From assembly GCA_001543015.1 (NCBI GenBank), contig LFLC01000057.1, positions 27,457 to 91,456 of the forward strand: DNA of 64,000 nucleotides. The letters run 5' to 3'. Position 1 is the stretch's first letter, and the number at the start of each line of letters is the position of its first letter. A model generated the notes under the pieces. That model was given only the letters and a program-made list of their open reading frames with translations. It had not been told where the DNA came from and did no database searches. Below are positions 1 through 64,000 of the stretch, piece by piece. The stretch is from Nitrosopumilus sp. LS_AOA (GTDB lineage: Archaea > Thermoproteota > Nitrososphaeria > Nitrososphaerales > Nitrosopumilaceae). Made by a program: the position numbers and the translations under genes.

Positions 1-715
1 CAAGTAAAGTTAGGACACTTTTGAAACTAATCTTCATTTGTCCTTGGTTTGCAAGGGCCACATAGTGATTGATTAGAGACCTAAAATGCCATTTGTTGAA
101 AAAATAATCTCCTACTTTGAACTTGTAGTCAAATGCATCTAACTTTTCAAGATATGATTTTGCTTCATCTATATCCTGAGTAATATTTCCTGATTTGTCA
201 AATATTTGTGAATCAAATAGAATATCACCAATTCCTACTAGAATTGCTACTCTCTCAAACATTTGAGTTGGTGATTCAATAATCTCACTTTTTCCGTTTC
301 TGAAAAGATATCGTGATGCCAATACTCTAAGACAATTCAAATCAAACTTTTTAGAAACTGGATCAAGGATCTTTAAATTCAAGACGTTCTTTTTCTGGTC
401 TCTTAATTTTCTTCTCTCATGTCTGTAAACAATGTATGCTTTTGCAATGTCACTATTGCCACTATCAATCAAAGTTGATTCTACAATATCTTGAATGTCT
501 TCAACTGTAGGTGTTCTAGTACTAGTAAATCCTTGTTCCACTAATTTGTTAACTACATTTTCTGCTAATTGATCAGCTAGGCCACGATCTGCTTTAGATG
601 TGGCTGCCAATGCCCTAAATATGGCATTTGAAATTTTATCTTTATTAAATGCCGTTACTGCGCCACTGCGCTTTCGAATATCAATTATGGTATTTTCTAT
701 TTGTGAATTGTCCAT
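1..715 (-). CDS. nrdJ: Ribonucleotide reductase large chain, N-terminal part (ATP-cone plus start of catalytic domain). Probably class II/B12-dependent. The gene continues past the left edge.
   Basis: Absent from the ORF track because there is no stop in the window. My minus-strand translation from ATG (complement of 713-715) gives MDNSQIENTIIDIRKRSGAVTAFNKDKISNAIFRALAATSKADRGLADQLAENVVNKLVEQG...AKAYIVYRHERRKLR, an ATP-cone. It continues LNCLRVLASRYLFRNGKSEIIESPTQMFERVA, a typical RNR N-terminal motif. The class assignment is inference. Confidence 0.75.
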   Translation of the reverse strand, partial: MDNSQIENTIIDIRKRSGAVTAFNKDKISNAIFRALAATSKADRGLADQLAENVVNKLVEQGFTSTRTPTVEDIQDIVESTLIDSGNSDIAKAYIVYRHERRKLRDQKKNVLNLKILDPVSKKFDLNCLRVLASRYLFRNGKSEIIESPTQMFERVAILVGIGDILFDSQIFDKSGNITQDIDEAKSYLEKLDAFDYKFKVGDYFFNKWHFRSLINHYVALANQGQMKISFKSVLTLL

Positions 716-750
716 TATAATCTCCCCGACATAGTTATGATCAGTATGGG

Positions 751-757
751 TATAAAT
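751..757 (-). promoter_or_regulatory. Candidate TATA box for nrdJ
   Basis: The minus strand reads ATTTATA about 36 nt upstream of the nrdJ ATG. That spacing fits an archaeal promoter with a short 5' UTR. Confidence 0.3.
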
Positions 758-833
758 GATTCTGCAGTTTTTTCTTAAAGTTCAGTGCAATAATGTTGAC
801 ACCACTTCTATGAAGTTCATAACGGCATAACAT

Positions 834-895
834 TGATCGTTGTTAACGATGATCGCATCATCCGAATTTGATCAAAAAGTTTTGAAAAATGATCG
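834..895. promoter_or_regulatory. Array of TGATC(A/G) motifs plus inverted repeat ATCGTT-N3-AACGAT (836-850) upstream of nrdJ. Candidate operator.
   Basis: TGATCG occurs at 834, 850 and 890, and TGATCA at 869, with another TGATCA at 738. Spacings between the last four are 16, 19 and 21 bp. Related TGATCA (3133) and TGATCT (3143) lie upstream of the 920-3082 gene. Confidence 0.35.
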
Positions 896-919
896 TTACT
901 AGTTTTTTATTTATGAATT

Positions 920-3082
920 TCAGACAATGTATGGTGATTTACATTTTGGACATTTGTCCTCAAATGGTTCATCTTTAAAACCACATTCACCACAAATTGC
1001 AGTTATTCTAACAGGCTTGAATGATGATGTTAGTTGAGATGTTTTCTCAATTGATTTTTTGATTTCATCAACCTTTGCATTTTTGTCAATATTTAATGCA
1101 ACAAATAATCCTCCATTGAGTAATTTTGAGAGTTTGTTACATTCAGCAATAGGTTCGCTTTTATTAGTATAATCAGAAACATCAGAGGCATTAATTATCA
1201 CACCTTCAGAATAAGAATCGCCTTCCATGGAGTTAAGAGAAGAATTTTTGCCATATTTCTCACCATCTAGTTTTGCAAAACGGGTTGAACTCTCAGTTTC
1301 AGTCATGCAAATAGCAACAGAATCACCTAATTCTTTGCCTTTTTTAGCACCCACATCAACTGCAGTTTCAATGACTTTGTGAAGAATAGCACGACCTTCT
1401 TTATTGTCTTTGTATCCTAAAATATTAAAAATTGCCTCTTTGAGACCTACTAAATTTATGACAAGTGAGACAGAACTTCTTTGCATGTATTGAGTATTTT
1501 TTGCAAGAATCGGATTTAGTCCTCGTCTTGTAAGATCAGAAATATCTTTTTTTCTTAATGCCATAGATACTAAAGCAGGTTTCATTAATAATGCGAGTCT
1601 TGCTCTAAAGTAAGTTTCATCTTTATTTGATTCAAATGCAAGTCTTGGAAGATTAATAGAAACAGATTGTAAATTAATTGAAAGTGGACCTGTAGTTTTT
1701 GTAGAACCATTTGTAACTCCTAAACTTGACATTTGACCTTTAGCAAACATTACTTTGCCACCAATAGAAATTATTTCAGCCACTGATGCTGAAACATCAG
1801 TTATTTTTCCTTTCTCAGTATCTATAATTAAACCAATTTTTGGAATTGGTGTAATCTTTGTATAATTTTTGTATGCATTAATTATTGCATTGATTATTTT
1901 TGTATCAAATCCTAGTTGTAGTCTGATTGATACGTTTGTATTTTTCATATTGAATTTTGAAGAAGTAGATGCAGTTGAAAATGCATTTGATAATTTTTGT
2001 TCAAGTTCAGGAAGAGATTTTGAATGTTTTACAAACAAGGGGATTAAACCATCAAGGACAACTTCTTGTGAAGCTTCTTTTGAGAGTAGAGATATTATTA
2101 TTGATAGTGCACTTGTAATCTCATCTAATTGTTTTGATGCAGGGATTCTTGAAACATCAAGGTATTTTCCACCAAGATTAATTCCATCATCAATTAATTC
2201 TTTAACATTGACAAATATTGTATCAGGAATCATAGACCAAATTCCAGGATTTGAAATATGCAAATCTCCAGAAAGATGAGAATCTGCTACATCTTTTGGT
2301 AGTGTGTTTGTAAGAAGATGTTCAGCAAATACTTTCTGACCAGTGTGAAACAATAAACCTTCAGCACCATTATCTACATTATCTAAATTGGAAATCATTT
2401 CCTGTACATCAAAAACAGGCAATCCTAGGCGTGCTAATTTATTACGATATTCCTCATGACCGTGCTCTAAAAGGACAGAATTGACCATTTCTCGGATAAG
2501 TGCGCCTGTAAGATAGGTAGTCTGATATTTGTAAATTCTATTTTCAACTTCTTCAGTAATTTTTTGTGCTAATTCTAATGGAAGACTACCTTCACGAACT
2601 AGTGATTGAATAATTTTATGAGAATTAAATTCTTCAATGGATTCATGTGATGTTCTAACATACATTTTTCCACTTTCAATAATTGATCTTTCTTCTATTT
2701 GTCTTGCTAAACTTAAAACCAATTTTCCAAGATTTGTAATTGTGTAACGTCTTTCAGATTTGTTTAGAGCAACAAGGGATTGTCTTAATAATTTTCTCAA
2801 ATGATATGCAAATTTTCCACTTTCTTTTTTTGATTTGAATCCAGCAAGTGATTTTAATTCAGAATATGTTAATGGACCTTTAGAATTTAGAATTCTGAGA
2901 ATATCAATTCTGTTTGGACTAGCCATTACAGAGAAAATCATCCTAACACGTTTTGATGTAGATTGTAAAATTCCACCTCTATTTGATGATTCATCATCAC
3001 CATCAAAGTCTGAGTCCAAATCAGAGTCTAGATCTGAATCTACATCAGTATCCATTTCTAATTCTTCTGGATTCAATTTCAT
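920..3082 (-). CDS. wHTH (ArsR-like) + ATP-cone + NrdD-like (class III RNR-like) domain protein ending at the Zn ribbon, with no glycyl-radical tail. Putative nucleotide-sensing regulator.
   Basis: 720 aa. Acidic N-terminus DTDVDSDLDSDLDSDFDGDDE. wHTH: NRIDILRILNSKGPLTYSELKSLAG...RYTITNLG. ATP-cone: YVRTSHESIEEFNSHKIIQSLVREG...IREMVNSVLLEHGHEEYRNKLA. NrdD-like motifs: HLSGDLHISNPG, SVSINLPRLAF and TETESSTRFAKLDGEKYG. The C-terminus is CGECGx11CPKC followed by only 5 residues. Confidence 0.8.
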   Translation of the reverse strand: MKLNPEELEMDTDVDSDLDSDLDSDFDGDDESSNRGGILQSTSKRVRMIFSVMASPNRIDILRILNSKGPLTYSELKSLAGFKSKKESGKFAYHLRKLLRQSLVALNKSERRYTITNLGKLVLSLARQIEERSIIESGKMYVRTSHESIEEFNSHKIIQSLVREGSLPLELAQKITEEVENRIYKYQTTYLTGALIREMVNSVLLEHGHEEYRNKLARLGLPVFDVQEMISNLDNVDNGAEGLLFHTGQKVFAEHLLTNTLPKDVADSHLSGDLHISNPGIWSMIPDTIFVNVKELIDDGINLGGKYLDVSRIPASKQLDEITSALSIIISLLSKEASQEVVLDGLIPLFVKHSKSLPELEQKLSNAFSTASTSSKFNMKNTNVSIRLQLGFDTKIINAIINAYKNYTKITPIPKIGLIIDTEKGKITDVSASVAEIISIGGKVMFAKGQMSSLGVTNGSTKTTGPLSINLQSVSINLPRLAFESNKDETYFRARLALLMKPALVSMALRKKDISDLTRRGLNPILAKNTQYMQRSSVSLVINLVGLKEAIFNILGYKDNKEGRAILHKVIETAVDVGAKKGKELGDSVAICMTETESSTRFAKLDGEKYGKNSSLNSMEGDSYSEGVIINASDVSDYTNKSEPIAECNKLSKLLNGGLFVALNIDKNAKVDEIKKSIEKTSQLTSSFKPVRITAICGECGFKDEPFEDKCPKCKSPYIV

Positions 3083-3227
3083 GAATTTTATGAAGAAAAG
3101 GAGTAATTAAGACTTATGACTATATGATTAATTGATCATTTATGATCTAATTTGAGATTTGTTAATTTTTTATACAAAAATTAGGATAAATTTTTTAAAA
3201 ATTAAAAATAGATCCTTGATTTGAAGA

Positions 3228-3389
3228 TCATTTTTCTTGAACATCAAGTGAAAACTCAGATGTAGAAAGCTTTTGTCCACATGATGGACATTTACCGCCA
3301 TAAGGATTCATAACATCTTTGATAGATTTTAACATCTTCATGGTTGTGATCTTTTCACCACATTTACCACATGTAATTTCTACTGACAT
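3228..3389 (-). CDS. Small zinc-ribbon protein (53 aa)
   Basis: Manual translation gives MSVEITCGKCGEKITTMKMLKSIKDVMNPYGGKCPSCGQKLSTSEFSLDVQEK, with a CxxC...CxxC pair. It is too short for the ORF track. Confidence 0.45.
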   Translation of the reverse strand: MSVEITCGKCGEKITTMKMLKSIKDVMNPYGGKCPSCGQKLSTSEFSLDVQEK

Positions 3390-3459
3390 AAGAATTACAA
3401 GATGTGTAAAATTATTAAGAATCGATTTTGATTTTTTTTAATAATTCAAGCAAATTATT

Positions 3460-3825
3460 TTACTGCTTTTCAATGATGATTCCACGATCATCAAAACCAG
3501 TAATTTTTGCTTTTGTTCCAACAGGGAGATCATCGGGGGTGGCAATATTTGGCATAAATCCTGAAATTCTCAAATCTGTATTATCGACTTGAAGTACAAC
3601 AAAGGCATATGGTGTGTATTTTTCAAAGCCTGCAGGAGCCACAGTAATGATGGTATACGTGGCAACTGAGCCTGTACCCTCTAAAACATTATCATCAAAA
3701 CCCTTACTACCACATTTTGAGCAATAATATGCTGTAGAAAGATGAAGATGACCACAACTAGTACATTTGTGAGCTAAGAGTTTACCTTGTTTGGCATATT
3801 CAATAAGTTGTTCCTCAATTGTCAT
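3460..3825 (-). CDS. DUF35 OB-fold/zinc-ribbon protein, the small partner of archaeal thiolase
   Basis: MTIEEQLIEYAKQGKLLAHKCTSCGHLHLSTAYYCSKCGS then an OB-fold region. I chose the start at the internal Met (3825), immediately after the thiolase stop (3827-3829). Confidence 0.85.
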   Translation of the reverse strand: MTIEEQLIEYAKQGKLLAHKCTSCGHLHLSTAYYCSKCGSKGFDDNVLEGTGSVATYTIITVAPAGFEKYTPYAFVVLQVDNTDLRISGFMPNIATPDDLPVGTKAKITGFDDRGIIIEKQ

Positions 3826-3826
3826 T

Positions 3827-4990
3827 TTATACACTCTGGAATATATGAACAGCACAACTTGCACCAGTTGCACCAAAATTATGAGTTAAACCAATTTTTG
3901 CATCTTTAACAGTTCTTGCACCAGCTTTTCCAGTTAATTGATCAAATACTTCTACTACTTGTCCAACACCTGTTGCACCTATTGGATGTCCTTTTGATTT
4001 AAGACCACCTGATGGATTAATTGAAATGTCAGAATTTAATTTAGTTCTACCTTCACGAACAGCTTGAACTCCTTGTCCTTTATCAAAGAATCCCAAGTCT
4101 TCAGTGTCAACTATTTCTGCAATTGTAAAACAATCATGGACTTCTGCAAAGTCAATATCTTTTGCAGTAATACCTGCCATTTTGTAAGCATCTGCTACTG
4201 CAATCTTTGTACTAGGAATTGTTGTTAAATGTTCACGTCCTTGTAATGCAGCTGGTGAACCACCTCTGCCAGAACCAATTACTTCAATATAGTCTCCACC
4301 ATTTTCTTTTGCAAACTTTTCAGAACAAAGAATAACAGAACTTGCACCATCAGAGAATGGACAGCAATCAAAAAGTTTTAGTGGACTTGCAACCACTGCA
4401 GAATTCATTACATCATCAATAGTAATTTTCTTTTGCATGTGAGCTTTTGGATTAAGAATTCCATTGTCATGATTTTTTACTGCAACTGCTGCAAAATCTT
4501 CTTCAGTTGCATCAAACTCGGTCAAGTAAGCTCTTGCCATAGATGCAAACAAACCTGGAAATGATGCACCTGCCTGACCTTCATAGAAAAAGTCTGAACA
4601 ATATGCAAAGTATGTTGTTGTCCATTCAGTTCCAGTGTGAGTTACTTTTTCAACACCGGTAACAAGAAGACAATCATAAAATCCGGCTGCAACATTAGCA
4701 TATGCCTCTCTAAAAGATACAGAACCACTGCCACATGCAGACTCTATTGTTAATGATGGTTTTTCTGGAATTCCTAATCTACTCATTAAAACAGGACCAA
4801 GATGTACCTGCTTATCAGCAACTCCAAAAACGTTTGAAATGTAAGATGCTTGAATGTCTTTAGGAGAAATTTTTGCACTTTCTATGGCTGAAACTGATGC
4901 CTGAGTAGTGATATCAGCAATACTTTCACTTAATTTTCCATATTTAGTGCTACCAGCACCAAGAACACAAACCTTTTCCACAAATGTCAC
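3827..4990 (-). CDS. Archaeal-type thiolase (acetyl-CoA C-acetyltransferase / acetoacetyl-CoA beta-ketothiolase)
   Basis: 387 aa. It carries the thiolase fold motifs ESACGSGS (active-site Cys), NPSGGLKSKGHPIGATG and HNFGATGASCAV. Confidence 0.9.
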   Translation of the reverse strand: MTFVEKVCVLGAGSTKYGKLSESIADITTQASVSAIESAKISPKDIQASYISNVFGVADKQVHLGPVLMSRLGIPEKPSLTIESACGSGSVSFREAYANVAAGFYDCLLVTGVEKVTHTGTEWTTTYFAYCSDFFYEGQAGASFPGLFASMARAYLTEFDATEEDFAAVAVKNHDNGILNPKAHMQKKITIDDVMNSAVVASPLKLFDCCPFSDGASSVILCSEKFAKENGGDYIEVIGSGRGGSPAALQGREHLTTIPSTKIAVADAYKMAGITAKDIDFAEVHDCFTIAEIVDTEDLGFFDKGQGVQAVREGRTKLNSDISINPSGGLKSKGHPIGATGVGQVVEVFDQLTGKAGARTVKDAKIGLTHNFGATGASCAVHIFQSV

Positions 4991-5037
4991 TGACCCATTT
5001 CCCTATAAAAATTGTTTTAGTAAATTCAATATAGAAA

Positions 5038-5502
5038 ATGCCAAGGAAATCAAATCTCAAAACTCCTCAAATTAAAAAACCAATTATGAGACATGTCGTC
5101 AAAACTACAAAGTCAAGAACTAGTATCTTCAAAAAAGAAATTATTCAGTATTATGATAGTAATGGATTTCTTTCTTGGTCATCAAAAGAAAAAAAATACA
5201 TGATACTTGGAACAAATTCTCCTAAAAATGGTCTAGTACCATGTCCTGAATGTAAAGTAGGAGAGTTGATGGTAATCAGATCGAAGGCAACAAGGAAGCG
5301 ATTCATGGGTTGTTCAAACTATTATGGAGGATGTAAAGCATCATCCCCATTATTACAAAAAGCAAGAATGAGGGCAATAAAGATGCCCTGTGATGTATGT
5401 AAATGGCCAATGATAATTTTTCGATATTCACGAAATCAGAAATGGACAAAACAATGCGGAAATTTTAATTGTGAAAGCAGAAAGACTAAGCCTTCAAAGT
5501 AG
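5038..5502 (+). CDS. Protein with two topoisomerase-type C4 zinc fingers
   Basis: The fingers are CPECKVGELMVIRSKATRKRFMGCSNYYGGC and CDVCKWPMIIFRYSRNQKWTKQCGNFNC. The N-terminus is basic. Confidence 0.65.
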   Translation: MPRKSNLKTPQIKKPIMRHVVKTTKSRTSIFKKEIIQYYDSNGFLSWSSKEKKYMILGTNSPKNGLVPCPECKVGELMVIRSKATRKRFMGCSNYYGGCKASSPLLQKARMRAIKMPCDVCKWPMIIFRYSRNQKWTKQCGNFNCESRKTKPSK

Positions 5503-6292
5503 AATAGATATCTGTTCGTCTGTTTTTAAGTAATGGTAAAATTTTACGTGTTTGTTTTACTTTGTTTAAATCAATATCAACATAACCAATACCTTGTTTC
5601 TTTTTCATGTCAAGTAAAATTTTTCCATATGGATCAACTACTAAACTTCGACCACAGTAAATATTTCCAACTTGATCTGGTGCAATAACATAACATCCAT
5701 TTTCAATTGCACGCGTTTTGTTAATTGTAATCCAATGTTCTTCTTTCATGTTACCTTTAACCCATGCAGATGGTGCAACTAAAACTTCAGCACCAGATGC
5801 TGCAAGTGAACGTGCCATTTCAGGAAATCTCAAGTCATAACAAATCATCATTCCTGTTTTTCCCAATGTTGTGTTTACAGGCTTTGTAATTTTTGAGCCT
5901 GGAACCATTTTGTCTGATTCTTTAAATCCTAACGCATCATAGAGATGAATTTTTCTATAGGTAGAAATCACTTTACCTGAATTATCAATTACAAATGAAG
6001 AATCATATACACGATCTTTTTTTCTGCTCTTTTCATAAAATGATCCAATAATTTGAATTCTATTTTCTTTTGCTGCTTTTGCTATACTTGAAACAAAATT
6101 TCCATTAATTGTTTCAGCTAAACTTGCTAGTTGTTTTGAAGTTTGTTTAGAATTTGTGTAAAACATCATAAATTCTGGAAATGCACATAGTTTTGCATTC
6201 TTTGATGCTGCCTTTTGAATATATGAAATAATTTTTTCTAAATTTGTTTGTTTGTCAGTTGATGCTTTGAATTGAACTACTGCAGCTTTCAT
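5486..6292 (-). CDS. Carbon-nitrogen hydrolase (nitrilase superfamily)
   Basis: The Glu-Lys-Cys triad context is present: CAFPEF, YRKIHLY and MMICYDLRFPE. Confidence 0.85.
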   Translation of the reverse strand: MKAAVVQFKASTDKQTNLEKIISYIQKAASKNAKLCAFPEFMMFYTNSKQTSKQLASLAETINGNFVSSIAKAAKENRIQIIGSFYEKSRKKDRVYDSSFVIDNSGKVISTYRKIHLYDALGFKESDKMVPGSKITKPVNTTLGKTGMMICYDLRFPEMARSLAASGAEVLVAPSAWVKGNMKEEHWITINKTRAIENGCYVIAPDQVGNIYCGRSLVVDPYGKILLDMKKKQGIGYVDIDLNKVKQTRKILPLLKNRRTDIYSTLKA

Positions 6293-6355
6293 GAGATTGA
6301 TTATTTCAATGACAATAAAAGGATGAACTTTTAGTAAAATTATTTGTAAAAAGAA

Positions 6356-6532
6356 TTAAAGTTGGTTTCCTGCTAAAAACCAATTTTCTTTTGGATTGTC
6401 TTCAAAAACAACAATTACATGACTCTCCTTAGTCTTTAGAATTTCAACTGCTGATTTTGTTATTGCTTTTGCATATTCATCTTTTTGTTCCTGAGTTCTT
6501 CCAGGATACATTGATACTGTAATCAAAGGCAT
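6356..6532 (-). CDS. 4-oxalocrotonate tautomerase family protein (58 aa)
   Basis: Manual translation gives MPLITVSMYPGRTQEQKDEYAKAITKSAVEILKTKESHVIVVFEDNPKENWFLAGNQL. Pro at position 2 and the overall pattern are typical of the family. Confidence 0.7.
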   Translation of the reverse strand: MPLITVSMYPGRTQEQKDEYAKAITKSAVEILKTKESHVIVVFEDNPKENWFLAGNQL

Positions 6533-6565
6533 AAAAAATTCAAATAGATTCAGGAATTTATGTTT

Positions 6566-7342
6566 TCAATAATTGGGTCTGTAACCGTATCTTGAACCAT
6601 ACGTAAAATCAGAGCTGTGAGTTTTTTTGTAAATGTATCCTGTTGCCAATCCAATTACAAATCCACCAATATGAGCCAAATAAGCTACACCGCCGCCAGC
6701 AACACCGAATCCTCCAACAAAAAATGGCAATAAATTTTGGAAAACTAACCAAAATGGTAAGAACCATCGAGCCTGAATGTGCATCATTCTCCAAAAGAAA
6801 CCAAGCATCAAGAAAGTTTGAATTCTAGCTTTTGGAAAAATTACCAAATAAGCTCCCAATATTCCAGAAATTGCGCCAGATGCACCAACTGCAGGAATCA
6901 CACTACTTGGATCGCCATAAATGTGAACTAGTCCTGCAGTTACACCCCACATTAAATAAATTCCAAGATACTTTACTTTTCCAAACTTTTGTTCAATGTT
7001 ATCTCCAAATATCCACAAGAACAATAAATTACCACCAAGATGCATCAATCCACCATGCAGGAATGTTGAAGTAATCAAAGAGATGTATGGTGTAGAAGGA
7101 CATAGAATTCTAACGGGTCCTGCACCAAAATCTATTGCAGAAAAAGATGCACCTGTAACACAATTAGGAACAGCGCCCCAATTGTAAAATAAATTAAATG
7201 CATTTTGATTTGTAAAGTCAAAGAATTGTCCAGTATATGCAATTTCTATTAAAAATACAATTACATTAATTATGATTAAAGCATATGTTACTTTTGGTTT
7301 GAATCCTGGAGGATGTGGATTCTCATCTCTTAATGGAAACAT
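6566..7342 (-). CDS. Rhomboid family intramembrane serine protease
   Basis: The motifs FLHGGLMHLGGNLLFL, GASGAISG (GxSG catalytic Ser) and AHIGGF are present, with multiple TM segments. Confidence 0.85.
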   Translation of the reverse strand: MFPLRDENPHPPGFKPKVTYALIIINVIVFLIEIAYTGQFFDFTNQNAFNLFYNWGAVPNCVTGASFSAIDFGAGPVRILCPSTPYISLITSTFLHGGLMHLGGNLLFLWIFGDNIEQKFGKVKYLGIYLMWGVTAGLVHIYGDPSSVIPAVGASGAISGILGAYLVIFPKARIQTFLMLGFFWRMMHIQARWFLPFWLVFQNLLPFFVGGFGVAGGGVAYLAHIGGFVIGLATGYIYKKTHSSDFTYGSRYGYRPNY

Positions 7343-7382
7343 TAGTTGATTAGCTTCGATAAAAATCGTATAATAACATTAT

Positions 7383-8942
7383 TTAGTTTTGAATTTGTAA
7401 AATTCCTTGTTTTATTAAAAATTCTAATCCTTGAACAAATGTCTCATCATCAATGGAGCCATCAGCCCACCAACCTACATTATTTCTAATCCAATCAGGA
7501 ATTTCCTGTGATTCAGAACTTTCTTGTTGTGTTTGAGGAATTATAATAATATTATTATTTATCAAATATTCAATTCCTTTGATGAAAGTATTATCATCAA
7601 TTTGTTGCTCTGACCACCATAATGCATTATTTCTAATCCAATCAGGAATGGGAATGGAGTTATTTTGAGTGATTCTATTAATTACAATAGGAATTTTAGT
7701 TGTAGCAAGATGGTTATCATCTAAATTTTTGAAATTTAGATAAACTATACCTGAAATATCTTTAGGAATAAAAAACTCGGCAGTATTATGTTCTTCTTTT
7801 GAATCAGTACTAGTTCCACTTTGTTCAAAAATTACTATATCATTTTGAGTAATAGAAAAGTCATAAATTGCAGCAATTGGTCTATTCTTTAAGAAAATAT
7901 CTGTAACATCAAATAATATTTTTGCATTTGAATTAGATTTTAGATTCTCTGGTTCCCAAGATACAAGAATTCTAAACTGCCCATTTTCTGTAACAGAACT
8001 CAAATGAGAATAATCACGGTCAGGTTTTATTATAAAATCCATTTCATCAGTACTGGGATTACTTTGAAAAATATTCAATAATTCTTTTTGATAAATAATA
8101 AAATGTACTATCCGTTCATGAGAGATAAAATCATCAATGTTTACAACATCTTTAGATAATTCAATTCCATTTACATACATTGTAAAACCAGATACTAGTA
8201 AATCACCAAAGTCTTTTGAAATTTGTAATTCTTCATGGACAACAGATGTTTGATTAATGTTTGATTGACTCCATTCAAAAGGCATGGAAAAACTAATCTC
8301 TTTTGAATTTGAATCATATTCAAAATCTGAAATTTCATCATAATACGAAATGGTGTAAATATTTTGTTCCCCAAAATTTGGATCAATAATACTATGTTTT
8401 GATGTTTGAGCAATTGAAATTCCTGCATTAAAGACTAGAGGTTTATCTAATTTTTTGGAATATCCATCTGCAGTAAGCACACTAATGTCAAATTTGTACA
8501 AACCACCCTCACTTAGTTTTGGTCCAATTACATGAACTATCCTACTTTCAAGTCCTAATAATGAACCAAAAAAATCATCACTGTTATTATCATCATCAAT
8601 TATTATTGGAATTGTATCTTCTGATACAAAATTAAAAACTATGAAACCATTATCTGCTTGAAATTCTTGCTCAAAAAGAAATGTTTCTCCACGTTCAGAA
8701 GTAATTAAAAAAGTTACATCTCGTAAGGTAATTTTTGAATCAAAATCAATTAATGAAATAGAAATTTGTTGATCATCATTAGTTTCAGGATTGTTTTGTG
8801 AAGATGAAACTTCCAAAGTAACTAATCGACCATCTAATTCAACGGGTGGAAAAGTTTCACTACCAAAGCCATGACCATATACATGATCTATTCCAAAAAA
8901 TAGAAAAAATATCAAAGATGTAAATAAAAATAAATTTTTCAA
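7383..8942 (-). CDS. Secreted protein, paralog 1 of an uncharacterised family. Mature N-terminus HGFG, with two C-terminal W-rich ~35-aa repeats.
   Basis: The ORF track starts it at 9035. An in-frame TTG at 8940-8942 gives a clean signal peptide MKNLFLFTSLIFFLFFGIDHVYG|HGFG and removes the overlap with 8944-9150. Motifs shared with 9184-10899 and 19278-21014: GGLYKF, FEYDSNSKEISFSMPFEWS, VVHEE, MYVNGIE and RIVHF. Confidence 0.7.
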   Translation of the reverse strand: MKNLFLFTSLIFFLFFGIDHVYGHGFGSETFPPVELDGRLVTLEVSSSQNNPETNDDQQISISLIDFDSKITLRDVTFLITSERGETFLFEQEFQADNGFIVFNFVSEDTIPIIIDDDNNSDDFFGSLLGLESRIVHVIGPKLSEGGLYKFDISVLTADGYSKKLDKPLVFNAGISIAQTSKHSIIDPNFGEQNIYTISYYDEISDFEYDSNSKEISFSMPFEWSQSNINQTSVVHEELQISKDFGDLLVSGFTMYVNGIELSKDVVNIDDFISHERIVHFIIYQKELLNIFQSNPSTDEMDFIIKPDRDYSHLSSVTENGQFRILVSWEPENLKSNSNAKILFDVTDIFLKNRPIAAIYDFSITQNDIVIFEQSGTSTDSKEEHNTAEFFIPKDISGIVYLNFKNLDDNHLATTKIPIVINRITQNNSIPIPDWIRNNALWWSEQQIDDNTFIKGIEYLINNNIIIIPQTQQESSESQEIPDWIRNNVGWWADGSIDDETFVQGLEFLIKQGILQIQN

Positions 8943-8943
8943 A

Positions 8944-9150
8944 CTATGTCCACTTGTTTGGATCTTTTTTACGAATTTCTTTTCCGTCAATAGTGATTTG
9001 ATCTTTTTCTTCAAAAACAGTATGCCATTTTCCATTATTTGGAAAAATCTTGTTCATTTCTTTGACTTTGTTATTAGTTGGTGCTTTGTTCATCAAAGCT
9101 CCCCATTTCATGTTTGGAACTTTTGGCATAATGTCATTGATATCTTTCAT
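8944..9150 (-). CDS. Hypothetical small hydrophilic protein (68 aa)
   Basis: An open frame between the two paralogs on the same strand. I recognise no motifs, so it may be non-coding. Confidence 0.25.
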   Translation of the reverse strand: MKDINDIMPKVPNMKWGALMNKAPTNNKVKEMNKIFPNNGKWHTVFEEKDQITIDGKEIRKKDPNKWT

Positions 9151-9183
9151 TACACTATCACTTTACAGAATTTATTTAAAAAC

Positions 9184-10899
9184 CTATGATTGTACACTAA
9201 GAATTCCTTCTTTGATCAAAAATTGAATTCCTTGAACAAATGATGAATCATCAATGGAGCCATCAGCCCACCAGCCTGCATTATTTTTAATCCATGCAGG
9301 AATTTCATTGGAAGTAGAACTAGTGCCTTGTGTGGTTGGTGGAATCTTTAAAACATCTTCTTTGATCAAAAATTGAATTCCTTGAACAAATGATGAATCA
9401 TCAATGGAGCCATCAGCCCACCAGCCTGCATTATTTTTAATCCATGCAGGAATTACTGCTGGAGATTGAATTTCAGGTGTAGTTGTTACAGTTTTTCCTA
9501 GATTTGGTCCAATCTCAATAATACCTGAACCAATTCCGGCATACTTTGGATTATAGTCTAATCCTGTGCCATAAGCTAGAATATCTATTCTGTATTGACC
9601 TTGAGATGGAACATAAATTTTTTGAATATCAATTCCTTCAACTGCAACAATACCTAGATTCAGAGGATCATCTCCAGAAAATCTTTCTAGTTCTTGATTA
9701 CTTGCATTATCAATAAATGAAATTGAATATCTAATGTCTTTGATTAAATCTCTGTTTTCATTAAAAAATGTAATTTCAAAAGGTACATCATCACCTGCAC
9801 CATAATTTCCATCCCATGAAATATTTACTGTAGTTGGAACTTGTTCATTTTGAATGTCAACTAGATAAAATTCAGTTGAACTCTTTGATACTTCACTAAG
9901 TGGAACTAATTTCAAATTCATCTTTTTGTTATCATAATTATCTGAACCTAATGTTTCATTGATTTTTTGTAACTCATTTTTTGTAATTAAGAAATGAACA
10001 ATATTTGTGTCATCATATGAATAAGGATCATTTAGTAATGCTCTTTGATCAATTTCTACACCATTAACATATCCTTTGAATTGTTTTCCTTCTGCATAGG
10101 GTGCAAATGATTTTGGAACTCTAACTTCTTCATGTACTACTTGTACCAAATTAACATAATCTGGACTCCAATCAAATGGCATATCAAATGAGATTGAATT
10201 ATCTGATTCATCAAATTTAAAATTATCAATATCATCATAGTATGTTTTTACAACAACTGGAACTTCAGCATATGCGGTTTGAATAAAAAAGTCTTGTTCT
10301 TGTGCAACACTAACAAAAGTATCATAACTTAGCATATCAGCAACTAAAGTTCTTGGGCTAGTTGCAGCTTCAATGTTAACTTTGATGTTGTATAATCCAC
10401 CTTTTACAAATATTGGACCTGTGATAGAGGGTCTTGCACAAATATCCAAATTATCATCATTACATGCTACACCGTATACGTATAGAGCACCAGGAGCACT
10501 AACATGCTCTGAACCACCATAAGTTGTACATTGATGAAGATTAACTGCATCACATCCAGATTGTGGTTTAATTTTTACATCTAATCTTCCATCATCATCA
10601 TAAAAAAAATTTCTAGCTAAAAGTTCACCACTTTGCCATAATTCCACTCTAAATGTAACTTGATCAAGATTTTTGTCAGTTAATGTATCAAAGAAACGTA
10701 TCTGCATATTTGCAGAATCAATTTCTCCAACTGTGATATCAGATGGAGATAATTGTGTACGTACAGTTACTTCCATATCACCAAATGATATTGGTTCAGC
10801 TTGATCTCCACCTAATCCATGTCCAAATGCATTTGGAAGAACGGTAGAAATCGAGAAAATACCAACAACTATGGCTAATAATGCAAACTTGGCATACAT
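9184..10899 (-). CDS. Secreted protein, paralog 2. Mature N-terminus HGLG, a Cys-rich insert, and two identical C-terminal W-rich repeats.
   Basis: Signal peptide [26 protein letters not shown]|HGLGGD. Family motifs: [37 protein letters not shown] and NIVHF. The C-terminus is 2x [32 protein letters not shown]. Confidence 0.8.
9207..9304. repeat. Copy 1 of a perfect 98-bp direct repeat (copy 2 at 9357-9454)
   Basis: Base-by-base comparison shows the two copies are identical. The period is 150 bp. Each encodes the W-rich module of paralog 2. Confidence 0.95.
9357..9454. repeat. Copy 2 of the perfect 98-bp direct repeat
   Basis: Identical to 9207-9304. Confidence 0.95.
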
Positions 10900-11004
10900 A
10901 GCACAAATTAGTCAATTCCATATTTAAAGCTGGTATAGTATTTCTATTCATGAAAATTTTTCAAACAAAGTAGAATTTTTATTTGTCATACTAAAATTGA
11001 AATT

Positions 11005-11832
11005 ATGAAAATTTTGTTGGTATTGTTACTTGTTACATTTATGATAATTCCAGCTTTTGCTGAAACACAAACTTTACCAACAGAGCAAGGAACATTAGAT
11101 GTAAAACTAACATATGATACAATAGAACAAGACATTCTAAATAAAATTGGTATTGAATTTATTAATCCGCAAACACAAAAGATACAAATTCATATTGATT
11201 ACATAGTTACAGTTTCAAAAAATAATGAAACAGTTTTTGGGCCCACACAATTAATTCACACGTCTGAAGGAGCTGTAAAAATCCCAATTGAATTTAATCT
11301 TGGTGAAGGTACATATTCTATGAATATTGAAGTACAGGGAATTTTATTTAATCCAATTCCACCAGAAACTGTTTCATTTGAGATTTCAGTAGGTGAGGCT
11401 TTTGCACAGCCAGATTCTGAAAATGGAGTAGCAGAAGATACTTCAAATGGAGGCGGTTGTTTAATTGCAACTGCAGCATTTGGTTCAGAATTAGCACCTC
11501 AAGTACAACAATTAAGAGAACTTAGAGATAATACTATTTTATCAACAGAATCTGGAACTGCATTTATGGCAGGATTTAATCAATTCTATTATTCATTTTC
11601 ACCAATAGTATCTGATTTGGAACGTGAAAGTCCAATTTTCAAAGAAGCAGTAAAACTAACACTAACTCCAATGATTTCTACTTTATCAATAATGACATTA
11701 GCTGAAGATGGTAATGAATCACAAGTATTAGGACTAGGAATTTCTGTAATTATACTTAACTTGGGAATGTACATTACAATACCTGCAATAGCTGGCTTTG
11801 TAATTAGTAAACGCATTAAATCAAGAAATTAA
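11005..11832 (+). CDS. Secreted beta-sandwich protein with a Cys-initiated conserved C-terminal domain (CLIATAAFGS...) and a terminal TM segment
   Basis: Signal peptide MKILLVLLLVTFMIIPAFA|ETQ. The C-terminal 125 aa are homologous to the C-terminus of 19278-21014. Its first 75 aa (GGGCLIATAAFGSELAPQVQQLRELRDNTIL...KEAVKLTLTPM) are nearly identical to it. The protein ends with a hydrophobic helix and then KRIKSRN. Confidence 0.75.
   Translation: MKILLVLLLVTFMIIPAFAETQTLPTEQGTLDVKLTYDTIEQDILNKIGIEFINPQTQKIQIHIDYIVTVSKNNETVFGPTQLIHTSEGAVKIPIEFNLGEGTYSMNIEVQGILFNPIPPETVSFEISVGEAFAQPDSENGVAEDTSNGGGCLIATAAFGSELAPQVQQLRELRDNTILSTESGTAFMAGFNQFYYSFSPIVSDLERESPIFKEAVKLTLTPMISTLSIMTLAEDGNESQVLGLGISVIILNLGMYITIPAIAGFVISKRIKSRN
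11449..11673 (+). repeat. Left arm of a 225-bp inverted repeat (partner 19431-19655)
   Basis: My manual codon-by-codon alignment against the reverse complement of 19431-19655 found 15 mismatches in 225 nt. Exact runs of 51, 51 and 54 bp are present. Confidence 0.9.
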
Positions 11833-11934
11833 TCCTTTAACTCCAACAATCTGGACTTTCGCATTACATTCATCTAAAACATTGTCAAAATGATAAATCT
11901 ATCTTAACAAGGATTGAAACATTTCATATACCAA

Positions 11935-12318
11935 TTAAAGTGCAACTAGTTTTACAGTGTCCATGTTTTTGTTTGTCTGAAAATCTTTAGTCATTGTAGA
12001 TACTTTTTCTGCATCACCATCAATTACAAATAGTTCCATGCATTTTTCTTTGTCAATTTTACTATGAAGATGTGTGATGATTAGATCCTCAAAATTATGA
12101 GTAATTCCAGAAACTGCATGATCAAATTTATCATTGTGTACTACCAAAAGAATTGCATGAATATTTCCAGACAAATCTGATTTTTGTTTTTCTTCAGAAA
12201 CAAATGCTCTAATTCCTGCTCTGATTGCCTCAGACCTACCTGAGAATCCCATAGATAATTGTAATTTGTCTAATTCTGAAAGAATTTCATCATTTAATGA
12301 GATTGAAACTATGGGCAT
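11935..12318 (-). CDS. nikR: NikR-family (ribbon-helix-helix + ACT-like) metal-responsive repressor
   Basis: The RHH N-terminus is MPIVSISLNDEILSELDKLQLSMGFSGRSEAIRAGIRAF. The C-terminal His/Cys cluster reads VVHNDKFDH...ITHLHSKIDKEKC. Confidence 0.8.
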   Translation of the reverse strand: MPIVSISLNDEILSELDKLQLSMGFSGRSEAIRAGIRAFVSEEKQKSDLSGNIHAILLVVHNDKFDHAVSGITHNFEDLIITHLHSKIDKEKCMELFVIDGDAEKVSTMTKDFQTNKNMDTVKLVAL

Positions 12319-12324
12319 ATGCCT

Positions 12325-12368
12325 AATGTTATTAATTATCTTATAAGTTTAGCAGTCAATGTTATTAA
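12325..12368. promoter_or_regulatory. Two exact 11-bp direct repeats AATGTTATTAA (12325-12335 and 12358-12368) in the nikR/ABC divergent promoter. Candidate operator.
   Basis: The repeats are 33 bp apart start to start. The first lies 7 bp upstream of the nikR ATG. The second abuts the TTTATAG/TTTATTAATAA TATA-like region upstream of the 12409 start. Confidence 0.4.
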
Positions 12369-12408
12369 GATTTTATAGATTTATTAATAATTTGCATTAA
12401 CTTGGTTT

Positions 12409-13305
12409 GTGAATATTCAAGTAAAAGCTGCAATAATTGCTATAGTAATTATAATTCCATTAAGCTCAATTGCAGTTTATGGGACTGATTCAAATCAACA
12501 ATTTACAAAAAACGATAATTCAAAATTACAAGTAATTTCTTCATTTTATCCCCTCCATGAATTCTCTCAACATGTAGGTGAGGACAAAGTTGATGAAATA
12601 TTACTTGTTCCAGTTGGAGTTGAACCACATGATTGGGAACCAACAATTAAAGATGTACAAAGAATGCAACAATCTGATCTAATTATAATAAATGGAATTG
12701 GATTTGAAAATTGGGTTGACAAATTAGATGAAACAAATTATCAAGGTGTAATAGTTGATACAAGTAATAATATTTCAGATGAGGAATTAATTAAAAATTC
12801 TGGAGATCCACATATATGGCTAAATCCAGTTTATGCAAAAATCCAAGTACAAAATATTGCAAATGCTTTTTCTATTTCAGATCCTGAAAATCAACAATTC
12901 TATCAATCAAATGCTGTAAAATATATCAAAGAGTTAGATTCACTTGATACAAAAATTCAAAATGAATTATCTGATTGTACTCGTGATTTTGTTTCTTTTC
13001 ATGATGCGTTTTCATACTTTGCAAAAGAATATGATCTAAACCAACATACTATCATTTCATCAAATGGTATGCATGGAGATACTACTGCAAAAAAATTAGA
13101 AAATGTAATTACAACTGCAAAAAAATTTAACATTACAGTAATTTTTAGTGAAGAAAATACTGATACTAGAACATCAAAAATTATTGCACATGAAATTGGT
13201 GGAAAAGTTTTATTGTTATCTACTTTGGAAGTTTCTTCAAATGGAAATTATATTTCCAAAATGACTGAAAATCTTGAAAATCTAAAGGAGGCCCTATGTC
13301 AATAG
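12409..13305 (+). CDS. Metal ABC importer, cluster-9 (TroA/ZnuA-like) substrate-binding protein
   Basis: GTG start and an N-terminal anchor helix. Ligand-region motifs are FYPLHEF, EPHDWEP, DPHIWLNP and SFHDAFSYF. There is no His-rich loop. Confidence 0.8.
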   Translation: MNIQVKAAIIAIVIIIPLSSIAVYGTDSNQQFTKNDNSKLQVISSFYPLHEFSQHVGEDKVDEILLVPVGVEPHDWEPTIKDVQRMQQSDLIIINGIGFENWVDKLDETNYQGVIVDTSNNISDEELIKNSGDPHIWLNPVYAKIQVQNIANAFSISDPENQQFYQSNAVKYIKELDSLDTKIQNELSDCTRDFVSFHDAFSYFAKEYDLNQHTIISSNGMHGDTTAKKLENVITTAKKFNITVIFSEENTDTRTSKIIAHEIGGKVLLLSTLEVSSNGNYISKMTENLENLKEALCQ

Positions 13306-14015
13306 TTGAAATTAATAATCTCACAGTTCATTATCCAGATGTAAAGGCCCTTGATGATGTGAGCTTTGTAGTTAATGAAGGCGACTTTTTAGGCATAATT
13401 GGACCAAATGGTGCTGGAAAATCCACTCTTTTTGATTGCATGTTGAGGCTAAATACCAAATACAAAGGGATAATCAAATTTTTTGGAAAAGATATTAGAG
13501 ATTCAAAAAATTATCTTAAAGGAATTGGATATGTTCCACAAAAACCAATTTTTGAAAAAAACTTCCCAGTTACAGTAAACGATGTTGTACAAATGGGGTT
13601 AAGAAATGAATCTGATAAAGAAAAAATTGATGAAATATTACAACAGTTATGGATACATGAATTACGTAACAGAAGAATTGGTGAGTTATCTGGAGGACAA
13701 CAACAACGAGTCTTTATTGCAAAAGCATTAGTGCATGATCCAAAAATTTTGATTCTAGATGAACCAGTAGCTGGAATTGATCAACAAAGTATTGAATTAT
13801 TTTATAGTATTTTACGTGAACTAAATTCTAAACAAAAAATTACAATTATTTGGTCTTCTCATGATCTTGATGCCGTAAATAAACTTGCAAATCATGTAGC
13901 ATGTTTGAATAGAACATTATTTTTTCATGGTGAATCTGAAAAATTCTTTTCTGATGACAAGCTTGTAAAGCAATATTCTGAAGCATCAATGCAAGAACAC
14001 ATGCATCATCATTAA
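13296..14015 (+). CDS. Metal ABC importer ATPase (ZnuC-like)
   Basis: Walker A GPNGAGKST, signature LSGGQQQR and Walker B ILILDEP. The C-terminus is a His tail, MHHH. Confidence 0.85.
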   Translation: MSIVEINNLTVHYPDVKALDDVSFVVNEGDFLGIIGPNGAGKSTLFDCMLRLNTKYKGIIKFFGKDIRDSKNYLKGIGYVPQKPIFEKNFPVTVNDVVQMGLRNESDKEKIDEILQQLWIHELRNRRIGELSGGQQQRVFIAKALVHDPKILILDEPVAGIDQQSIELFYSILRELNSKQKITIIWSSHDLDAVNKLANHVACLNRTLFFHGESEKFFSDDKLVKQYSEASMQEHMHHH

Positions 14016-14017
14016 TC

Positions 14018-14836
14018 ATGTCATTTGAAATTCTAACATACAGCTTTATGCATAGAGCATTAATTTCTGGAATTGCAATTGCAATTCTTTGTTCAGTTGT
14101 TGGCTTATTTTTAGTATTGAGACGTTATTCATTATTTGGTGATGCAATAGCTCATTCATCATTTGGTGGAATTGCATTAGGTTTGCTAGCAGGTGTTTAT
14201 CCATTGTTGACTGCTTATGGTGTTTCAATAATTAGTGCATTAATAATTACAAAAATCAAGGACAAATACAATATTTCAGGCGATGCATCAATTGCTGTAC
14301 TTTTATCCTCAGGAATAGCAGTTGGGCTCGTAATTATTGGTTTTTCAGGTGGATTTACGATTGATATCTTTAGTTTTCTATTTGGAAGTATTCTTTTAGT
14401 TAGTGTAGATGATACTATTCTAATTTTATCATTAACTGGAATCATTCTAATTGTAATTTTATTATTGTATAGACAAATTCTTTATTCCACATTTAATGAA
14501 GAACAAGCTAAAGTTAGTGGTATCCCTGTTGAAAAAATTAATTATTTGATTGTATTTATGGCAGGAATTACTGTGGTGACAGCAGTTCAACTTGTAGGTG
14601 TTTTGTTAATTTCAGCCCTATTTGTAATTCCAAATGTTACTGCAATAATGTATGGAAAAGGTTTCAAACAGACAGCAATAATCTCAATGAGTTTCTCTGT
14701 TTTTTCTGTTGTTGCAGGAATTTTAATTTCATATATTTTTGACATTACTCCTGCAGGAACCATTGTTTTATTATCAATTGGATTACTTGGAGGAACAATG
14801 GGGATAAAGTCAGCAGGACTATTATCTAAGAATTAA
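14018..14836 (+). CDS. Metal ABC importer permease (ZnuB-like)
   Basis: 272 aa and polytopic. It follows the ATPase gene directly, and the ABC-3 family pattern is present (GDAIAHSSFGG). Confidence 0.85.
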   Translation: MSFEILTYSFMHRALISGIAIAILCSVVGLFLVLRRYSLFGDAIAHSSFGGIALGLLAGVYPLLTAYGVSIISALIITKIKDKYNISGDASIAVLLSSGIAVGLVIIGFSGGFTIDIFSFLFGSILLVSVDDTILILSLTGIILIVILLLYRQILYSTFNEEQAKVSGIPVEKINYLIVFMAGITVVTAVQLVGVLLISALFVIPNVTAIMYGKGFKQTAIISMSFSVFSVVAGILISYIFDITPAGTIVLLSIGLLGGTMGIKSAGLLSKN

Positions 14837-17606
14837 TTAAAGAGTTTAGTCTTCTTTTATCTTGAACACTTTTTACATAAAACAATGATGTTGCAATAAT
14901 TCCTAATGCAACTAGTGGTGATGCAATCTCTGTATATTTTAATTCAAAATTACTAGTTGTTTGTATTTGTGATGGAATAACTGGAATTTCTGTTATTTTT
15001 ATTGTTCCAAGCTTGTTTGATTGCTGTTCTACAAACCATACATTATCATTTCCATCTGTTGTCATGAATTGTACAAATGATGTTTCAGTTGGAATTGGAA
15101 TCTCGATCAAATTATTGTTATCTGGATCATATACTCCGATATTATCTACTGTGTGTTCTGCAAACCAAATATTCCCATATTTGTCAAGTGTCATTCCAAA
15201 TGGTAATGCATCTTTATTTGGTACTGAAATTTTCTCAAATGTCTCTAAAACGGGGTTAAATTTGGTAATTGCTGAGCCTGTATGTTCTGCAATCCATAAA
15301 TTTCCATCATTATCAAACATTAATGCTTCAGGGGACTGAAGTGGAGAGTCACTTGAGAATTGAGTAATTTGATTATTTTCAGGATTAATGAATCCAATTT
15401 TACCTGTACCTGATGTAGAATACCATATTTTTCCATCATCATTTACTGTTAAAGCAAATGGAAATGACTCTCTTTCTAATTGTATTACTTCAAATGTATC
15501 TAATTCTGGTAAATATTTTACAATACTATCTTTGTTTATGATACTTATCCAAATATTCCCATCAAAATCTGCTTGAATAAAGATTGGAGCGTTATCGGAT
15601 ATTGTAGGATCTAGATTTGGAATTGTTTTTGTTGTAATTTGTTTATTTTCTGGATCAAAGAAACCAATTTGATTTCTTGGAGTATCTACAAACCATATTT
15701 TTCCACTATTATCTTGTGTTAGAAACATTGTAGCTAGACCATCAAATGAATATGAAGTAAATTCTTGTGAATCAAGTGAAAATTGCCACAATCGTGGAGA
15801 TGATGCATCACTTAACCAAATAGAATTTTTTCCATCATACAATGGGAAAAGAGGTTTAGCATCTTTTGGTAATTCATATTCAATTATTTGAGTTTGAATG
15901 TTTACTAGTTGTGGTTTTATCAGTAAATTCATTATTTTTGATTCGTTAGCATTCTCAGTTCTTTGTGCTTCAACTTCTAATAACCAAACTCCAGAAAATC
16001 CAAATGTTATTTCACCTTGAAATTCAGTTGGTCTGTTCTCACTTTGTTTGATTAAATTCATTGGGATTTCAATTGGAGAGATATTTTTTAATGGATTTGA
16101 AATTTTTACTTTAATTTGATTTGAATCTGAAAGTGGTTTATTTTCAAAGTCACTCACTTTAACTAGAATTGTATTTACACCACTTGAAAATGGTGAAATT
16201 TCAATGCCAAATTTTGCTTTTTCAGTAAATTCGATAGTCTTAAAACCATAGATTATTTCTTGTGCTTCAACTTTTTGAATTTCTCCTGCTGGAAGTGTTC
16301 CATTAGTTAGTAATGCCACTACTCCTAATAGAGCAATTCCCAATACTACATCAACTTTGAGTGATCTCTTTAGTTTTCTATGAACAGAAATTTTTCCTGA
16401 CTGAATATTTTTTTCTGCATTTTTTTGTATTCGAAACTGGAAAAATCCACCAAACCCAATTATTATTGCAGCAATTGCAATTTTTAAAATAATTAATTGG
16501 CCATAAACGGATTCTGTAATTAATCCTACATCACTTTCTAAGAACCACATTAGAGTTGGTCCTGTAATTAATACAACACCAATTGCAATAATAAAAGCAA
16601 TTGAAAATCTTGGAATAAGTAATAAACTCATTTTCTCTCGTTTTGATTCTTTTAACTGTGCAAATGTTGGTAATAATGTGAAAACAAAATAGAATATTCC
16701 ACCTATCCATACTGCTGAAACTAAATTATGTATGTAATCTAAAACAAGTGCAGGTGTTTCTCCACTAGCTGCACCATGTCCTATTAAACTTGAAGTTCCA
16801 ATTAATACAAGCATTGCTACTAACATTGATATTTGATTTTTCTTTGATAGAACTTTTTTCCTATTCAATCCAAACCAAATTCCCAGTAAAATTACCGTAA
16901 TTGTCATTCTAATGATCCAAATGTTTCCAAAATCGGTTTGAATTGCATCAAATACTGATGCTTCTAATCTAATAGATTGAATAGCAATCATCAAAATATT
17001 TGAAATAAAAATTAAAATTAGTCCTATACCTGTAAGTGTCATAAATTTTCTATGATGGAATGTTTCTATCTTGTCTAATTCTTCTCGAATTAATTGCTTG
17101 TTTTGTGTACCCCAAATTATTAGAGATGAAATTATTACTCCTAAAACGATTGTTTGACCAACAAGACCTGGAAACCTAGCTCCTGCTTCGGGTAAAAATA
17201 CTATTTCTGATGGTCTTTCAAATTCTAATGATGCAGAATCTACTATAGCATTACCTATTGCAAACAAGAATGCATCAGGAACTAAATGCCCATCAACTTT
17301 TGAGAGAACTTTAGTTGTTACAGTATAAACTCCGTCTTCTAATGGAGGAGTTGTAACAATAAGAGATAATTCATCTTCAAAGTAATCGGTATCTTTGTTA
17401 TCTATTTGATTTCCATTATTATCAAGTACTTTTACTTCACTAAAGTTTATGTCAATTGGTTCTGAAAAAAATATGATTACTTCTGAAGTACCCGTTGGAG
17501 CATTAGATACTAAGCTTGGAATAGTTTCTTCTGTAAATGGATGTGCATATACAAGTGGAATTGATATTGATGAAAATACAAGTAATAGTATTAGCAATCC
17601 TCTCAT
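14826..17606 (-). CDS. CopC-CopD fusion extended by a YtkA-like Ig domain, a Vgb/NHL-like beta-propeller and a C-terminal TM anchor
   Basis: 926 aa. The signal peptide is ...IPLVYA|HPFTEE. The CopC domain includes DGVYTVTTKVLSKVDGHLV. About 8 TM segments form the CopD-like region. Repeated propeller blades include IWFVDTPRNQIGFFDPENKQIT, IWYSTSGTGKIGFINPENNQIT, LWIAEHTGSAITKFNP, IWFAEHTVDNIGVYDPDNNNL and VWFVEQQSNKLGTI. Confidence 0.85.
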   Translation of the reverse strand: MRGLLILLLVFSSISIPLVYAHPFTEETIPSLVSNAPTGTSEVIIFFSEPIDINFSEVKVLDNNGNQIDNKDTDYFEDELSLIVTTPPLEDGVYTVTTKVLSKVDGHLVPDAFLFAIGNAIVDSASLEFERPSEIVFLPEAGARFPGLVGQTIVLGVIISSLIIWGTQNKQLIREELDKIETFHHRKFMTLTGIGLILIFISNILMIAIQSIRLEASVFDAIQTDFGNIWIIRMTITVILLGIWFGLNRKKVLSKKNQISMLVAMLVLIGTSSLIGHGAASGETPALVLDYIHNLVSAVWIGGIFYFVFTLLPTFAQLKESKREKMSLLLIPRFSIAFIIAIGVVLITGPTLMWFLESDVGLITESVYGQLIILKIAIAAIIIGFGGFFQFRIQKNAEKNIQSGKISVHRKLKRSLKVDVVLGIALLGVVALLTNGTLPAGEIQKVEAQEIIYGFKTIEFTEKAKFGIEISPFSSGVNTILVKVSDFENKPLSDSNQIKVKISNPLKNISPIEIPMNLIKQSENRPTEFQGEITFGFSGVWLLEVEAQRTENANESKIMNLLIKPQLVNIQTQIIEYELPKDAKPLFPLYDGKNSIWLSDASSPRLWQFSLDSQEFTSYSFDGLATMFLTQDNSGKIWFVDTPRNQIGFFDPENKQITTKTIPNLDPTISDNAPIFIQADFDGNIWISIINKDSIVKYLPELDTFEVIQLERESFPFALTVNDDGKIWYSTSGTGKIGFINPENNQITQFSSDSPLQSPEALMFDNDGNLWIAEHTGSAITKFNPVLETFEKISVPNKDALPFGMTLDKYGNIWFAEHTVDNIGVYDPDNNNLIEIPIPTETSFVQFMTTDGNDNVWFVEQQSNKLGTIKITEIPVIPSQIQTTSNFELKYTEIASPLVALGIIATSLFYVKSVQDKRRLNSLINS

Positions 17607-17700
17607 TTACTCTTACGATCATCTTTGATAATTTAAACAGTTTATCAATAATTCGAGATTTATCCCATTTCACGTAAAGATAATAATATGTAATTTCCAA

Positions 17701-18339
17701 TTGGATATAGTGAAGATTATACTCTTTGTCTTTATTGGATTATTATTTTCAATTGGAATGATTATACCTTCATTTGCTCATACAACAGTTCATGTTGAAG
17801 AATATAGTATTGAAGTTGGTTGGGGAATTGAACCACCTGTTGTAGGAATTAGAAATGAAATTGTCTTTAAAATTACTGAATCCGGAGAAAATGAAGGAAC
17901 TTATTCTGGAGTAACTAGTGTCTTCAAAGATGTTGATGCAACTGTGATGTTTGGAGGTATATCAAAAAAAATAGATATTAATTCAGATCCAAGACCTGGA
18001 TATTATTTTTCACCGATTATTCCAACTAAAATAGGAACTTACATGGTAGAACTAAAAGGTGAACTAAGAGGGATTCCAATTGATATTAAAATTCCAGTTG
18101 AAGATATAGAATCTACTGCAGTACTGGATTTTCCACCTACAAATAGTGAAGGAACTGCTGATGTAACTGCTCTAAAGAATGCAATATCCTCTTTACAACA
18201 AGATGTTTCGAAACTAAAATCTGGTAAAACTTCTGTTCCATCTGATGGTGGAGCAGCTTATGACTTTGCAATATTTGGATTATCAATTGCTGCAGCAGCT
18301 ATCATTCTGTCGATAATTGCTTTAATAAAAAGAAAATAA
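17701..18339 (+). CDS. Secreted, C-terminally TM-anchored beta-sandwich protein with mature N-terminal His. Possible YcnI-like Cu-binding protein.
   Basis: TTG start (a GTG at 17710 is also possible). The signal peptide is ...IIPSFA|HTTVHVEEY. The C-terminus AAYDFAIFGLSIAAAAIILSIIALIKRK is a TM anchor. The gene lies divergent from the CopCD gene. Confidence 0.55.
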   Translation: MDIVKIILFVFIGLLFSIGMIIPSFAHTTVHVEEYSIEVGWGIEPPVVGIRNEIVFKITESGENEGTYSGVTSVFKDVDATVMFGGISKKIDINSDPRPGYYFSPIIPTKIGTYMVELKGELRGIPIDIKIPVEDIESTAVLDFPPTNSEGTADVTALKNAISSLQQDVSKLKSGKTSVPSDGGAAYDFAIFGLSIAAAAIILSIIALIKRK

Positions 18340-18352
18340 AAAAGAGGGATTC

Positions 18353-19219
18353 CTAAAATCTTGGAACAACTCTAGATTTTGCAGTTACTGCTACGATGCT
18401 TATGATTGCGACAGCTAGTATCATCATTGCAATTGTACCAAATTCTGGGACAATTTGTGATGTAGCTACTGAACCTAATGGTCCAGTCCAATCTGCTTCA
18501 GCATCTGGTGGGCCAATTCCTAGAGAAACTATTTCGATATCAATTGGACTATCATCTGATCCAATAGCATCAACCATGTGACTTGTAGTCATTTCCATGG
18601 AGTGTGCAGTTTCTTTGTAAATTTCTTCACCGTTTTGTGTTGCAGTTATTTCATAGTTGACATGTAATTCACTGAATTCAAGATCCACTTGAGTTCCGTC
18701 ATCTACTACTGAGTCGGTAATTGTTACCATCAATACTGCTTCTGCTGCTTCTGCTGCTTCTGCTGCTTCTGCTGCTTCTGCTGCTTCTGCTGCTTCTGCT
18801 GCTTCTGCTGCTTCATCTGCATGTGCTTCTTGTACTATGATTGTGCCAAACATGTATGATGCATGTAATGAACAATAGTACGGAACTTCACCTACAGTAG
18901 TTGCAATCCATTCACCAGACTGTCCTGGTTCTAGAACACCAGTATCAAATTCTTCAGTTGGATTAGGTGTAAATCCATCCACAGTTCCTGCTGTAAATGA
19001 ATGAAATCCTGTAGGATTTGAGAATATTACTTTTCCACCAACATCAACTGTTGCAGTACTTGGAGTATAACATTCTGATCCACAATCCGGACTCATTGCA
19101 TCTTCTGATGTAGCGATTGTAACTTCTGCATGATCTGCAAAAGCAGCTGGAGTTGATGAAATCATCACAGCTGCGATAGCAAATAGTACAAAGAAAGAGC
19201 AAATTGCTTTAGTCTTCAT
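18353..19219 (-). CDS. Blue (type 1) copper protein: cupredoxin domain, (AEA)n linker, second beta domain and PEFG-CTERM sorting signal
   Basis: The signal peptide ends ...TPAAFA. T1Cu ligands are present in GFHSF ... YYCSLHASYMFG (His...Cys-x2-His-x4-Met). The tail IVPEFGTIAMMILAVAIISIVAVTAKSR matches the thaumarchaeal PEFG-CTERM pattern. Confidence 0.85.
   Translation of the reverse strand: MKTKAICSFFVLFAIAAVMISSTPAAFADHAEVTIATSEDAMSPDCGSECYTPSTATVDVGGKVIFSNPTGFHSFTAGTVDGFTPNPTEEFDTGVLEPGQSGEWIATTVGEVPYYCSLHASYMFGTIIVQEAHADEAAEAAEAAEAAEAAEAAEAAEAAEAVLMVTITDSVVDDGTQVDLEFSELHVNYEITATQNGEEIYKETAHSMEMTTSHMVDAIGSDDSPIDIEIVSLGIGPPDAEADWTGPLGSVATSQIVPEFGTIAMMILAVAIISIVAVTAKSRVVPRF
18737..18812. 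repeat. 9-bp tandem repeat (TGCTTCTGC, about 8 units) encoding the (AEA)n linker
   Basis: Read directly at 18737-18812. It translates on the minus strand to AEAAEAAEAAEAAEAAEAAEAAEA. Confidence 0.9.
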
Positions 19220-19277
19220 GATATTGATTACTATTACTCATACATAAAAACTTCACTAGAATTTCAGAAAATGGAAT

Positions 19278-21014
19278 TTAGTTTTTTCTAATCTGGTATA
19301 CCTTTAAAATTCCTAATAATGGAATTCCGACATACATTCCTGCATTTAATATAATCAAACTAATTCCATATCCTAACATGTCTTGTTCTGAATCAATATC
19401 AACATAATTCAATAGAGATAGTGATGATAACATTGGAGTTAGTGTTAGTTTTACTGCTTCTTTGAAAATTGGACTTTCACGTTCTAAATCAGCAATTACT
19501 GGTGAAAATGAATAATAGAATTGATTAAATCCTGCCATAAATGCAGTTCCTGATTCTGTTTGTAGAATTGTATTATCTCTAAGTTCTCGTAATTGTTGTA
19601 CTTGAGGTGCTAATTCTGAACCAAATGCTGCAGTTGCAATAAGACAACCTCCACCTTCAGCAGTCTCTTCTACGACTTCTTCTTCAGTAGTCTCTTCCAT
19701 GACTTCCTCTACCATTTTTTTCTCTGTAGATTCCGCTACAACAACAAAGCCAAACTCTGTTTCTTGTCCTGTATTTCTAATGTTTTCAAATTTAATTATA
19801 GTTGGACCTGTCTGATCCTCACTAAAAGTGAATTTTTCAAAATCACCTCCAACTTGTGCTAGTCCTGTTGTACGAAAAATTTCATTTCCATTTTGAATTA
19901 TTACAAATGTAAAATCAGAACTTCTTAGAGGCTCATTTGTTCTTCCATCTCGAATAGTAAAAATAAAATTTGTAGGAACTCCGGGTTCAACATTTAATGG
20001 ATCCCATGAAAGATTAATTTTGAAGTCCTCACTTTTTGTATATGCTTCTAAAGGAAATGCAATTTTTTTACTTGTAGATAATGTAAAAGTAATTTTATCA
20101 GGAATTGGTTCTTCAGATTTTTTCATTTCATTTTTTAGAAATTTGAGATGATCTTGTAATAAAACCATGTGAACGATTCTTTCATCTTCTACTGTATAAT
20201 CATCAACAGATACTGAAGATTTGAATAATTGAATTCCATTAACATAACCAGAATAACTAGGACTCAAAAACTCTGAAAAGTCTTTTGGAAAATGTGTTTC
20301 AACATGAACTACAGATACATGAGACATTTGTTTTTCACTCCAATCAAATGGCATATCAAATGTAATCTGTTTATTCTCAGAATCATACTCAAAATTAGAA
20401 AGTGTATCAAAATATGATTTTAAACTAAATTCTATATCATTATTTTCAGTGTCTTTTTGAATAAATGAAACAGTCTCAACTAAAGTCAAATCAACTTTAT
20501 AGACTTTAGAATTTTCAATAATGTTTGTTGGTTCATCGATAGTTCTTACTTCAATCTCAAAATTATACAAACCACCTGAATTAAACAGAGGTCCTGTGAT
20601 TTCTATTGGATTTGATTCAGTAGGATGCCAGGCTCCAAGAAGAGAGTCTTGTTCACCATGAATTGTAATTTTTTCTTCTTGCGTAGGTTTAACATTAATT
20701 GGTAAAATTCCATCTTCTGCAAAGAAATAGTTTCTAAAAATCATCTCGCCATTATGAAATAAACCAATTAGAAATGTTACATTTTTTGCAGTTTCGTCTG
20801 TTTCATCATCTATTGCAGTAATTGTGATTTGTTCTGATTCATTTTCAAAATACATTGGCATCTCAACTGTTACAGTCAAGCTTTTTCCTTGTACATCAAT
20901 TGATGAAATTGTTTCAATTCCCAATCCATGACCATATACGCTACTTGCAGGAAATAGCAAACAAACAACCATTACAAAAACTACAAATTTTGCTACAGCC
21001 AACATTATTTTCAT
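19278..21014 (-). CDS. Secreted protein, paralog 3. Mature N-terminus HGLG, an acidic linker, then a CLIATAAFGS-type C-terminal domain with a TM segment.
   Basis: The signal peptide is ...LLFPASSVYG|HGLGIE. Family motifs: [37 protein letters not shown] and RIVHM. The linker is EEVMEETTEEEVVEETAEGGG. The C-terminus is homologous to 11005-11832. Confidence 0.8.
   Translation of the reverse strand: MKIMLAVAKFVVFVMVVCLLFPASSVYGHGLGIETISSIDVQGKSLTVTVEMPMYFENESEQITITAIDDETDETAKNVTFLIGLFHNGEMIFRNYFFAEDGILPINVKPTQEEKITIHGEQDSLLGAWHPTESNPIEITGPLFNSGGLYNFEIEVRTIDEPTNIIENSKVYKVDLTLVETVSFIQKDTENNDIEFSLKSYFDTLSNFEYDSENKQITFDMPFDWSEKQMSHVSVVHVETHFPKDFSEFLSPSYSGYVNGIQLFKSSVSVDDYTVEDERIVHMVLLQDHLKFLKNEMKKSEEPIPDKITFTLSTSKKIAFPLEAYTKSEDFKINLSWDPLNVEPGVPTNFIFTIRDGRTNEPLRSSDFTFVIIQNGNEIFRTTGLAQVGGDFEKFTFSEDQTGPTIIKFENIRNTGQETEFGFVVVAESTEKKMVEEVMEETTEEEVVEETAEGGGCLIATAAFGSELAPQVQQLRELRDNTILQTESGTAFMAGFNQFYYSFSPVIADLERESPIFKEAVKLTLTPMLSSLSLLNYVDIDSEQDMLGYGISLIILNAGMYVGIPLLGILKVYQIRKN
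19431..19655 (-). repeat. Right arm of the 225-bp inverted repeat (partner 11449-11673)
   Basis: See the left arm. Identity is about 93%, including synonymous positions. Confidence 0.9.
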
Positions 21015-21026
21015 TTCTAATTAGGG

Positions 21027-21737
21027 TTATTTTATTGTGAGTAATTCTTTAACTTTTTGAATCAAATTCTCAATATTGGTAGCCTCTAAAATCGGTTGAA
21101 GTTCATTTGGGACTTTAGCTCCAATTGCTGCAAGTGAGTAAATGTAATCAATTGTAGGTGTATCAGTGTTAAGATAGTACTGCTCTAAAACATGATCTAA
21201 ACCATGAGAATCAACAACTTGTGGTAGGGCTTGATGTATGATTTTCTTTTTCCACAATTGTACCAAATTTTCCCACTGTTCTAATGAGATACTCTCATCA
21301 ATTTCTGGAATCATTTCAACTTCAGCTTGGATGTACATTTTTTTTCCAGTTCCAATTTTTTCATGTATTTCAGATACTTGTTGATGTCCTTCTACTGAAA
21401 GTGGATCATAATTTTCTGGTTGAGAGATTATTGGTGAAATAACTTTTTTAATTTTAAATGAATTTCTGCCTACAGTTTCTATGTGTAATTGTAATCCATC
21501 AAGTTCAACATCTTTACATTCAGTAATTTTAGCTATAGTTCCTATCAATCTAGGTGAATTCCATCCATTAACAGAATTATTTTCATCAATCAAGCATACT
21601 CCAAACTGACCATCACCAATCATACAATCATCAACTAATTGCTTGTAGCGAGGCTCAAATATTCGAAGTGGGAGAGACTGTCTAGGAAATAAAACCAAAT
21701 CTAAAGGAAAGATTGGAATAATTTTTGTTTCAGTCAA
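21027..21737 (-). CDS. LON N-terminal (substrate-binding) domain protein
   Basis: The motif IPIFPLDLVLFPRQSLPLRIFEPRYKQLVDDC is typical of the Lon N domain. No ATPase or protease part is present. Confidence 0.8.
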   Translation of the reverse strand: MTETKIIPIFPLDLVLFPRQSLPLRIFEPRYKQLVDDCMIGDGQFGVCLIDENNSVNGWNSPRLIGTIAKITECKDVELDGLQLHIETVGRNSFKIKKVISPIISQPENYDPLSVEGHQQVSEIHEKIGTGKKMYIQAEVEMIPEIDESISLEQWENLVQLWKKKIIHQALPQVVDSHGLDHVLEQYYLNTDTPTIDYIYSLAAIGAKVPNELQPILEATNIENLIQKVKELLTIK

Positions 21738-21791
21738 TTAGTTTTCTTGAAATGTCTTTAGATATATTGGATACGAATTATTCAAAAAAAA

Positions 21792-22721
21792 TTAAAATCC
21801 ATTTTCATTTAGTATCAAACCTAATAGTGCTGCACGAACATGTTTTCCATATTCAGCTTGTTCAAAGTATTTTGCATTTTGTGTCTTATCAACATCAGGA
21901 GAAATTTCATCTATTCGTGGAAGTGGATGTAAAATGATTGAATCACTTTTCATTTGTTTTAACAAATCTAACCCTACAACATAACTTCCTTTGAGTTTGA
22001 GATACTCTTCTTCATCAGGGAATCTTTCCTTTTGAATTCTTGTTACATAAAGTACATCAAGTTCATCAATATGTTCTTCAAGATTTGTAGATTCAGTATA
22101 ATCTAATCTCTTTTTGATTTCATAAACTGAATCAGATCTAATTTTTAGAGATTCAGGAGAAATTAAACGAACATCAACATCATAGTTCCCAAGTCCATAC
22201 AATAATGAGTAAACTGTTCGGCCATACTTTAGATCACCAACAATTCCAATTTTTAGTCCATCAATCTTTTTCTTTTCTTTTTTAATTGTAAATAGATCTT
22301 GAATTGCTTGTGTTGGATGTTCTTCAGTTCCACTTCCAGCATTAATTACAGGTTTTTCTGAAACCTCTGAAGCAAATCTACTTGAACCATCCAGAGTATG
22401 TCGTAAAACAAGAGCATCTGAATAAATTGACATTATTCGTATTGTGTCAGCAAGACTTTCACCTTTTTGAGTTGACGAAGATGAAACATCAGAAATTCCT
22501 AATGAATTCCCACCAATTGATGCCATTGCTGAATCAAAACTTAGACGGGTTCTAGTACTTGGCTCATAAAACAAATATCCCAAGGTCTTTCCTTTACAAA
22601 TCTCTCGTCGCTCAGAAGGAGCAAGATTCATAATTTTATCAGTTGCAGCAAAGATTTTTTCAAGGTTTTCTTTATCAAAGTCCTTAATTGAAATGATATC
22701 TTTTTGGTAGAACTCGTTCAA
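21792..22721 (-). CDS. pyrB: Aspartate carbamoyltransferase catalytic subunit
   Basis: TTG start. The motifs STRTRLSF, HPTQA and HPLPR are present. Confidence 0.95.
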   Translation of the reverse strand: MNEFYQKDIISIKDFDKENLEKIFAATDKIMNLAPSERREICKGKTLGYLFYEPSTRTRLSFDSAMASIGGNSLGISDVSSSSTQKGESLADTIRIMSIYSDALVLRHTLDGSSRFASEVSEKPVINAGSGTEEHPTQAIQDLFTIKKEKKKIDGLKIGIVGDLKYGRTVYSLLYGLGNYDVDVRLISPESLKIRSDSVYEIKKRLDYTESTNLEEHIDELDVLYVTRIQKERFPDEEEYLKLKGSYVVGLDLLKQMKSDSIILHPLPRIDEISPDVDKTQNAKYFEQAEYGKHVRAALLGLILNENGF

Positions 22722-22756
22722 TCTTTCAATAATATATACAGGTCACTATACAAACT
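22722..22756. promoter_or_regulatory. 35-bp divergent pyrB/pyrI control region with back-to-back TATA-like elements
   Basis: The sequence is tctttcaataatatatacaggtcactatacaaact. AATATATA lies about 22 nt before the pyrI ATG. On the other strand, TTGTATAG lies about 29 nt before the pyrB TTG. This implies near-leaderless mRNAs. Confidence 0.4.
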
Positions 22757-23224
22757 ATGCTGATGGAACAGTCTGAACTTATGGTTCGACGAATCAAAGA
22801 AGGGACAGTTATTGACCATATTGATGAGGGTAAAGGTCTCCAAGTACTAAATGCATTAAGAATTGATGGTGCAGATGGAGGTTTAATCACCATAGCCTTG
22901 AATATGCCAAGTGGGAAATTCAAGAAAAAAGATATTATCAAAATTGAAAATAAATTTCTAAAAGATGATGATACAAACAAACTTGCAGTAATTGCTCCAA
23001 AGTCAACAATCAATATAATAAAAAATTACAAGTTAGTTGAAAAGAGAAGAGTTTCACTACCAAATGAGATAGATAGAATTTTTCGATGTTCAAATCCTGA
23101 ATGTATTACAAACAGCACTGAACATATCGAATCTGTTATGGATGTTATTGATAAAGAAGGAAGAGTTCTCAAATGTAGATATTGTGCAAGAGTTTTAGAT
23201 GTTAATCAGCTAAAATACAATTAA
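22757..23224 (+). CDS. pyrI: Aspartate carbamoyltransferase regulatory subunit
   Basis: The N-terminus is VRRIKEGTVIDHI. The C-terminal Zn domain reads CSNPECITN...CRYCARV. Confidence 0.95.
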   Translation: MLMEQSELMVRRIKEGTVIDHIDEGKGLQVLNALRIDGADGGLITIALNMPSGKFKKKDIIKIENKFLKDDDTNKLAVIAPKSTINIIKNYKLVEKRRVSLPNEIDRIFRCSNPECITNSTEHIESVMDVIDKEGRVLKCRYCARVLDVNQLKYN

Positions 23225-23259
23225 AAAGAAATTTAAAAATTTGAAAAAGTTGTTGTGGT

Positions 23260-23574
23260 TTATTGTCCTAAGATGATAAACATCATAACTATACCATAGA
23301 TAGCAATTGATTCTACCATACCTACAAAGATGAATACTTTAGATTGTAATGCTGGATTCTCACTAATTACTGCAAGACCTGCTGCACCAACTTGACCTAA
23401 ACCAATACCAGCACCAAGTGCTGCAACTCCAAATGCTATACCAGCACCAAGGAATTTCATTCCATCACCGCCACTAGATGCAGTACTTTCTTCTGCAGCA
23501 TATGCTACATCAGTTAGACCTGCAGCAAATAATGCAACGGCTGCAAATGATAATAATAAAACGATATGTTTCAT
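23260..23574 (-). CDS. atpK: A-type ATP synthase proteolipid (subunit K/c), with an N-terminal signal-like extension or a mis-called start
   Basis: The 2-TM hairpin is GAGIAFGVAALGAGIGLGQVGAAG ... VFIFVGMVESIAIYGIVMMFIILG, with the ion-binding Glu. An internal Met at 23460, preceded by GGTGAT, would give a 66-aa protein. Confidence 0.85.
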   Translation of the reverse strand: MKHIVLLLSFAAVALFAAGLTDVAYAAEESTASSGGDGMKFLGAGIAFGVAALGAGIGLGQVGAAGLAVISENPALQSKVFIFVGMVESIAIYGIVMMFIILGQ

Positions 23575-23625
23575 CTATTTGAAATCCTCATAATTCCATA
23601 TTTAAATCATGATGGCATAAAATCA

Positions 23626-23757
23626 CTAAATTTGATCTAATGTTTTCTTTTTGAAAGAAGCAAGATCATCTTTAATGGATTTTTCAAAATTTTCGGAATC
23701 TTTGTCTAATTCTTTTTTAGAATTTTCAATTGATTTTTTAATTTCTTCTTTGGTCAT
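23626..23757 (-). CDS. 43-aa charged helical ORF translationally coupled to atpD. Possible small stalk-like subunit.
   Basis: Manual translation gives MTKEEIKKSIENSKKELDKDSENFEKSIKDDLASFKKKTLDQI. Its ATG overlaps the atpD stop as ATGA. Confidence 0.4.
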   Translation of the reverse strand: MTKEEIKKSIENSKKELDKDSENFEKSIKDDLASFKKKTLDQI

Positions 23758-24389
23758 TGTTTTCTACTTTCCATCTTTGCCTTGACTTTTTTTAACTTTG
23801 CGAATTCTTCTCTTTCTTTTTCTTCAAGAGCTTGAGAGATAAATCGAATATTATGTTTATACTGCGGAATAATTACATTTTCTAGTGCGTTTAGAAGTTT
23901 TTGTGTCTTTTCTAATGCTTTTGCAAGACTAAAAATAGAATTTTCATATTCTGCTGCTTTACAAATTTTTGGCATTAATTCTTTGATTTGTTTTGCTGCT
24001 CGATCAATTGAAGAATTTGTATCTGCAAATCCATAAGGCATTGATTTTGTATCTTTTTCAGTAACTGTTAATGCAGGAATTTTTACATCAACTACTCGTC
24101 TAACATGAACATCTACTTGCATAACTGGTGGAGTAGATTCAGCAACAGAATCAACAGTTCCTGTTCCTAATGCAAGATATGCTTCATTGACAGATTTGTA
24201 AATGTCTTGTAATGGTTCCCAGATTCCACCTCTTGCTTTTGATGCTTGGTCAATCATTTCTTCAATATTTTTTAAGAGAACTTTACGTTTATCATCTAAA
24301 ATTCCCTGAACCATGGTAGCGACTTGTGTAGATTTTTTATATTTGAAAAGTTCAATTTTTGTTGCAGTGACATTTTGTCCAAATGACAT
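23754..24389 (-). CDS. atpD: A-type ATP synthase subunit D
   Basis: The N-terminus VTATKIELFKYKKSTQVATMVQGILDDKRKVLL and the coiled-coil architecture fit subunit D. It sits directly after atpB. Confidence 0.9.
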   Translation of the reverse strand: MSFGQNVTATKIELFKYKKSTQVATMVQGILDDKRKVLLKNIEEMIDQASKARGGIWEPLQDIYKSVNEAYLALGTGTVDSVAESTPPVMQVDVHVRRVVDVKIPALTVTEKDTKSMPYGFADTNSSIDRAAKQIKELMPKICKAAEYENSIFSLAKALEKTQKLLNALENVIIPQYKHNIRFISQALEEKEREEFAKLKKVKAKMESRKQ

Positions 24390-24393
24390 TTAA

Positions 24394-25779
24394 TTAATCT
24401 CCTTGATAGTATTTGTCTACGTATTTATCTTTGATTTTAGTAATTTCATTCTTTGGAAGTTTTGAAACAATCTTCCATAAAATAGCAAGTGTTTCTTCAA
24501 TGGTTCTATTTTCATCAGTTGCTTGTGTAAGAAATTCTTTTTCAAATACATCTCCAACATCCATGTATTTCAAGTCAATTCCAGTTAATCCTGCTTTACC
24601 CACAATACCTGCTAATGCTCTTACTTCTTGTGCTCTGGAATATGCATCATAAACTTGATTGGCAACTTCACTGTGATCTTCTCTTGTACTTCCTTCCCCA
24701 ATTCCGTCTTTCATCAATCTACTAAGACTCATCAAAATATTGATTGGTGGATAAACTCCTTGTCTGAATAAATCTCTACCAAGTACTATCTGTCCTTCTG
24801 TAATGTAACCAGTAAGATCAGGAATTGGGTGAGTAATATCATCTGAAGGCATTGATAAAATTGGAATTTGTGTAACACTTCCTTTTCTTCCATTTAGTTT
24901 TCCTGCTCGTTCATAAATTGTTGAAAGGTCAGTGTAAAGATAACCAGGATAACCTTTTCTTCCAGGAACTTCTTCTCTTGCTGCACTAATTTCTCTTAAT
25001 GCTTCTGCATAATTTGTCATGTCAGTCATTATTACTAAAACATGCATTCCTAATTCAAATGCCAAATATTCTGCGACAGTTAAAGCGACACGAGGAGTAA
25101 TAATTCTCTCAATTGCAGGATCATCTGCTGTATTTAGAAATAGAACACTTCTCTTTAGTGCGCCAGATTCTTCAAGACTTCTTCTAAAAAATTCTGCTTC
25201 ACTATACTGAACACCAATTGCTGCAAAGACTACAGCAAAATCATCGTCTGTTCCAACAACACTTGCTTGTTTTGCAATTTGTGCTGCTAAAAGATTATGA
25301 GACATTCCAGAACCAGAAAAGATTGGAAGTTTTTGTCCTCTAACTAAAGTCATCATTCCATCAATTACAGATACACCGGTTTGAATGAAATCTTTTGGGT
25401 ATTCACGTTGTTCTGGATTCATTGGTTCACCATTAATGTCAATAAATTTATCAGCAATTGGATCTGGTAACCCATCTTTTGGTCTGCCTAATCCATCAAA
25501 TACTCTACCTAGTACCTCTTTTGATACTGGCATTTCCATAACTTTTCCTACAAATTTTGCTTTTGTTCCAGCAATAGATAATCCAGATGTTCCTTCAAAA
25601 ACTTGAACGATTGCTTTACCGTGTCCTACTTCTAGAACTTTACCTAATCTTCTTTCACCTTCGGTAGTTTCAATTTCTACAAGTTCATCAAATGCTGCAT
25701 TATCAACGTCATCTACAACTACTAGAGGACCTTTGATTTCTGCAATCTTACTATATTGAACTCCACCTTCTGCTGTCAA
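24394..25779 (-). CDS. atpB: A-type ATP synthase subunit B
   Basis: 461 aa with a clear A1 B-subunit pattern: [15 protein letters not shown] and [14 protein letters not shown]. Confidence 0.95.
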
Positions 25780-27554
25780 TTTGATACTTTAACTCCTGAA
25801 ATTTCTTTGAACTCTTCATCCATTTTAGTTGCTAATTGATCTAGTTTTGGCATCTCACTATCTTTGATATCCATTCTGGCTTTAAGAATTAAAGTGATAA
25901 CTGACATTGCACGAATATCTGATAATGGTGTGCCTTCTTTGATTGCTTGCTGACCTTTGTTGTAAAAGTCAACTAATAATTTCATTAGTTTGTATTGTTT
26001 TTCTGGACTGCAAAAAGTATCAACATCATCAAATGAGTTTTGTTGTAATAGACCAATCTTAATCATTCTTGCAACTTCAAGAATTATTTTTTCTTCATCA
26101 GGTAATGCTTCTGGACCTAAAAGTCTGACAATTTCTTTTAGTGTATCTTCTCTTTGTAAAATTGCATAGGCTTGGCCTCTTACATCAAACCAATCTTCAC
26201 TAATATTTGCACTCCACCATTTTGCAATATCTCCAAGATATCCAGAATAACTATTCATCCAGTTAATTGATGGGTAATGTCTAGAGTATGCAAGTTTTGC
26301 ATCCAAAGCCCAGAAAGTTTTGATAAATCTCATAGTGTGAGTTGTAACTGGTTCTGTAAAGTCACCACCAGATGGTGATACAGCTCCAATCAAAGTTACT
26401 GAACCATCACGGTCTGGACTTCCAATAGTTCTAACACGGCCTGCTCTTTCATAAAATTCTGCTAATCGTGATGCAAGATATGATGGATAACCTTCTTCTG
26501 CAGGCATCTCTTCTAATCTACCACTCATTTCTCTGAGTGCTTCTGCCCATCTACTTGTGGAGTCTGCTACAAGTACAACGTCTTTACCCATATCTCTATA
26601 ATATTCTGCAATTGTTACACCAGTGTAGATACTTGCTTCTCTTGCTGCTACTGGCATGTTACTAGTATTTGCAACAAGTACAGTTCTATCCATAAGTGGT
26701 TTTCCACTACGTGGATCTTTAAGATGTGGGAATTCAACTAAAACTTCTGTCATCTCGTTACCTCTTTCACCACAACCAATGTAAACAACAACTTGTGAAT
26801 CTGCCCATTTTGCAATTTGGTGTAATGTAACAGTCTTTCCTGTTCCAAATGCTCCAGGAATTGAACCGGTTCCACCTTTTGCAATTGGGAAGAATGTATC
26901 AATTACACGTTGTCCAGTAATTAGAGGAACAGTTGGATCGTATCTGCTCTTAATTGGACGTGGTTTTCTTACTGGCCATTTATGATACATTTTTAATTCA
27001 ATATTTTGTCCGTCTTTCTCAGTTGTTGCTAATACAGTTTCTAAATCATAATCTCCTTCAGATACCATATTTGAAATTATTCCACCTTTATGCATTGGTG
27101 GCACCATAATGGAATGATCAATTAATTCACTTTCTTTAACAGTACCAATAACACTTCCTGCAGAAACTTCGTCACCATTACTTACCGTTGGCACAAAGTG
27201 CCATTTTTTGGTCATATCAACAGGAGTAGTTGTAATTCCCCTACCAATGAATGAACCAGATTGTTTAGATAATTCTCTTAACGGTCTTTGAATTCCATCA
27301 TATAGTTGACCAATAATTCCTGGACCTAACAAAACACTTAATGGATTTCCAGTACCAACTACTGGTTCACCTGGTTTTAATCCACTTGTTGATTCATAAA
27401 CTTGAATAAATGCTACATCACCAGTTAGTCGAATAACTTCACCTACTAATTTTGAATTACCAACAGATACAGTCTCATACATTTTTGCTTCAGACATACC
27501 ATCAGCCCTTACTGCAGGACCGCTTACCCAAACAATTTTACCCTGAGCTGCCAT
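25776..27554 (-). CDS. atpA: A-type ATP synthase catalytic subunit A
   Basis: Walker A is GAFGTGKTV, and [14 protein letters not shown] is present. I set the start at [13 protein letters not shown] (27554), just after the atpE stop (27556-27558). The longer track ORF overlaps atpE. Confidence 0.95.
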
Positions 27555-27555
27555 A

Positions 27556-28155
27556 CTAATTTCCCACTCCGAATTGGGATGCAATTTCTTTCCTTATTAA
27601 AGGCTTCAAGCGTTCAATCCGTGCATCTAAAGTATTATCAAAACTCGTTGTACCATCTTTGGATTTTATCATTACTCCACCAAGACAATCAATTAATTCA
27701 GATGATAATTCAGAACCTGGAAATTGAGATAAGGTAGATTGTACTAGATCTTTATCTTTAGTGTTTGTAGAAACTATAACTTCTGTAGTACCCAAAATTT
27801 TAGTTGACTCATCTAATAGAGATTTTATCAAATTAGAGTAATCACCACTTCGTGCAGTATTTGTAATTTCATCTAATGCTTTTGAAAAAACTTTGTTAAC
27901 TCCTTCTTCTAATGCCATTAATTGTTTATTTCTAGCCTCAAGATCAGCACTTCCAATAATCTGTTTTCCAATTTTATCTGCCTCTTTGTTTCCATCTGAA
28001 ATTATTTTATCAAATTCTCCTTCAAGTGTAGAAAGTGAATTATCAAGAGTTTCCTTTGATTTGATACTTGAATTTTTAAGATTTAGAAGAATGTCTTTCT
28101 CTGTTTTTTGAAGAACTGTGTCAATAGATTGTTCTAATGAAAGATTAGATGTCAA
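27556..28155 (-). CDS. atpE: A-type ATP synthase subunit E
   Basis: 199 aa, helical N-terminal half and globular C-terminus ([28 protein letters not shown]). It lies directly upstream of atpA. Confidence 0.85.
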
Positions 28156-28196
28156 TATCGATTTCTCATTAGATAATAGATTTTAATGTTTGGAAA

Positions 28197-30377
28197 ATGA
28201 TGAAAAAAAATCGACAAAAATATACAATTTCTAGATCGGGCTCAGAAAGATATTATAATGTACTAATCTTCGTTGGAAGTGTGACTGTTGCAGAACTGTT
28301 AGTGGGTAGTGTCATACTTCCAAGAACTGAGTCTCCAAAAGCAATATCGTCTCTAACCAAATTTGAATGGTTTCACAAAATGGAGATGGAAAATGAAACA
28401 GTTACTCCAGAAATTGATGATCTTCTTTTACGAGCCCAAAAATCATTTCAGTTTGTTGAAGATGTAGTTAAAGGATTGAATATTCCTATTCGAGTTGGAA
28501 TAATAGAAATTCTTTTCAAAGGTACTGTAATTAAAAGGAAGAATTATGAATTTGAAGAAATTGAGGGGTTGGTTAATGATCTCGAAAAAATTCCCGAGTC
28601 AATTACTAATGCTGCCAAAGCATTAGATGAAATTTCAAAGGTCAATCGTTCTCTTGAAGAATATACATCACTAAAAGAAACATTAGAAATTACAAATAAA
28701 CTCAAAGTTGACATGAGTGGTTTTGGAGCAATGAATTATTTTTATACAAATCTATTTGTCATAAATTCTTCAGATTATGGAGAAATTGAAAGATCATTAG
28801 AAGGAATTTCAATTTTCAAGTATGATTTAGAATCTAAAGAAAAATTAGCAATAATCATTATTGCCGACATTAATGATTCTGAGAAAATTCTTAAAATCAT
28901 GAGAACTCTAAATTCTAATCCATTTAACATTCCAAAAGATTTACCACAAATTCCAACTGAGGCATATTCTTTGGCAGTATCAAAGGTAAAGGAATTAACA
29001 GAAAAGAAGAAGAAACTTTCAAAAGAAATAGTTTCTATAACAAAGAAAATTCGTAGTCAAATTCTCATGATGCATGAAAATGCATATGTTGCAAAAGAAG
29101 TACTAGAAACTTTACGAAAACCAGGCGGTACCAAAAATTTTGCAGTTATTCAGGGATTTATTCCAAAAAAGATGGAAAAAAAATTCAAAGAAGTAACTAG
29201 TCAATGGACATCAATAACTGAAGAAGTTACAGATGATGCGGCTGAAAATATTCCAGTTTATTTAGATAATCCAAGATGGGTTAGAACTTTTGAAGTAATT
29301 ACTGATAGTCAAGGAATTCCTAAAAAGGGAGAATTTGATCCAACATGGATGATTGCCCTCATGTGGCCAATATTTTATGGATTGATGTTTGCAGATGTAG
29401 GTCACGGATTATTATTAATGGGATTAGGATTATTATTCAAATTCAAAGGACAAGGAAATCTTTCAAGATGGGGAATGCTACTTGCAATATCGGGTGGAGC
29501 AGGTGCGTTTGCTGGAATTTTCCAAGGTGAAATATTTGGTTTTCATTTAGAACATTTTATTGGATTTGAAATGTTGTTACATGAAGGTGGGCCACTTCAT
29601 TCAATATCATGGTTAGTTGGTTCAATCAGTATTTCAGAATTATCATTTGATCAAGTCATCATGATTCTCAAAATATCATTATTCTTAGGAGTTATTCATT
29701 TGTCATGGGCTTTCATTTTACGAATTTGGAATCATGTAAGAAGAAAGGAAAGAGATGCAGTGATCTTTGAAGCTATTCCAAACTTGCTCATGTGGTTAGG
29801 AGTTTTTGGTGTGATGATGGCAGCAATAGGTTCTGGATATGATGTAATGAACATGTATTCTAAAATTCATACAGAAGCTGTTCCATGGGTTTCAGTCCTT
29901 GTTGGGGAATGGGCAGTTGTATGGATAGTTGTTAGGGTTTCGATAGTTCTAATTCTTGTATGTGTTGTAATGATGATAATTGGTGGAATAAAACATAACA
30001 AAAAACATCCAGAGGATGGAGGAGATATGGTAAGTGTGATGATGGAAGTTTTACTTGGAAAAACTATCGAATGTCTGGCGCACTCTATCAGTTATGCGCG
30101 AATAGGAATTATGCTCCTAGTGCATGCAGCATTGTTACTTACAGTTAATCAGGCATATGAAAATTTGGGAGGTCTAAGTTCCCCAATGGCACTTGTATTA
30201 ATTATTGGAGGACAAATAGGAATCATGATGATTGAGGGATTGATTGTCTATATTCAGTCACTAAGACTTCACCTCTATGAATTCTTTACAAAATGGTATG
30301 AAGGAGGTTCTCAACCATTCAAACTACTTGTTCCAGAAATGGTTTACAATAATTATTCTGGGAAGAATAAAAAATAG
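28197..30377 (+). CDS. atpI: A-type ATP synthase subunit I (a-subunit homolog)
   Basis: 726 aa, with a cytoplasmic coiled-coil N-terminal half and a polytopic C-terminal half that includes SISYARIGIMLLVHA (conserved Arg). The exact start is uncertain and may lie downstream. Confidence 0.85.
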   Translation: MMKKNRQKYTISRSGSERYYNVLIFVGSVTVAELLVGSVILPRTESPKAISSLTKFEWFHKMEMENETVTPEIDDLLLRAQKSFQFVEDVVKGLNIPIRVGIIEILFKGTVIKRKNYEFEEIEGLVNDLEKIPESITNAAKALDEISKVNRSLEEYTSLKETLEITNKLKVDMSGFGAMNYFYTNLFVINSSDYGEIERSLEGISIFKYDLESKEKLAIIIIADINDSEKILKIMRTLNSNPFNIPKDLPQIPTEAYSLAVSKVKELTEKKKKLSKEIVSITKKIRSQILMMHENAYVAKEVLETLRKPGGTKNFAVIQGFIPKKMEKKFKEVTSQWTSITEEVTDDAAENIPVYLDNPRWVRTFEVITDSQGIPKKGEFDPTWMIALMWPIFYGLMFADVGHGLLLMGLGLLFKFKGQGNLSRWGMLLAISGGAGAFAGIFQGEIFGFHLEHFIGFEMLLHEGGPLHSISWLVGSISISELSFDQVIMILKISLFLGVIHLSWAFILRIWNHVRRKERDAVIFEAIPNLLMWLGVFGVMMAAIGSGYDVMNMYSKIHTEAVPWVSVLVGEWAVVWIVVRVSIVLILVCVVMMIIGGIKHNKKHPEDGGDMVSVMMEVLLGKTIECLAHSISYARIGIMLLVHAALLLTVNQAYENLGGLSSPMALVLIIGGQIGIMMIEGLIVYIQSLRLHLYEFFTKWYEGGSQPFKLLVPEMVYNNYSGKNKK

Positions 30378-30420
30378 TAAAATTCTTAACGATTAATACC
30401 AAGTAGAAATTAGAAATATT

Positions 30421-30507
30421 ATGTCAAAAGAATTTAGAGTTACTATCATTCCAGCATTAATTATGTTAGGGTTTGCAATTTTTGGAATTTCTGCAATTAG
30501 TCCATAA
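30421..30507 (+). CDS. 28-aa single-TM micro-ORF downstream of atpI
   Basis: Manual translation gives MSKEFRVTIIPALIMLGFAIFGISAISP. This is speculative. Confidence 0.2.
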   Translation: MSKEFRVTIIPALIMLGFAIFGISAISP

Positions 30508-30516
30508 TAGTTTTCG

Positions 30517-31308
30517 CTAATTTTCATAAAGATTTATTGTAACTTTTGTAATCCATGGTTTTAGTTCATCAGGAAAAATTACCAATAATCCGCTATCTTT
30601 TTGGATATTTTTACAGGTACCACTGTAGCTTTGTTTGTTTTGTCCATAACAACCGAGTTCAGTGTATGAATTAAACTCTGAATTTCCAAAGTTTTCACGT
30701 TGTATAGATGACGAAACAAAGTATACATCAAATCCTAAATCCTTGTTATCGGTTTTTATGCTATAATCATATGATGTTATTTCCTTAGATGTACAAATAG
30801 GGAAAAATTGTGCAAATCCATTTTTAATTTTTGATTGTTGTTTTGAATTATCATAATTTTTGTTTTCTATATTTGGATAAACAGAGATATCAGGATTTAT
30901 GCTGAGTTGTTTTCCTTGCACATATTCAATTTCATGACGAATAGTATCCACAGCTTTTCTGTAAATCATGGGTTGCCATTCTTCTTGACAGTCACTAAAT
31001 TCATGTTTTAATTCAACAAATGATTTGTCATTAATTTCTTGAAGTTGATTTGTATTGTATTCTTTAGATTCTGCATCAAATACAGGATTGATATTTTCAT
31101 CTTTATCTGATTTATACCAAGAGTTTGTTATATCAAAAATAATATTTTTTGAATCACTATCCCATTCGGATAATAAATGAACATACACGGTATACTTGTT
31201 TACTACTTGATTAGATTCTGATTCAAAAATCAAATGACCAAAAAAGGCATTTACAAATATTATAGAAAATGCAATTACTGGAAGAATCATATAAAAAATT
31301 GGCTTCAT
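30517..31308 (-). CDS. Hypothetical N-terminally anchored or secreted protein
   Basis: I chose the start at MKPIFYMILPVIAFSIIFVNAFFG, a signal or anchor segment. Several Cys residues are spaced through the protein. I recognise no family. Confidence 0.55.
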   Translation of the reverse strand: MKPIFYMILPVIAFSIIFVNAFFGHLIFESESNQVVNKYTVYVHLLSEWDSDSKNIIFDITNSWYKSDKDENINPVFDAESKEYNTNQLQEINDKSFVELKHEFSDCQEEWQPMIYRKAVDTIRHEIEYVQGKQLSINPDISVYPNIENKNYDNSKQQSKIKNGFAQFFPICTSKEITSYDYSIKTDNKDLGFDVYFVSSSIQRENFGNSEFNSYTELGCYGQNKQSYSGTCKNIQKDSGLLVIFPDELKPWITKVTINLYEN

Positions 31309-31437
31309 GTCATTCCTCCAAAATTTACAAATATTTGAAATTTGGCAATACAATAGATGAATTGATGAAATATCTTCAAAGTATAAGAAAAATTTAAAAT
31401 TAGAAAATGTTATCATCTAGAAAGTTTTCTTTATTTT

Positions 31438-31785
31438 ATGGAAATTCAACAAATAGTTGAAAAGATTTTGAAAGTAAGCCCATCTGTTAGAGTAGTCAGT
31501 GTGGTTGATCTCAAAGGAAAACTAATATTTTCTGAACGTTCTAAGAAAGTGAAAATATTGGTGTCAAAGAAACAAAGTTTGGCATCATTAAAAGCAGCGT
31601 CAAAGGATTGGAGCCAAAGAAAAAAATTAGTAAAGACACTAGGTTCATGCAAATATGTTGTTGCAGAATATGATAAGGTAAAAAGAATAATTATGCCTGC
31701 AGGAAGAAATCATATTTTGTATATTACTACAACTGCATCACTAGATCATAACAAAGTTGTTCGTAAAGTTCGTTCTTTTAGATAG
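31438..31785 (+). CDS. Hypothetical protein, possibly Roadblock/LC7-like
   Basis: 115 aa. The pattern VRVVSVVDLKGKLIFSE ... YVVAEYDKVKRIIMPAGRNHILYITTT resembles Roadblock/MglB folds. This is a by-eye call only. Confidence 0.4.
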   Translation: MEIQQIVEKILKVSPSVRVVSVVDLKGKLIFSERSKKVKILVSKKQSLASLKAASKDWSQRKKLVKTLGSCKYVVAEYDKVKRIIMPAGRNHILYITTTASLDHNKVVRKVRSFR

Positions 31786-31886
31786 TCATAACAACTTTAT
31801 TTTTATTATTTTTTTTAAAATTCTAAAAATAAATAAAATTTTGTGTGAATACGAAATGTATTTTTTCTTTTTTGGATAGATGTGAA

Positions 31887-32144
31887 TTATTTTTTGAGTT
31901 GTCTCTTTCCAGTACCTCTTCCAGAACTGACCCACATACCTTTAGTTGATGGAGTAACAGTGGTTTTAATATCTCCAAATTTAATTTTTCCAGTTCCTCG
32001 TCCTGTAATGATGTACTTGTTTTCAAGTGCTTTTTTTCTTGCTTCTTGTGCTTTTTTGAACTCTTCTCCTTGCCATTTCTGAGCATTGTCATCAACTTCG
32101 ATAATTCGTGTACCTCTTCCAGATCGAACTTTTATTTTTGCCAT
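31887..32144 (-). CDS. Small basic protein with three (S/T)GRGT repeats
   Basis: The sequence is MAKIKVRSGRGTRIIEV...ITGRGTGKIKF...SSGRGTGKRQLKK. I preferred it over the overlapping frame 31823-32095. Confidence 0.45.
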   Translation of the reverse strand: MAKIKVRSGRGTRIIEVDDNAQKWQGEEFKKAQEARKKALENKYIITGRGTGKIKFGDIKTTVTPSTKGMWVSSGRGTGKRQLKK

Positions 32145-32261
32145 AACACTCCATATAGTAAATTCTTACTAATAAGATTTGAATATGCTCCAAGTATCTA
32201 TCAAAGGAATTAACTGAGTTTTGAGGCTAAATTCTTTCTTTCAGAGAAAATACGAATGAAA

Positions 32262-32588
32262 TTAAACTAATTTTTTTAGAATACTAAACACTCTATCATG
32301 TTTTTCAGGAGTCACCCACAATCTTTTGTATATTTTAAAATCAGTTTCAAGAACAATTGCTTTTTTCTTTGTAGGTCTAGATGAATCATAATGAAACCAG
32401 TCTCTGAAATTACTAGTTCCTGAAACTCTTAATCGTCCTGATGATAATCCAATATTTCTTTCAGAGATTTTCTTGATGTGGGATATTTTTACGTCTTTTT
32501 TACCCCAGGGTAAAACCCAGGATTTGAATCGTATTTTATCATCAAAAATTTGGATGTATTTGTCATTATACAAAGGAGTTTTTGACAT
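32262..32588 (-). CDS. Hypothetical protein
   Basis: 108 aa. I recognise no motifs. Confidence 0.45.
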   Translation of the reverse strand: MSKTPLYNDKYIQIFDDKIRFKSWVLPWGKKDVKISHIKKISERNIGLSSGRLRVSGTSNFRDWFHYDSSRPTKKKAIVLETDFKIYKRLWVTPEKHDRVFSILKKLV

Positions 32589-32593
32589 GATTT

Positions 32594-33214
32594 CTAAGAT
32601 GAAAATCTATCAGTAAAAACAATATCAGATAATGGAAGTTGACCTCCACGAGGCATTGCAGGTTTGATTTGTTTTCCTATTGCCATCAACATAGAAATGA
32701 TATGATCATCAGGCAAATTAATTATCTCGGCAATTTTTTGAGGATCAAAACCAATCATAGGATTTGAATCATATCCCATAGATTTTGCGGTAAGCATTAT
32801 TGTTTGAGCAGCAATACCACAAGACCTCATTGCCTCGTCTCTTTGTAATTGATCTTTTCCTTCATAAAATGGTCCCATAGCAGGTACTAGAAAATCTTGA
32901 GCTTCCTTTGGTGCATTTTTCCAATATTGTTCAGGACTTTTTTTCCATGATTTCAAATCTGCACAAATTACTAGAAATAGTGAAGAGTCAGTTACTTGCG
33001 CCTGATCCCAAGCAGCAGAGCGTATTTTCTTTCTAATTTCAGGATCTTTGATAATTACAAATCTCCAGTTTTGCATGTTAAATGAAGTTGGAGATAAAAC
33101 TGCAAGTGACATTAATTGTTCTATTTCATCATCAGAGAATTTATGATTTGGATCATAGTGTTTTACTGAACGACGTTCTTTGATTGCATCAAAGGTATCC
33201 ATGAATGAGATCAA
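32594..33214 (-). CDS. Nitroreductase family protein
   Basis: The motifs AIKERRSVKHYDP and SPTSFNMQNWRFVII are present. Confidence 0.85.
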   Translation of the reverse strand: MISFMDTFDAIKERRSVKHYDPNHKFSDDEIEQLMSLAVLSPTSFNMQNWRFVIIKDPEIRKKIRSAAWDQAQVTDSSLFLVICADLKSWKKSPEQYWKNAPKEAQDFLVPAMGPFYEGKDQLQRDEAMRSCGIAAQTIMLTAKSMGYDSNPMIGFDPQKIAEIINLPDDHIISMLMAIGKQIKPAMPRGGQLPLSDIVFTDRFSS

Positions 33215-33228
33215 GTTAGAACTAATAT

Positions 33229-34005
33229 TTACTTTTCAACAGGAAGTTCTAGTCTATTTCCCCATTCTCCCCACGAACCAAGATAAACTCGAACATTTGA
33301 AAATCCCAATTTTTTCAAAACTAAAAATGTGTTAGCTGCCCTATATGCCCCTTGACAATAAGTAATAATTTCAGAGTCTTTTGGATAATCATACATTTGA
33401 GATAATTCATCATCATTTTTGAAGGTCCCATCTTTTGAGATATTTTGATTCCAATCAATATTGATTGAATTTGGGATATGTCCTGATTGGGCAGCACGAA
33501 TAATACTTCCATCATATTCCCCAGTAGAGCGAGCATCAAGAATTTTCACATTTTTCAGATTTTCATGAATATACTCAAATCCAGAAATAATATCTGGATT
33601 AATTTTTCCTGAAAATTTAGATGGTTTGAAACCATTAGGTTTTGTCTCAAGGGAATGATTTTCTTTTTGCCATTTTGAAATTCCTCCATCTAACATCAAG
33701 ACGTTTTGATGAGAGAAATACATCAGCATCCAAACTCCCCTTGCTGCAAGCATTCCAGAAACTGAATCATAAAAAATAACTTTTTTTTCTGGAGTTACTC
33801 CAAGAAACGAAAGAAGTGTTTTTGCTTGATTATTGAAATCCTCAATTCCTTGTTTTGTTGTATCATTCCAATGAAATGCAAATAGATCTAAATGAACTGC
33901 TCCTGGAATATGACCTTCTGAATATTCTTTGAAAGAACGAGTATCAGCAATTATGATGTTTGAATCATTTAGAATTGAATTTAATTCAGAAGTTGAGATT
34001 AACAT
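33229..34005 (-). CDS. Two-domain rhodanese (thiosulfate/3-mercaptopyruvate sulfurtransferase)
   Basis: GHIPGAV and GHIPNS mark the two domains. The active-site loop is YCQGAYRAA. Confidence 0.85.
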   Translation of the reverse strand: MLISTSELNSILNDSNIIIADTRSFKEYSEGHIPGAVHLDLFAFHWNDTTKQGIEDFNNQAKTLLSFLGVTPEKKVIFYDSVSGMLAARGVWMLMYFSHQNVLMLDGGISKWQKENHSLETKPNGFKPSKFSGKINPDIISGFEYIHENLKNVKILDARSTGEYDGSIIRAAQSGHIPNSINIDWNQNISKDGTFKNDDELSQMYDYPKDSEIITYCQGAYRAANTFLVLKKLGFSNVRVYLGSWGEWGNRLELPVEK

Positions 34006-34075
34006 GATTTATCTAAATTGATCAAATCTAAATTGATTTGTATTAAAATAAAAAGAAGAAAAAAGGGTGTTTTTT

Positions 34076-35638
34076 CTATTCGTTAACGTATGCTCTTTCG
34101 CCATGCTGTGCCAAATCGAGACCAATCTCCTCTTCTTTAGGAGTGACTCTGATTCCGCCAGGCCATACGGCATCCATTACTTTGAGGATTACAAGGGTAA
34201 CACCAAAGGAATAACCTACTGATATTACAGCACCAATGATGCTGATTGCTTGCTGTTCCATTCCTTCTGCAGTTCCTGTCCATGCACCAATACCGTCTCC
34301 AGTATCCCATACATGTGGACTAGCTAATGTACCAGTCAAAATTGCACCTGTAAGACCACCCATTCCGTGTACTCCCCATACATCTAATGCGTCGTCCCAT
34401 TTACGTGCGTTCTTGAATGCTACTGCTGCATAACAAATTGTTCCAGCTGCAATACCAATTATAATCGAAGCCATTGGACCTACCCAACCTGAAGCTGGAG
34501 TGATTGCAACCAATCCTGCTACTGCACCTGATGCAGCACCAACAATACTTGGTTTGCCTGTATGAGCCCATGACATAAGGACCCATGTTATCACTGCCAT
34601 ACCAGTCGCGGTATTTGTGACAGTCCATGCACTTACGGTAATGCCGTCTACCATTACTTCACTTCCTGCGTTGAAACCAAACCATCCAAACCAGAGTATT
34701 GCTGCTCCCAGCACTACCATTGGGATATTGTGTGGCTCCATTGGCACTTTGCCATATCCAAGACGTCTGCCTAAGATTAGCGCTCCTGCCAACGCGGAGA
34801 ATCCTGAAGTAATGTGTACTACAGTACCACCAGCAAAGTCTAATGCGTACGATGGTGATAGATCTGGATCGAGGTCAATTGAACCTCCTCCTATGTATCC
34901 TCCTCCCCAAACCCAATGTGCTATTGGGTCATAAACGAAGGTTCCCCATATGAGTACGAATATCATCAATGCGCTGAATTTGACTCTGTCAATCAAACCA
35001 CCAATAATTAGAACTGGTGTAATGATTGCGAAGGTTCCCTGGAACATTGCAAATAGTTGGTGAGGTACTGTACCTGGCCAACCTTGACTACAATAGTCTC
35101 CGTCCTTCATCGCGTTCATTTGATAAGCATTAGACCATGTATCTGCACACGGACCTACCTCACCTAGAGGTGCCCATGCTGAGACTTGATTAAAGCCAAC
35201 ATAATCTAAATTACCCATGAACATATTTGCTTCTGAGTCAATTCCGCCGAATGCTAGTGAGTAACCCCATAGTACCCATTGTACTGACATTAGGCCCATA
35301 ACAATTAGGGTCATACCAAGTACGTTGACGATGTTCTTTGATCTGGCTAATCCGCCATAAAAGAAACCGACTCCGGGTGACATGAAGAGTACCATTGATG
35401 TTGCTGTTAGCATCCATGCCATATCTCCTGTGTCTACAAGACAAGGTAGCATGCCGCCTTCGCCATCATCGTACCAACATTCGTTAGGATTACCAGTGTA
35501 AATTCCACTGGTACCTGCGACGTATCCGTCCATACCATCATCAACGCTTTGTGCAAATGCTTGTGACATTGCACCAGCTGCTGTGATAGATACTGCGGCT
35601 ACAAGTAATAGAGCATACTTGTAGTTCCTAGAATTCAT
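34076..35638 (-). CDS. amt: Ammonium transporter (Amt family) with N-terminal signal peptide
   Basis: 520 aa. The motifs DFAGGTVVHITSG, FGWFGFNAGS and VHGMGGLTG are present. The signal peptide is ...AMSQAFA|QS. Confidence 0.95.
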   Translation of the reverse strand: MNSRNYKYALLLVAAVSITAAGAMSQAFAQSVDDGMDGYVAGTSGIYTGNPNECWYDDGEGGMLPCLVDTGDMAWMLTATSMVLFMSPGVGFFYGGLARSKNIVNVLGMTLIVMGLMSVQWVLWGYSLAFGGIDSEANMFMGNLDYVGFNQVSAWAPLGEVGPCADTWSNAYQMNAMKDGDYCSQGWPGTVPHQLFAMFQGTFAIITPVLIIGGLIDRVKFSALMIFVLIWGTFVYDPIAHWVWGGGYIGGGSIDLDPDLSPSYALDFAGGTVVHITSGFSALAGALILGRRLGYGKVPMEPHNIPMVVLGAAILWFGWFGFNAGSEVMVDGITVSAWTVTNTATGMAVITWVLMSWAHTGKPSIVGAASGAVAGLVAITPASGWVGPMASIIIGIAAGTICYAAVAFKNARKWDDALDVWGVHGMGGLTGAILTGTLASPHVWDTGDGIGAWTGTAEGMEQQAISIIGAVISVGYSFGVTLVILKVMDAVWPGGIRVTPKEEEIGLDLAQHGERAYVNE

Positions 35639-35767
35639 TAAATTTATCGAAATTGAAAAGTATTAAAGCCTTGAGAATTCGAAATCATGAAAAAACTATA
35701 TAATTATATTTTAGTACATTCAGATAGTAACATAAAACATGAAAATTACATCAATGGTGAATGAATA

Positions 35768-36433
35768 ATGGTCAAATCAACTACAAAATTAGCAATTTTT
35801 GACACATTCAAAACTAAAGGTAATGATTTGACAGGAGAAGCAAATAGACAAAGATCAATTATTACAATTCTTGCTAGTAATGCCAATCCCGCTGAAAGAA
35901 CTAGAACTGGAATTTCTCAAAGAATGGCAAAAAAACAAGGTATTACTTGGAAGAATATCTATTCAGGAATATTTCGTGATCTTGATGAGATTTTACTTCC
36001 TATGGAAATCGCAGAGGAGGATGGAAGATTACCTCTCAAAAGAGGCCCAAAAGCACTTCAAGAAATTGGAATTCCTTTCTATCATTTGACAAAAAAAGGT
36101 CTTCTAATTGCACTATCAATTAGTGAAGTAAAAAATAGGGAAAATATTCTAAAAGAGTTTTTCTCAAAGTCAGAATCTACTGAAAAAGAATTTGAAGAAA
36201 TCCTAACTAGTCTTTTAGAGGCTAGTCCCAATTTCATATATTCAATTTTTCAAAAATATGTTAAAGCTTTTTGTGATAATAAAATTCAGGAATTGCTCCC
36301 TTTTGATCTCTCAAAATTAAAAGAAATTTCAGATGAATCATTAATTATTCAAAAAGAAGTGCTTTCCGCCTTTGTAAAACTATCAAAGCAAGAAAAAGAC
36401 AATGCCATTAAATTTTTAGATAAAATAACATAA
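35768..36433 (+). CDS. Hypothetical protein, possible wHTH DNA-binding N-terminal domain
   Basis: 221 aa. The segment RTGISQRMAKKQGITWKNIYSGIFRDLDEILLPMEIAEEDGR looks wHTH-like. The gene lies divergent from amt. Confidence 0.45.
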   Translation: MVKSTTKLAIFDTFKTKGNDLTGEANRQRSIITILASNANPAERTRTGISQRMAKKQGITWKNIYSGIFRDLDEILLPMEIAEEDGRLPLKRGPKALQEIGIPFYHLTKKGLLIALSISEVKNRENILKEFFSKSESTEKEFEEILTSLLEASPNFIYSIFQKYVKAFCDNKIQELLPFDLSKLKEISDESLIIQKEVLSAFVKLSKQEKDNAIKFLDKIT

Positions 36434-36493
36434 AATTCATTCCTAAAATAAACGCCAAACATTAAAATCAGTATTATTTTAAAATTAATCAAA

Positions 36494-37528
36494 ATGGGTG
36501 GTTCAAAAAATGTCTTTGCAGCAGTCAAATCATACAGTAAAAGAGGAAAATTACTAAAAAACGCTGATTTTCAAACCCTGGCAGAATCAAGAGATCTTGA
36601 TGAATTAATGACTAGGATAAAAAATACAACTTATGGAGAATCAATTTCTAATGTTCAAAAACCATATACATCTCTAGGTATTGAAAATGCTCTAAGAGGT
36701 CATCTAGCTGATGTGCATTATAGTATTTCAAAAACTGCTGGTGAATCAAAAATTTTAGATGCTTATTTTTCAAAATTCATAATTTCTAATTTAAAACAAA
36801 TTCTAAAAGGTAAAATTTTGAAAAAATCTCAAGAAGACATTGAAGCTCACATTAATTTTCGGGCTGAAGAATTAATTAAGCAAAGAGATGTAGTAGTTAA
36901 AGCACTTGTAGCAGAGGATTTGGAAGAAGCAGTTGCTAGTTTGAATCAAGCAGAATTTGGTGAGGAAATTGCTAAAGCTGCAGCATTGTATGAAGAGAAA
37001 AAAAATATTCAGATTTTTGATACGTATTTTGATAAAATTTTGTTTACACGTCTTGTAAAAGCACTCAAATCTGGAGGTCTTGATGCAGGTAAATTAATTG
37101 GAATGGATATTGATTTTTACAATATTCTAAGTGTAATTAGAGGAAAGTTTTGGGGAATTGATGATGAACAAATTCAAGATTTAATTATTGTTCAGTGTCC
37201 AGTTGCAAAAGATTTGCTTACAAGAATGATTTCAGCTAGTACAATAAAAGATGCATTTAGTGAGCTTTCAAATACAAAATATAAGAATTTGATTCCTCAG
37301 GTTGAAAATGAGTTAGATGCAATATCTGAATTTGAAAGAGCATTTGAATTATCAATTTATCAAGCATCATTAAACTCATTTACAAAAATGTTCAGTTTAG
37401 CAACAACAATAGGAATAATAAAATTAACTGCTTATGAGGTAAGGAATCTCGCAGCCATTGCTTATGCAGTTGAGCAAAAAATACCAACAGAAACTACAAT
37501 GTCAAAATTAATTTTAATGACAGAATAA
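36494..37528 (+). CDS. atpC: A-type ATP synthase subunit C (V0-d homolog)
   Basis: 344 aa and all-helical. The N-terminal pattern AAVKSYSKRGKLLKNADFQTLAESRDLDELMTRIKNTTYG is typical of AtpC. Confidence 0.8.
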   Translation: MGGSKNVFAAVKSYSKRGKLLKNADFQTLAESRDLDELMTRIKNTTYGESISNVQKPYTSLGIENALRGHLADVHYSISKTAGESKILDAYFSKFIISNLKQILKGKILKKSQEDIEAHINFRAEELIKQRDVVVKALVAEDLEEAVASLNQAEFGEEIAKAAALYEEKKNIQIFDTYFDKILFTRLVKALKSGGLDAGKLIGMDIDFYNILSVIRGKFWGIDDEQIQDLIIVQCPVAKDLLTRMISASTIKDAFSELSNTKYKNLIPQVENELDAISEFERAFELSIYQASLNSFTKMFSLATTIGIIKLTAYEVRNLAAIAYAVEQKIPTETTMSKLILMTE

Positions 37529-37541
37529 TCTGGTTTGTAAT

Positions 37542-37772
37542 ATGAGTGAATCTCCACCTAAAAAAAAAGGTGTACCAATTGACGTTTTCACAAACAAGGT
37601 TACAATTTGTATGGCCCTACTTTTTGCCCTACCATCGCTAGGGATATTTTTAGGAATCTACTACATAGTTGGAAATTTACTTGTTGGAGCAGCACTTGGA
37701 TTCATAGTTCATTTTCTAATTCTTGCATTTTCAGGTAGAATTTCCAAGCGACTAGATGAAATTATGAATTAA
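37542..37772 (+). CDS. Small 2-TM membrane protein
   Basis: 76 aa with two hydrophobic helices. Confidence 0.45.
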   Translation: MSESPPKKKGVPIDVFTNKVTICMALLFALPSLGIFLGIYYIVGNLLVGAALGFIVHFLILAFSGRISKRLDEIMN

Positions 37773-37804
37773 CCTATATTGATCCATTTTCAAGATGTAA
37801 TATC

Positions 37805-38452
37805 ATGATGGGTGATAGAGATTATCGAACTATTATTCAAAGTGCTCTAAGATCGATTGGTAAAGAATTAGAAATTGATATAGATTCTAAGGATATTCAA
37901 ACTATTCATCTTCAAGAAGTGGTTCAATGTCTTAGAAGGTCATATTATGATAGAATTGATCCTGAAGAGATTGAAAGAAGAGGGTTCAACGAGCTTCTAA
38001 CAGGATTACTCAGAAAATTAGAATATGGTAGTGAGCCTAAAATTTTTGAAATTGATGATATTAAACTAAAGGGCCAAGTCGATATGCTAGTAGATGATTC
38101 TATTTTATTATTCAGATCAGCATCTACGGAATTAGAAAATCCTCTTGCAAATGATGTTTTGTATCTTAATGCATGTTTGTGGATATATGGAAAAGATGAT
38201 GGAATTATTGTTTACATTACAGCAGATAAAAAAGAAACAACTTTTTCATTAACCCGAAACAAAAAGATGTTTGAGGAAGTAGTTAGAAGAGTTCGAGTTC
38301 TCAATGATCTTCTAAAGGAAGAAAAAACACCAATCTTGGAACCATCAACTGAATGTTCTGAATGCCAATATTATGAAAGATGTTTTATGAAAAGAAGACA
38401 TTCCAAACAAATTTCTCTTGCAGAAATGATGGGAATGGGTAAGAAAGATTAG
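37805..38452 (+). CDS. Cas4-like PD-(D/E)xK nuclease with a 4-Cys cluster. It is stand-alone, with no CRISPR or cas neighbours.
   Basis: The N-terminal Cys is in VVQCLRRSYYD. The nuclease core is GQVDMLVDD. The C-terminal ECSECQYYERC follows the Cas4/RecB-family Fe-S pattern C...CxxCx5C. Confidence 0.6.
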   Translation: MMGDRDYRTIIQSALRSIGKELEIDIDSKDIQTIHLQEVVQCLRRSYYDRIDPEEIERRGFNELLTGLLRKLEYGSEPKIFEIDDIKLKGQVDMLVDDSILLFRSASTELENPLANDVLYLNACLWIYGKDDGIIVYITADKKETTFSLTRNKKMFEEVVRRVRVLNDLLKEEKTPILEPSTECSECQYYERCFMKRRHSKQISLAEMMGMGKKD

Positions 38453-38494
38453 TTTAGAAAAATGAAAAATATTGTAAAGGAAAAATTCCTTTGG

Positions 38495-38605
38495 TTAATC
38501 TAGTGGTTCTGGGTGACCTTTACCACGAAGAGCGAAACACACTATTGCTAGTGCAATTGCGACTCCAGCTGTTGCGCCAAATGCGGCTATTCCTGCTTCT
38601 GCCAT
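38495..38605 (-). CDS. 36-aa single-TM micro-protein
   Basis: Manual translation gives MAEAGIAAFGATAGVAIALAIVCFALRGKGHPEPLD. The stretch is a locally GC-rich island in AT-rich intergenic DNA. Confidence 0.35.
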   Translation of the reverse strand: MAEAGIAAFGATAGVAIALAIVCFALRGKGHPEPLD

Positions 38606-38707
38606 TTGATAAAAAACAACTTTACGGGCTTTTATAACTTTGCCAATATTTTGTGTTTAAAAACAAACTATCGTAAAATTATAATTTTGTGATACTATTG
38701 ATGTTTC

Positions 38708-39259
38708 TTATGGAAATTCGAATTGAAGTATATTTTCTTGACCACTTGTCATAGAACTGAGATTATAAAATACATCACCAGTAACTCTCCATGTTGGAGA
38801 ATCACTTTTTAGGATATTCCATAACTCTGGATCAGTTTCATGGCTCTTAAATTCAATATTTTCTTTTAGGACAATTGCGTTATTTCCAAGTAGAGTATAA
38901 TAATTTGAACCAAATTCTAACATTGCCGTAGGTCTACTTCCAATTTCACCACCTGTAATTTGTTCATCATCAGAATAAGTTGTTTCATACAATCGATATT
39001 GTAGTGATTCAACAATAACAGCACGTGGATTTGGGTTTACAACTTTGAAAGCAATCTTAATTGTAGCACTTCTTTCTGTAATTTTATCAACCGATAAAAT
39101 TTGCAATTCAATTTCAAGAGGTTTGACTTTGAGAACATTTGGATCATCTGACGGATTTTGAGTTCCTGTAACCGCCATTTCAGGTCCAGCTAAAAGAATT
39201 CCAGCGAAAGCTAAACCGAGTATCCCAACTGCAGCAAATACAAAGACTTTAGAATTCAA
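38708..39259 (-). CDS. N-terminally anchored beta-sandwich protein (LEA_2/LEA14-like?)
   Basis: TTG start and a TM anchor VFVFAAVGILGLAFAGILLA. The beta-rich body (ATIKIAFKVVNPNPRAVIVESLQYRLY) resembles LEA_2. Confidence 0.5.
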   Translation of the reverse strand: MNSKVFVFAAVGILGLAFAGILLAGPEMAVTGTQNPSDDPNVLKVKPLEIELQILSVDKITERSATIKIAFKVVNPNPRAVIVESLQYRLYETTYSDDEQITGGEIGSRPTAMLEFGSNYYTLLGNNAIVLKENIEFKSHETDPELWNILKSDSPTWRVTGDVFYNLSSMTSGQENILQFEFP

Positions 39260-39311
39260 TATTTTTACAAACCCTCTTGATATCTTAAATGTTAAGATAG
39301 TTATTATACCA

Positions 39312-39680
39312 TTGGACGCTAAAAAATTTATGCAGTATTTTCAAGCAGTACAAAAAGGAAAACAGATTGCAAACAAATCACAAATGAAGTTATTTGATAT
39401 TGCTGGATTTGCAATGTTAACATTGACTACCAAAAAAGTCGATGGTAATTTTCTACCAGTTGGAGAAGAAGAATTTACTGCTGTAATTAATTCTCCAGAG
39501 GGATATGTTGCAATAATTACTGATAAAGACGGATTCACAAAAACTCAATCAAAAGCAATGCAAAAAGAAGAGGCATTATCAATTTTTAAAAAACTCAGAG
39601 AAGAGGGAATGGATGAATATCCAGAAAAAGAGATTCAAATTTGGTCTGAATCAAGGCCAACAGTTCAAAACGAACTTTAA
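39312..39680 (+). CDS. Hypothetical protein
   Basis: 122 aa with a TTG start. I recognise no motifs. Confidence 0.4.
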   Translation: MDAKKFMQYFQAVQKGKQIANKSQMKLFDIAGFAMLTLTTKKVDGNFLPVGEEEFTAVINSPEGYVAIITDKDGFTKTQSKAMQKEEALSIFKKLREEGMDEYPEKEIQIWSESRPTVQNEL

Positions 39681-39686
39681 GAAAAA

Positions 39687-40370
39687 TTACTTTGAAGGAA
39701 GAATAATTTCAGTTCCTACAATACCACCTTTAATGGCTTTTTCAATATTTTTTGTGGTAGCTTTGAGAATAACTGTCTTAATTTTTGAGCGTTCAATTAT
39801 TTTTAGAGCAACAATATCCATCAAATCATATCCTCCTGCGACAGAGTCCTCATGAATTAACATATTTTTTAAATTTCTTAATTCAATTCGTTTGAATTTT
39901 TTTGCTTTTTTGAATTTATTTGGATCCATATCATAAACGCCATCAACGTCAGTAGCATTGATGAATTGTTCAGCATGTACTTTTTCTGCAATTAATGCTG
40001 CAGTGCCATTAGTACTTTGACCAGGATGTAAACCGCCTGCAACTACAATTAGGCCGTCATCGACTGCATGTCTGATTTCTTGTAAAGTTGTTGGAGGATG
40101 TGAATATGCTTTATTTTTGAGGGCATAAATCAATAATTTCGCATTAAGTCTAGAAATTTCAATTCCAAGTTCATCAAGAGTAGATTCATCAGCACCAGAG
40201 GATCTAGCATGAGAAATGTAATGTCTTGCAATATTTCCTCCGCCAGCAACTACAATTGGTTGGCAAATTTTACTGATTTTTACTAGAAACTCAGCATAGT
40301 CTTTTAGTGCCTTAACATTATCCATGGCAAAAACCTTTCCAGATAATTTGATTACAATTCTTTTTTTCAC
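39687..40370 (-). CDS. pyrH: Uridylate (UMP) kinase
   Basis: GTG start in a GTGA overlap with the upstream gene. Amino-acid-kinase fold motifs are [20 protein letters not shown] and [17 protein letters not shown]. Confidence 0.9.
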
Positions 40371-41602
40371 TTTAGTTCACCTAGGATAGATTTTGCGGCA
40401 ATTTCAACTTTTTTCCTGTTTTTTTGGTGTGTGTAGATTCTAAGAATATTCATAAATCCAGAAATGGCTGAAACCACAGGTATTTGAGAAATTGGCATCT
40501 CTTTTGCGGTAGATTTTCCATTCTCATTTGTAATTAAAATTATTGATGTTGACTCATTTTTTGATGGGGCTAAAGGAATTGATGGAGTTACAGAGCTATC
40601 AACAAAAATTTCACTCTCATCAATTTTTGATTTTTTTGAAATTGATGTTCGAAGTTCGTCAGTTCGTATTTTTTTCAAATTTGCTTTACCTGTCAATATT
40701 CTCTCAAATACACATTTTAGTAATTTTCTGTTTTGATAATCTTCTGCTAATTGCCTAGCACGTTTTAGTTTTGATGATTTTGATGAAATTAATGTAGATA
40801 AAACGTATTCATCTGTTAGATTAACAAATTCATTTACATTAAGATTAGTAAAACCAAATTCGTCATCAGATAATCTTAATGCTTCAAGTAACATTACTTC
40901 AGCTGCTCTAACAGTTTTATGAAAATATACAGCTTTGAACATTTGATATCTTGAATGCATCATTGATTCAAAAGAGTACAATGCAGAACGCTCCAGAGCT
41001 AATTTTTTCTTATGAACATCAAGGGATTGTGTAATTCTTTTATGATCAATTCTGGCATGTTCTGCACCTGTAAAATAACCATCTCGAAGTAAATAATCCA
41101 TCATATCTGCACTTAATGCACCTGAAACAATTTCATTCATGTACTGAAATTTAGAATCTCCAAAAGCAATTTTTGTAATGAGTTTCTTATCAAACCCATT
41201 TTTAGATAAACTATCACCAATTTCAGATTTTAAAATGATTTCTTTACCAAAATATTCATGTGAGATTTTTTTTTCTTGAATTATTTCTTCAAAAAGATGT
41301 GAAAATGGACCATGCCCTATATCATGTAAGAGACCAGATAATCTAAGAGTTTCAATATCATCGGATTTTAAAATTCCTTTTTCATGTAATGCGTGACCTG
41401 CTTGACTAGCAATGTGCATCACACCCAAAGAATGTTCAAATCTTGTATGTTGAGCCGCAGGATATGTTAAATGGGCACCAGATAATTGCCTAATTCGTCT
41501 TAGTCTCTGAAAAATAGGATTATCAATAATTGATAGTTCATGATCATATACACGAATAAAATCATGGATTGGATCAATTATGTCTAAATGATTTTTTTTC
41601 AT
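40367..41602 (-). CDS. HD-domain phosphohydrolase (SAMHD1/dNTP triphosphohydrolase-like)
   Basis: The motifs [24 protein letters not shown] and DMMDYLLRD are present. Confidence 0.85.
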
Positions 41603-42180
41603 ATTCCTATTTTCTTTGAAAATATTTTTAAAATTTCTTCATGAACTTCTTGTTTTGTTTTTGATGCATTAATTATTTTCCAATGTTTTTTCTTGGCGAC
41701 TGTACGATAAATTTTTGAGATTTTTCTTAAGAATTCCTCATTTTTTTCAAATTTGTCTCTATGAGTTTTCTGTCTATGAAATGATTCTTTTTGGGTAACA
41801 TCAAGTAAAATTACAAGATCAGCTTTTGGTAGACCAATATCTAAATTCTCAAGCCATTTTGATTTCATTCCATTGGCCATTCCATAAACCAAGTTAGAAT
41901 GATAATATCTATTCATAATTAGAACAGAATTTTTGTCTTGTGCAGTTTTAATTTGATCTAGTTTCTCCCATCTATTTGCAGCCAACAAACAATGAATCAC
42001 TTGAGGAGGGAATTTTCTTTTCCCATCTAGATATTTTCTAATTTCTTTTCCTATTGGAGTGTCATAATCAGGAAAATGAAATAATTTTGTTTTGATCTTT
42101 CTTTTTCTGAGAGCTTTTTCCAATAGAGTTGACTGTGTTAATTTTCCTGCCTGATCTCCTCCTTCAATTACAATTATCAT
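41599..42180 (-). CDS. tmk: Thymidylate kinase
   Basis: The P-loop is IIVIEGGDQAGK. The size is right at 193 aa. It forms an ATGA overlap with the HD gene. Confidence 0.85.
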   Translation of the reverse strand: MIIVIEGGDQAGKLTQSTLLEKALRKRKIKTKLFHFPDYDTPIGKEIRKYLDGKRKFPPQVIHCLLAANRWEKLDQIKTAQDKNSVLIMNRYYHSNLVYGMANGMKSKWLENLDIGLPKADLVILLDVTQKESFHRQKTHRDKFEKNEEFLRKISKIYRTVAKKKHWKIINASKTKQEVHEEILKIFSKKIGI

Positions 42181-42272
42181 AAGATACTAAAATAGAGAAA
42201 TTTATTGATTAAAAATCTATCATGTTTAATAATTTGCGAATTGTTTAATATCTCCTTTTTCAATTTCTAATT

Positions 42273-42389
42273 ATGGCAGAACAATATTCATGTCCTTATT
42301 GTGAATCAATTTTTGAGAGTAAAGAAGATCTTTCAAAACATATTGATAGAATTCATGGTGATTCTGGAATTCTTGAGGGTGCAAGATAA
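42273..42389 (+). CDS. 38-aa C2H2 zinc-finger protein
   Basis: Manual translation gives MAEQYSCPYCESIFESKEDLSKHIDRIHGDSGILEGAR, with the pattern C-x2-C...H-x4-H. Confidence 0.45.
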   Translation: MAEQYSCPYCESIFESKEDLSKHIDRIHGDSGILEGAR

Positions 42390-42472
42390 ATCTAAACTCA
42401 TCTAATTTTTCTAAAAAATTTTAGTTTATACCTGTCAAGATTTATAACCAAAAATTGCAAATAAAACACAAA

Positions 42473-42853
42473 ATGGGTCTAGTTAAAGAAGTAATTAAAG
42501 AAATTGGAAACAAATCAAGAGAATTTTATGAATTTGTTTTACCACCAATTGATATGTATCTAACAGAAGATAATCTCAAAATAATAATTGATATTCCTGG
42601 ATTTGCCAAAAAAGATATTGAACTAACTTTATGTGGAGATCTTCTTTCTATCAAAGCAGAAAAAGAAATTCAGAAAAAAGAATCTGATTCTCTAATCTGT
42701 AACCAAAGACCTAATGTGATTGATAAAAAAGTTAGACTTCCAATAGATATCAAAGTAGGTGAAGAAAAAATAGAATCTGCAAAATATGTAGAGGGTATTC
42801 TTACACTAGTAATTCCTTTCACAAAAAGTGGAAAAAATATCTCAATTGATTAG
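42473..42853 (+). CDS. Small heat-shock protein (Hsp20/alpha-crystallin)
   Basis: The alpha-crystallin domain reads IDMYLTEDNLKIIIDIPGFAKKDIELTL...AKYVEGILTLVIP. I preferred the ATG at 42473 to the TTG at 42455. Confidence 0.85.
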   Translation: MGLVKEVIKEIGNKSREFYEFVLPPIDMYLTEDNLKIIIDIPGFAKKDIELTLCGDLLSIKAEKEIQKKESDSLICNQRPNVIDKKVRLPIDIKVGEEKIESAKYVEGILTLVIPFTKSGKNISID

Positions 42854-42856
42854 AAA

Positions 42857-44404
42857 TTAATATCTTCTAAAAAATCCTGAAACTATCATGATTAAACCAG
42901 AACTAATCATACCTAAAATACCAAGGGATTCATTTGATTGAAATAAAAATGCAGAGCCAAGAAAAATTGCAGATGCAAAAATACTTCCACTGACTAGTAC
43001 CATAGGTTTTCTTTTTTTCATAAAAATTTGAACTTCAGTCATGAGTTCTTTCATTTCAGGTCCAAGTCTCAAAGCAGTTTCAATTGATTTTGAAAAGTTA
43101 TCAAAAGATATCTTTAATTCTTCAACATATGCTCGTGGGATTAAATTTTCTTCTTCAAGAATCTTTTTCAAAACTTTAACAAATTTAAAATCGACATCGT
43201 GTGTTTTGTAAATTCCTTCAATTATAGATGCCATTCTCATATACAAAGCTAAATTTTTTGGTAATACGAATGGAAATTTACTCATAGTTTGATTTGCAAG
43301 TTCCATTAGACTTTGAACTTCCATTTCATCTGGTTTGTTTCCATGCATAGCACGAATCGAAAGCTCAATACCCTTCTCTATTACCATTCTATTGTATCCT
43401 GGCGTAAGCATTCTAAGATCAATCATTGCGTTTACCACTCTAGAAGGATTTTTTTCAACTAGTGCAAGATATAATCGAATTAGTTTGAGTCTAGTTTCAT
43501 TATTAATTCGTCCAACCATTCCAAAATCATACAAAATGAGTTTGCCATCATTAGTTACTGAGATATTTCCAGGATGAGGATCGGCATGAAAAACTGAATA
43601 TTTTAGAAGCATAGTAAAAAAGACCTTGTGAACTTCAATGACTAGTTGTTCTCTATCTATTCCCTTTTCATTTAATGCACGCACATTTGTCACTTTAATG
43701 CCTGGAAGATACTCCATTGTTAGAACATTTTTGGAGGAAAAATCATCAAAAACAGTTGGAATAATTACTTTATGGTTTGTCTCCATGTCTTTTTTGATTT
43801 TTTTGAGGTTTTCAGATTCTATAGTATAATCCATTTCTTCATGAATACTTTCAATAAATTGAGAAAGCATAGCCTCTGCTGAATAACGCAAATTTGGATC
43901 AACAAATCTTAATGCTAATGGAAGAATTTTTTTTAAAACTTTAAGATCTTTTGCTACAACTTTTTCAATTCCTGGTCTTTTTACTTTGATTGCAACTTGT
44001 TGACCGGAGATAGAACCCAAGTAAACTTGTCCTAATGATGCACCTGAAATAGATTCAGGATTAATTTCATCAAATTTTTCATTAATAGGTCCAAGATCTT
44101 TTTCAATAATTGGCTTCACTTGATCAAATGGAGCAGCAGGAACACTATCTTGAAGTTTTGCGAGTTCTTCCAAATATGGTTGAGGTAAAATATCTGCTCT
44201 AGAAGATAACCATTGTCCTAATTTTATGTACACTGGACCTAAAGTAAGGAATGTGTCAAGTACTTTACGAGCATTTTTTCTGAATTTTTCTAAATCGATT
44301 TCATTTCCTTCTTGATTGATCCATTTCTTTCGATCTCTACGTAAAGCAAAGACTGATGGTAGTAATTTAACAAGCACTTGAATTGTTCTAACAATAGTCA
44401 TCAT
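42857..44404 (-). CDS. ABC1/UbiB-family atypical kinase with C-terminal TM segments
   Basis: The motifs ASLGQVY, AIKVKRPG and HADPHPGN are present. Confidence 0.85.
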   Translation of the reverse strand: MMTIVRTIQVLVKLLPSVFALRRDRKKWINQEGNEIDLEKFRKNARKVLDTFLTLGPVYIKLGQWLSSRADILPQPYLEELAKLQDSVPAAPFDQVKPIIEKDLGPINEKFDEINPESISGASLGQVYLGSISGQQVAIKVKRPGIEKVVAKDLKVLKKILPLALRFVDPNLRYSAEAMLSQFIESIHEEMDYTIESENLKKIKKDMETNHKVIIPTVFDDFSSKNVLTMEYLPGIKVTNVRALNEKGIDREQLVIEVHKVFFTMLLKYSVFHADPHPGNISVTNDGKLILYDFGMVGRINNETRLKLIRLYLALVEKNPSRVVNAMIDLRMLTPGYNRMVIEKGIELSIRAMHGNKPDEMEVQSLMELANQTMSKFPFVLPKNLALYMRMASIIEGIYKTHDVDFKFVKVLKKILEEENLIPRAYVEELKISFDNFSKSIETALRLGPEMKELMTEVQIFMKKRKPMVLVSGSIFASAIFLGSAFLFQSNESLGILGMISSGLIMIVSGFFRRY

Positions 44405-44814
44405 TTTTTCTCCAAATAATTTTTAATTTTTTTAGTTGCTACATATCCCAAATATCCAGAAACAATTGATGATGTTAATGTAGAAGCAATAACAGATTTT
44501 TTTGATTTTTTATTAAAAGTTTTTTTTATAGTATGAGAACCTGCAAAAATTGCACATGCCAAACCAATCAAAACTTCTGGTGCATCATATACCAAATGAC
44601 CAATTGGATCTTGTCTAGGATCAATTTTATCAGTGTGAACTAAATAATTTTCACCATATTCTCTAATGTGTAAATTACCATATCGATATTGTTTTTGTGC
44701 TCCATTTTTTTGTCCAAGAAATGTTTCTTCTGCTTTTTCTAGCATGAATTCTCTTAATTCCTTTGGAACTTCAATTTCATCCCCAGGCATAATCGCAAGA
44801 TCAGGCAATTGCAT
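44401..44814 (-). CDS. Hypothetical membrane-associated protein co-transcribed with the UbiB-like kinase
   Basis: 137 aa. It forms an ATGA overlap with the downstream gene and has C-terminal hydrophobic segments. Confidence 0.5.
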   Translation of the reverse strand: MQLPDLAIMPGDEIEVPKELREFMLEKAEETFLGQKNGAQKQYRYGNLHIREYGENYLVHTDKIDPRQDPIGHLVYDAPEVLIGLACAIFAGSHTIKKTFNKKSKKSVIASTLTSSIVSGYLGYVATKKIKNYLEKK

Positions 44815-44860
44815 ATAATCTTACAGGATTAATGTGAACCTAACTTAGTCAAAAAAATAA

Positions 44861-45052
44861 TTAAGATTCCTTTATTCTATCTTTTGTAAACAAAACAAAA
44901 CTACCCAAAAAAGCAGCTAACATTCCAATTCCTGGAATATATGCATAGTTGAATCCAACATCAGGATGAACTTGTTGATGATAGTAATTAATGAAAAGTG
45001 TAATTACCAACAATACGACTCCAATGATTGTTAATTTTTGATGTATTTCCAA
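44861..45052 (-). CDS. Small 2-TM membrane protein
   Basis: 63 aa with two hydrophobic helices. Confidence 0.35.
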   Translation of the reverse strand: MEIHQKLTIIGVVLLVITLFINYYHQQVHPDVGFNYAYIPGIGMLAAFLGSFVLFTKDRIKES

Positions 45053-45117
45053 TGATTATGACTTTGTTAATTACTATATGAATTTAGAAAAAAAATAAAA
45101 ATATTAATTATGAATAA

Positions 45118-45450
45118 TTAAGGTTCAGATTTAATTTGAGATAATTTTTGTATTACTTGTTCAAGTTCTGCACCGTTTTCAGTAATTACTTGATTAATTA
45201 CTTCAATCTCATCTGTTAGTTGTTCTAAATGGATGTTATCAGAATTTTGAATTTGTAATTCAAGTTCTTTTAACATTTCTAGATTGAATTGATTAATTTT
45301 TTCTAATTCAATTTTGTATTTCTCTAATTTCTCATATTGATTAGAGATTTCAAAAATATCAATAATTTCTTGATTTGTTACAAAACCTACAAAAATTACA
45401 ATACCACCTACAACTAAAACTCCAAGAAGGACAATAATACTTAATCTCAA
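45118..45450 (-). CDS. N-terminally anchored coiled-coil protein
   Basis: The TM helix is LSIIVLLGVLVVGGIVIFVGFV, followed by heptad-like E/L/Q-rich sequence. Confidence 0.5.
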   Translation of the reverse strand: MRLSIIVLLGVLVVGGIVIFVGFVTNQEIIDIFEISNQYEKLEKYKIELEKINQFNLEMLKELELQIQNSDNIHLEQLTDEIEVINQVITENGAELEQVIQKLSQIKSEP

Positions 45451-45481
45451 CTAATCTACCTCTATATTTTAGATTAAAAAT

Positions 45482-46786
45482 TTAGTTATTTTGTTCTATT
45501 ATTGTTTTTTTACGCCTACGCATTAAATAAATTCCCACACCAATTGCAATTACAATTGGAATGATTACAAATGTAGAGTCAGAACTTTCATCATCATTTG
45601 AGACTTCTTTAAGAAACACAGTTGTATCATAAGTTAAAAAGATCTCATCTCTTACAACATCTTTGTATCTAACAGTAATGGTAATGTCATGTTCTCCATA
45701 TCTTGATTCGCCTTCAAATTCAATTGGAATGTTAAATGGTACTGGTGCATCAGTCTCAATTTCATCAATAAATTGTGTATTTGATTTTATATTGGAATTT
45801 TTATCAGAGTCAACTGTGACAAAACCAAACAATCCATCTTCATTTCCTTCATTAATTATTTCTCCAATTATCATTTGTGTGCCTGATAATTCTATTACAT
45901 CTACATTGAAAACCCTAAGATCAATTAATCCTTTAATGTAAAAATCAACTATTTTTGAAATCTCATGTTTATCACCATGTGCATTATAATATGAAATTAA
46001 CAAAGGTATTCTTAATGTATCGCCTTTTAGTCCTTCAGGAACATATACTGTTGCAGTAAGATGTTTCGATGATTTTGGATCAATATTTCCAATATCCCAA
46101 CTTGATTTTAAAATTACAACATTTTCGATATTGGTAGTTGATGATGATGTTGATGCAAGTTCTGTTGAAGTATTAGTTGCAGTAATATCTACACTAGAAA
46201 TTGGAGCTGTTCCATCATTTGCAATTTCAATTATTATGTCATTTGATTTTAATGATGTAAGGAATGGTTCTAGTGCTCGTACATTTATCACACTATCACC
46301 TGTTACCTTAAAGGTGAAATCTTCAAATGATGTTCTAATTCCAGATTCTCTTAATCTAGAATAATCAACTTTTACAGTTCCAGGGTATTGCTGAATGTTT
46401 ACATTCTTATCTAAATTAACAAAAAATGTTAAATGGAAATTATCACCTGCATCAGAATTAGAATTACTATCAGCACGAATAATTGATCCAGGTCCATCAG
46501 ATGCTGAAAATCCTAAGGGTAAAGACAGTTGACCTTTAATTCCAGTAATATCTTGAGTTCCTACATTTGCAAATACGACTGTAAATGGTACATTACTATC
46601 ACCTGCATCGATTTCTATTTTATCATCTAATGTTCCAAAATATGCATCTAATAATTTGACATCTCCAAAATCCCTTTCAAAAGGAGAATTACCAAAACCA
46701 CCAGATGTAATTTGTGCAAAAGAGTCTTCAAAAATTATTGGAGTTAATACAAATGAAAATAATATTAACAAAAATTTTAGATTCAT
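45482..46786 (-). CDS. Secreted multi-Ig-like (CARDB/S-layer-domain-like) protein with a C-terminal TM anchor
   Basis: It has a signal peptide, a beta-rich repetitive body, and a C-terminus FVIIPIVIAIGVGIYLMRRRKK. Its start overlaps the ABC ATPase stop as TAATG. Confidence 0.6.
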   Translation of the reverse strand: MNLKFLLILFSFVLTPIIFEDSFAQITSGGFGNSPFERDFGDVKLLDAYFGTLDDKIEIDAGDSNVPFTVVFANVGTQDITGIKGQLSLPLGFSASDGPGSIIRADSNSNSDAGDNFHLTFFVNLDKNVNIQQYPGTVKVDYSRLRESGIRTSFEDFTFKVTGDSVINVRALEPFLTSLKSNDIIIEIANDGTAPISSVDITATNTSTELASTSSSTTNIENVVILKSSWDIGNIDPKSSKHLTATVYVPEGLKGDTLRIPLLISYYNAHGDKHEISKIVDFYIKGLIDLRVFNVDVIELSGTQMIIGEIINEGNEDGLFGFVTVDSDKNSNIKSNTQFIDEIETDAPVPFNIPIEFEGESRYGEHDITITVRYKDVVRDEIFLTYDTTVFLKEVSNDDESSDSTFVIIPIVIAIGVGIYLMRRRKKTIIEQNN

Positions 46787-47490
46787 TATACTAAAACCTC
46801 AATTTCTGATGGCTGATCACCCTCAAAGGCTCTACCGTCTTTAATTGTAATTATTTTATCTACATCACCAAAGGTCTCTTTCTCGTGTGTAACTATAATG
46901 AATGTTTGATTGAGTTTTTTTGCCATGGATTTCATTAGTTGAACTATTGTATCAGATGTTACAGAATCAAGATTTCCAGTTGGTTCATCAGCTAAAACAA
47001 TTGAAGGTTTATTGATTAATCCTCTTGCAATTGCTGCTCTTTGTGCTTGACCGCCTGAAATCTTGTTTGCACGTTTATACATTTGATCTTCAAGTCCAAC
47101 TGCTTTTAACAAATCTCTAGCATCTTTATCAGCAGAACCGTTAGTTCCAGCAATTTGTCTTGGTAACAATACATTTTCCAATACGGATAGATCATTTAGT
47201 AAATTTGAAAATTGAAAAATAAATCCTAATTTTTTATTTCTAAATGATGAAATTTCATTATCACCAAGTGTTGTAGTATCAATACCATCAATGAAGACTT
47301 TGCCATGTGTTGGATTATCTAATAGTCCAATCATGTTAAGTAATGTTGATTTGCCAGAACCAGAACTTCCAACAATTAAAACAATTTCTCCCTGTTCAAT
47401 TGAAAGCGATACATCATCAAGAGCTTTTACTTGATTGGCTCCATCGCCATAAATTTTACTTAGATTATTGATTTCAAGTACTCTAGACAG
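46786..47490 (-). CDS. ABC transporter ATPase (MacB/LolD-like). The 5' end is uncertain because no canonical start codon lies upstream of Walker A.
   Basis: My upstream translation of the same frame reads (L)SRVLEINNLSKIYGDGANQVKALDDVSLSIEQGEIVLIVGSSGSGKSTLLNMIGLL. Signature ISGGQAQR and Walker B IVLADEP follow. The track ORF starts only at the Met after Walker A. Confidence 0.8.
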   Translation of the reverse strand: MSRVLEINNLSKIYGDGANQVKALDDVSLSIEQGEIVLIVGSSGSGKSTLLNMIGLLDNPTHGKVFIDGIDTTTLGDNEISSFRNKKLGFIFQFSNLLNDLSVLENVLLPRQIAGTNGSADKDARDLLKAVGLEDQMYKRANKISGGQAQRAAIARGLINKPSIVLADEPTGNLDSVTSDTIVQLMKSMAKKLNQTFIIVTHEKETFGDVDKIITIKDGRAFEGDQPSEIEVLV

Positions 47491-48670
47491 TTCTCATCGC
47501 CTCCACGGGTAATTGCTTAGTAGCCCTATAGGATGGATATAGTGAAGCAATAATTGCTAAAATAAATGAAGTCAAAGCAGTTTGTATGATTTTTTCCCAG
47601 TTATAGGTGACTTCAAGAGGGAGACTGTTATTGAATGACATTTTTGTGACATCTGCATAGACGGTATAACCTAAACCTGCTGCAGTTCCTACTCCAGCTC
47701 CGATTGCTCCAATAATTATTCCTTGAAAAATAAAAATTAATAGAATGTCTTTTCTTTTAGCTCCAATTGCTCTCATAATCCCAATTTCTTTAGTTTTTCC
47801 ATTAACTAGCATTATCTGAATTGTAAGAATAGCAAATGCAGATGACCCCATTCCAAAATATCCTATCATACTAATCATTGCAATACCAGATCTAAAACCA
47901 GCAAGTTGTTGTTCAGCTGATTCTTCAATTGTTTCTGCAAGAAAATCTTCATTTGGAAATGAACGCAAAAAGAATTCTTTAACTTCTAATGCTTTTGAAG
48001 GATCATTTAGTTTGACCATAAGTGAACCTGTATCACCATGTCTATCCATCATATCACGTAAAGTATCAATATGTATAACTGCAGTATAATCAAATCCTTG
48101 ACCACCAGGAGAATTAGCAATGCCAGACACAGTAAATCTTCTAATTTGATCTTGACCATATCTATCAACTACAAGTACTTTGACACTGTCACCTACTTGA
48201 GCTCCTCCAAGATCTCTTGCAACATTAGATCCTAGTACAATAGTATTTCTTGAAAACACATAGTTTCCTTCTGTAACTGTTTCATGAACAGTTGATGCCC
48301 TAATGTCACGAAAAGGATCAATACCAACTAGGGGTACTCTAGATTCTTCAATTCGTTTTCCATTTTTTGTCATATTCATTTCAGCAGTTGATGTAAGCCG
48401 GGGCGTCGCCGCTTCAACAAATGGAATTCTTTCAAACCAATTCACAAGGGACAAATCAGACTTATCGATAAAATCAAATTCATCAGTTACAAGAATATCA
48501 CCATTTCTATAATCACTGATGTCTCGAACTATAGCATCAAACAATCCTTGAAAAATTACAAAATTTACATGAATTACCAAAATACCAATTGTTACAGCAA
48601 GTACTGCACCCATCAAACTCCCTTTTTTGTTGAAAAGCATTCTTTTTGCTAATCGTAACCGATAATCCAC
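47483..48670 (-). CDS. ABC transporter permease, MacB/FtsX type
   Basis: GTG start. TM1 is followed by a large extracytoplasmic domain and three C-terminal TM segments (FtsX-like). Confidence 0.8.
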   Translation of the reverse strand: MDYRLRLAKRMLFNKKGSLMGAVLAVTIGILVIHVNFVIFQGLFDAIVRDISDYRNGDILVTDEFDFIDKSDLSLVNWFERIPFVEAATPRLTSTAEMNMTKNGKRIEESRVPLVGIDPFRDIRASTVHETVTEGNYVFSRNTIVLGSNVARDLGGAQVGDSVKVLVVDRYGQDQIRRFTVSGIANSPGGQGFDYTAVIHIDTLRDMMDRHGDTGSLMVKLNDPSKALEVKEFFLRSFPNEDFLAETIEESAEQQLAGFRSGIAMISMIGYFGMGSSAFAILTIQIMLVNGKTKEIGIMRAIGAKRKDILLIFIFQGIIIGAIGAGVGTAAGLGYTVYADVTKMSFNNSLPLEVTYNWEKIIQTALTSFILAIIASLYPSYRATKQLPVEAMRTV

Positions 48671-48786
48671 AATAATTAATGAAATGTCTGATATTTAATG
48701 TATATGATAGATAATCATTTTATTCTAGACAATTTTATATGTAATTAGTAATTTCTTTATTCTATTGGAGGTAATTAAGTGATATA

Positions 48787-49689
48787 ATGGACAATTTAGA
48801 TATGAATATTCTAAACAGATTATTGAATAATTGTAGAGAATCTGATAGACAAATTGGAATTGAATTGGGGATTTCAGGCGGGGCAATACGAGCTAGAATT
48901 CAAAAAATGGAAAAAAATAAGGTGATTGAAAAATTTTTCATAAAAGTTGAACCTCCAGTGTTAGGAAATGGTGTGATATACTTTGTTGTATCAGGAGAAA
49001 ATATGGATGAAGTTTTAGAGCAAATTAGTCTAGTAGGAGAACCGTTTTTGGTTGTACCATGTATTGGTGGAGTAACAGTTTGTAGTATAGTAATAAAAGA
49101 AAATTTGGAACAAAAAATTGAACTTGCAAAAAAATTGATGAAAGATGTAAGGGTGTTATCTATTTTTGAAGCAGAAAATCCAGGTTTTAATTCTAGTTTT
49201 ACGAAAACAGATTTTGAAATTCTAGAAGAATTAATTAAAGATCCAAGACAAAAAATTGAAAAAATTGCAAAAAATACAAACATGTCAACAAAAACAATAA
49301 CAAGATGTATTGATAAATTTCAAAAAAATGATGGAATTCAATTTACTTTAATTTATGATCCTAAACGAATTGAAAATTTCATTCCTCATGCCATACTAAC
49401 TTGGATAGATGGAGATCTAAAAGAAACATTAGAAATCATGGACAATGTATTTTCTAAATCATATCTACAAATTCCTTTTATTGCAAAAAATCAGATTGTA
49501 TTATTGATGTATAGTGAAAATGTTTTCAAAATGGATGAATTAACACAAAAAGTTAGAACGATTAAAAATGTAAAATCAGCTGATTTATTTATTCCAAAAA
49601 AAATTATGTTTTATAATAAATGGTTAGAAAGAGCTGTTACCGATTCTAAAAAATCATCTAAATTACATATTACATATCAAACAAATTAA
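48787..49689 (+). CDS. Transcription regulator with two Lrp/AsnC-type HTH modules
   Basis: The modules are LDMNILNRLLNNCRESDRQIGIELGISGGAIRARIQKMEKNKVI and TDFEILEELIKDPRQKIEKIAKNTNMSTKTITRCIDKFQKNDGI. Confidence 0.7.
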   Translation: MDNLDMNILNRLLNNCRESDRQIGIELGISGGAIRARIQKMEKNKVIEKFFIKVEPPVLGNGVIYFVVSGENMDEVLEQISLVGEPFLVVPCIGGVTVCSIVIKENLEQKIELAKKLMKDVRVLSIFEAENPGFNSSFTKTDFEILEELIKDPRQKIEKIAKNTNMSTKTITRCIDKFQKNDGIQFTLIYDPKRIENFIPHAILTWIDGDLKETLEIMDNVFSKSYLQIPFIAKNQIVLLMYSENVFKMDELTQKVRTIKNVKSADLFIPKKIMFYNKWLERAVTDSKKSSKLHITYQTN

Positions 49690-49714
49690 ATAATAACAAT
49701 TTTTTAGATAAATA

Positions 49715-50230
49715 ATGAAGAAGACAAAAATCTATGAAGGGAAAATTTTAGGCTTGAGTGTTTATGAAGGAAAAATTGAAGGTAGAAAAGTAAAACGTGA
49801 AATAATAGAACACCGTGGTGCTGCAGCAATGCTTGCATTTGATGAAGGAAAAAAAGTAATTCTTGTCAAACAATATAGATTTCCTCATGGTTATGTTTTA
49901 GAAATTCCTGCAGGAACATTAGAAAAAGGAGAAAAACCAGTAAAGTGTGCATTTAGAGAATTACAAGAAGAAACAGGCTATAGTGCAAAAAAGATGACTC
50001 CTCTAATCACGTATTATCCATCAATTGGGTATAATCAGGAGGTGATTCATTGCTTCGTAGCCTCAGGATTAAAGAAAGTTGCAGATTTGAACTTAGATGA
50101 AGACGAGATATTATCTGTTGAGAAAATAGAGATGAAAAAATTACTAAGAATGATAAAAACAGGTAAAATTCAAGATTCAAAAACAATTTGTGCAGTTTTA
50201 ACATATGCTGCAAAAAAGAAACTATACTAA
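49715..50230 (+). CDS. NUDIX hydrolase (ADP-ribose pyrophosphatase-like)
   Basis: The Nudix box is [23 protein letters not shown]. Confidence 0.85.
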
Positions 50231-51211
50231 TTATTCATTATAGATAGGCTTTACAAGATCTGCAACATCAGCCCAATACTGTGCAATTTTTTCAAACATA
50301 TACAGTAAATCAAGAAAATTAATCGGCATATCTTTTTTATTTCCCAAAGATGTTTTTAATGAATTAAGATTTTTTTCATATTTTTTATGTAAAGAAATTG
50401 CCTCTATTGCTAATAATCTATCAGGTTTTGTAAATGCATTAATTGATTTTTCTGCAAGTTTATTGAAATCTTTTACAACTTTAAAAATTTTTTGAGAATA
50501 TTCTTTTGGTAAAGATGAATTATAAATAAAATTTGAAATCTCAACGATAGAATCACCTGCATTTTCAAGAAGATTTGCTGCAACTCTATAATCAAGAACA
50601 TCAATATTTTCTAAATTAAATACATTAGCTAATCTTCTATCAACTAGAGTACTACGAATTAAACGAACAAGCAAGAAATATTGTCTATTTACTTCAACAT
50701 CTCTATTTGATAATGTTTGTAAATTTGATTTATCATCTAAAATTAATCCATTTGATACATCATCATACATTCCAAGTGCAAGTGAACTCATTCTTTTTAG
50801 AATTTTTTCTGGATTAAGTGTTGTAGCATCTAAAAGAAATTGCATGTTAATGTGTGATGCATCTTCTTCAATAATTTCCATCCCTACAAGTCTTCTCATT
50901 GAATTACGAATTTTCTCTCTATCTTCACCAGGAATAGTTGTTTTTGAATTAATTTCAATTATATCATATCCTAAAAGATATGCTCCAGTAATGTCAGCAA
51001 CAATATTTTCTTCTTTAGGAAGGGGATATGAAATTTCAAGTTCTTTTGTTGGTCGGGTTTCTTTATTTGCTGAAATTGAAATAGTGTCATGTCCAGTTTC
51101 AATTTCAACTTGACTGCTTTTTTCTAGATTATTTGCATCAATCCACTCTTTTGGTAATGATACCAGAAGGCTACTTCCAATTCTTTGTAGGCGTCTAACA
51201 AATTTAGTCAA
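50231..51211 (-). CDS. Archaeal PhoU-type regulator with an AbrB/SpoVT-like N-terminal domain
   Basis: The N-terminus VRRLQRIGSSLLVSLPKEWIDANNL is AbrB-like. The helical PhoU-like repeats follow. Confidence 0.75.
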   Translation of the reverse strand: MTKFVRRLQRIGSSLLVSLPKEWIDANNLEKSSQVEIETGHDTISISANKETRPTKELEISYPLPKEENIVADITGAYLLGYDIIEINSKTTIPGEDREKIRNSMRRLVGMEIIEEDASHINMQFLLDATTLNPEKILKRMSSLALGMYDDVSNGLILDDKSNLQTLSNRDVEVNRQYFLLVRLIRSTLVDRRLANVFNLENIDVLDYRVAANLLENAGDSIVEISNFIYNSSLPKEYSQKIFKVVKDFNKLAEKSINAFTKPDRLLAIEAISLHKKYEKNLNSLKTSLGNKKDMPINFLDLLYMFEKIAQYWADVADLVKPIYNE

Positions 51212-51275
51212 TTTATACTAGTATAATTAATTTAAGCCATATTCTTATATTTTGTGTTTAGTTTAAACTCAGATC

Positions 51276-52187
51276 ATGGAGGCAAAAGCATTTTGTCCTG
51301 CACATGTAACAGGCTTTTTCAAGGCTCATTTAGATGATAATCAAACTAATTTAGAAAATTTAGGTTCAATGGGTGCTGGTTTCTCAATCAAACAAGGTGT
51401 AACTACCAGAGTAAAAATTAATACAAAAAATAATCAAGAATCAAACTTTAGAATTTCAACAAAGGGGTATCAATCAGATAAAACAGATGTTTCAGAATAT
51501 GTTTTAAATGAATTTTTAAAACTAGATGATTTTTCAACCAAGTTTTTTGATATTGAACATGAAATATCAATTCCAGTAGGATATGGATTAGGTTCAAGTG
51601 GTGCAGTTGCATTATCGCTGTCCTTTGCATTAGATCAAGCACTTGGTACAAAATTAGATAGAACAATGATTGGGCAAATCGCACATAATGCAGAAGTGAG
51701 TTGTAAAACAGGATTAGGAGATGTCTTAGCATCATATCATGGGGGTTTTGAAATTCGTATCAAACCAGGAGCACCTGGAATTGGAAGTGTTGAAAAAATT
51801 GCTATAGAAAAAATTTCAATTATAATGATTTGTTTTTCTCCAATATCTACAAACAAATTCATCAAAGAACGTTTGTCTCAGATAAATGGTCTTGGTGGAA
51901 AAATGGTAAACAGATTACTAGAATCAAAAAATTATGAACATTTTCAAGACATGTCATTAGAATTTGCAAAATATGTAGATGTAATGACACCAAGAATGCA
52001 AAAGTTAGTTGATGATTTTGCAAAAAATAATATTAAATGTGGAATTGCACTTTTTGGAGAAACAGTTTTTTCAATGATTTCAAAAGATGATGAAGATAAA
52101 GTTCTGAAGATTTTGCAAAAATATCCAGAGGGTATTATTATAAAATCAGAACTAGACAATAATGGTGCACGAATTCTTAAAAATTAG
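51276..52187 (+). CDS. Pantoate kinase (archaeal CoA pathway, GHMP kinase family)
   Basis: The motifs FCPAHVTGFF and GYGLGSSGAVALSLS (GHMP motif) are present. It lies next to the phosphopantothenate synthetase gene. Confidence 0.75.
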   Translation: MEAKAFCPAHVTGFFKAHLDDNQTNLENLGSMGAGFSIKQGVTTRVKINTKNNQESNFRISTKGYQSDKTDVSEYVLNEFLKLDDFSTKFFDIEHEISIPVGYGLGSSGAVALSLSFALDQALGTKLDRTMIGQIAHNAEVSCKTGLGDVLASYHGGFEIRIKPGAPGIGSVEKIAIEKISIIMICFSPISTNKFIKERLSQINGLGGKMVNRLLESKNYEHFQDMSLEFAKYVDVMTPRMQKLVDDFAKNNIKCGIALFGETVFSMISKDDEDKVLKILQKYPEGIIIKSELDNNGARILKN

Positions 52188-52197
52188 CTGAAATCAT

Positions 52198-52962
52198 ATG
52201 CCTTTAATTCCAAAGTCTCATCCACGAGTAAAATCTCTATTAATTCGCGAGAAACTAGTAGATGGATTTGAGCGCGGGTTAGTTGCAAAAGAAGGACTTT
52301 TGGCACAAGGAAGAGGTGAAGCATTTGATTATCTGTTAGGAGAGAAAACTGGTAAATCTGCAAAACATGCAATCAAAGCAGCTGCTGCACAATTACTTTT
52401 AGCAAAAATGCCGGTAATCTCAGTTAATGGAAATGTTGCAGCATTATGTCCCAAACAAATTGTAAAATTATCAAAACAAACCAAAGCAAAGCTTGAAGTA
52501 AATTTGTTTTATGCAAATCAAAAGAGAAAAAATGCAATAATTAAAACTCTCAAAAATAATGGGGCAAAAGAAATTCTAGGTACAAATTATAAAACATCTA
52601 CTAAATTATCAGGAATTGATTCAGCTAGAAGAATTGTAGATAGGAATGGAATTTTTGCAGCTGATGTTGTAGTTGTTCCATTAGAAGATGGTGATAGAAC
52701 AATTGCGCTTAGAAAGGCAGGAAAAAAAGTTATTACATTTGATCTAAATCCTCTATCAAGAACATCACAGACAGCAAATATTACAATCGTAGATAATGTA
52801 ACACGAGCAATTGATTTACTAATTAATGAATCAAAAAAACTATCTAAAAAAAATATCAAAGTTCTTCAAAAAATTGTTGATGAGTTTGATAATAAGAAAA
52901 ATCTTGCAGAAAATGTGATTCAGATAAAAAATAATCTTACAAGGAGAGCAAGAATTGCATAA
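52198..52962 (+). CDS. Phosphopantothenate synthetase (4-phosphopantoate--beta-alanine ligase, archaeal)
   Basis: The N-terminus HPRVKSLLIREKLVDGFERGLVAKEGLLAQGRGEAFDYLLGEKT is characteristic of the family. Confidence 0.8.
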   Translation: MPLIPKSHPRVKSLLIREKLVDGFERGLVAKEGLLAQGRGEAFDYLLGEKTGKSAKHAIKAAAAQLLLAKMPVISVNGNVAALCPKQIVKLSKQTKAKLEVNLFYANQKRKNAIIKTLKNNGAKEILGTNYKTSTKLSGIDSARRIVDRNGIFAADVVVVPLEDGDRTIALRKAGKKVITFDLNPLSRTSQTANITIVDNVTRAIDLLINESKKLSKKNIKVLQKIVDEFDNKKNLAENVIQIKNNLTRRARIA

Positions 52963-53794
52963 ATCTGTTCAAGATATAATTAATATGAAAAAAGAGAAAA
53001 AGAAAATCTCAGTTATTACAAGTTATGATTATACTCTAGCTTCACTATGTGATAAAGCAGGAATAGATGTACTACTAGTTGGGGATAGTGCAGGAATGGT
53101 AATGCTAGGTTACGAGAATACAATTCCTGTAACCATGGATCAAATGTGCATGTTTACTGAAGCAGTTAGCAGGGCAAGAATAAATTCACTGCTTGTAGCA
53201 GATTTACCATTTATGTCGTATCAGGCAAGTATAGAGGATGCAATAAACAATTCTGGTAGATTAATCAAGGCAGGAGCTGATACTGTAAAACTTGAAGGCG
53301 GTTCAATAATGGCTGAGACAATTAGTGCAATTGTAGATATAGGAATTCCAGTTATGGGTCATATTGGATTACAACCACAAACAACTATGCTTTCAGAAGG
53401 ATACAAAGTACAAGGAAAAACAAAAGATTCCGCATTGAAATTGATTGAGGATGCAAAAGAGTTGGAGGAGGCAGGAGTGTATAGTATTGCATTAGAAATG
53501 GTAAGCCATGAAGTAGCAGAAATTATTTCAGAAACAGTTAGTGTGCCAACAATTGGGATTGGTTCTGGAGTGAACTGTGATGGTCAAGTTCTAGTTGTTC
53601 AGGATTTACTTGGAATGTATGAAAAAATTAAACCAAAATTTGCAAAAAGATACATGAATTTATCTGAGGATATAGTAAATTCACTTAAAAATTTCAAAAA
53701 AGATGTTGAATCAAGTACATTTCCTGCAGAAGAAAACTGGTTTTCAATGAATGGTGATGAGTTAAAGAAATTACGTGAGCAGATTGGTAGTTAA
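52955..53794 (+). CDS. panB: 3-methyl-2-oxobutanoate (ketopantoate) hydroxymethyltransferase
   Basis: The motifs LVGDSAGMVMLGY, VKLEGG and GHIGLQPQ are present. Confidence 0.95.
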   Translation: MHKSVQDIINMKKEKKKISVITSYDYTLASLCDKAGIDVLLVGDSAGMVMLGYENTIPVTMDQMCMFTEAVSRARINSLLVADLPFMSYQASIEDAINNSGRLIKAGADTVKLEGGSIMAETISAIVDIGIPVMGHIGLQPQTTMLSEGYKVQGKTKDSALKLIEDAKELEEAGVYSIALEMVSHEVAEIISETVSVPTIGIGSGVNCDGQVLVVQDLLGMYEKIKPKFAKRYMNLSEDIVNSLKNFKKDVESSTFPAEENWFSMNGDELKKLREQIGS

Positions 53795-55034
53795 AAAGAA
53801 AATAAAGAGAAAAGATCATCCATCATTAGATATTGTTAGTTCATACGGTATTGAATTATCTGGAAAAAGAATTGTACTTTGTGTTGCAGGAAGTGTTGCA
53901 GCATACAAAGCAATTGAACTTGCAAGATTACTAATGAGACATGGAGCAGATGTTAGATGTGTAACAAGTAATGCTGTTTTAAAATTAATCCAACCTGATT
54001 ATTTCAAATGGGCTACAGGAAATGAGGTAATAACAAAGCTAACAGGTGAATTAGAACATATTAGATTAGCAGATTATAATCAATCAGATCTAATTATTGT
54101 ATATCCTGGAACTGCAAATACACTTGGAAAATTAGCAAATGGAATTGATGATACTCCCATTTCTACTGTACTTACTGTAGGATTTGGTTCTAAAATTCCA
54201 ATTTTAATGTGTCTTGCTATGCATGAATCAATGTATGATAATTCAGCTGTTAAAAAAAATATAGAATTTCTTAAAAATAAAATAAAATTTATTTCACCTC
54301 AACTAATTGAAGGAAAAGCTAAAGCACCTGAACCTGAAGATGTTTTACAACATGTTTTAATTAAATTTGGATTCTCATCTAGATTAAAAAATAAAAAAAT
54401 CTTAATGACTGCAGGACCAACAATAGAATACATTGATCCTGTTAGAGCAATTACAAATCTTAGTTCTGGAAAAACGGGTACACTTTTAGCTTCAGAATTG
54501 ATTTCTGCAGGTGCAAAAGTGACTTTAATTTATGGCCCAGGAAATCAAATTCCATCAAAAGGAATCAAAGTGATTAATGTTACAACAAGTAAAGAAATGT
54601 TTGATGTAACAAAAAAAGAACTAAAGAAAAAATATGACATTGTGATAATGGCTGCTGCAGTATCTGATTATACTCCAGAAAATCCATCCAAATCTAAAAT
54701 CAAAAGTAACAAAAAATCATTAGTAATTAGGCTCAAAAAATTTCCAAAAATCATAGATTATGTAAAAAAATATCAAAAAGACGTATTGTTAGTTGGGTTC
54801 AAAGCAGAAACTGATCTGACAAAAAATGCACTAATCAAATCAGCTCAAAAAAAGATGAAAGAGTCAGGTGCAGACATTATTGTTGCAAATGATATTGGTA
54901 AAAAATATCAAAAAAATCCAAACTATAATCATGTATTAATTGTAGATAGCAAAAAAATCACATCGTCTGGTTGGAAGAAAAAAGAAAAGATTGTGAAATT
55001 TATCAAAAAAGCAATTGAAAATAAAATGGAATGA
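53775..55034 (+). CDS. coaBC: Bifunctional phosphopantothenoylcysteine decarboxylase / synthetase
   Basis: GTG start. The flavoprotein N-terminal domain reads VLCVAGSVAAYKAIEL and PGTANTLGKLANG. The C-terminal DFP domain has ITNLSSGKTG and AAAVSDY. Confidence 0.9.
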   Translation: MSRLVVKKKIKRKDHPSLDIVSSYGIELSGKRIVLCVAGSVAAYKAIELARLLMRHGADVRCVTSNAVLKLIQPDYFKWATGNEVITKLTGELEHIRLADYNQSDLIIVYPGTANTLGKLANGIDDTPISTVLTVGFGSKIPILMCLAMHESMYDNSAVKKNIEFLKNKIKFISPQLIEGKAKAPEPEDVLQHVLIKFGFSSRLKNKKILMTAGPTIEYIDPVRAITNLSSGKTGTLLASELISAGAKVTLIYGPGNQIPSKGIKVINVTTSKEMFDVTKKELKKKYDIVIMAAAVSDYTPENPSKSKIKSNKKSLVIRLKKFPKIIDYVKKYQKDVLLVGFKAETDLTKNALIKSAQKKMKESGADIIVANDIGKKYQKNPNYNHVLIVDSKKITSSGWKKKEKIVKFIKKAIENKME

Positions 55035-55210
55035 AAAATTCAGAACTCAAAAAATTGATTTCACAATATAAAGAAATTCAAATTAAACAAAAAAAGAAGC
55101 ATGTTGATAGCCTAAGATTATCTGAAAAACTAAAAGAAATAGAACATAGATATTTTCATGAAACAGGAAGAACATTAAAATCAGATTTAGAAAAGATCAA
55201 AGAAAGTTGA
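55031..55210 (+). CDS. 59-aa coiled-coil ORF coupled to the coaBC stop by an ATGA overlap
   Basis: Manual translation gives MKNSELKKLISQYKEIQIKQKKKHVDSLRLSEKLKEIEHRYFHETGRTLKSDLEKIKES. Confidence 0.35.
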   Translation: MKNSELKKLISQYKEIQIKQKKKHVDSLRLSEKLKEIEHRYFHETGRTLKSDLEKIKES

Positions 55211-56049
55211 AAATAAAATCATCTGAATATAAAAAACGAAATATGTTAATTTGGAATGAGGTAGCTCCTAGATATCATAAAAGATGGGCAACAGCTAAAC
55301 ATGGTCCATTTCAAAGTACAAAAAAATTAGTTGATCTAGTTAAAGTTGAAAAAGGTAACCATATTCTTGATGTTGCATGTGGTACAGGTGTTGTAACAAA
55401 ATTTTTGAATCAAAAAGTTGGTAAATCAGGGTATGTGATTGGTGTTGATACATCAATTACAGCAATTAAAGTTGCAAAAAAATGGAATGAAAAAACTCCA
55501 AATCTTTTATTTGTTAATGCAGATGCTGAAAATTTTTTATTCAAAGAAAAGTTTGATATCATTACATGTCAATTTGCATTGTTTTTTTTCCCAAATTCTC
55601 AAAAAGCTCTAAAAAACATGAGAAACAGTCTTAGAAAAGAGGGGAAATTAGGAATTTCAGTTCATGGACATCCAGATAGAGTGCCATATTTTGATAGTAT
55701 CTTTGATGCAGTAACCCAGTTTATTCCAAATTATGTTCCACTAGGAACTCCAGATTTTGATAGATTTGGAACAAAAAAACAACTCAAAGATGAAATAAAA
55801 AAAGCTGGGTTTTCAAAAATCAAGGTAAATGATTATGATTTCCCATATAGTCCGGGTACATTTGAGCAATACTGGAAAAATTATTTGAGATACATTGCAA
55901 AACCAATCAAAGAAAAACTAGATAAATTAGAAAAATCTCAGAGAAAAGAACTCAAAGAAATGGTAAGAAAGAATACAAAACCATACACAAAAAGAAATGA
56001 AATAATACAATTTCCTTGGGAAGTTTTAATTTTAACTGCAAAATACTAG
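55207..56049 (+). CDS. SAM-dependent methyltransferase (class I, type 11)
   Basis: Motif I is ILDVACGTGVV. The start is either the TTG at 55207 or the ATG at 55240. Confidence 0.8.
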   Translation: MKIKSSEYKKRNMLIWNEVAPRYHKRWATAKHGPFQSTKKLVDLVKVEKGNHILDVACGTGVVTKFLNQKVGKSGYVIGVDTSITAIKVAKKWNEKTPNLLFVNADAENFLFKEKFDIITCQFALFFFPNSQKALKNMRNSLRKEGKLGISVHGHPDRVPYFDSIFDAVTQFIPNYVPLGTPDFDRFGTKKQLKDEIKKAGFSKIKVNDYDFPYSPGTFEQYWKNYLRYIAKPIKEKLDKLEKSQRKELKEMVRKNTKPYTKRNEIIQFPWEVLILTAKY

Positions 56050-56058
56050 GAAAATAGA

Positions 56059-56535
56059 ATGGTCAAAGACAAAAAGGAAGAAATTCCTAAAAAGAAAAAA
56101 GGATTAGCAGCGTTTCTTAAAAAAAGAGCACCATTTTACTTGGCAGCAATTGCATTAATCATAATATCTGCACAAGGTATACTATCAGAGAAAAATTTGG
56201 AAAGCAGTTTGCCAGAATTTTCTGCTGAAGAACAAAATGTGGTGGACATTTTGATGAAATATGATGGAGGTAATGGAGGCTATACAATGATGAATGCAAT
56301 AACTAATCAAATTGAAGAAGAGTATTCAGATGAAAAAGTCTTTGATCATAGAAAAACAGTTGTAGAGATGAGTGTTTCAAGTATAAATTCAGATGAACAT
56401 AGTGTGGATTTGAATTTTAAATCACATAAGGGTGAAATGAATTTTAATTGGAATGTAAATTCTGTAACTAAAAAGATTACATCAGATAATCCTGAATCAA
56501 AACATCTCATTGATGTAGTTGACTTTTACGATTAG
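56059..56535 (+). CDS. Hypothetical N-terminally anchored protein
   Basis: 158 aa. It has a basic N-terminus followed by the TM helix FYLAAIALIIISA. Confidence 0.45.
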   Translation: MVKDKKEEIPKKKKGLAAFLKKRAPFYLAAIALIIISAQGILSEKNLESSLPEFSAEEQNVVDILMKYDGGNGGYTMMNAITNQIEEEYSDEKVFDHRKTVVEMSVSSINSDEHSVDLNFKSHKGEMNFNWNVNSVTKKITSDNPESKHLIDVVDFYD

Positions 56536-56537
56536 AC

Positions 56538-57608
56538 TCAAATCGTGACTAAATCTTTAGTAAATTTATGCATCACAACAGGTCTATCTTTTACAATTAA
56601 CGAATCTTCAATTCGTATTCCAAATTTATTTTCAATATAGATTCCAGGTTCAACAGTTATTGCCATGTTTTCTTTTAATTGTATAGTACTTTTAGTTGAA
56701 ATGTTTGGTAGTTCATGCACTTCTAAACCAATTCCATGACCAGTAGAATGAATAAAATATTTACCAAAATTTTTTTCATCAATGTATTTTCTACATGCTA
56801 GATCTACATCTTTACAAAGTACATTATGTTTTACAGCTTTTAGTCCAAGTTTTTGAGATTCTTGAACAACATTGTATGCTTCATTTGCTTGAGTAGAAAT
56901 TTTCCCCAGTGCAAATGTCCTAGTTGAATCTGAAACATATCCTTTGTATCTTAATGTAAGATCAGTTACAACAAGATCACCTTTTTTAAATTTCCTTTGT
57001 GAAACTTGAGCATGAGGTAGTGCACCATTAGGACCTCCTGCAATGATTAAAGGGTTAAGTGTAGATTTGTATCCAGTATCAAACATTTGTTGTTCTAGAG
57101 CATATTTCATCAAAATTGTTTGTAATTCAGATTCTTTTTGACCAATTTTTATTTTTTTTACGCATAGTTCAAACATTTCATCTATTATTTTAGAACCTTT
57201 TTTGAGAATTTGAATTTCTTTCTCATCTTTTATCATTCGAGAATTGTAAAATGGTTCTGAAGATGATTTTATTTTTGGAATTGATTTTTTTAGTGACATC
57301 ATTATAGGATAATTTTGACAATCAGTACAAACTTTATTTTTCTTAATTTTTCCAATTAATGAGGAAATCAAACCAGTTCCTCGTTCTGCAGTAATAACAC
57401 TACAATCTACAGATTCATTTCTTGCTCTTCCCACTTCAAGTTCTGGAGCAATTATTGTGGTTTTTCCATTTTTTTCAAGTAATCCTATTGCCTCACCCCA
57501 AAATCCAGTCATGTAATACAAATTTTCAGGCTCAAATGTAACTAGAGTATCACATTCTATCTTTTGGGCATATTTTAAAAGATTTTTTCGGCGTTGTTTC
57601 ACGATCAA
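56538..57608 (-). CDS. M24 family Xaa-Pro aminopeptidase
   Basis: Pita-bread fold metal ligands are present: DLVVTDL, DSTRTF, HSTGHGIGLEVHE and TVEPGIY. Confidence 0.9.
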   Translation of the reverse strand: MIVKQRRKNLLKYAQKIECDTLVTFEPENLYYMTGFWGEAIGLLEKNGKTTIIAPELEVGRARNESVDCSVITAERGTGLISSLIGKIKKNKVCTDCQNYPIMMSLKKSIPKIKSSSEPFYNSRMIKDEKEIQILKKGSKIIDEMFELCVKKIKIGQKESELQTILMKYALEQQMFDTGYKSTLNPLIIAGGPNGALPHAQVSQRKFKKGDLVVTDLTLRYKGYVSDSTRTFALGKISTQANEAYNVVQESQKLGLKAVKHNVLCKDVDLACRKYIDEKNFGKYFIHSTGHGIGLEVHELPNISTKSTIQLKENMAITVEPGIYIENKFGIRIEDSLIVKDRPVVMHKFTKDLVTI

Positions 57609-57629
57609 AAAATCTCTGTTTCTTAATTT

Positions 57630-58685
57630 ATGTATGATGTAAAGTTTGTATATGGAAATTTAGTATTGATCGCAGTGACAGAAGAAAAAAAGAAAAAAGT
57701 AGTTGCATTACTTTCAGGAGGATTAGATAGTCAGCTTGCAGTACGAATGATGCAAGAACAAGGTTTTGAGGTTTCAGCTGTTGCAATAAAAACTCCTTTT
57801 TGTGATTTTGATTGTGGACGAGGTTGTGGATTTGAAATTAGAGAAAGAGCAGATGATCTTAATGTGAATTTAAAAACAGTTTATCTCGGTGATGAATACA
57901 TTGAGATGTTAAAACATCCTAAACATGGAATAGGTGCTGGATTTAATCCATGTGTTGATTGTAGAACAATGATGTTTGATGCAGCAAAAAAACACATGGA
58001 AGAAATTGGTGCAGAGTTTATTATTTCAGGTGAAGTCTTAGGACAACGTCCAATGAGTCAACATGCACCATCATTACACATTATAGAAAATGAATCTAAT
58101 TTGAAAGGAAAAATTGTAAGACCATTATCAGGAGGATTGCTACCACCAACAAATGCAGAAAAAGATGGATTGATCAAAAGAGAAGATCTTGGAATGATTA
58201 GAGGAAGACAAAGAAAAATTCAGATGAAAATGGCTAAAGAATATGGAATTGAAAATCCACCAAATGCAGGTGGTGGTTGTTTGTTAACAGAACCACAGTT
58301 TGGAATTAAAGCTAAAGATTTGTTTGATCATATTGAAACTCCTACAATTAACGAAATTGATTTATTAAAAATTGGAAGACACTTTAGATTAGATGAGGAA
58401 ACAAAATTTGTGGTGGGAAGAAATCAGGATGAAAATGAAATGATCAAAGCATTAGCATTACCTGGTGATATTTTACTTGAGGCTAGAGATGATCTAGGAC
58501 CAGTTTCAATTTTACGTGGCAAGAATGCAAAAGATAATGTAAAATTTGCATCATCAATTACACTCAGGTATTCAGATGCTCCTAAAGGACAACAAGGAGT
58601 AATCATAGTTAAGAAAGGTGATTTGTCTGAAGAAATTAAAACAGATAGAGCAGAAGAAGAATCTTACATTAAATTTAGAATGTAG
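57630..58685 (+). CDS. PP-loop ATP pyrophosphatase, tRNA thiolation enzyme-like (ThiI/MnmA-related)
   Basis: The PP-loop is VALLSGGLDS. Cys motifs are NPCVDCR and GGGCLLTEP. Confidence 0.7.
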   Translation: MYDVKFVYGNLVLIAVTEEKKKKVVALLSGGLDSQLAVRMMQEQGFEVSAVAIKTPFCDFDCGRGCGFEIRERADDLNVNLKTVYLGDEYIEMLKHPKHGIGAGFNPCVDCRTMMFDAAKKHMEEIGAEFIISGEVLGQRPMSQHAPSLHIIENESNLKGKIVRPLSGGLLPPTNAEKDGLIKREDLGMIRGRQRKIQMKMAKEYGIENPPNAGGGCLLTEPQFGIKAKDLFDHIETPTINEIDLLKIGRHFRLDEETKFVVGRNQDENEMIKALALPGDILLEARDDLGPVSILRGKNAKDNVKFASSITLRYSDAPKGQQGVIIVKKGDLSEEIKTDRAEEESYIKFRM

Positions 58686-58758
58686 GCGTGAAGTTTTTAA
58701 TAAATTGATTAAAACTAAGGAAGAGTTTTTGAGGAAGTAGATCTCATTTTCAACAAGG

Positions 58759-59037
58759 ATGCAAAAACAAGAAACACCCACATATTTGAAAGCCATAACA
58801 ATTAGAGACATCAGTGATGTTCATTCTATTCAAGAAGATATCAAAAAAGGTATGATTCTAATTCTAAGAGTAACACCATTGGCACAAAAAGATGTTGAAC
58901 AATTACGCAAAGTTGTAGAAGAATTGTATTCTATTGCAAAAAATTCTAATGCAGAAATTGCAAGATTAGGTGAGGAGAGAATTATTATTGCTCCATCAAA
59001 TATTAAAATCTGGAAACCAGAATACGATCTAAAATAA
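58759..59037 (+). CDS. sepF: SepF-like (DUF552) cell-division protein, core domain only
   Basis: The sequence YLKAITIRDISDVHSIQEDIKKGMILILRVTPLAQKDVEQLRKVVEELYSIAKNSNAEIARLGEERIIIAPSNIKIWK matches the archaeal SepF core as I remember it. Confidence 0.7.
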   Translation: MQKQETPTYLKAITIRDISDVHSIQEDIKKGMILILRVTPLAQKDVEQLRKVVEELYSIAKNSNAEIARLGEERIIIAPSNIKIWKPEYDLK

Positions 59038-61008
59038 TTTAATTGCTTCTTGAACTTGGGGATAATGTGCAGGTACTCTATACATTCGTCTAATATTCAT
59101 TGCAAGATTTTCTGATTTTGAACGTTCACCGTGATTAACTAAAACTCTTCTAAGTTTAGGTCTTAGTCTTTGTACAAATGACATTAATTGATTATAATCA
59201 CTGTGTCCACTGAATCCATCTAGTCTTTCAACACTACAATTGATCGTTACAACTTCTACTTTCCCTTCTTTGCCTAACATAGTTGCTTGTTTAGATCCAT
59301 CAAGAACTCTTCTACCCAAAGTTCCATTTACCTGATATGATACAAACAAAACCTTATTCTTTTTGTCAGGTGCAATGTTTTTGAAGTATTCTAAAACAGG
59401 ACCTCCTTCTAACATTCCGGATGTTGCTAAAATAATACAAGGAGAATCTTCTCTTAGTGGCTCTTCTCTTGCATCTGCATGTTCAATATTAGTGAAATAT
59501 TCAGAATCAAATGGATTATCATCAGTCTCTAAGATTTTTTGTTTTAGTTCTCTTGCAAGATATTCAGGATATGATTCATGTATAGCTGATGCCTCAGAGA
59601 TCATTCCTTCTGTAAATACTGGAGATTCAACCATTTCTCCTGATTTCATGTAATGATCAATTACCATCATAATTTCTTGTGCACGGCCAACTGCAGGAAT
59701 AGGAATCAAGACTTTTCCTCCATCAGCTAATGTATTGTTTACTGCATTAATGAAAGCAGATTCTACTTCTTGTCTAGTTGGTTGTATGTCTTCTTTAAGT
59801 CCATAGGTACTTTCAATCAATAATGTTTCTACTCTGGGGAAATTCCAACTAGCAGCTTCAAACAAAATACTTTTTCCAAATTTAATATCACCAGAATATA
59901 CAAAGTTATGATCTCCATTTCCAATATGAAAATGACATAAAGCAGAACCTAAAATATGACCTGCATTTGCAAGAACTAATTTAATGTCAGGGGAAATATC
60001 AGTTACAGTTCCATAAGGTAAAGTAATTGTTTGTCTCATAATTTGTTTAACATCTCGTTCAGAGTAAATTGGAGTTCTTCCTTGTGCTGCCGCTACTTTG
60101 ATTGCATCTAATTGAATTAGATTCATCATTGGAAGTGTTGGTTCAGTACAATAAATTGGGCCTTTGTATCCATATTTTGCCAAAGTAGGTAGGAATCCAG
60201 TATGATCTAAATGTGCATGTCCAATTACTATTGCATCAAGATCATCTAATGTTATATCAAGAGAATCTAATCTTGGAAATGAATCCATTGGAGAACGGGC
60301 ACCAGGATTAATTCCACAATCAATTAAGATCTTACTTTCAGGAGTGGATAATAGCATTGAAGATCTTCCAACTTGTCCAAATCCACCAAGAGTATAGAGA
60401 GAAACTTCAGTTCTTTGAGATAATCTAGGTCTAAAAATATCGTCACCGACTTGTTTGAGTTGTTTAGCTCTTTCAGAGGAGGCTTGTTTTAGAGTTGCAT
60501 TGATTGTTTGAATTGTCCGTGAGGGAATAGTTGTAGCTTTTCTAATACGTAATCTCCAACCTATTTTCTCAGTTACTTCAGCATGATTGAATTCTTTTGC
60601 ATTTCTTTGTAATAACCAAGGTCTTTTCACTTCAATTGATACTTCACCAGTAGTAGTATCAAAAATAGTTCCCTGTAGATTTGCTTCTTTTGGAACACAT
60701 TCTGCAAGAATTTTTCTAGCCTCAGTTTCTGGTTTTCTAATTGACTCATCTGTTCTGATTACAATTCTTTTTTTAATTACATTTACAAGATTTGAAATTA
60801 TGTCATTATGTTCCAACAAAAATCGTGGTGTGTTTGTATAAAGTGCAATTCTTGGTCCTTCGTATTCTATTTTTGTTATGCTTGCTTCTTTTGGTATACT
60901 TTGCAGTATGGTGGCCATTATATTCTGGCTACTAGGAGGTAATTCTTTTTGTTGTTGTTTTCGTTGCATTAAATCACTAAAGTTTGATGACTGCTTTCTT
61001 TTGTTCAT
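59029..61008 (-). CDS. aCPSF1: KH-domain + metallo-beta-lactamase / beta-CASP ribonuclease
   Basis: N-terminal KH-like repeats are present, with HAHLDHTG and beta-CASP motifs. The true start is probably an internal Met (60969 or 60918), which would avoid the psmB overlap. Confidence 0.9.
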   Translation of the reverse strand: MNKRKQSSNFSDLMQRKQQQKELPPSSQNIMATILQSIPKEASITKIEYEGPRIALYTNTPRFLLEHNDIISNLVNVIKKRIVIRTDESIRKPETEARKILAECVPKEANLQGTIFDTTTGEVSIEVKRPWLLQRNAKEFNHAEVTEKIGWRLRIRKATTIPSRTIQTINATLKQASSERAKQLKQVGDDIFRPRLSQRTEVSLYTLGGFGQVGRSSMLLSTPESKILIDCGINPGARSPMDSFPRLDSLDITLDDLDAIVIGHAHLDHTGFLPTLAKYGYKGPIYCTEPTLPMMNLIQLDAIKVAAAQGRTPIYSERDVKQIMRQTITLPYGTVTDISPDIKLVLANAGHILGSALCHFHIGNGDHNFVYSGDIKFGKSILFEAASWNFPRVETLLIESTYGLKEDIQPTRQEVESAFINAVNNTLADGGKVLIPIPAVGRAQEIMMVIDHYMKSGEMVESPVFTEGMISEASAIHESYPEYLARELKQKILETDDNPFDSEYFTNIEHADAREEPLREDSPCIILATSGMLEGGPVLEYFKNIAPDKKNKVLFVSYQVNGTLGRRVLDGSKQATMLGKEGKVEVVTINCSVERLDGFSGHSDYNQLMSFVQRLRPKLRRVLVNHGERSKSENLAMNIRRMYRVPAHYPQVQEAIKLF

Positions 61009-61609
61009 CAGTCAAAAGACGGAATCCATCTTTATCCATTACTGCGATGTTTATTCCATCACCAGTACCAATGTTTCTAACTATTGCTGCTTTAACAGCT
61101 CGTAGAGCTATTTGTTTTGCTTCCTCAATTGTAAGTTCTTCTCTAAATTCTGCTTCAAGTAAACCATAAGCTACTGGTGAACCACTACCAGTTGTAACAT
61201 ATGATTTTTCTTCAACTGAACCAAACATATCGACATTAAATAATGAAGGACCATTTGCATCAAATCCTCCAAGTAAAATATCAGCCATAAATGGATAGCC
61301 TCTATTTTGATGAAATATCAATGAACAGAGTCTTGCAAGTGAATGAATTGAAATTGAATTTTGTTTGTCTACTCTATGAAGATTTGAATGATAACGTAAA
61401 ATATCAACAATATTTTGTGCGTCTGCAACACCACCAGCAAGAGTCAAGCCTGCATGTAGGTCAATTTGTTGAATTTTCATGGTATTGTTATTTGCTATAA
61501 AATAACCAGCACTGGCTCTCATATCAGCACATAGTACAACCCCATCTTTTGCCTTGATACCTACTGTGGTGGTCCCATGCAGAATTTTTTCTTCAACGTT
61601 ATTTGACAT
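60977..61609 (-). CDS. psmB: Proteasome beta subunit
   Basis: A propeptide precedes the active-site Thr in HGTTTVGIKAKDGVVL. Confidence 0.95.
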   Translation of the reverse strand: MSNNVEEKILHGTTTVGIKAKDGVVLCADMRASAGYFIANNNTMKIQQIDLHAGLTLAGGVADAQNIVDILRYHSNLHRVDKQNSISIHSLARLCSLIFHQNRGYPFMADILLGGFDANGPSLFNVDMFGSVEEKSYVTTGSGSPVAYGLLEAEFREELTIEEAKQIALRAVKAAIVRNIGTGDGINIAVMDKDGFRLLTDEQKKAVIKL

Positions 61610-61685
61610 AAAATATACCTACTAAGATAATGAAATGCCATGTCACCCTTTTAAATAACTTTTTGATCCTTTGAAATCATAAATA

Positions 61686-62750
61686 ATGATAAAAAATCAA
61701 GATCGCATGCAATCACATACAATGGAATTACCCAGGCTCATCAAAATTGGTGAAAAAAACATTGGCGATTTTGGTGATTTTCTATATTTGTTAAATAAGC
61801 CAAAAAAGGTTTCCTTGATTTCAGGAATAAATGTTCAAAAAGTTGTAAAGAAAAAAATCGAAAAATCACTAAAATCAAAAAAAATCAAATTTATTTGGCA
61901 TACATCAAGAGATAATCAAATTAAATCATTGAATCAGATTCAAAAAAATGTAAAAAAAGATAATTCAGATTTGATTGTTGGAATTGGTGGAGGTCGTTCT
62001 GTAGATACAGCAAAATTAATTTCATTTAATTTAGATAAACCATTTGTAAGTTTGCCAACAGCTGCTTCTCATGATGGGATGGCTAGTCCGTTTGTTTCTG
62101 TAAAAAGTGATAAACCTCATTCAATTGTTGCATCTGCACCAATGGGAGTTTTTGTAGATATTGATATCATAAAAAATGCTCCATCAAAATTATTGTCTAG
62201 TGGTTGTGGGGATCTTATTGCAAATATAATAGCAGTAAAAGATTGGAAATTAGGTCACAAAAAGAAAAACGAATACTATGGACGATATGCCGCAAATTTA
62301 GCCTTGATGAGTGCTGAAATAGTCATGGAAAATTCTTCTGAATTTGCAAAGAATGGATTGGATGCAAGAGTGATTGTAGAGGGATTAATCAGTGCAGGAG
62401 TTGCATCATGTATTGCAGGAAGTAGTAGACCATGTTCAGGAGCAGAACATCTTTTTTCACATGCTCTTGATAAAATTGCTCCAGGTATTGGACTTCATGG
62501 AGAAAAATGTGGACTTGGTTCTATAATGATGGCAAAATTGCACAAACAAGATTGGAGAAAAATTGTAAAGACATTGAAAGATGTAGGTGCTCCAACAACT
62601 GCAAAACAAATAGGTCTAAATCCAGATGTAATAATTAAAGCTCTTACCATGGCACAAGAATTAAGACCAGAAAGATATACAATCTTAAAAGAAATTAAAA
62701 TGACTGAAAAGAAAGCTTTGAATCTTGCAAAGAGTACTAAAGTAATTTAA
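61686..62750 (+). CDS. egsA: Glycerol-1-phosphate dehydrogenase [NAD(P)+]
   Basis: The Fe-ADH superfamily motif GIGGGRSVDTAK and the pattern SGAEHLFSHALD...GLHGEKCG are present. The start may be an internal Met. Confidence 0.9.
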   Translation: MIKNQDRMQSHTMELPRLIKIGEKNIGDFGDFLYLLNKPKKVSLISGINVQKVVKKKIEKSLKSKKIKFIWHTSRDNQIKSLNQIQKNVKKDNSDLIVGIGGGRSVDTAKLISFNLDKPFVSLPTAASHDGMASPFVSVKSDKPHSIVASAPMGVFVDIDIIKNAPSKLLSSGCGDLIANIIAVKDWKLGHKKKNEYYGRYAANLALMSAEIVMENSSEFAKNGLDARVIVEGLISAGVASCIAGSSRPCSGAEHLFSHALDKIAPGIGLHGEKCGLGSIMMAKLHKQDWRKIVKTLKDVGAPTTAKQIGLNPDVIIKALTMAQELRPERYTILKEIKMTEKKALNLAKSTKVI

Positions 62751-62751
62751 T

Positions 62752-63528
62752 TTAATTAGTTTTTTGTTCAGGTGTTGTTTTTTTAGTTTCTGTAATTGTT
62801 TCTTTTGTTTTTGTTATTTCAGGTTTCTTTTCTTGAACTTGTTTATTGACATGTGTTTCTACAAAACTTACTTTTTCCAAAGTTGAAACAAATTTGAAAA
62901 TATCTAATTGAATGAAATGTTTCATTATTTGTAAACCGTCAGCACGTAAAATTTCTTCAGGAATATTAACACTAACTTCTTTATCTTTTAAATCAAATGA
63001 AACTTTTGTGTCTTCAACAGGGAATCTATTTTTGAGAATTCCATCAATTTTGTCATTTGGAGAATCAAGAGATTTGATAACATTTACTTCATATAAGATA
63101 GTTTTTCCGGCATATCTGTGATTATAATCAATTTGAACTCTTCCTGAACCAATAAAACGAATAATTCCTCGTTTGTTATCAACTTCAATTGTATCACCTA
63201 CAGATACTTTTTCTGCATCTTCACCTAATTTTCTAGTTGGAATCATTCTAACTTTACCAGTGTCTCTTTCACCAAAGCCTTTGTCAGGTGAAACTTCAAC
63301 TGTTAGTTTATCGCCAACAGATGTTTTTGCAAGTGCTTCATCTAATCCTTTAAGAACTGGATATGATACCTCACCAATTGAAACTAGTTTTGGTTGATAC
63401 TTTACATTTGGTTCATGAATGGAATATTTTTTTGCATCCTCTTCAATAGTTGTATCAAAAACATCTTCACTACCTTTTACCTTTGCAGTATAATCTACTA
63501 AAATTAGTGAACCTTTATCAAATGTCAA
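62752..63528 (-). CDS. Long-type archaeal FKBP peptidyl-prolyl cis-trans isomerase
   Basis: The FKBP core with an IF insert reads LILVDYTAKVKGSEDVFDTT...YAGKTILYEVNV. A C-terminal domain follows. Confidence 0.85.
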   Translation of the reverse strand: MTFDKGSLILVDYTAKVKGSEDVFDTTIEEDAKKYSIHEPNVKYQPKLVSIGEVSYPVLKGLDEALAKTSVGDKLTVEVSPDKGFGERDTGKVRMIPTRKLGEDAEKVSVGDTIEVDNKRGIIRFIGSGRVQIDYNHRYAGKTILYEVNVIKSLDSPNDKIDGILKNRFPVEDTKVSFDLKDKEVSVNIPEEILRADGLQIMKHFIQLDIFKFVSTLEKVSFVETHVNKQVQEKKPEITKTKETITETKKTTPEQKTN

Positions 63529-63569
63529 TGTGTTCGCTCTCGAATTTCCTTATATTAAGTTAACAAGAT

Positions 63570-64000
63570 TTAGAGAGTTTTTAGTTTTTCATCTGCAGTT
63601 TTGAGTCCTGCTGCAGCATCAGTATCATATCCCATCATTGCCAAAGTAGATGAAATTGCTGAAATAGTTCTCATTACATGATATGGACTCACTTCACCCA
63701 TACATCCAACTCGAAATACCTTACCTTTAAGATCGCCAAATCCACCGGCTACCAAAACTTTGAACTTGTTAGCAAGTGTACTTCGGAATGTTTTGTCTTC
63801 TAGTCCATCTAAATAATTTAATGCGACAATTGAAATTGAACGATCTTCTTCTTTTGCAAATGGTGTTAATCCAATTGCACTTAGTCCAGAGTATAATGCG
63901 TCAGAGCAAACCTTATGACGATTAAAGACATTTTGTAATCCTTCTTCAAGCATTATTGTCAATGCTTCTCTGTATGCGTACATTAGTGGTAATGCAGGAG
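63570..64000 (-). CDS. Class V aminotransferase (serine/alanine-glyoxylate type), C-terminal part. The gene continues past the right edge.
   Basis: The C-terminal pattern GGFGDLKGKVFRVGCMGEV is present. The frame stays open to the window end. Confidence 0.8.
   Translation of the reverse strand, partial: PALPLMYAYREALTIMLEEGLQNVFNRHKVCSDALYSGLSAIGLTPFAKEEDRSISIVALNYLDGLEDKTFRSTLANKFKVLVAGGFGDLKGKVFRVGCMGEVSPYHVMRTISAISSTLAMMGYDTDAAAGLKTADEKLKTL

Follow-up and report, generated by a model that had tools for sequence, protein, structure and literature searches.

What does a protein related to class III ribonucleotide reductase (RNR), NrdD, do directly beside the gene of a class II RNR? The question is raised by the 64,000-nucleotide stretch of Nitrosopumilus sp. 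LS_AOA analysed here (the window). ORF analysis of the window identifies the frame at 920..3082 on the reverse strand as a real ORF encoding 720 residues, and it lies immediately upstream of nrdJ on the same strand, as the original prediction had stated. The nrdJ gene runs off the window, but its full-length orthologue (99.6% identical, L001) is an NrdJ_Z enzyme (TIGR02504, 700.8 bits versus a cut-off of 400). Public databases label the family of the 720-residue protein "anaerobic ribonucleoside-triphosphate reductase". We propose, with a probability of about 0.6 and on the basis of sequence comparison, that it is a transcription regulator of nrd genes built from a chemically dead class III RNR.

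Architecture of the 720-residue protein

The predicted four-part layout is confirmed by Pfam, profile comparison and the AF2 model (Table 1): behind an acidic tail come a winged helix of the ArsR type and an ATP-cone, followed by a class III RNR (NrdD) core with a Zn ribbon at its end. The acidic tail is confined to close Nitrosopumilus relatives and varies in length. The winged helix scores above the Pfam cut-offs for HTH_20 (32.4 bits, cut-off 27) and for DUF7347 (40.7, cut-off 27.6, residues 49-123), and in the PDB its family profile matches HlyU (3JTH) and NolR (4OMY). In the AF2 model the topology is a1-a2-a3-aR-b-b-a5. It gives HTH_20 and HTH_5 signals and shares with these ArsR/SmtB regulators the fold and the position of the recognition helix, for which the putative sequence is GKFAYHLRKL; Gly89, Phe91, Tyr93 and His94 are invariant or nearly so throughout the family. 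It differs from the ArsR/SmtB metalloregulators in that NF033788 reaches 23.7 bits versus 55 and no metal site is evident, and in its fusion to a very large sensor module.

The ATP-cone is detected by Pfam (PF03477, 33.8 bits, cut-off 25.8, residues 140-212) and by hhalign against canonical cones (probability 93%). BLASTP finds no match between this cone and that of nrdJ, and hhalign is needed to relate them. Cone and linker follow the pattern VRTS...EEF..KI ... YLTxxLIRExVN..L.E.G.EEYR.KL.RLGLPV.DV., in which the canonical, phosphate-binding Lys-Arg pair (v-x-K-R) is replaced throughout the family, here by Thr144-Ser145. The segment has its homologue in the cone-linker region of true archaeal NrdD, which reads VRRS at the same place. 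The domain itself was predicted correctly, but without the canonical pair its ligand is uncertain. Inner or degenerate cones that bind nothing have been described for RNRs (PMC9669993).

For the core, the best matches in both sequence and structure are NrdDs (T4, 1H78; T. maritima, 4COI and 4U3E; P. copri, 8P23; S. thermophilus, 9D3X). The family profile matches NrdD structures with E values from 1e-39 to 5e-30, the AF2 model has a pLDDT of 89, and the top 36 Foldseek matches are all NrdD. The N-terminal ATP-cone, the 10-stranded barrel, the NLPR and LAP motifs and the C-terminal CxxC...CxxC ribbon are common to both. All NrdD motifs named in the original prediction are present (HLSGDLHISNPG at residue 269, KGQMSSL at 448, SVSINLPRLAF at 473 and TETESSTRFAKLDGEKYG at 594). 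The Pfam NRDD match (PF13597, 93.1 bits, cut-off 26.2, E = 2e-26) ends at model position 529 of 562; the part of the model that covers the glycyl radical has no counterpart in the protein. Two details of the prediction had to be corrected: the Cys pairs of the ribbon are separated by ten residues rather than eleven, and the stop codon (920-922) follows six residues after the last ribbon Cys rather than five, leaving no room for a glycyl-radical loop. Within the family C697, C700 and C711 are invariant and C714 is nearly so.

Table 1. Features of the locus of the proposed regulator and their positions in the window.
Feature	Position	Strand	Evidence
nrdJ, 5' part (class II, B12-dependent RNR; canonical ATP-cone IRKRSG); runs off the window	1..715	-	ATP-cone and Ribonuc_red_lgN
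GGGGAG	just before the nrdJ ATG at 715	-	sequence
Regulator-nrdJ spacer	716..919	-	GATCA boxes, palindrome, TATA-like site; three boxes conserved in most of 79 loci
TATA-like TTTATA, nrdJ promoter	751-756	-	sequence
Element GGTGTCAACATTATTG in the spacer	788-803	-	sequence
Palindrome TATGAAcTTCATA in the spacer	809-821	-	sequence
GATCA boxes in the spacer	890-894, 869-874, 850-854, 834-838; proximal 738-743	-	sequence
Zn ribbon, NrdD type, CxxC-x10-CxxC (C697, C700, C711, C714)	941..994	-	sequence, family conservation
Catalytically dead NrdD-like alpha/beta-barrel core, residues 227-690	1013..2404	-	Pfam, profile, AF2/Foldseek, dN/dS ~0.10
Codon of Gln450, at the thiyl-radical Cys position of NrdD (P. 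copri Cys416)	1733..1735	-	profile alignment
Divergent ATP-cone and linker, residues 138-226	2405..2671	-	Pfam, hhalign 93%, dN/dS 0.040
ArsR/SmtB-type winged helix-turn-helix, residues 40-130	2693..2965	-	Pfam, profile, AF2, dN/dS 0.011
Acidic disordered N-terminal tail, residues 1-36	2975..3082	-	15 D/E, DxDLD repeats, pLDDT <50
Regulator promoter region	3083..3227	-	boxes and conserved block
>90% conserved block TAGTCATAAGTCTTAATTACTCC upstream of the regulator	3100-3122	-	conservation
GATCA boxes upstream of the regulator	3143-3147, 3133-3137	-	sequence
Conserved 53-residue Zn-ribbon ORF directly upstream of the regulator	3228..3389	-	conservation

Radical residues and decay of the core in the family

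The original prediction held that the protein is no radical enzyme, and alignment to NrdD structures bears this out, the Cys and the Gly radical sites both being lost. In a profile alignment with solved NrdDs the thiyl motif MGCR (9d3x, 8p23) coincides with K448-G449-Q450-M451, which places Gln450 at the thiyl position. A different register, pairing KGQMSSLG with T. maritima KGRMNSIG, was suggested by phmmer against the PDB; the family-profile alignment together with a comparison of loop lengths overruled it and established the E. coli-type MGCR register as correct. The beta-1 Cys of the solved NrdDs (P. copri Cys171; roles of the catalytic residues of P. copri NrdD are described in PMC11226230) aligns with a Cys-free PDTIF stretch. 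The whole protein contains six Cys, four of them in the ribbon and only two elsewhere (C592 and C648), as had been noticed; none precedes residue 592. In true NrdDs the ribbon is followed by SRVTGYY, whereas the 720-residue protein has no RxxGY loop, and the NxN substrate flap (ANENAN) kept by true NrdDs is missing from the regulators. The region of the specificity site and loop 2 of NrdD falls into unaligned insert states of the profile alignment, and Asn470 and Asn477 of the NLPR motif are kept. TIGR02487, the NrdD equivalog, scores 85.9 bits versus a cut-off of 326.35, and other NrdD equivalogs are also far below their cut-offs. The absence of every residue needed for glycyl- or thiyl-radical chemistry excludes the protein as a class III RNR. 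The database label is wrong for the regulator family.

The searches returned over 4,200 homologues, intact ones numbering in the thousands; at E<1e-30 they form 183 clusters at 50% identity. Their hosts are Nitrososphaeria, marine ammonia oxidisers among them, Aigarchaeota, Bathyarchaeia and Odinarchaeia. In an alignment of 184 family members the beta-1 column holds a Cys in none, and the radical-Gly column holds Ala in 94, Ser in 24, a gap in 22 and Gly in 13. Across the family the RNR core is degraded stepwise, from members that keep the Cys and have lost the Gly, through members that have lost the Cys and have a truncated tail, to members whose core is nearly undetectable. The finger-loop cysteine (TGCR) is kept in about 75 of 116 Bathyarchaeia members, the entire Nitrososphaeria branch shares a short C-terminus with tails of 6-16 residues, and Aigarchaeota members combine an intact winged helix and cone with a core that is almost past detection.

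The fusion of winged helix and NrdD is genuine and under strong purifying selection, which is tightest in the winged helix and the cone (dN/dS 0.011 and 0.040, compared with about 0.10 in the core and 0.086 overall). A Bathyarchaeal regulator and the true NrdD encoded next to it share 27% identity over 714 residues, cone included. Judged from sequence, the regulator is clearly a paralogue of archaeal NrdD that carries an additional ArsR-type winged helix. The predicted origin as a pseudoenzyme from an RNR is thus upheld by the NrdD fold, the lost radical residues and the purifying selection. A full-text literature search returned no description of the regulator family or of DUF7347.

Linkage to RNR genes and candidate promoter elements

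In 78 of 79 Nitrosopumilaceae loci nrdJ follows directly downstream of the regulator on the same strand, at 205-650 bp, and an RNR gene also follows the relatives with 50% and 42% identity. The gene order in Bathyarchaeia is regulator, glutaredoxin-like gene (nrdH), true NrdD; here RNR linkage amounts to about 50% (29 of 58 informative metagenome loci, counted with an ORF-based classification that separates the regulator from its NrdD paralogue). Adjacency to an RNR thus persists across distant lineages though the class of the enzyme differs (nrdJ versus nrdH-nrdD). It is found in none of the three Aigarchaeota/Odinarchaeia loci examined and is also missing at loci P0133 and P0160. The linkage to nrdJ noted in the original prediction stands for the Nitrosopumilaceae and is only partly matched elsewhere, and because it is missing in several lineages, part of the adjacency could be inherited synteny. 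A tblastn search of the 64-kb window detected no true NrdD and no glutaredoxin partner.

The spacer between regulator and nrdJ contains five GATC sites in 204 bp, versus 2.97 per kb in the window; for Nitrosopumilaceae spacers the density is 16.9 per kb versus a background of 4.2 per kb. Most of the 79 loci share boxes at +25, +46 and +65, counted from the regulator stop codon, and three boxes in the Nitrosopumilaceae spacer are >90% conserved and 19-21 bp apart. With random placement, a cluster of four GATC in 70 bp arises somewhere in 64 kb in 18% of cases. Hence, the cluster alone is a weak argument, and it is position and conservation that count. Close GATC pairs at 10026/10047 and 15105/15125 fall within coding regions. 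A weight matrix derived from the three distal GATCA boxes and scanned over the window was discarded as a specific operator model, its best match outside the training sites, a strong one, lying upstream of a CopC/CopD fusion gene. Other candidate elements of the two promoter regions, beside the GATCA boxes, are GGTGTCAA and the palindrome TATGAAnTTCATA. Upstream of the regulator itself, a TATA-like CTTAATTA is located about 26 nt before the ATG, a distance which suggests a leaderless mRNA.

In Bathyarchaeia, 30 copies of the composite motif TACA[GAC]AATTTTA[TA]A lie within 670 kb, all of them in the spacer between the regulator and the gene downstream. It is present, in both orientations and within a conserved module of about 75 bp, in 27 of 37 loci linked to RNR or grx under a looser classification and in none of 28 unlinked loci. 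A Bathyarchaeal promoter element of this kind is TACAGAATTTTATA. A cross-lineage element "GTCAAA..TTATT", noticed on visual inspection of L086, L088 and the AOA consensus, was not substantiated: GTCAWAWN{1,4}TTATT has no match in the window and GTGTCAA is exact in just 25% of the AOA spacers, so that it is kept as a lead only. Searches with Rfam were negative for 500-3500 (E<=1) and, at the gathering threshold, for the window as a whole, and no tRNAs were found in the window. Two points speak against the proposed regulator: the candidate operators vary by lineage although the recognition helix is invariant, and most candidate sites are located upstream of the TATA box, unlike those of a simple repressor.

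Proposed mechanism, alternatives and significance

In the proposed regulator the NrdD-like core would keep the protein dimeric, as in NrdD, and present two winged helices, which would dock onto the repeats of both the nrdJ promoter and the promoter of the regulator itself. The cone would be the binding site of an adenine nucleotide, most probably dATP as against ATP, and what remains of the allosteric or active sites of the RNR may take up (d)NTPs as well. Nucleotide binding would change the conformation or the oligomeric state and with it DNA binding, so that nrd transcription would follow the dNTP pool; we lean towards repression at high dATP, as for NrdR. A more far-reaching version of this proposal is tentative in each of its parts. 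It is rather doubtful that the dead core keeps the allosteric wiring of an RNR, namely the a-site of the cone, the specificity site at the dimer interface and perhaps the substrate pocket, and reads all four dNTPs. That this allosteric code is translated into the occupancy of nrd and possibly pyr promoters is just as speculative, and so is a great age of the regulator in TACK and Asgard archaea, preceding the swap from class III to class II RNR in the ammonia oxidisers.

The bacterial repressor NrdR (S. coelicolor, 7P37 and 7P3F; PMC9110341) resembles the regulator in the fusion of a DNA-binding domain to an ATP-cone, in a gene position beside nrd genes, in repeated boxes in the nrd promoter and its own promoter (those of the regulator being candidates), and in nucleotide-dependent control of RNR transcription, the logic proposed here. 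NrdR differs in its N-terminal part, a Zn ribbon with an RRRR motif instead of an ArsR-type winged helix. The regulator has in addition a dead NrdD core of about 500 residues with a C-terminal NrdD-type ribbon, its only one, and its cone, without the canonical Lys-Arg pair, was inherited together with the linker from archaeal NrdD. In NrdR the boxes are spaced by three helical turns, unlike the candidate boxes of the regulator. NrdR is described as rare in archaea (PMC9110341). The comparison supports the view that the regulator would be a functional analogue of NrdR of independent origin; the NrdR-like role anticipated in the original prediction is retained in this sense, but the protein is no member of the NrdR family. 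With respect to NrdD, the thiyl Cys, the beta-1 Cys, the NxN flap and the glycyl-radical domain are lost, a winged helix is gained, and in the Nitrosopumilus lineage the partner is a class II RNR. A conceptual parallel is MocR/PdxR, in which a winged helix is joined to an aminotransferase fold and an enzyme fold with lost or reduced catalysis serves as ligand-sensing and dimerising module; the folds are unrelated. Our literature search found no precedent for an RNR as the sensor module of a transcription factor.

Among the alternatives, a regulator of a broader nucleotide or replication regulon (e.g. pyrBI, dNTP-metabolism and replication genes), with RNR as one target or a target in some lineages only, appears possible but on the whole unlikely. 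It would account for the pyrB/pyrI genes near the regulator in many lineages, beside it or its RNR partner in Bathyarchaeia, AOA relatives and Aigarchaeota, for locus L170, where pyrB is divergent from the regulator and no RNR is near, for RFC or RadA genes nearby in L083 and L169, and for the loci without an adjacent RNR (about half of those in Bathyarchaeia and all examined in Aigarchaeota and Odinarchaeia). It sits poorly with the almost invariant nrdJ adjacency in Nitrosopumilaceae and with the Bathyarchaeal element, which is confined to the spacer ahead of nrdH-nrdD and missing from all loci without RNR. We consider it improbable that the protein acts outside transcription, as a dead paralogue that modulates RNR activity, either through contact with NrdJ or NrdD or by nucleotide buffering, its winged helix then serving protein-protein contacts. 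As a full-length NrdD paralogue the core could heterodimerise with true NrdD in Bathyarchaeia, and it is itself under purifying selection (dN/dS about 0.10). However, the neighbour in Nitrosopumilus is not nrdD but nrdJ, which has its own canonical cone, the most constrained part is the winged helix with its DNA-binding ArsR-type fold, and it is the core that is nearly gone in Aigarchaeota.

An enzymatic role of the protein, whether as a class III RNR working through unrecognised residues or in a new non-radical activity on nucleotides, is very improbable. The TGCR cysteine kept by many Bathyarchaeia members and the retained Asn470 and Asn477 would fit such an activity, and the radical Cys is reported to be displaced in a crystal structure of T. 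maritima NrdD (PMC4493059). In the present protein, however, no Cys is near the centre of the barrel, the glycyl-radical domain is wholly missing, there is no NxN flap, the match to the NrdD equivalog scores far too low (85.9 versus 326), and most relatives that keep the tail have Ala or Ser in place of the radical Gly; moreover, the host belongs to an aerobe-type lineage with nrdJ. A mis-assembly or frameshift fusion, which the original prediction had named as a way in which it could fail, or a decaying pseudogene is already refuted: thousands of independent contigs, complete chromosomes among them, carry the same four-domain architecture, the short C-terminus is common to the Nitrososphaeria branch, the overall dN/dS is 0.086, and no point in support of an artefact was found.

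For the archaea concerned, the present label can invite the mistaken conclusion that aerobic ammonia oxidisers make dNTPs anaerobically, and in Bathyarchaeia it leads to class III RNRs being counted twice. The family also displays a graded decay series of an RNR. If the proposed function is true, this would be the first RNR recycled as a pseudoenzyme sensor. Transcriptional control of RNR in archaea is largely unknown; the regulator family is a concrete and widespread candidate, and most likely the missing archaeal switch for DNA-precursor supply.

Architecture and loss of the radical site

In the AT-rich window (G+C about 31%), the candidate regulator carries four Pfam domains, each above its curated cut-off (see table). 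The NRDD match reaches only model position 529 of 562 and thus leaves out the glycyl-radical end; on the NCBIfam NrdD equivalog the protein scores 85.9 bits, far short of the cut-off (326). The motifs quoted in the original prediction were all found. Of the six cysteines, C592 and C648 are indeed the only two outside the Zn ribbon (C697/C700/C711/C714). The ribbon itself, however, had been described as x11 with five trailing residues and is actually CxxC-x10-CxxC, followed by six residues to the end. A gene 204 bp downstream on the same strand encodes an N-terminal canonical ATP-cone (IRKRSG) and Ribonuc_red_lgN. Since its 99.6% identical orthologue at a relative's locus, L001, is part of an 882-aa NrdJ_Z with 700.8 bits on TIGR02504 (cut-off 400), the neighbour is the class II gene nrdJ, as had been supposed.

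Coordinates of the features discussed (window positions unless a protein or locus is named; L081, L082 and L084 are Bathyarchaeia loci)
Feature	Location	Strand	Details
Regulator ORF	920..3082	-	720 aa encoded
HTH_20	regulator		Pfam 32.4 bits
DUF7347	regulator aa 49-123		Pfam 40.7 bits
ATP-cone	regulator aa 140-212		Pfam 33.8 bits
NRDD	regulator core		Pfam 93.1 bits, E = 2e-26
Acidic tail	2975-3082	-	DxDLD repeats
53-aa ORF	3228-3389	-	directly upstream of the regulator gene
Thiolase + DUF35/OB pair	3460-4990
550-aa protein	7383-9035	-	hydrophobic N-terminal segment
926-aa fusion protein	14826-17606	-	CopC + CopD + beta-propeller (Vgb_lyase/SGL-like)
GATCA-box PWM match	17610-17628		strong; just upstream of the 926-aa gene
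Composite element, about 75 bp	L081 10224-10460		spacer before nrdH-nrdD
Composite element, about 75 bp	L082 10308-10570		spacer before nrdH-nrdD
Composite element, about 75 bp	L084 8311-8399		spacer before nrdH-nrdD
Composite element, about 75 bp	24 further loci		spacer before nrdH-nrdD
True NrdD	L081 10461-13002		Bathyarchaeia
True NrdD	L082 10571-13093		Bathyarchaeia
True NrdD	L084 8400-10919		Bathyarchaeia

A family profile built from 68 sequences (A1) matched solved NrdDs with E = 1e-39 to 5e-30. In the alignments with the enzymes from S. thermophilus (9d3x) and P. copri (8p23), MGCR falls on K448-G449-Q450-M451 and the beta-1 Cys lands in an insert within P-D-T-I-F. For the P. copri enzyme, whose chain numbering is native plus 4, PMC11226230 assigns Cys416 (finger loop), Cys171 (beta-1), Asn435, Gly711 and Tyr712. 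Cys416 corresponds to Gln450, Cys171 has no equivalent, Asn435 is retained as Asn470, and Gly711 and Tyr712 are absent because the protein ends before them. An alternative thiyl register from a single-sequence T. maritima alignment was ruled out by loop lengths and the profile alignment. The AlphaFold2 model computed from A1 is of high confidence (pLDDT 89, pTM 0.81) and has ArsR/SmtB topology in residues 38-136; the 36 PDB structures that match it best are without exception NrdDs (E = 1e-20 to 1e-12). The original observation of a catalytically dead protein stands.

Only close Nitrosopumilus relatives have the acidic tail, and its length differs among them: 23-109 aa lie ahead of the RMIFSVM anchor, which precedes the winged helix. 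That the tail could be a DNA-mimicking auto-inhibitory element is pure speculation. The 53-aa ORF has two CxxC pairs (MSVEITCGKCGEK...KCPSCGQK...) and a coding sequence conserved over 79 Nitrosopumilaceae loci, with only weak, sub-threshold zinc-ribbon matches in Pfam. The 550-aa protein contains a motif of about 40 aa twice near its C-terminus (IPDWIRNN..WW....IDD.TF..G.E.LI.).

Family range and origin from archaeal NrdD

A word-indexed search gave 4,203 homologues, the best 120 of which have the same four Pfam domains throughout (697-786 aa); among 1,233 matches from an exhaustive search against representatives clustered at 50% identity, 183 have E<1e-30. A close relative is encoded in 196 species-representative genomes, of which the best 80 loci are from Nitrosopumilaceae, complete chromosomes among them. 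Compared with 73-74 orthologues (NG86), dN/dS is 0.086 overall, 0.011 in the winged helix, 0.040 in the ATP-cone, about 0.10 in the core and 0.07 in the Zn ribbon. The short C-terminus, 6-16 aa past the ribbon, is common to the whole Nitrososphaeria branch. An artefact, whether by mis-assembly or frameshift fusion, both considered in the original prediction, or as a decaying pseudogene, is for practical purposes excluded by these homologues, the dN/dS value and the shared C-terminus.

Identity within the family falls to about 25%, and named members occur in Nitrosopumilus, Nitrosarchaeum, Candidatus Bathyarchaeia, Aigarchaeota (Caldarchaeum, Pelearchaeum), Odinarchaeia and "Ranarchaeia", under the public names "anaerobic ribonucleoside-triphosphate reductase", "ArsR family transcriptional regulator" and "helix-turn-helix domain-containing protein". 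Among 184 regulators, the radical-Gly column holds Ala in 94, Ser in 24, a gap in 22 and Gly in 13; the following Tyr position is Lys in 97, and the beta-1 Cys column contains Glu in 107 and Cys in none. The finger-loop TGCR cysteine is kept in about 75 of 116 Bathyarchaeia members (e.g. the proteins P0315, P0326 and P0344; loci L081-L168), where it coexists with the exchanges of the radical Gly to Ala, the next Tyr to Lys and the beta-1 Cys to Glu; a redox-sensing role is one possibility. In the Aigarchaeotal members (566-589 aa) the core is almost undetectable and the ribbon is absent, with wHTH and cone intact. The invariant positions of the family fall within GKFAYHL of the recognition helix and VRTS...EEF..KI...YLTAPLIRE.VN...EEYRHKLTRLGLPVYDV of cone and linker. 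Judged from these sequences, the series looks like a progressive decay of the enzyme module, with a remaining role that would be non-catalytic.

A Bathyarchaeal regulator and the true NrdD two genes downstream share 27% identity over 714 aa. The cone is part of this match. The true enzyme has the motifs RPFCQDW, YQCCAY, SRVTGYY and the ANENAN NxN flap, a region without conserved residues in the regulators, and its cone reads VRRSDG, then SGPLIRELVN..LL...YRN.LTRVG.PVYD. The best-conserved stretch of the regulator thus derives from the cone and linker of an archaeal NrdD. By hhalign (probability 93%), v-x-K-R-d-G of canonical cones aligns with V142-R143-T144-S145; in comparison with these cones both basic residues are lost, in comparison with the regulator's NrdD paralogue (R-R-S) one.

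The true Bathyarchaeal NrdDs, each preceded by a glutaredoxin/NrdH-like gene, have a finger-loop CC pair (YQCCAY) and a sub-threshold ATP-cone (VRRSDG), and might represent a class III subtype that depends on thiols. P0256 (1206 aa), found among the weak query matches, is a true NrdD that has an ATP-cone and whose core is interrupted by a LAGLIDADG intein.

Genomic linkage and non-coding elements

In 78 of 79 informative Nitrosopumilaceae loci, nrdJ follows the regulator gene in the same orientation at a distance of 205-650 bp; the exception, L045, is rearranged. In L087 (a relative at 50% identity) and L088 (42%), an RNR that combines cone, lgN and lgC domains comes after the regulator; in L086, pyrB/pyrI come after it and there is no RNR. 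Three independent Bathyarchaeia contigs have the order regulator, glutaredoxin-like gene, true NrdD. Across 58 metagenome loci of this group with at least 1.5 kb of downstream sequence, 29 have a true NrdD or NrdJ/A-like gene downstream in the same orientation, no more than 2.5 kb away, with an intervening glutaredoxin gene in 21 of these; the other 29 have no RNR within about 4 kb. No RNR was found within 6 kb in Aigarchaeota (L170, L171), Odinarchaeia (L169) or at L083, the locus of protein P0160. The linkage is firm in Nitrosopumilaceae, holds for about half of the Bathyarchaeia loci and is absent from the three Aigarchaeota and Odinarchaeia loci examined. The adjacent RNR is class III in anaerobic Bathyarchaeia and class II in ammonia oxidisers; adjacency outlived, or was re-created after, the change of RNR class, as functional coupling would predict. 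Since pyrB/pyrI are found near the regulator in several lineages, old synteny accounts for some of the arrangement.

Synteny around the regulator is deep (L081, L082, L084, L086, L087, L170). In Bathyarchaeia, in relatives of the ammonia-oxidising archaea and in Aigarchaeota, the pyrB/pyrI genes (OTCace, PyrI) adjoin either the regulator or the RNR that partners it; Bathyarchaeia and Aigarchaeota have NAC, a PUA/TGT_C2 gene and an HTH_3 gene in common; and the thiolase + DUF35/OB pair is found again in L087 and L170.

The GATC frequency is 16.9 per kb in the Nitrosopumilaceae regulator-nrdJ spacers and 4.2 per kb in the loci around them. The window spacer has 5 in 204 bp versus 2.97 per kb (Poisson estimate about 4e-4), and a cluster of four in 70 bp arises anywhere in the 64 kb in 18% of random placements. 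The 73 aligned spacers (mean identity 72%) share three boxes of more than 90% conservation, ttaCGATCAttttt, tttttGATCAgttt and tgCGATCAtcgt, at +25, +46 and +65 past the regulator stop codon (spacing 19-21 bp). Many genomes additionally have a promoter-proximal GATCA; further conserved blocks are the palindrome TATGAAnTTCATA, GGTGTCAA, GGGGAG and a TATA-like TTTATA, which lies 41 nt before the nrdJ ATG. Upstream of the regulator gene, two GATCA boxes accompany an invariant block, in which a TATA-like element precedes the ATG by about 26 nt. Rfam gave no family match.

In Bathyarchaeia, 670 kb contain 30 copies of TACA[GAC]AATTTTA[TA]A on the two strands together, all of them in the spacer that follows the regulator gene. 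Counting loci with a downstream glutaredoxin gene or RNR as linked, a looser definition, it is present in 27 of 37 linked and none of 28 unlinked loci. It belongs to a module (cTGTnAATTT, 13 nt, ATACAgAATTTTAwA, then TTCTAAaAAATTtAAg) that is specific to the nrdH-nrdD spacer and occurs in both orientations; the entire module is inverted relative to the genes in 8 loci, and such inverted copies speak against a simple core promoter. In the Nitrosopumilus nrdJ promoter, GGTGTCAA...CAGAATcaTTTATAC are arranged in the Bathyarchaeal order with a longer spacer, an apparent similarity that we regard as a lead only. We conclude that dedicated cis-elements exist at the regulator/nrd promoters, as candidate winged-helix sites.

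As a site predictor, a GATCA-box PWM was not specific within the window, and its strong match beside the 926-aa gene is probably chance. Window-wide, GATCA (158 versus 206 expected) and TGATCA (25 versus 45) are under-represented, in contrast to the clustering at nrd spacers; this depletion may reflect restriction-modification pressure or methylation.

Proposed function and relation to known systems

The protein is probably (we estimate about 0.6) a nucleotide-responsive transcription regulator of nrd genes. Its NrdD-like core would form a dimer, and the winged helices would bind the repeated boxes at the nrd promoter and at the regulator's own promoter. Nucleotide would bind to the cone, possibly also to remnants of RNR sites, and alter conformation or oligomer state and thereby DNA binding; the outcome would be feedback control over dNTP synthesis. 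For such a regulator, repression at high dATP is slightly favoured, but most candidate sites lie upstream, and thus activation or looping is also possible. A broader nucleotide or replication regulon, for which the pyrB/pyrI neighbours and the loci lacking an RNR speak, is a less likely alternative. A non-transcriptional partner of RNR is rather unlikely beside a winged helix under the strongest constraint. Residual or new enzyme activity, for which the retained Asn470 and the Bathyarchaeal TGCR cysteine might speak, is very improbable given the lost radical residues.

The protein would be a nucleotide-sensing nrd regulator, or pseudoenzyme-sensor transcription factor. It is proposed to act like NrdR, the bacterial RNR repressor, but fails NrdR membership: NrdR has an N-terminal Zn ribbon, which is missing here, the DNA-binding domain is different and the cone, unlike that of NrdR, is derived from NrdD. 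With NrdD it shares the fold, but not the defining thiyl Cys, beta-1 Cys, glycyl-radical loop and equivalog score. Its winged helix is of the ArsR type, yet below the metalloregulator threshold. Conceptually similar are MocR/PdxR, wHTH regulators with enzyme-like sensor domains. In a full-text literature search, with subscription journals outside its coverage, neither this architecture nor DUF7347 nor any NrdD-like protein of ammonia-oxidising archaea was described, and term searches of individual RNR and NrdR papers gave the same result. The finding corrects a widespread mis-annotation and offers a candidate, amenable to testing, for the control of dNTP supply in archaea, of which little is known.

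Follow-up and report, generated by a model that had tools for sequence, protein, structure and literature searches.

In the window analysed here, a stretch of 64,000 nucleotides of Nitrosopumilus sp. LS_AOA, the genes between positions 7383 and 21014 probably form a metal-homeostasis locus in three modules and not one relay. The locus is conserved throughout the Nitrosopumilaceae and is kept across marine ammonia-oxidising archaea (AOA). Of its five proteins predicted to start with histidine, only two have a well-supported copper role. The original prediction of a "copper island" holds for the cupredoxin, p212 and the CopC-CopD fusion (CopCD), which make up a copper module, and not for the NikR-ZnuABC genes, which look zinc-type, so that the locus is to be seen as a metal island and not as a purely copper one. 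Likewise, the predicted relay feeding CopD is favoured by the CopCD ligands, the context of p212 and a promoter element, but does not extend well to the surface-protein paralogues parA, parB and parK, for which neither a brace fold nor an upstream copper-type promoter element was found.

Gene content and synteny of the locus

The ORF check recovered 11 of 11 predicted genes at their predicted positions (Table 1), and the ORF coordinates together with family searches bore out the gene content and family assignments. The TTG start of parA fits the N-termini of its orthologues, for example MKNLLLLSVLIF...VYGHGVG. Gene content, ligand conservation, synteny and motif conservation were observed directly in the comparison of the locus across species. 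In the common gene order, the copper module separates parA and parB from the Znu genes and parK directly adjoins NikR-ZnuABC, and in nearly all Nitrosopumilaceae the copper module is flanked by paralogues. An identical core gene order is retained in a high-GC lineage, and in Ca. Nitrosotenuis genes for a multicopper oxidase, DsbD and YHS share the neighbourhood of CopCD and p212.

A lineage-specific 7.6-kb inversion is bounded by inverted repeats in the tails of CFI275 and parK, the two arms being 82% complementary.

Table 1 Features of the metal-homeostasis locus, with positions in the window
Feature	Position	Strand	Remarks
parA, surface-protein paralogue	7383..8942	-	TTG start at 8942; signal peptide; predicted mature HGFGSE (His codon 8871-8873)
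parB, surface-protein paralogue	9184..10899	-	Double C-terminal repeat as in parA; predicted mature HGLGGD (His codon 10819-10821)
CFI275, one-domain relative of the paralogue family	11005..11832	+	CFI-box-CTERM tail
Left arm, 355-nt inverted repeat	11417..11771	.	Inside CFI-box tail of CFI275; boundary of lineage-specific inversion
NikR-family ribbon-helix-helix metal regulator	11935..12318	-	NikR_C 5.8e-13; divergent from znuA
NikR-ZnuA divergent promoter region	12319..12408	.	Highly conserved across species
ZnuA-type substrate-binding protein	12409..13305	+	8.4e-71
ZnuC-type ABC ATPase	13296..14015	+	Part of NikR-ZnuABC module
ZnuB-type ABC permease	14018..14836	+	3' end overlaps that of CopCD by 11 bp
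CopC-CopD fusion, 926 aa	14826..17606	-	Domains: CopC, CopD and Vgb-lyase-like propeller
Vgb-lyase/SGL-type beta-propeller	about 14991-15842	-	Part of CopC-CopD fusion
CopD membrane domain	about 16305-17174	-	Part of CopC-CopD fusion
CopC domain	about 17256-17543	-	Predicted mature His1 (codon 17541-17543); D105-G-H107 motif
Degenerate copy TTCGAGATTTATCCCATT of CopCD/p212 promoter element	17652..17669	+	Compared with consensus of 76 species
p212, orthologue of Nmar_1651	17701..18339	+	YcnI-like partner of CopCD; predicted mature HTTVHV (His codon 17779-17781)
Type-1 cupredoxin	18353..19219	-	Ligands H73/C116/H119/M123
parK, surface-protein paralogue	19278..21014	-	Four beta-sandwich domains, acidic linker; predicted mature HGLGIE (His codon 20928-20930)
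Right arm, 355-nt inverted repeat	19333..19687	.	Inside CFI-box tail of parK

Predicted N-terminal histidines

We infer cleavage directly before His in five secreted proteins, each with this residue immediately after an [AVS]-[FY]-[AG] motif. The five sites originally quoted are exact (VYG/HGFG, AFG/HGLG, VYG/HGLG, VYA/HPFT and SFA/HTTV, the slash marking predicted cleavage), and His+1 is kept in nearly all orthologues from the loci of up to 80 Nitrosopumilaceae species (GTDB), namely in those of parA (33/33), parK (46/46), CopCD (77/77) and p212 (77/77) and in 41/46 of those of parB, the exceptions being four Asp and one Gly. The predicted cleavage is supported because position -1 is A or G (one S) and position -3 is A, V, S, G or I in all orthologues, because the x-[FY]-[AG]/ motif is common to non-His secreted proteins of the window (AFA/ETQ, AFA/DHA, VYG/TDS, AFA/QSV and SFA/QIT), and because the CopC His falls, in alignment, on the first residue of mature CopC in the crystal structure 5icu. 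The five cases represent three independent families among the six secreted families of the island. Outside the island, the window has two proteins with a signal peptide, and both start with Gln.

The proposed copper module

The CopC domain had been predicted to carry an N-terminal-His Cu(II) site, and its canonical ligand set, His1 (H22), Asp105 and His107, is invariant, each residue being present in 77/77 orthologues. Its closest solved relatives are the CopC domain of B. subtilis YcnJ (9c14, the best match, E = 6e-5) and the CopC of Methylosinus trichosporium. With the latter, described as a Cu(II)-only CopC (5icu; Lawton 2016, as cited in PMC7785015), it has in common the invariant His1 and Asp-x-His and, by sequence inspection, the absence of a Met-rich Cu(I) site, whereas the M. 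trichosporium protein is free in the periplasm and the domain of the window forms part of a fusion with CopD and other domains. Besides a signal peptide, the fusion has a membrane helix at its C-terminus and an Ig-like segment, which in the Nitrosotenuis orthologue is YtkA-like. The fusion gene converges on that of ZnuB, the 3' ends overlapping by 11 bp.

Together, p212 and CopCD reproduce the YcnI/YcnJ arrangement of the B. subtilis ycnKJI operon (PMC8424229, PMC12362106) in architecture and gene context: in both, a CopC-CopD fusion whose Cu(II) site includes the N-terminal His is accompanied by an adjacent small protein, in which a signal peptide and an N-terminal His precede an extracellular beta-sandwich and a membrane helix at the C-terminus, Glu and Trp being conserved close to the N-terminal end. 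The p212 orthologue, called as an ORF 77 times across 80 loci, is divergent from CopCD in virtually all genomes, and under a strict ORF rule it lies within 400 bp of CopCD in 67/75 loci. Its signal peptide is followed by an Ig-like beta-sandwich of ~110 residues, a helix and a C-terminal membrane anchor, and H1, Y9, G14, W15, E18 and P19 are invariant in two sequence sets. In the model, which as a whole is moderately confident (mean pLDDT 66), the ectodomain is a beta-sandwich (pLDDT about 79) followed by helices, of which the last is hydrophobic and corresponds to the anchor, and among the top 50 Foldseek matches CopC-like CrdA gave the best target-normalised TM-scores (0.59-0.63).

Neither sequence nor fold search detected a relationship of p212 to DUF1775/YcnI: p212 has no Pfam match even at E = 5, no match in the PDB profile search and no YcnI among its top 50 Foldseek matches. 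Profile similarity between p212 and CopC was likewise not found. The archaeal arrangement further differs from that of B. subtilis in its divergent genes instead of one operon, in having no YcnK-type repressor, in the Vgb-lyase-like beta-propeller and terminal membrane helix added to the fusion, and in including a cupredoxin. The latter (Copper-bind E = 0.014, below the Pfam cut-off) begins with Asp-His in its predicted mature form and contains an AEAAE linker and a second domain besides the PEFG-CTERM anchor. Its T1 ligands are retained by 65-67 of the 67 orthologues.

The cupredoxin, p212 and CopCD genes have in common a putative cis element like that before Cu-limitation-induced genes of N. 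viennensis. Between CopCD and p212, the consensus in 76 species is TTCGAAATTTGTACCAAT (the TTGTACCAAT element), matching the published N. viennensis motif TTCSGSMTTTGWACYANT at 16/18 positions; with at most three mismatches, TTCSGSMTTTGWACYANT itself was found in 64/76 CopCD/p212 intergenic regions, compared with 8/1520 shuffles, 0/48 NikR-ZnuA regions and 0/39 parB-CFI275 regions. In about 29 loci, the weight matrix built from the CopCD/p212 sites has a match before the cupredoxin gene as well. The copy in the window is degenerate, with three mismatches to the motif and the core TTTGTACC changed to TTTATCCC, and at three mismatches the motif is not enriched window-wide (7 found vs 3.07 expected). 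The motif is not reported outside N. viennensis in PMC7785015; there, too, the CopC/D cluster places the fusion amid exported proteins of unknown function.

The NikR-ZnuABC module

NikR and ZnuABC look like a zinc rather than a copper importer module. The closest solved relatives of ZnuA are the zinc-binding YcdH, ZnuA and AdcA, with three His-containing ligand motifs present, and the NikR-ZnuA promoter region contains repeated TTATTAATAA-type AT palindromes and no match to the copper motif.

The surface-protein paralogues

With about 27-32% identity among them, parA, parB and parK belong to a large unannotated AOA-specific archaeal family of four beta-sandwich domains, which comprises 727 clusters at 50% identity and several copies per genome. 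The repeats at the C-terminus of parA are two ~35-aa IPxWIxNNxxWW units, while the tail of parK is CFI-box-CTERM in this lineage and PEFG-CTERM in most orthologues; the N-domain of CFI275 is homologous to parK domains 4 and 1, and its predicted mature N-terminus is Glu/Gln and not His. Among 104 family representatives, residue 1 is H in 83, D in 18, Q in 1 and N in 1, with one gap; the N-terminus X1-Gly2, where X stands for His or Asp, hardly varies. Glu/Asp6, His209, Glu211, Asp243 and His254 are near-invariant in the same set, of which the cluster of His209-x-Glu211, Asp243 and His254 may be a metal site, and no conserved His lies inside the N-terminal domain. The paralogues had been proposed as histidine-brace proteins. 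The model of four domains (pLDDT 93, pTM 0.84; first ten residues pLDDT 85), however, matches only generic macroglobulin-type (MG) domain arrays at a TM of about 0.2 and none of LPMO, CopC, YcnI or PmoF, and the paralogues have no profile similarity to CopC or p212, no DUF4198 similarity and no Pfam family even at E = 5.

Alternative explanations

Like the histidine-brace proteins (LPMO AA9/AA10, PmoF, X325), the paralogues have an N-terminal His after predicted signal cleavage, and many AA10 LPMOs also start His-Gly. A chain of capture and relay from the surface to CopD, in which all five His-first proteins would be histidine-brace Cu(II) binders, would account for His1-Gly2 in 120/125 locus paralogue orthologues and 83/104 family representatives, for the near-invariant residues, with His209 or His254 available as second His of a brace, and for a model that suggests a packed N-terminus and a fixed arrangement of the domains. 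Nevertheless we regard it as unlikely, since fold and profile matches are absent, the copper-type promoter element is missing upstream, the N-terminal domain offers no second conserved His, distant family members occur in loci without copper genes, and His1 is replaced by Asp in 18/104 representatives (about 17%), a swap that we know of in no characterised histidine-brace protein. Sites for Zn, Fe, Mn and Ni typically allow such an exchange of Asp and His among their ligands. With parK directly beside NikR-ZnuABC in the common gene order and a ZnuA of zinc type, the paralogues might instead bind Zn or Ni at His/Asp1, His209, Glu211 and His254, serving NikR-ZnuABC and not CopD. This we hold to be distinctly improbable, as ABC importers already own a binding protein, ZnuA, and the common order puts the copper module between the Znu genes and the pair parA and parB. 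The DUF4198/DUF6702 signal-strapping metalloproteins provide a parallel as secreted beta-sandwiches with incompletely conserved N-terminal His (79% and 65%) that bind Ni(II), DUF4198 genes neighbouring NikR_C regulators, but they are mostly bacterial and the Pfam searches did not link them to the paralogues (PMC12537917). For the relay, in turn, speak the flanking of the copper module by paralogues, the family member placed after the multicopper oxidase in Nitrosotenuis, and the suggestion of Reyes et al. that N. maritimus feeds CopD via a chaperone other than CopC (PMC7785015).

It is quite possible, though less likely than not, that the paralogues are structural or enzymatic envelope proteins without metal capture, X1-Gly2 plugging a pocket of domain 3 and the co-location with copper genes being inherited synteny. 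The size of the family, its tandem beta-sandwiches with interchangeable anchors (PEFG-CTERM, CFI-box-CTERM or the double 35-aa repeat) and members adjoining HtrA proteases or giant surface proteins are in line with this, as is a rise under H2O2 of S-layer proteins together with PEFG-CTERM proteins, the latter not assigned to this family (PMC6593220). Arg201, found in 16/18 of the Asp1 group vs 4/83 of the His group, is compatible with a salt bridge replacing the role of His1, but this covariation is confounded by phylogeny, the Asp1 set being mostly one clade and other clades likewise concentrating clade-specific substitutions in residues 195-265. Moreover, His/Asp1, Glu/Asp6, His209, Glu211, Asp243 and His254 resemble a ligand set more than fold determinants.

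Even for bacteria, it is disputed in which direction CopD transports. That the copper module serves membrane Cu(II) buffering or sequestration, or the metalation of extracytoplasmic cuproenzymes (AMO, plastocyanins, complex IV), and not cytoplasmic import, appears doubtful to us, given that CopD-family proteins of Pseudomonas, Bacillus and E. coli are tied to Cu accumulation (summary in PMC12362106) and that no other high-affinity Cu importer is recognised in marine AOA (PMC9723733). Its co-located type-1 cupredoxin with the common promoter element would suit such a role, as would the increase of CopCD under H2O2 in three Nitrosopumilus strains (PMC6593220) and, in the account of Reyes et al., expression of CopC/D that tracks complex IV in N. 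viennensis and N. maritimus (PMC7785015). Cu limitation up-regulates CopC/D in N. viennensis, whereas the opposite response is summarised there for N. maritimus, with the fusion down and a lone CopD up, a response at odds with simple induction by low Cu in marine AOA (PMC7785015).

Conclusion

The route of Cu acquisition in AOA, taken as uncharacterised in the original prediction, had already been proposed to be CopC/D (PMC7785015). In our preferred reading of three modules, parA, parB, parK and CFI275 would be cell-surface-tethered proteins, and the NikR-family regulator would control the divergent ZnuABC importer with its zinc-type ligands. Copper would be handled by p212, the CopC-CopD fusion and the type-1 cupredoxin with its membrane anchor, with Cu(II) chelated in p212 and CopC by the alpha-amine and imidazole of the N-terminal His, further by Asp105 and His107 in CopC and probably by the invariant Glu18 in p212, with Trp15 nearby. 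[quoted passage not shown] After this precedent we infer that Cu(II) would be swapped between the two tethered domains and then passed into the CopD channel.

Gene content and predicted N-termini

The locus most likely encodes a YcnI/YcnJ-like Cu(II) capture-and-import pair together with a cupredoxin, with a zinc-type importer alongside and possibly metal-binding surface proteins flanking it. The original prediction had read the region as a copper island in which five secreted proteins starting with histidine capture copper and relay it into CopD. From this interpretation we keep, as a putative copper module, the CopC-CopD fusion (CopCD), the small membrane-anchored protein p212 and the cupredoxin, but neither the three surface-protein paralogues (parA, parB and parK) as histidine-brace proteins nor ZnuABC, which appears to be of the zinc type.

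All eleven ORFs named in that prediction were present where it had placed them, and profile searches bore out the family calls for NikR, for ZnuA with its ABC ATPase and permease, for the CopC/CopD fusion and for the CFI-box tails. The shorter parA ORF given there begins at 8942 with a TTG and matches the N-termini of the orthologues. The five histidine sites likewise read exactly as quoted, with cleavage itself predicted solely from the -3/-1 pattern and alignment. Across loci from up to 80 species, the histidine directly after the predicted site (His1) was retained in parA (33/33), parB-type proteins (41/46), parK (46/46), CopCD (77/77) and p212 (77/77). In all orthologues of the five proteins the residue at -1 is Ala or Gly, apart from one Ser, and that at -3 is one of Ala, Val, Ser, Gly and Ile; the His of the CopC domain aligns to residue 1 of mature crystallised CopC (5icu). 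The same x-[FY]-[AG] pattern precedes the predicted site (slash) in secreted proteins of the window that do not start with His, namely CFI275, which carries a CFI-box-CTERM tail (AFA/E), the cupredoxin (AFA/D), ZnuA (VYG/T), the ammonium transporter Amt (AFA/Q) and a DUF11-like protein (SFA/Q). As the five cases represent three independent families among the six secreted families of the island, we do not regard the His-first sites as a product of chance.

Outside the island, an ORF without Pfam match has an internal-Met N-terminus (MKPIFYMILPVIAFSIIFVNAFFGHLIFESE) that might expose His after cleavage, which is doubtful because the -3 position would be Phe. The Amt gene (E = 1e-108), with a predicted cleavable signal peptide (AFA/QSV), lies where the GC content reaches 0.41, the sole raised-GC region of the window.

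Coordinates of the features discussed, in window positions
Feature	Position	Strand
parA	7383-8942	
parA, C-terminal tandem repeats	7383-7600	
parB	9184-10899	
parB, C-terminal tandem repeats	9184-9460	
CFI275	11005-11832	+
CFI275, N-domain	11005-11410	+
Inverted repeat, CFI-box tail of CFI275	11417-11771	
Inverted segment, NikR to cupredoxin (7.56 kb)	11772-19332	
NikR-ZnuA divergent region	12319-12408	
CopCD	14826-17606	-
znuB/copCD 3' overlap	14826-14836	
CopCD, C-terminal third with beta-propeller	14826-15842	-
Copper element in the CopCD/p212 promoter	17652-17669	
p212	17701-18339	+
Cupredoxin	18353-19219	-
Cupredoxin, predicted mature Asp-His start	~19130-19135	-
parK	19278-21014	
parK, CFI-box tail	19278-19660	
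Inverted repeat, CFI-box tail of parK	19333-19687	
ORF without Pfam match	30517-31416	-
Amt ammonium transporter	34076-35638	-

The putative copper module

Profile searches divided the 926-aa CopCD into CopC, CopD and a Vgb-lyase/SGL-type beta-propeller. The CopC domain (residues 22-117; PF04234, 40.8 bits against a curated cut-off of 23.3) has its best solved match in the CopC domain of B. subtilis YcnJ, and its Cu(II) ligand residues H22 (the mature His1), D105 and H107, found in 77/77 orthologues, line up with His1 and the DGH motif of 5icu. The membrane domain matches CopD (PF05425, 56.3 bits; cut-off 32.1), while residues 145-434 score 85.7 bits with NF033808, under the equivalog cut-off of 195. 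Unlike B. subtilis YcnJ, which has no propeller, the archaeal fusion has an extra, extracellular one in its C-terminal third, followed by the last membrane helix; in the orthologue from Ca. Nitrosotenuis a weak YtkA match lies ahead of it. The znuB and copCD genes are convergent with 3' ends overlapping by 11 bp, and the tight spacing of this pair is repeated in related loci.

The divergently oriented gene next to CopCD encodes p212, the orthologue of Nmar_1651, which comprises a signal peptide, the invariant His1, a beta-sandwich of about 110 residues, a helix and a hydrophobic C-terminal anchor followed by KRK; Tyr9, Gly14, Trp15, Glu18 and Pro19 are invariant as well. Signal peptide, conserved N-terminal His, C-terminal membrane helix and a gene beside CopC-CopD are all YcnI-like. 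YcnI coordinates Cu(II) with its N-terminal His, using both amine and imidazole, and with a Glu and a Trp close by (PMC8424229); Glu18 and Trp15 of p212 may correspond to these last two. Cu(II) is exchanged between YcnI and the CopC domain of YcnJ (PMC12362106). Membership of p212 in the YcnI/DUF1775 family was nevertheless rejected, since Pfam, PDB-profile and Foldseek searches all returned no YcnI match: DUF1775 was not found, 17 members gave no Pfam match at E <= 5, NCBIfam gave none, a p212-family profile search of PDB sequences returned chance matches only (E >= 0.3) and not YcnI, and the YcnI fold was missing from the top 50 Foldseek PDB hits of a moderate-confidence model. These 50 hits were filamin/Ig domains and the CopC-like CrdA, which had the best target-normalised TM-scores among them (0.59-0.63; E ~1e-3). 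Local hhalign of p212 against CopC gave no link (0.2% probability). With no sequence or fold-search tie to YcnI, we describe p212 as YcnI-like in its working and not as a family member; by analogy of architecture and gene context, it may work like YcnI.

In the 288-aa cupredoxin the type-1 ligands H73, C116, H119 and M123 are conserved in 65-67 of 67 orthologues with cupredoxin spacing; its Copper-bind Pfam match (16.2 bits) is below the cut-off of 21.2, and its C-terminus is a PEFG-CTERM (TIGR04296, 47.8 bits). The predicted mature protein begins with Asp-His (Asp+1 in 61/63 and His+2 in 59/63 orthologues). Peptides in which a free amine is combined with His as the second residue, such as Gly-His-Lys, are known to bind Cu(II). 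The protein further contains a conserved Cys46/Cys50 pair, an (AEA)n linker and a second domain without assigned function.

A promoter element common to the copper genes

An alignment of the region between CopCD and p212, drawn from 76 species, revealed a block conserved to at least 90% with the consensus TTCGAAATTTGTACCAAT, which agrees with 16 of 18 positions of the N. viennensis motif TTCSGSMTTTGWACYANT found upstream of genes induced by Cu limitation, including copC/D_b (Reyes et al., PMC7785015). In N. viennensis the motif also goes with NVIE_014340, NVIE_019240 and NVIE_001850, exported proteins without assigned function. The conserved element in this divergent promoter takes the form TTC-N6-TTTGTACCAAT, the intact element also being written TTGTACCAAT, and the intergenic region of Nitrosotenuis contains the core TTGTACCAGT. 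A best match with at most three mismatches occurred in 64/76 CopCD/p212 loci, in 8/1520 shuffled controls, and in neither the NikR-ZnuA (0/48) nor the parB-CFI275 (0/39) intergenic regions. In about 29 loci a weight matrix built from the CopCD/p212 sites also picked out TTCTAAAGTTGTACCART, some 50-90 bp ahead of the cupredoxin gene; it gave no match in front of either the paralogues or the Znu genes. In the window, the CopCD/p212 element is degenerate (3 mismatches), as is the cupredoxin-side copy; in a 98%-related genome the core is intact. Scanning the window with the IUPAC copper motif at up to three mismatches showed no enrichment (7 observed, 3.07 expected), and the signal was seen in the cross-species comparison only. 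Together, CopCD/p212 and the cupredoxin are probably under a common, Cu-responsive element.

NikR and a putative zinc-type importer

ZnuA (PF01297, 239 bits) has its closest relatives in the zinc binders YcdH, ZnuA and AdcA, with which its motifs EPHDW, DPHIW and FHDAF, contributing three His ligands, align; NikR-ZnuABC thus looks like a zinc-type importer. The designation as a copper island accordingly fits the candidate copper module and not NikR-ZnuABC, given the relatives and ligand motifs of ZnuA, and with a zinc-type ZnuABC the locus is better described as a metal island that is not purely copper. NikR matches PF08753 (NikR_C, 49.3 bits) and PF01402 (RHH, 25.3 bits) and scores under the NCBIfam equivalog cut-offs. 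The divergent region between NikR and ZnuA is AT-palindromic, conserved to at least 90% across 48 species and devoid of the copper element. Repeated TTATTAATAA-type palindromes within it overlap the promoters and may be operators for NikR.

Synteny and a local inversion

The source is a Nitrosopumilus-like ammonia oxidiser, with a CopCD 94% identical to that of MAG NORP47 and 80/80 related loci in Nitrosopumilaceae. Synteny was well conserved: of the 35 loci that span 20 kb or more, almost all had the full gene set, usually in the order rhomboid, (parX), parA, parB, CFI275, cupredoxin, p212, CopCD, ZnuBCA, NikR, parK, LonN, PyrB. Two more remote lineages retain the core. A high-GC lineage has LonN, parK, NikR, ZnuABC, CopCD and one unidentified gene, then a 212-aa protein. 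In Ca. Nitrosotenuis a member of the paralogue family follows a two-domain multicopper oxidase, and nearby lie HtrA, CopCD, a p212 homologue (AFA/HKTV), DsbD, a YHS protein and a homologue of CFI275, which accompanies the paralogue family there as well. A mobile origin of the island was discarded, as GC content stays level around 0.30 and the flanking rhomboid, LonN, PyrB/PyrI and ATP synthase genes keep their synteny across all relatives.

Compared with nearly all other Nitrosopumilaceae, this lineage has the stretch between NikR and the cupredoxin inverted. At its two ends lie the arms of a 355-nt inverted repeat (82% complementary), which are the CFI-box tails of CFI275 and parK. The inversion also occurs in an independent assembly of a 98%-related genome (L084). 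Since a CFI-tailed parK is found in two loci of ancestral gene order (L085 and L086), the repeats are probably older than the inversion, which fits recombination between pre-existing inverted repeats.

The surface-protein paralogues

The three paralogues share 27-32% identity and, outside their tails, match no Pfam (also at E <= 5) or NCBIfam model. A profile search collected 727 family clusters at 50% identity. Among 104 representatives, residue 1 is His in 83, Asp in 18, Gln in one, Asn in one and a gap in one, while Gly2 (102/104) and Glu/Asp6 (99/104) are nearly constant. His209, Glu211, Asp243, His254, Asp175, Asn231 and an MPFxW motif are near-invariant, with His209 and His254 in domain 3. 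The AlphaFold model of parK is confident (pLDDT 93.2, pTM 0.84) and consists of four beta-sandwich domains. By hhalign, domains 1 and 4 of parK are related (95%) and the N-domain of CFI275 resembles domain 4 (98%) and domain 1 (96%), which makes CFI275 a one-domain relative of the paralogues without a His N-terminus.

Three interchangeable anchors occur in the family (PEFG-CTERM, CFI-box-CTERM and two 35-aa repeats), so the anchor modules have evidently been swapped. CFI275 and parK match NF041770 (CFI-box-CTERM) with 72-74 bits, and the parK tail is 76% identical to that of CFI275. Among the parK orthologues (proteins P0006-P0120), most are 452-457 aa long with a PEFG-CTERM, and those of the window lineage and a few others are 557-579 aa long with a CFI-box-CTERM. 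Both parA and parB end in two tandem repeats of about 35 aa, IPxW[IV]KNNAxWWxxGxIxDxxFxxGIQ[FY]LIxxGI[IL], which match no Pfam model and recur in the Nitrosotenuis homologue (positions 11400-11641 of locus L081), annotated as 'peptidase' by NCBI. These repeats may be a cell-envelope binding module.

The conserved residues of the paralogues look like a ligand set, His and Asp both being metal ligands, and the proposal of a histidine brace agrees with the invariant His1 of the parA and parK orthologue groups but not with the Asp found in 18/104 representatives. Besides this swap, several observations speak against a brace, namely the lack of a brace-protein fold match, the lack of the copper promoter element and the lack of copper genes at the loci of some members. 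A structural comparison of parK with brace-type proteins, as the original prediction suggested, came out negative: Foldseek returned only generic complement C3/alpha-2-macroglobulin MG arrays (TM ~0.2) and no LPMO, CopC or PmoF fold. Local hhalign among p212, the CopC domain and each parK domain left the three unlinked, parK domains reaching at most 23% probability with CopC. N-terminal-His proteins can prefer Ni (PMC12537917). The His/Asp exchange at residue 1 covaries with columns 201, 207, 244, 259 and 262 in domain 3, and the largely monophyletic Asp1 subfamily (18/104, including Ca. Nitrosotenuis; P0456-P0508) has Pro244 and carries Arg201 in 16/18 members versus 4/83, which could reflect a salt bridge or a remodelled site. 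In a control with other clades the domain-3 region often showed clade-specific changes and the Asp1 set is nearly one clade, so this phylogenetic confounding renders the Asp1-Arg201 covariation suggestive only. We consider it rather unlikely that parA, parB and parK are a new class of surface metalloproteins specific to ammonia-oxidising archaea (AOA), in which His1, with its alpha-amine and imidazole, would fold onto His209, Glu211 and His254 of domain 3 as a composite brace-like Cu(II) site. The proteins would then serve marine ammonia oxidisers as a high-affinity copper antenna that passes Cu(II) on to the membrane-tethered p212 and CopC domains, and the site would be remodelled or lost in the Asp1/Arg201 clade.

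Implications for copper uptake in AOA

CopC/D of AOA is known and has been proposed as an uptake route in soil AOA, the chaperone feeding CopD having been left open in the only available transcriptome comparison (PMC7785015). As the CopC/D fusion of N. maritimus is reportedly down-regulated under Cu limitation (PMC7785015), import is not its sole possible role. The cellular Cu demand of AOA is among the highest measured, and they grow at picomolar Cu2+, marine strains having no recognised high-affinity uptake system (PMC9723733). A search for the locus tags Nmar_1649-1654 returned no papers, the PEFG-CTERM proteins in the PMC6593220 supplement carry no tags that can be mapped, and the literature searched contained no prior description of the YcnI-like partner, the cross-clade promoter element or the surface-protein family.

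In conclusion, this locus offers concrete, testable candidates for copper uptake in marine AOA, with a YcnI-like partner (the Nmar_1651 orthologue) beside the CopC-CopD fusion in essentially every genome examined. An element in common with the Cu-limitation regulon of soil AOA would connect marine and terrestrial regulation, and the ligand-like residues of the 727-cluster, previously unannotated surface family are directly testable for metal binding. If the copper module acts as YcnI and YcnJ do, Cu(II) hand-off among tethered extracellular domains would span Firmicutes to Archaea.

Follow-up and report, generated by a model that had tools for sequence, protein, structure and literature searches.

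An envelope protein family of ammonia-oxidising archaea encoded beside CopC-CopD, with a possible role in Cu(II) binding

In oceans and soils, ammonia-oxidising archaea rank among the most abundant microbes. They carry out nitrification with copper enzymes at very low free copper and have an exceptional copper demand. An N-terminal His-Gly exposed by signal-peptide cleavage is a hallmark of Cu(II) histidine-brace proteins, among them PmoB, AmoB, the AA10 LPMOs, CopC, and YcnI. YcnI of Bacillus subtilis is a membrane-anchored, extracellular protein encoded beside the CopCD-type importer YcnJ (PMC8424229). Its Cu(II) site consists of an N-terminal “monohistidine brace” and a Glu, and YcnI exchanges Cu(II) with the CopC domain of YcnJ (PMC8424229, PMC12362106). 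A chaperone that feeds CopD has been postulated explicitly in published work (PMC7785015). Reyes et al. report that in N. viennensis copper limitation induces the genes around CopC/D, some of which encode uncharacterised exported proteins.

The window analysed here is a 64,000-nucleotide stretch of contig LFLC01000057.1 of Nitrosopumilus sp. LS_AOA. It contains three related ORFs, all on the minus strand, which are referred to as P1 (7383-9035, 550 aa), P2 (9184-10899, 571 aa), and P3 (19278-21014, 578 aa). Each was identified from the ORF list, by BLASTP against the other two, and by domain HMM matches. Pairwise BLASTP gave 28% identity for P1 and P2 (E 9e-53), 27% for P2 and P3 (E 5e-40), and 30% for P1 and P3 (E 7e-51). 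This similarity is far above chance, and the three are paralogs, as the original prediction had proposed. The prediction had also listed a series of shared motifs, and a regex check located all of them in each protein and in the expected order: HG[LF]G, VTF[LR], GGLY[KN][FI], F[EK][YF]D[SE], I[ST]F[SD]MPF[ED]WS, VVH[EV]E, [GM]YVNG[IV][EQ], and [RN]IVH[FM]. The description of a three-member family holds for the window, where a profile search of all six-frame ORFs found no further member, but not overall, with the family comprising 673 clusters at 50% identity. Leaving aside two contigs that appear to be misbinned, the named relatives found all belong to ammonia-oxidising archaea and range from Nitrosopumilus to Nitrososphaera.

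Each protein is composed of a signal peptide, three domains (D1, D2, and D3), and an interchangeable C-terminal module, and is predicted to be exported and then retained at the cell envelope. P1 consists of a leader (8874-9035), D1 (8448-8873), D2 (8064-8447), D3 (7680-8051), and two W-rich repeats (7392-7649). The Lys-rich n-region of its leader is unusually long, at about 35 aa, which makes the true start codon uncertain. P2 consists of a signal peptide (10822-10899), D1 (10345-10821), D2 (9943-10335), D3 (9517-9894), and two W-rich repeats (9193-9453). Its D1 contains the 4-Cys insert that had been noted in this paralog (aa 113-154, nucleotides 10438-10563). P3 consists of a signal peptide (20931-21014), D1 (20517-20930), D2 (20112-20513), D3 (19737-20102), an acidic linker, a CFI-box-CTERM domain (aa 457-528, nucleotides 19431-19646), and a hydrophobic tail (19281-19430). 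D1 is predicted to be a beta-sandwich and to begin with His, or in one subfamily with Asp, as residue 1 of the mature protein; D3 is homologous to D1. D2 is a family-specific domain with a near-invariant H-x-E, N, D, and H, and its HMM matches family members only.

The C-termini can be sorted as the original prediction had it, with tandem W-rich repeats in P1 and P2 and an acidic linker followed by a CLIATAAFGS-type domain in P3. P1 and P2 each carry two copies of a repeat of about 37 aa, which is a third, undescribed module. The P3 domain is present as claimed and can be refined to a known sorting domain, CFI-box-CTERM (NF041770), to which aa 457-528 match at 73.8 bits against a cut-off of 40. 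P1 and P2 have no match to this model, and the PEFG-CTERM model (TIGR04296) matches none of the three window paralogs. Most P3 orthologs (452-460 aa) carry PEFG-CTERM, by match or by name, in place of the CFI-box. Both models cover the interchangeable tail only and not the core. Among 94 complete cluster representatives at 50% identity, 38-40 end in a PEFG-CTERM-like segment with a TM helix, 41 in one or two W-rich repeats, three in a CFI-box, and ten in some other sequence. The combination of a conserved core and exchangeable attachment modules thus holds for the whole family.

The core had been left without a family assignment, and the searches agree. Pfam and NCBIfam gave no match to the core of P1, P2, or P3 or to that of 85 diverse relatives, neither the single sequences nor a profile built from 99 sequences retrieved anything significant from the PDB, and no confident match to a characterised family was found. 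An AF2 model of P3 aa 29-430 has a pLDDT of 90.8 and a pTM of 0.83, and D2 is modelled confidently. Foldseek with D2 alone gave no PDB match at E < 0.1, and judging from the model the fold appears to be absent from the PDB. A structure of D2 would therefore be informative whatever its function. With the whole core, the sole significant matches are macroglobulin/Ig-like domain arrays (C3, A2M, and CD109) at E 2e-7 to 1e-4, which are likewise strings of beta-sandwich domains. The TM-scores to these arrays are 0.20-0.23 with RMSD above 20 Å, and at such low scores the likeness is a generic one of tandem beta-sandwich topology. Membership of the alpha-2-macroglobulin/C3 family was rejected on these scores and on the absence of a thioester, bait region, CUB domain, and A2M Pfam domains.

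In all three paralogs a hydrophobic leader with small residues at positions -1 and -3 precedes the HG motif (VYG before HG, or AFG before HG). His is accordingly predicted to be the first residue of the mature protein, the place that it has in histidine-brace proteins. This His is a candidate N-terminal metal ligand in the HGLG of P3 (20919-20930), which has its equivalents at 10810-10821 in P2 and 8862-8873 in P1. The N-terminus is readable in about 131 cluster representatives. Of these, 91 have His at residue +1 and 22 have Asp (113 together), and a few have Gln or Asn. Residue -1 is Gly in 81 of the 91 and residue -3 is Ala, Val, or Ser, in keeping with the canonical A/V/S-x-G/A pattern of a cleavage site. 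Gly occupies position 2 in 115 of 116 representatives, an acidic residue (Glu or Asp) occupies position 6 in 117 of 120, and position 41 is Asp or Glu in 120 of 134. Together with His1, these two acidic positions are candidates for a monohistidine brace. Ten clusters have duplicated HG..HG N-termini. The Asp1 (“DG”) subfamily has a His at position 123, beside the invariant Y122, in 77% of members versus 9% in the His1 group, a pattern that looks like relocation of a ligand.

The second set of conserved residues lies in D2. The signature in P3 extends from VVHVE (H209 and E211) to RIVHM (H254) and includes N231 and D243 (20166-20312), with equivalents at 9991-10140 in P2 and 8100-8243 in P1. 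Conservation was counted in 150 cluster representatives. H209 is present in 141 of 148, E211 in 144 of 148, N231 in 135 of 144, D243 in 136 of 143, and H254 in 138 of 143, so the shared motifs are not confined to the source genome. D175 is also near-invariant. These six polar residues are of a kind typical of metal sites, and H209 and H254 are the invariant candidates for a second brace His, which would give a T-shaped 3N site. The family has no conserved Cys or Met, as would be expected for a hard or borderline ion such as Cu(II) and not for Cu(I).

The resemblance to YcnI includes the N-terminal His, the CopCD neighbourhood, the envelope anchoring, and a beta-sandwich ectodomain, and the acidic residue conserved at position 6 or 41 may parallel the carboxylate ligand of YcnI. 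YcnI differs in having one domain where this family has three, and the D2 His/Glu/His set has no counterpart in it. The family is also restricted to ammonia-oxidising archaea, and metal binding is a prediction here. Homology to DUF1775 was not detected by Pfam at E up to 0.1 for P1-P3 or up to 0.001 for the 85 relatives. CopC (PF04234), PmoF/PCuAC, LPMO-like X325, and the LPMOs share with the family an N-terminal His produced by signal-peptide cleavage, a beta-sandwich, and extracytoplasmic Cu(II) handling, the last being a candidate property here. The H-x-E motif of D2, placed on one strand, recalls the D-x-H of CopC. Homology to CopC (PF04234, NF033814) found no support in Pfam or NCBIfam matches, and hhalign comparison with the CopC domains of neighbouring CopCD proteins gave probabilities of 2.6%, 0.3%, and 0.3% for D1, D2, and D3, respectively.

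Metal-handling genes lie between the family genes of the window. At coordinates above those of P2 are a 275-aa secreted protein with an N-terminal beta-sandwich and a CFI-box-CTERM end (11005-11832, plus strand; NF041770, 72.3 bits), a NikR-like regulator (11935-12318, minus strand), and a ZnuA/ZnuC/ZnuB-type metal ABC importer (12409-14836, plus strand). These are followed by a 926-aa CopC-CopD fusion with a C-terminal beta-propeller (14826-17606, minus strand), for which the Pfam matches are CopC at 4.5e-10, CopD at 4.8e-15, and a Vgb_lyase/SGL propeller at 1e-35. A CopC-CopD importer is in the neighbourhood, as it is for YcnI. Divergent from CopCD is a 212-aa secreted protein (17701-18339, plus strand) with a predicted mature N-terminus of HTTVH, a C-terminal TM helix, and no Pfam or PDB match. 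The last gene before P3 encodes a plastocyanin-like protein with an (AEAAE)n linker and a PEFG-CTERM (18353-19219, minus strand; PEFG-CTERM 7.8e-13), in which the Copper-bind Pfam match is weak (0.014).

Synteny was counted at 79 loci for neighbours within 8 kb of a family gene. CopC-CopD is present at 44 loci across five genera, a count that is not independent because much of it comes from closely related Nitrosopumilaceae and that has weight only in the cross-genus cases. The distant CopCD-linked loci are in Nitrososphaera (L041, L063, and L071), Nitrosotenuis (L011 and L019), and Cenarchaeum (L079). The CFI-box neighbour is present at 47 loci, the plastocyanin-like protein at 42, and the 212-aa protein at 38. 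Family genes in the Nitrosopumilaceae bracket the cluster NikR-ZnuABC-CopCD-212-aa protein-plastocyanin. NikR-ZnuABC adjoins family genes in Nitrosopumilaceae and Nitrosotenuis and is absent from the Nitrososphaera loci. At two loci without NikR-ZnuABC (L010 and L018), the P3 orthologs abut CopCD.

The favoured reading, given a probability of about 0.4, is that P1-P3 are envelope-anchored Cu(II)-binding proteins that work with CopCD and are analogous, not homologous, to YcnI and CopC. From the His1 context, the polar residues of D2, the CopCD synteny, the D1/D3 domains in other proteins of the cluster, the YcnI precedent, the induction under copper limitation in N. viennensis, and the restriction to ammonia-oxidising archaea, we infer that a metal is bound, which metal and ligands are involved, and that CopCD is the partner. 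The case for a metal function is strengthened by the CopCD synteny in combination with the conserved N-terminal His. Binding would take place on the outer side of the cytoplasmic membrane, with Cu(II) as the most likely metal ion. The ligands would be the free amino terminus and imidazole of His1 with the carboxylates of position 6 and D41, and/or the D2 cluster of invariant H209-x-E211, D243, and H254. With the adjacent CopC-CopD importer, copper could be captured, buffered, or handed over, either for import or for loading of envelope cuproenzymes, and the different anchors could place the same core at different envelope depths. Counted against this reading are the Asp, Gln, and Asn N-termini, by which His1 is not universal, and the neighbouring NikR-like and ZnuABC-type genes, which are just as compatible with Ni, Zn, or Mn. 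A purely structural role is also common among surface proteins built of tandem beta-sandwiches. In addition, NVIE_014340, 014350, and 014360, which are not mapped to the family, show mixed log2 fold-changes of +1.44, +0.69, and -0.46. The family has traits to be expected of the postulated chaperone, being found in ammonia-oxidising archaea only, multicopy per genome, equipped with swappable anchors and a conserved His, and tied to CopCD across deeply diverged genera. It is a concrete, clonable candidate for copper capture or for loading onto AMO, NirK, and plastocyanins.

The D2 residues can also be read as catalytic, since such a near-invariant set (H-x-E, H, D, and N) in a family-only domain resembles an active site as much as a carrier site. 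The proteins would then be extracytoplasmic enzymes with a mononuclear metal site in D2, to which the N-terminal His may contribute, and would act as a hydrolase or peptidase on envelope components or as an oxidoreductase on small molecules of the pseudo-periplasm. Several differently anchored paralogs per genome would suit work at several envelope sites, and many orthologs are named “peptidase” in NCBI and UniRef; orthologs of P2 (49-89% identity) include some named “peptidase” or “hypothetical protein” by NCBI, such as NKOR_08915. The sole Pfam signal behind the name, however, is a sub-threshold match to Peptidase_MA_2 (17.5 bits where 32.4 are required, E 0.004) that falls in the C-terminal W-rich repeat and not in the core. 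A Peptidase MA/zincin assignment was rejected, as P1, P2, and P3 contain no HExxH; the conserved V-H-x-E, read VVHEE, has no second His, and the HVETH of P3 is not conserved. The name is probably an artefact, and this misleading database label is corrected here. No other recognised catalytic motif was found, Foldseek recovered no enzyme fold with the whole core or D2, and the conserved neighbours are metal-handling genes and not substrate-related ones. An enzymatic role is considered rather doubtful. Improbable to a greater degree is a purely structural or adhesive role, in which the proteins are S-layer-associated struts or spacers of beta-sandwich modules and the polar residues stabilise the fold, for example at Ca2+ sites or inter-domain contacts, without metal trafficking. 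The whole-core matches to macroglobulin/Ig-like arrays alone (E about 1e-7), the repetition of D1 and D3 as modules common to other surface proteins of the cluster, and the sorting or attachment nature of the C-terminal modules agree with it. PEFG-CTERM proteins, which are not specified individually, also rise with S-layer proteins under H2O2 stress (Bayer et al., PMC6593220). The array matches are generic at TM-scores of about 0.2, and this role leaves unexplained the His or Asp at the first mature residue, the invariant His/Glu/His of D2, and a CopCD linkage kept all the way from Nitrosopumilus to Nitrososphaera.

If the bound metal were not copper but Ni, Zn, Mn, or Fe, the proteins would be an outer capture or storage component for the NikR-regulated ZnuABC-type importer. 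In the window, NikR and ZnuABC are flanked by family genes, in many Nitrosopumilaceae they directly adjoin P3 orthologs, and a NikR-like ORF abuts a family gene on the same strand in Nitrosotenuis L011. Neither a His/Glu/Asp ligand set nor the Asp1 subfamily is specific to copper. This assignment is nonetheless thought unlikely: where NikR-ZnuABC is missing, in Nitrososphaera and several Nitrosopumilaceae loci, the family gene is found beside CopCD, and an N-terminal His-Gly is characteristic of Cu(II) braces. A bolder reading, and a long shot, is that His1 or Asp1 and the D2 His/Glu/Asp/His jointly form a new kind of mononuclear copper centre. The family would then be an unrecognised envelope copper enzyme or acquisition device specific to ammonia-oxidising archaea, with possible activities that include stripping or reducing organically complexed copper for CopCD, or a part in the hydroxylamine/NO chemistry of the archaeal pathway.

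D1/D3-type domains are also present in other proteins of the cluster. The N-terminal domain of the CFI-box neighbour at 11005-11832 is homologous to both (hhalign 95.7% against D3 and 89.9% against D1), and the plastocyanin ortholog of one locus (L015) matches the D1 model at 7.7e-07. Several non-family ORFs in the loci begin with a plastocyanin-like IHPWMEG stretch and match the core profile outside D2 only. From their sequences, these ORFs are read as a cupredoxin fused to a D3-like domain.

The three genes P1 (7383-9035, 550 aa), P2 (9184-10899, 571 aa) and P3 (19278-21014, 578 aa) are all present in the ORF list exactly where they were predicted, on the minus strand of a window with a G+C content of about 31% and a gene content indicating a Nitrosopumilus-like ammonia-oxidizing archaeon. 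They are clearly paralogs, with pairwise BLASTP E values of 9e-53, 5e-40 and 7e-51 and 27-30% identity over approximately 400 residues. Each of the eight motifs that the original prediction had listed is found in P1, P2 and P3, in the order given there. The 4-Cys insert attributed to P2 is located at aa 113-154, inside the first domain of the core (D1). When the ORFs of the window in all six frames were searched with a profile of the P1, P2 and P3 cores, no further family member was identified.

The core matches no known family. Searches of Pfam and NCBIfam with P1, P2 and P3, with 85 diverse relatives, and with the isolated domains (even at E values up to 10) returned no match to the core, and the only parts recognized were C-terminal sorting domains. 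Single sequences and a 99-sequence profile gave nothing significant in the PDB sequence search. A Pfam search of the ten longest relatives for gene fusions identified no informative extra domains, and no description of the family was found in the literature searched on PEFG-CTERM, CFI-box or histidine brace proteins in connection with ammonia-oxidizing archaea (AOA). Judged by sequence, the family lies outside every catalogued family; in particular, the core has no confident match to a characterized family with a non-metal function.

The AlphaFold2 model of the P3 core (aa 29-430; 140-sequence alignment; pLDDT 90.8, pTM 0.83) is confident and predicts a nearly all-beta protein of three domains. 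In mature numbering, D1 spans residues 1-138 and D3 residues 276-400; profile-profile comparison gives a 94% probability that the two are homologous. D2 (residues 139-275) is specific to the family; its HMM matches family members only. A separate, likewise confident D2 model (pLDDT 89.8, pTM 0.82) had E 0.16 and TM 0.28 as its best Foldseek values against the PDB, which suggests a fold without a PDB analogue and offers no clue to function. With the whole core, Foldseek matched only macroglobulin (MG) or Ig arrays; these were rejected as evidence of homology, being a generic tandem beta-sandwich likeness with TM of about 0.2.

Conserved residues were counted over 150 cluster representatives and are numbered on mature P3. 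Those that are invariant or nearly so are H1, G2, D41, F69, G74 and G119-G120-L121-Y122 in D1; S149, Y173-Y174-D175, M193-P194-F195-x-W197, H209, E211, N231, D243 and H254 in D2; and W309 and Y340 in D3. The core contains no conserved Cys or Met. One predicted strand holds H209 and, two positions on, E211; the model places H254 on another.

The first residue past the predicted signal-peptidase site is His in 91 and Asp in 22 of approximately 131 cluster representatives with a readable N-terminus. The cleavage context is canonical, with Gly at -1 in 81 of the 91 and Ala, Val or Ser at -3. The N-terminus follows the consensus [H/D]-G-x-[GSTA]-x-[E/D]-x-L-P-P, with 117 of 120 having an acidic residue (Glu or Asp) at position 6. 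In ten clusters the N-terminus is duplicated (HG..HG). The Asp1 or DG subfamily (AFG|DGLTQENLPPA; for example P0217, P0222, P0224, P0226 and P0227, and loci L024, L031 and L072) retains H209, E211, D243 and H254. It carries a His at position 123, beside Y122 and following GGLY, in 77% of its members, versus 9% in the His1 group. This subfamily may prefer another metal, or one of its ligands may have been relocated. Mean-field DCA for contacts of residue 1 (552 sequences, Neff 193) gave a noisy result in which gap artefacts and the subfamily signal (pair 1-141) prevail.

The C-termini differ, as predicted. A W-rich repeat of about 37 aa occurs twice in P1 (7392-7649) and twice in P2 (9193-9453). 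P3 has the predicted acidic linker; its "CLIATAAFGS-type" domain corresponds to CFI-box-CTERM, a sorting domain already catalogued as NF041770 (73.8 bits). Among 94 complete representatives, a PEFG-CTERM-like signal with a TM helix is present in 38-40, one or two W-rich repeats in 41, a CFI-box in three, and other endings in ten. Elsewhere in Nitrosopumilus, the orthologs of P3 are mostly PEFG-CTERM proteins of 452-460 aa, and the CFI-box version in the window is therefore a minority form; a Nitrososphaera homolog (locus L063) also has a CFI-box ending. The W-rich repeat, present also at L058 (10364-11665) and at some 30 further loci, is a portable module, since within the same gene clusters it also ends secreted proteins of 430 aa that are unrelated to the family. 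The interchange of PEFG-CTERM, W-rich and CFI-box endings fully supports the proposal of one core displayed in several ways.

Relatives are numerous. A word-indexed search returned 2,126 relatives of the P3 core, and HMMER, run exhaustively over 1.84 billion cluster representatives with a profile of the three paralogs, returned 673 clusters at E ≤1e-3 and 196 at E ≤1e-30. Scanning one genome per GTDB species with a pattern from the three-paralog alignment confirmed 241 loci. With this spread, the motifs are not peculiar to the present genome. The best 80 of the 241 loci belong to Nitrosopumilus, Nitrosarchaeum, Nitrosotenuis, Cenarchaeum, Nitrososphaera and unclassified Thaumarchaeota, and the best genome match to P3 is in Ca. 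Nitrosopumilus salarius (79% identity). Orthologs of the family include NKOR_08915 (WP_014964012.1) in N. koreensis/maritimus and AJW69937.1 in N. adriaticus. Two contigs, L032 (JAJDED010000042.1) and L066 (JAJDDC010000010.1), are binned in Planctomycetota/Phycisphaerales MAGs. Both have an AOA-like G+C content of 34-37% and Nitrosopumilus-type synteny (family genes, CopCD, rhomboid and CFI-box protein), and on these grounds are likely misbinned AOA contigs.

In the window, the family genes flank a block of metal genes on both sides. Beyond P2 is a 275-aa CFI-box protein (11005-11832, plus strand) with an N-terminal beta-sandwich and the same CFI-box-CTERM as P3; its N-domain is homologous to D1 and D3 (hhalign probabilities of 90% and 96%, respectively). 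This is followed by a NikR-like regulator (11935-12318), a ZnuA/C/B-type ABC importer (12409-14836), a CopC-CopD-propeller fusion (CopCD; 14826-17606, minus strand), a 212-aa secreted protein (17701-18339, plus strand) with a C-terminal TM helix and the predicted mature N-terminus HTTVHVEEY, and a plastocyanin-like PEFG-CTERM protein (18353-19219, minus strand) with an (AEAAE)n linker and a second domain. Profile-profile comparison shows no relation of CopC or the 212-aa protein to D1, D2 or D3.

Neighbors were counted within 8 kb of a family gene at 79 related loci. CopCD is present at 44 of the 79, the plastocyanin-like gene at 42, the CFI-box protein at 47, the 212-aa protein at 38, ZnuB at 23 and NikR at 12; these counts are not independent because most of the loci are from Nitrosopumilaceae. 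The CopCD linkage is kept in Nitrososphaera (L041, L063 and L071), Nitrosotenuis (L011 and L019), Cenarchaeum (L079) and others (L031), and its persistence across genera is the informative part of the synteny. The Nitrososphaera loci and several Nitrosopumilaceae lack NikR-ZnuABC, and in such Nitrosopumilaceae (L010 and L018) P3 orthologs directly adjoin CopCD. The canonical order is pyrB, LON-domain gene, P3, (NikR-ZnuABC), CopCD, 212-aa protein, plastocyanin, CFI-box protein, P2, (P1) and rhomboid. The segment from NikR to plastocyanin (11935-19219) is inverted in the window relative to N. salarius and most Nitrosopumilaceae loci.

The favored reading, to which a probability of about 0.4 is assigned, is that the family is an envelope-anchored metal-binding protein, most likely for Cu(II). 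Held at the envelope, the protein would bind Cu(II) and act together with CopCD. The best precedent is offered by analogy with YcnI of B. subtilis, an extracellular protein with a membrane anchor whose gene lies next to that of the CopC-CopD importer YcnJ. YcnI binds Cu(II) through an N-terminal His and a Glu (a "monohistidine brace") and swaps it with the CopC domain of YcnJ (PMC8424229, PMC12362106). The family is analogous and not homologous to YcnI and CopC, as tests of membership by sequence fail. Extracytoplasmic copper binding by a protein with an N-terminal His, in partnership with CopCD, is already a known kind of system; what would be new is the scaffold, including a domain that appears from its model to have no PDB analogue. 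The furthest-reaching reading, that the family forms a mononuclear copper centre or enzyme of a new type, specific to AOA, is very doubtful.

The invariant residues of D2 could instead be catalytic, and databases (NCBI, UniRef) do name orthologs "peptidase". This name probably derives from a weak likeness of the W-rich repeat to Pfam Peptidase_MA_2 (17.5 bits, below the cut-off of 32.4), and it is rejected here as the proteins contain no HExxH; an enzyme is unlikely. A structural or adhesive beta-sandwich protein would agree with the fold and is more doubtful still, as it leaves both the conserved N-terminal residue and the His/Glu/His cluster unexplained. Equally improbable is a binder of another metal that serves the NikR-ZnuABC system, which suits the local adjacency in the window but is at odds with the wider synteny. 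As a putative copper-binding partner of CopCD, the function we infer, the family is a concrete, experimentally tractable candidate for an acknowledged gap in AOA copper biology.

Published expression data serve as context and not as evidence, because none are tied to a specific family member. Reyes et al. propose that N. maritimus probably feeds CopD by a chaperone other than CopC, and report that copper limitation induces the N. viennensis CopC/D neighborhood, including exported proteins of unknown function (PMC7785015). Gene order at L063 (CopCD, exported, CopCD, membrane, HTH, three exported ORFs, family gene) is compatible with the family gene being among NVIE_014340-014360 without singling one out, and for that reason their fold-changes are not used. 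Bayer et al. report a CopC-domain transporter and several PEFG-CTERM proteins to be up under H2O2 stress, the latter given in the proteome supplement as orthogroups without usable identifiers (PMC6593220).

The terrestrial copper-limitation promoter motif TTCSGSMTTTGWACYANT has one 2-mismatch match in L063 and two matches in L041, and was not found directly upstream of the family gene at either locus. In the window it occurs only with 2-3 mismatches, marginally above chance (7 versus 3.1 expected; 4 of 100 shuffles reach 7). Regulation of the family by this motif was dropped. The sequence TAATGTTATTA is located at 12324-12334 and 12357-12367, in the divergent NikR/ZnuA intergenic region, and at 7371-7381, downstream of P1 and on the near side of the rhomboid gene. 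This sequence could act as an operator; a shared operator is not supported, as there is no window-wide enrichment (9 versus 5.7 expected).

Several observations concern the neighboring proteins. The CopC domain of CopCD occupies aa 22-117; the C-terminal beta-propeller is about 340 aa long (Vgb_lyase/SGL/NHL-like, E 1e-35) and is followed by a TM helix. The 212-aa gene is divergent from CopCD, and this adjacency is conserved, including in Nitrososphaera. Its product is analogous to YcnI in position and topology, matches neither Pfam DUF1775 nor the PDB, and may represent a second uncharacterized N-terminal-His family. The 275-aa CFI-box protein has a predicted mature N-terminal Glu (AFA|ETQTL). 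The plastocyanin ortholog at L015 matches the D1 model at 7.7e-07, while that of the window is below threshold. Non-family ORFs with a plastocyanin-like IHPWMEG start (L017, L028, L035 and others) match the core profile outside D2, and are read from sequence as a putative cupredoxin joined to a D3-like domain. Small exported TM-anchored proteins are encoded between CopCD and the family gene in Nitrososphaera L063 (5740-6255 and 6400-6906). One of them, cleaved by prediction at ADA|HFFGATQ, would begin with His and resembles nothing it was compared with, and another contains a D3-like domain (E 4e-6). L079 (CBDAUQ010000002.1, labeled Cenarchaeum sp.) has a G+C content of 70.8%, far above the other AOA loci, and nevertheless keeps the order ZnuCB, CopCD, 212-aa protein, CFI-box protein, family gene and rhomboid.

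Two further observations concern gene starts. P3 begins 12 bp past the stop of a cytoplasmic LON-substrate-binding-domain gene (21015-21737), and the order pyrB, LON-domain gene and P3 is kept in many Nitrosopumilaceae, so co-transcription of P3 with the LON-domain gene is possible. In the leader of P1, taken from its annotated ATG (8874-9035, minus strand), the n-region ahead of the hydrophobic core is rich in Lys and, at about 35 aa, unusually long, and the real start may be a downstream non-ATG codon.
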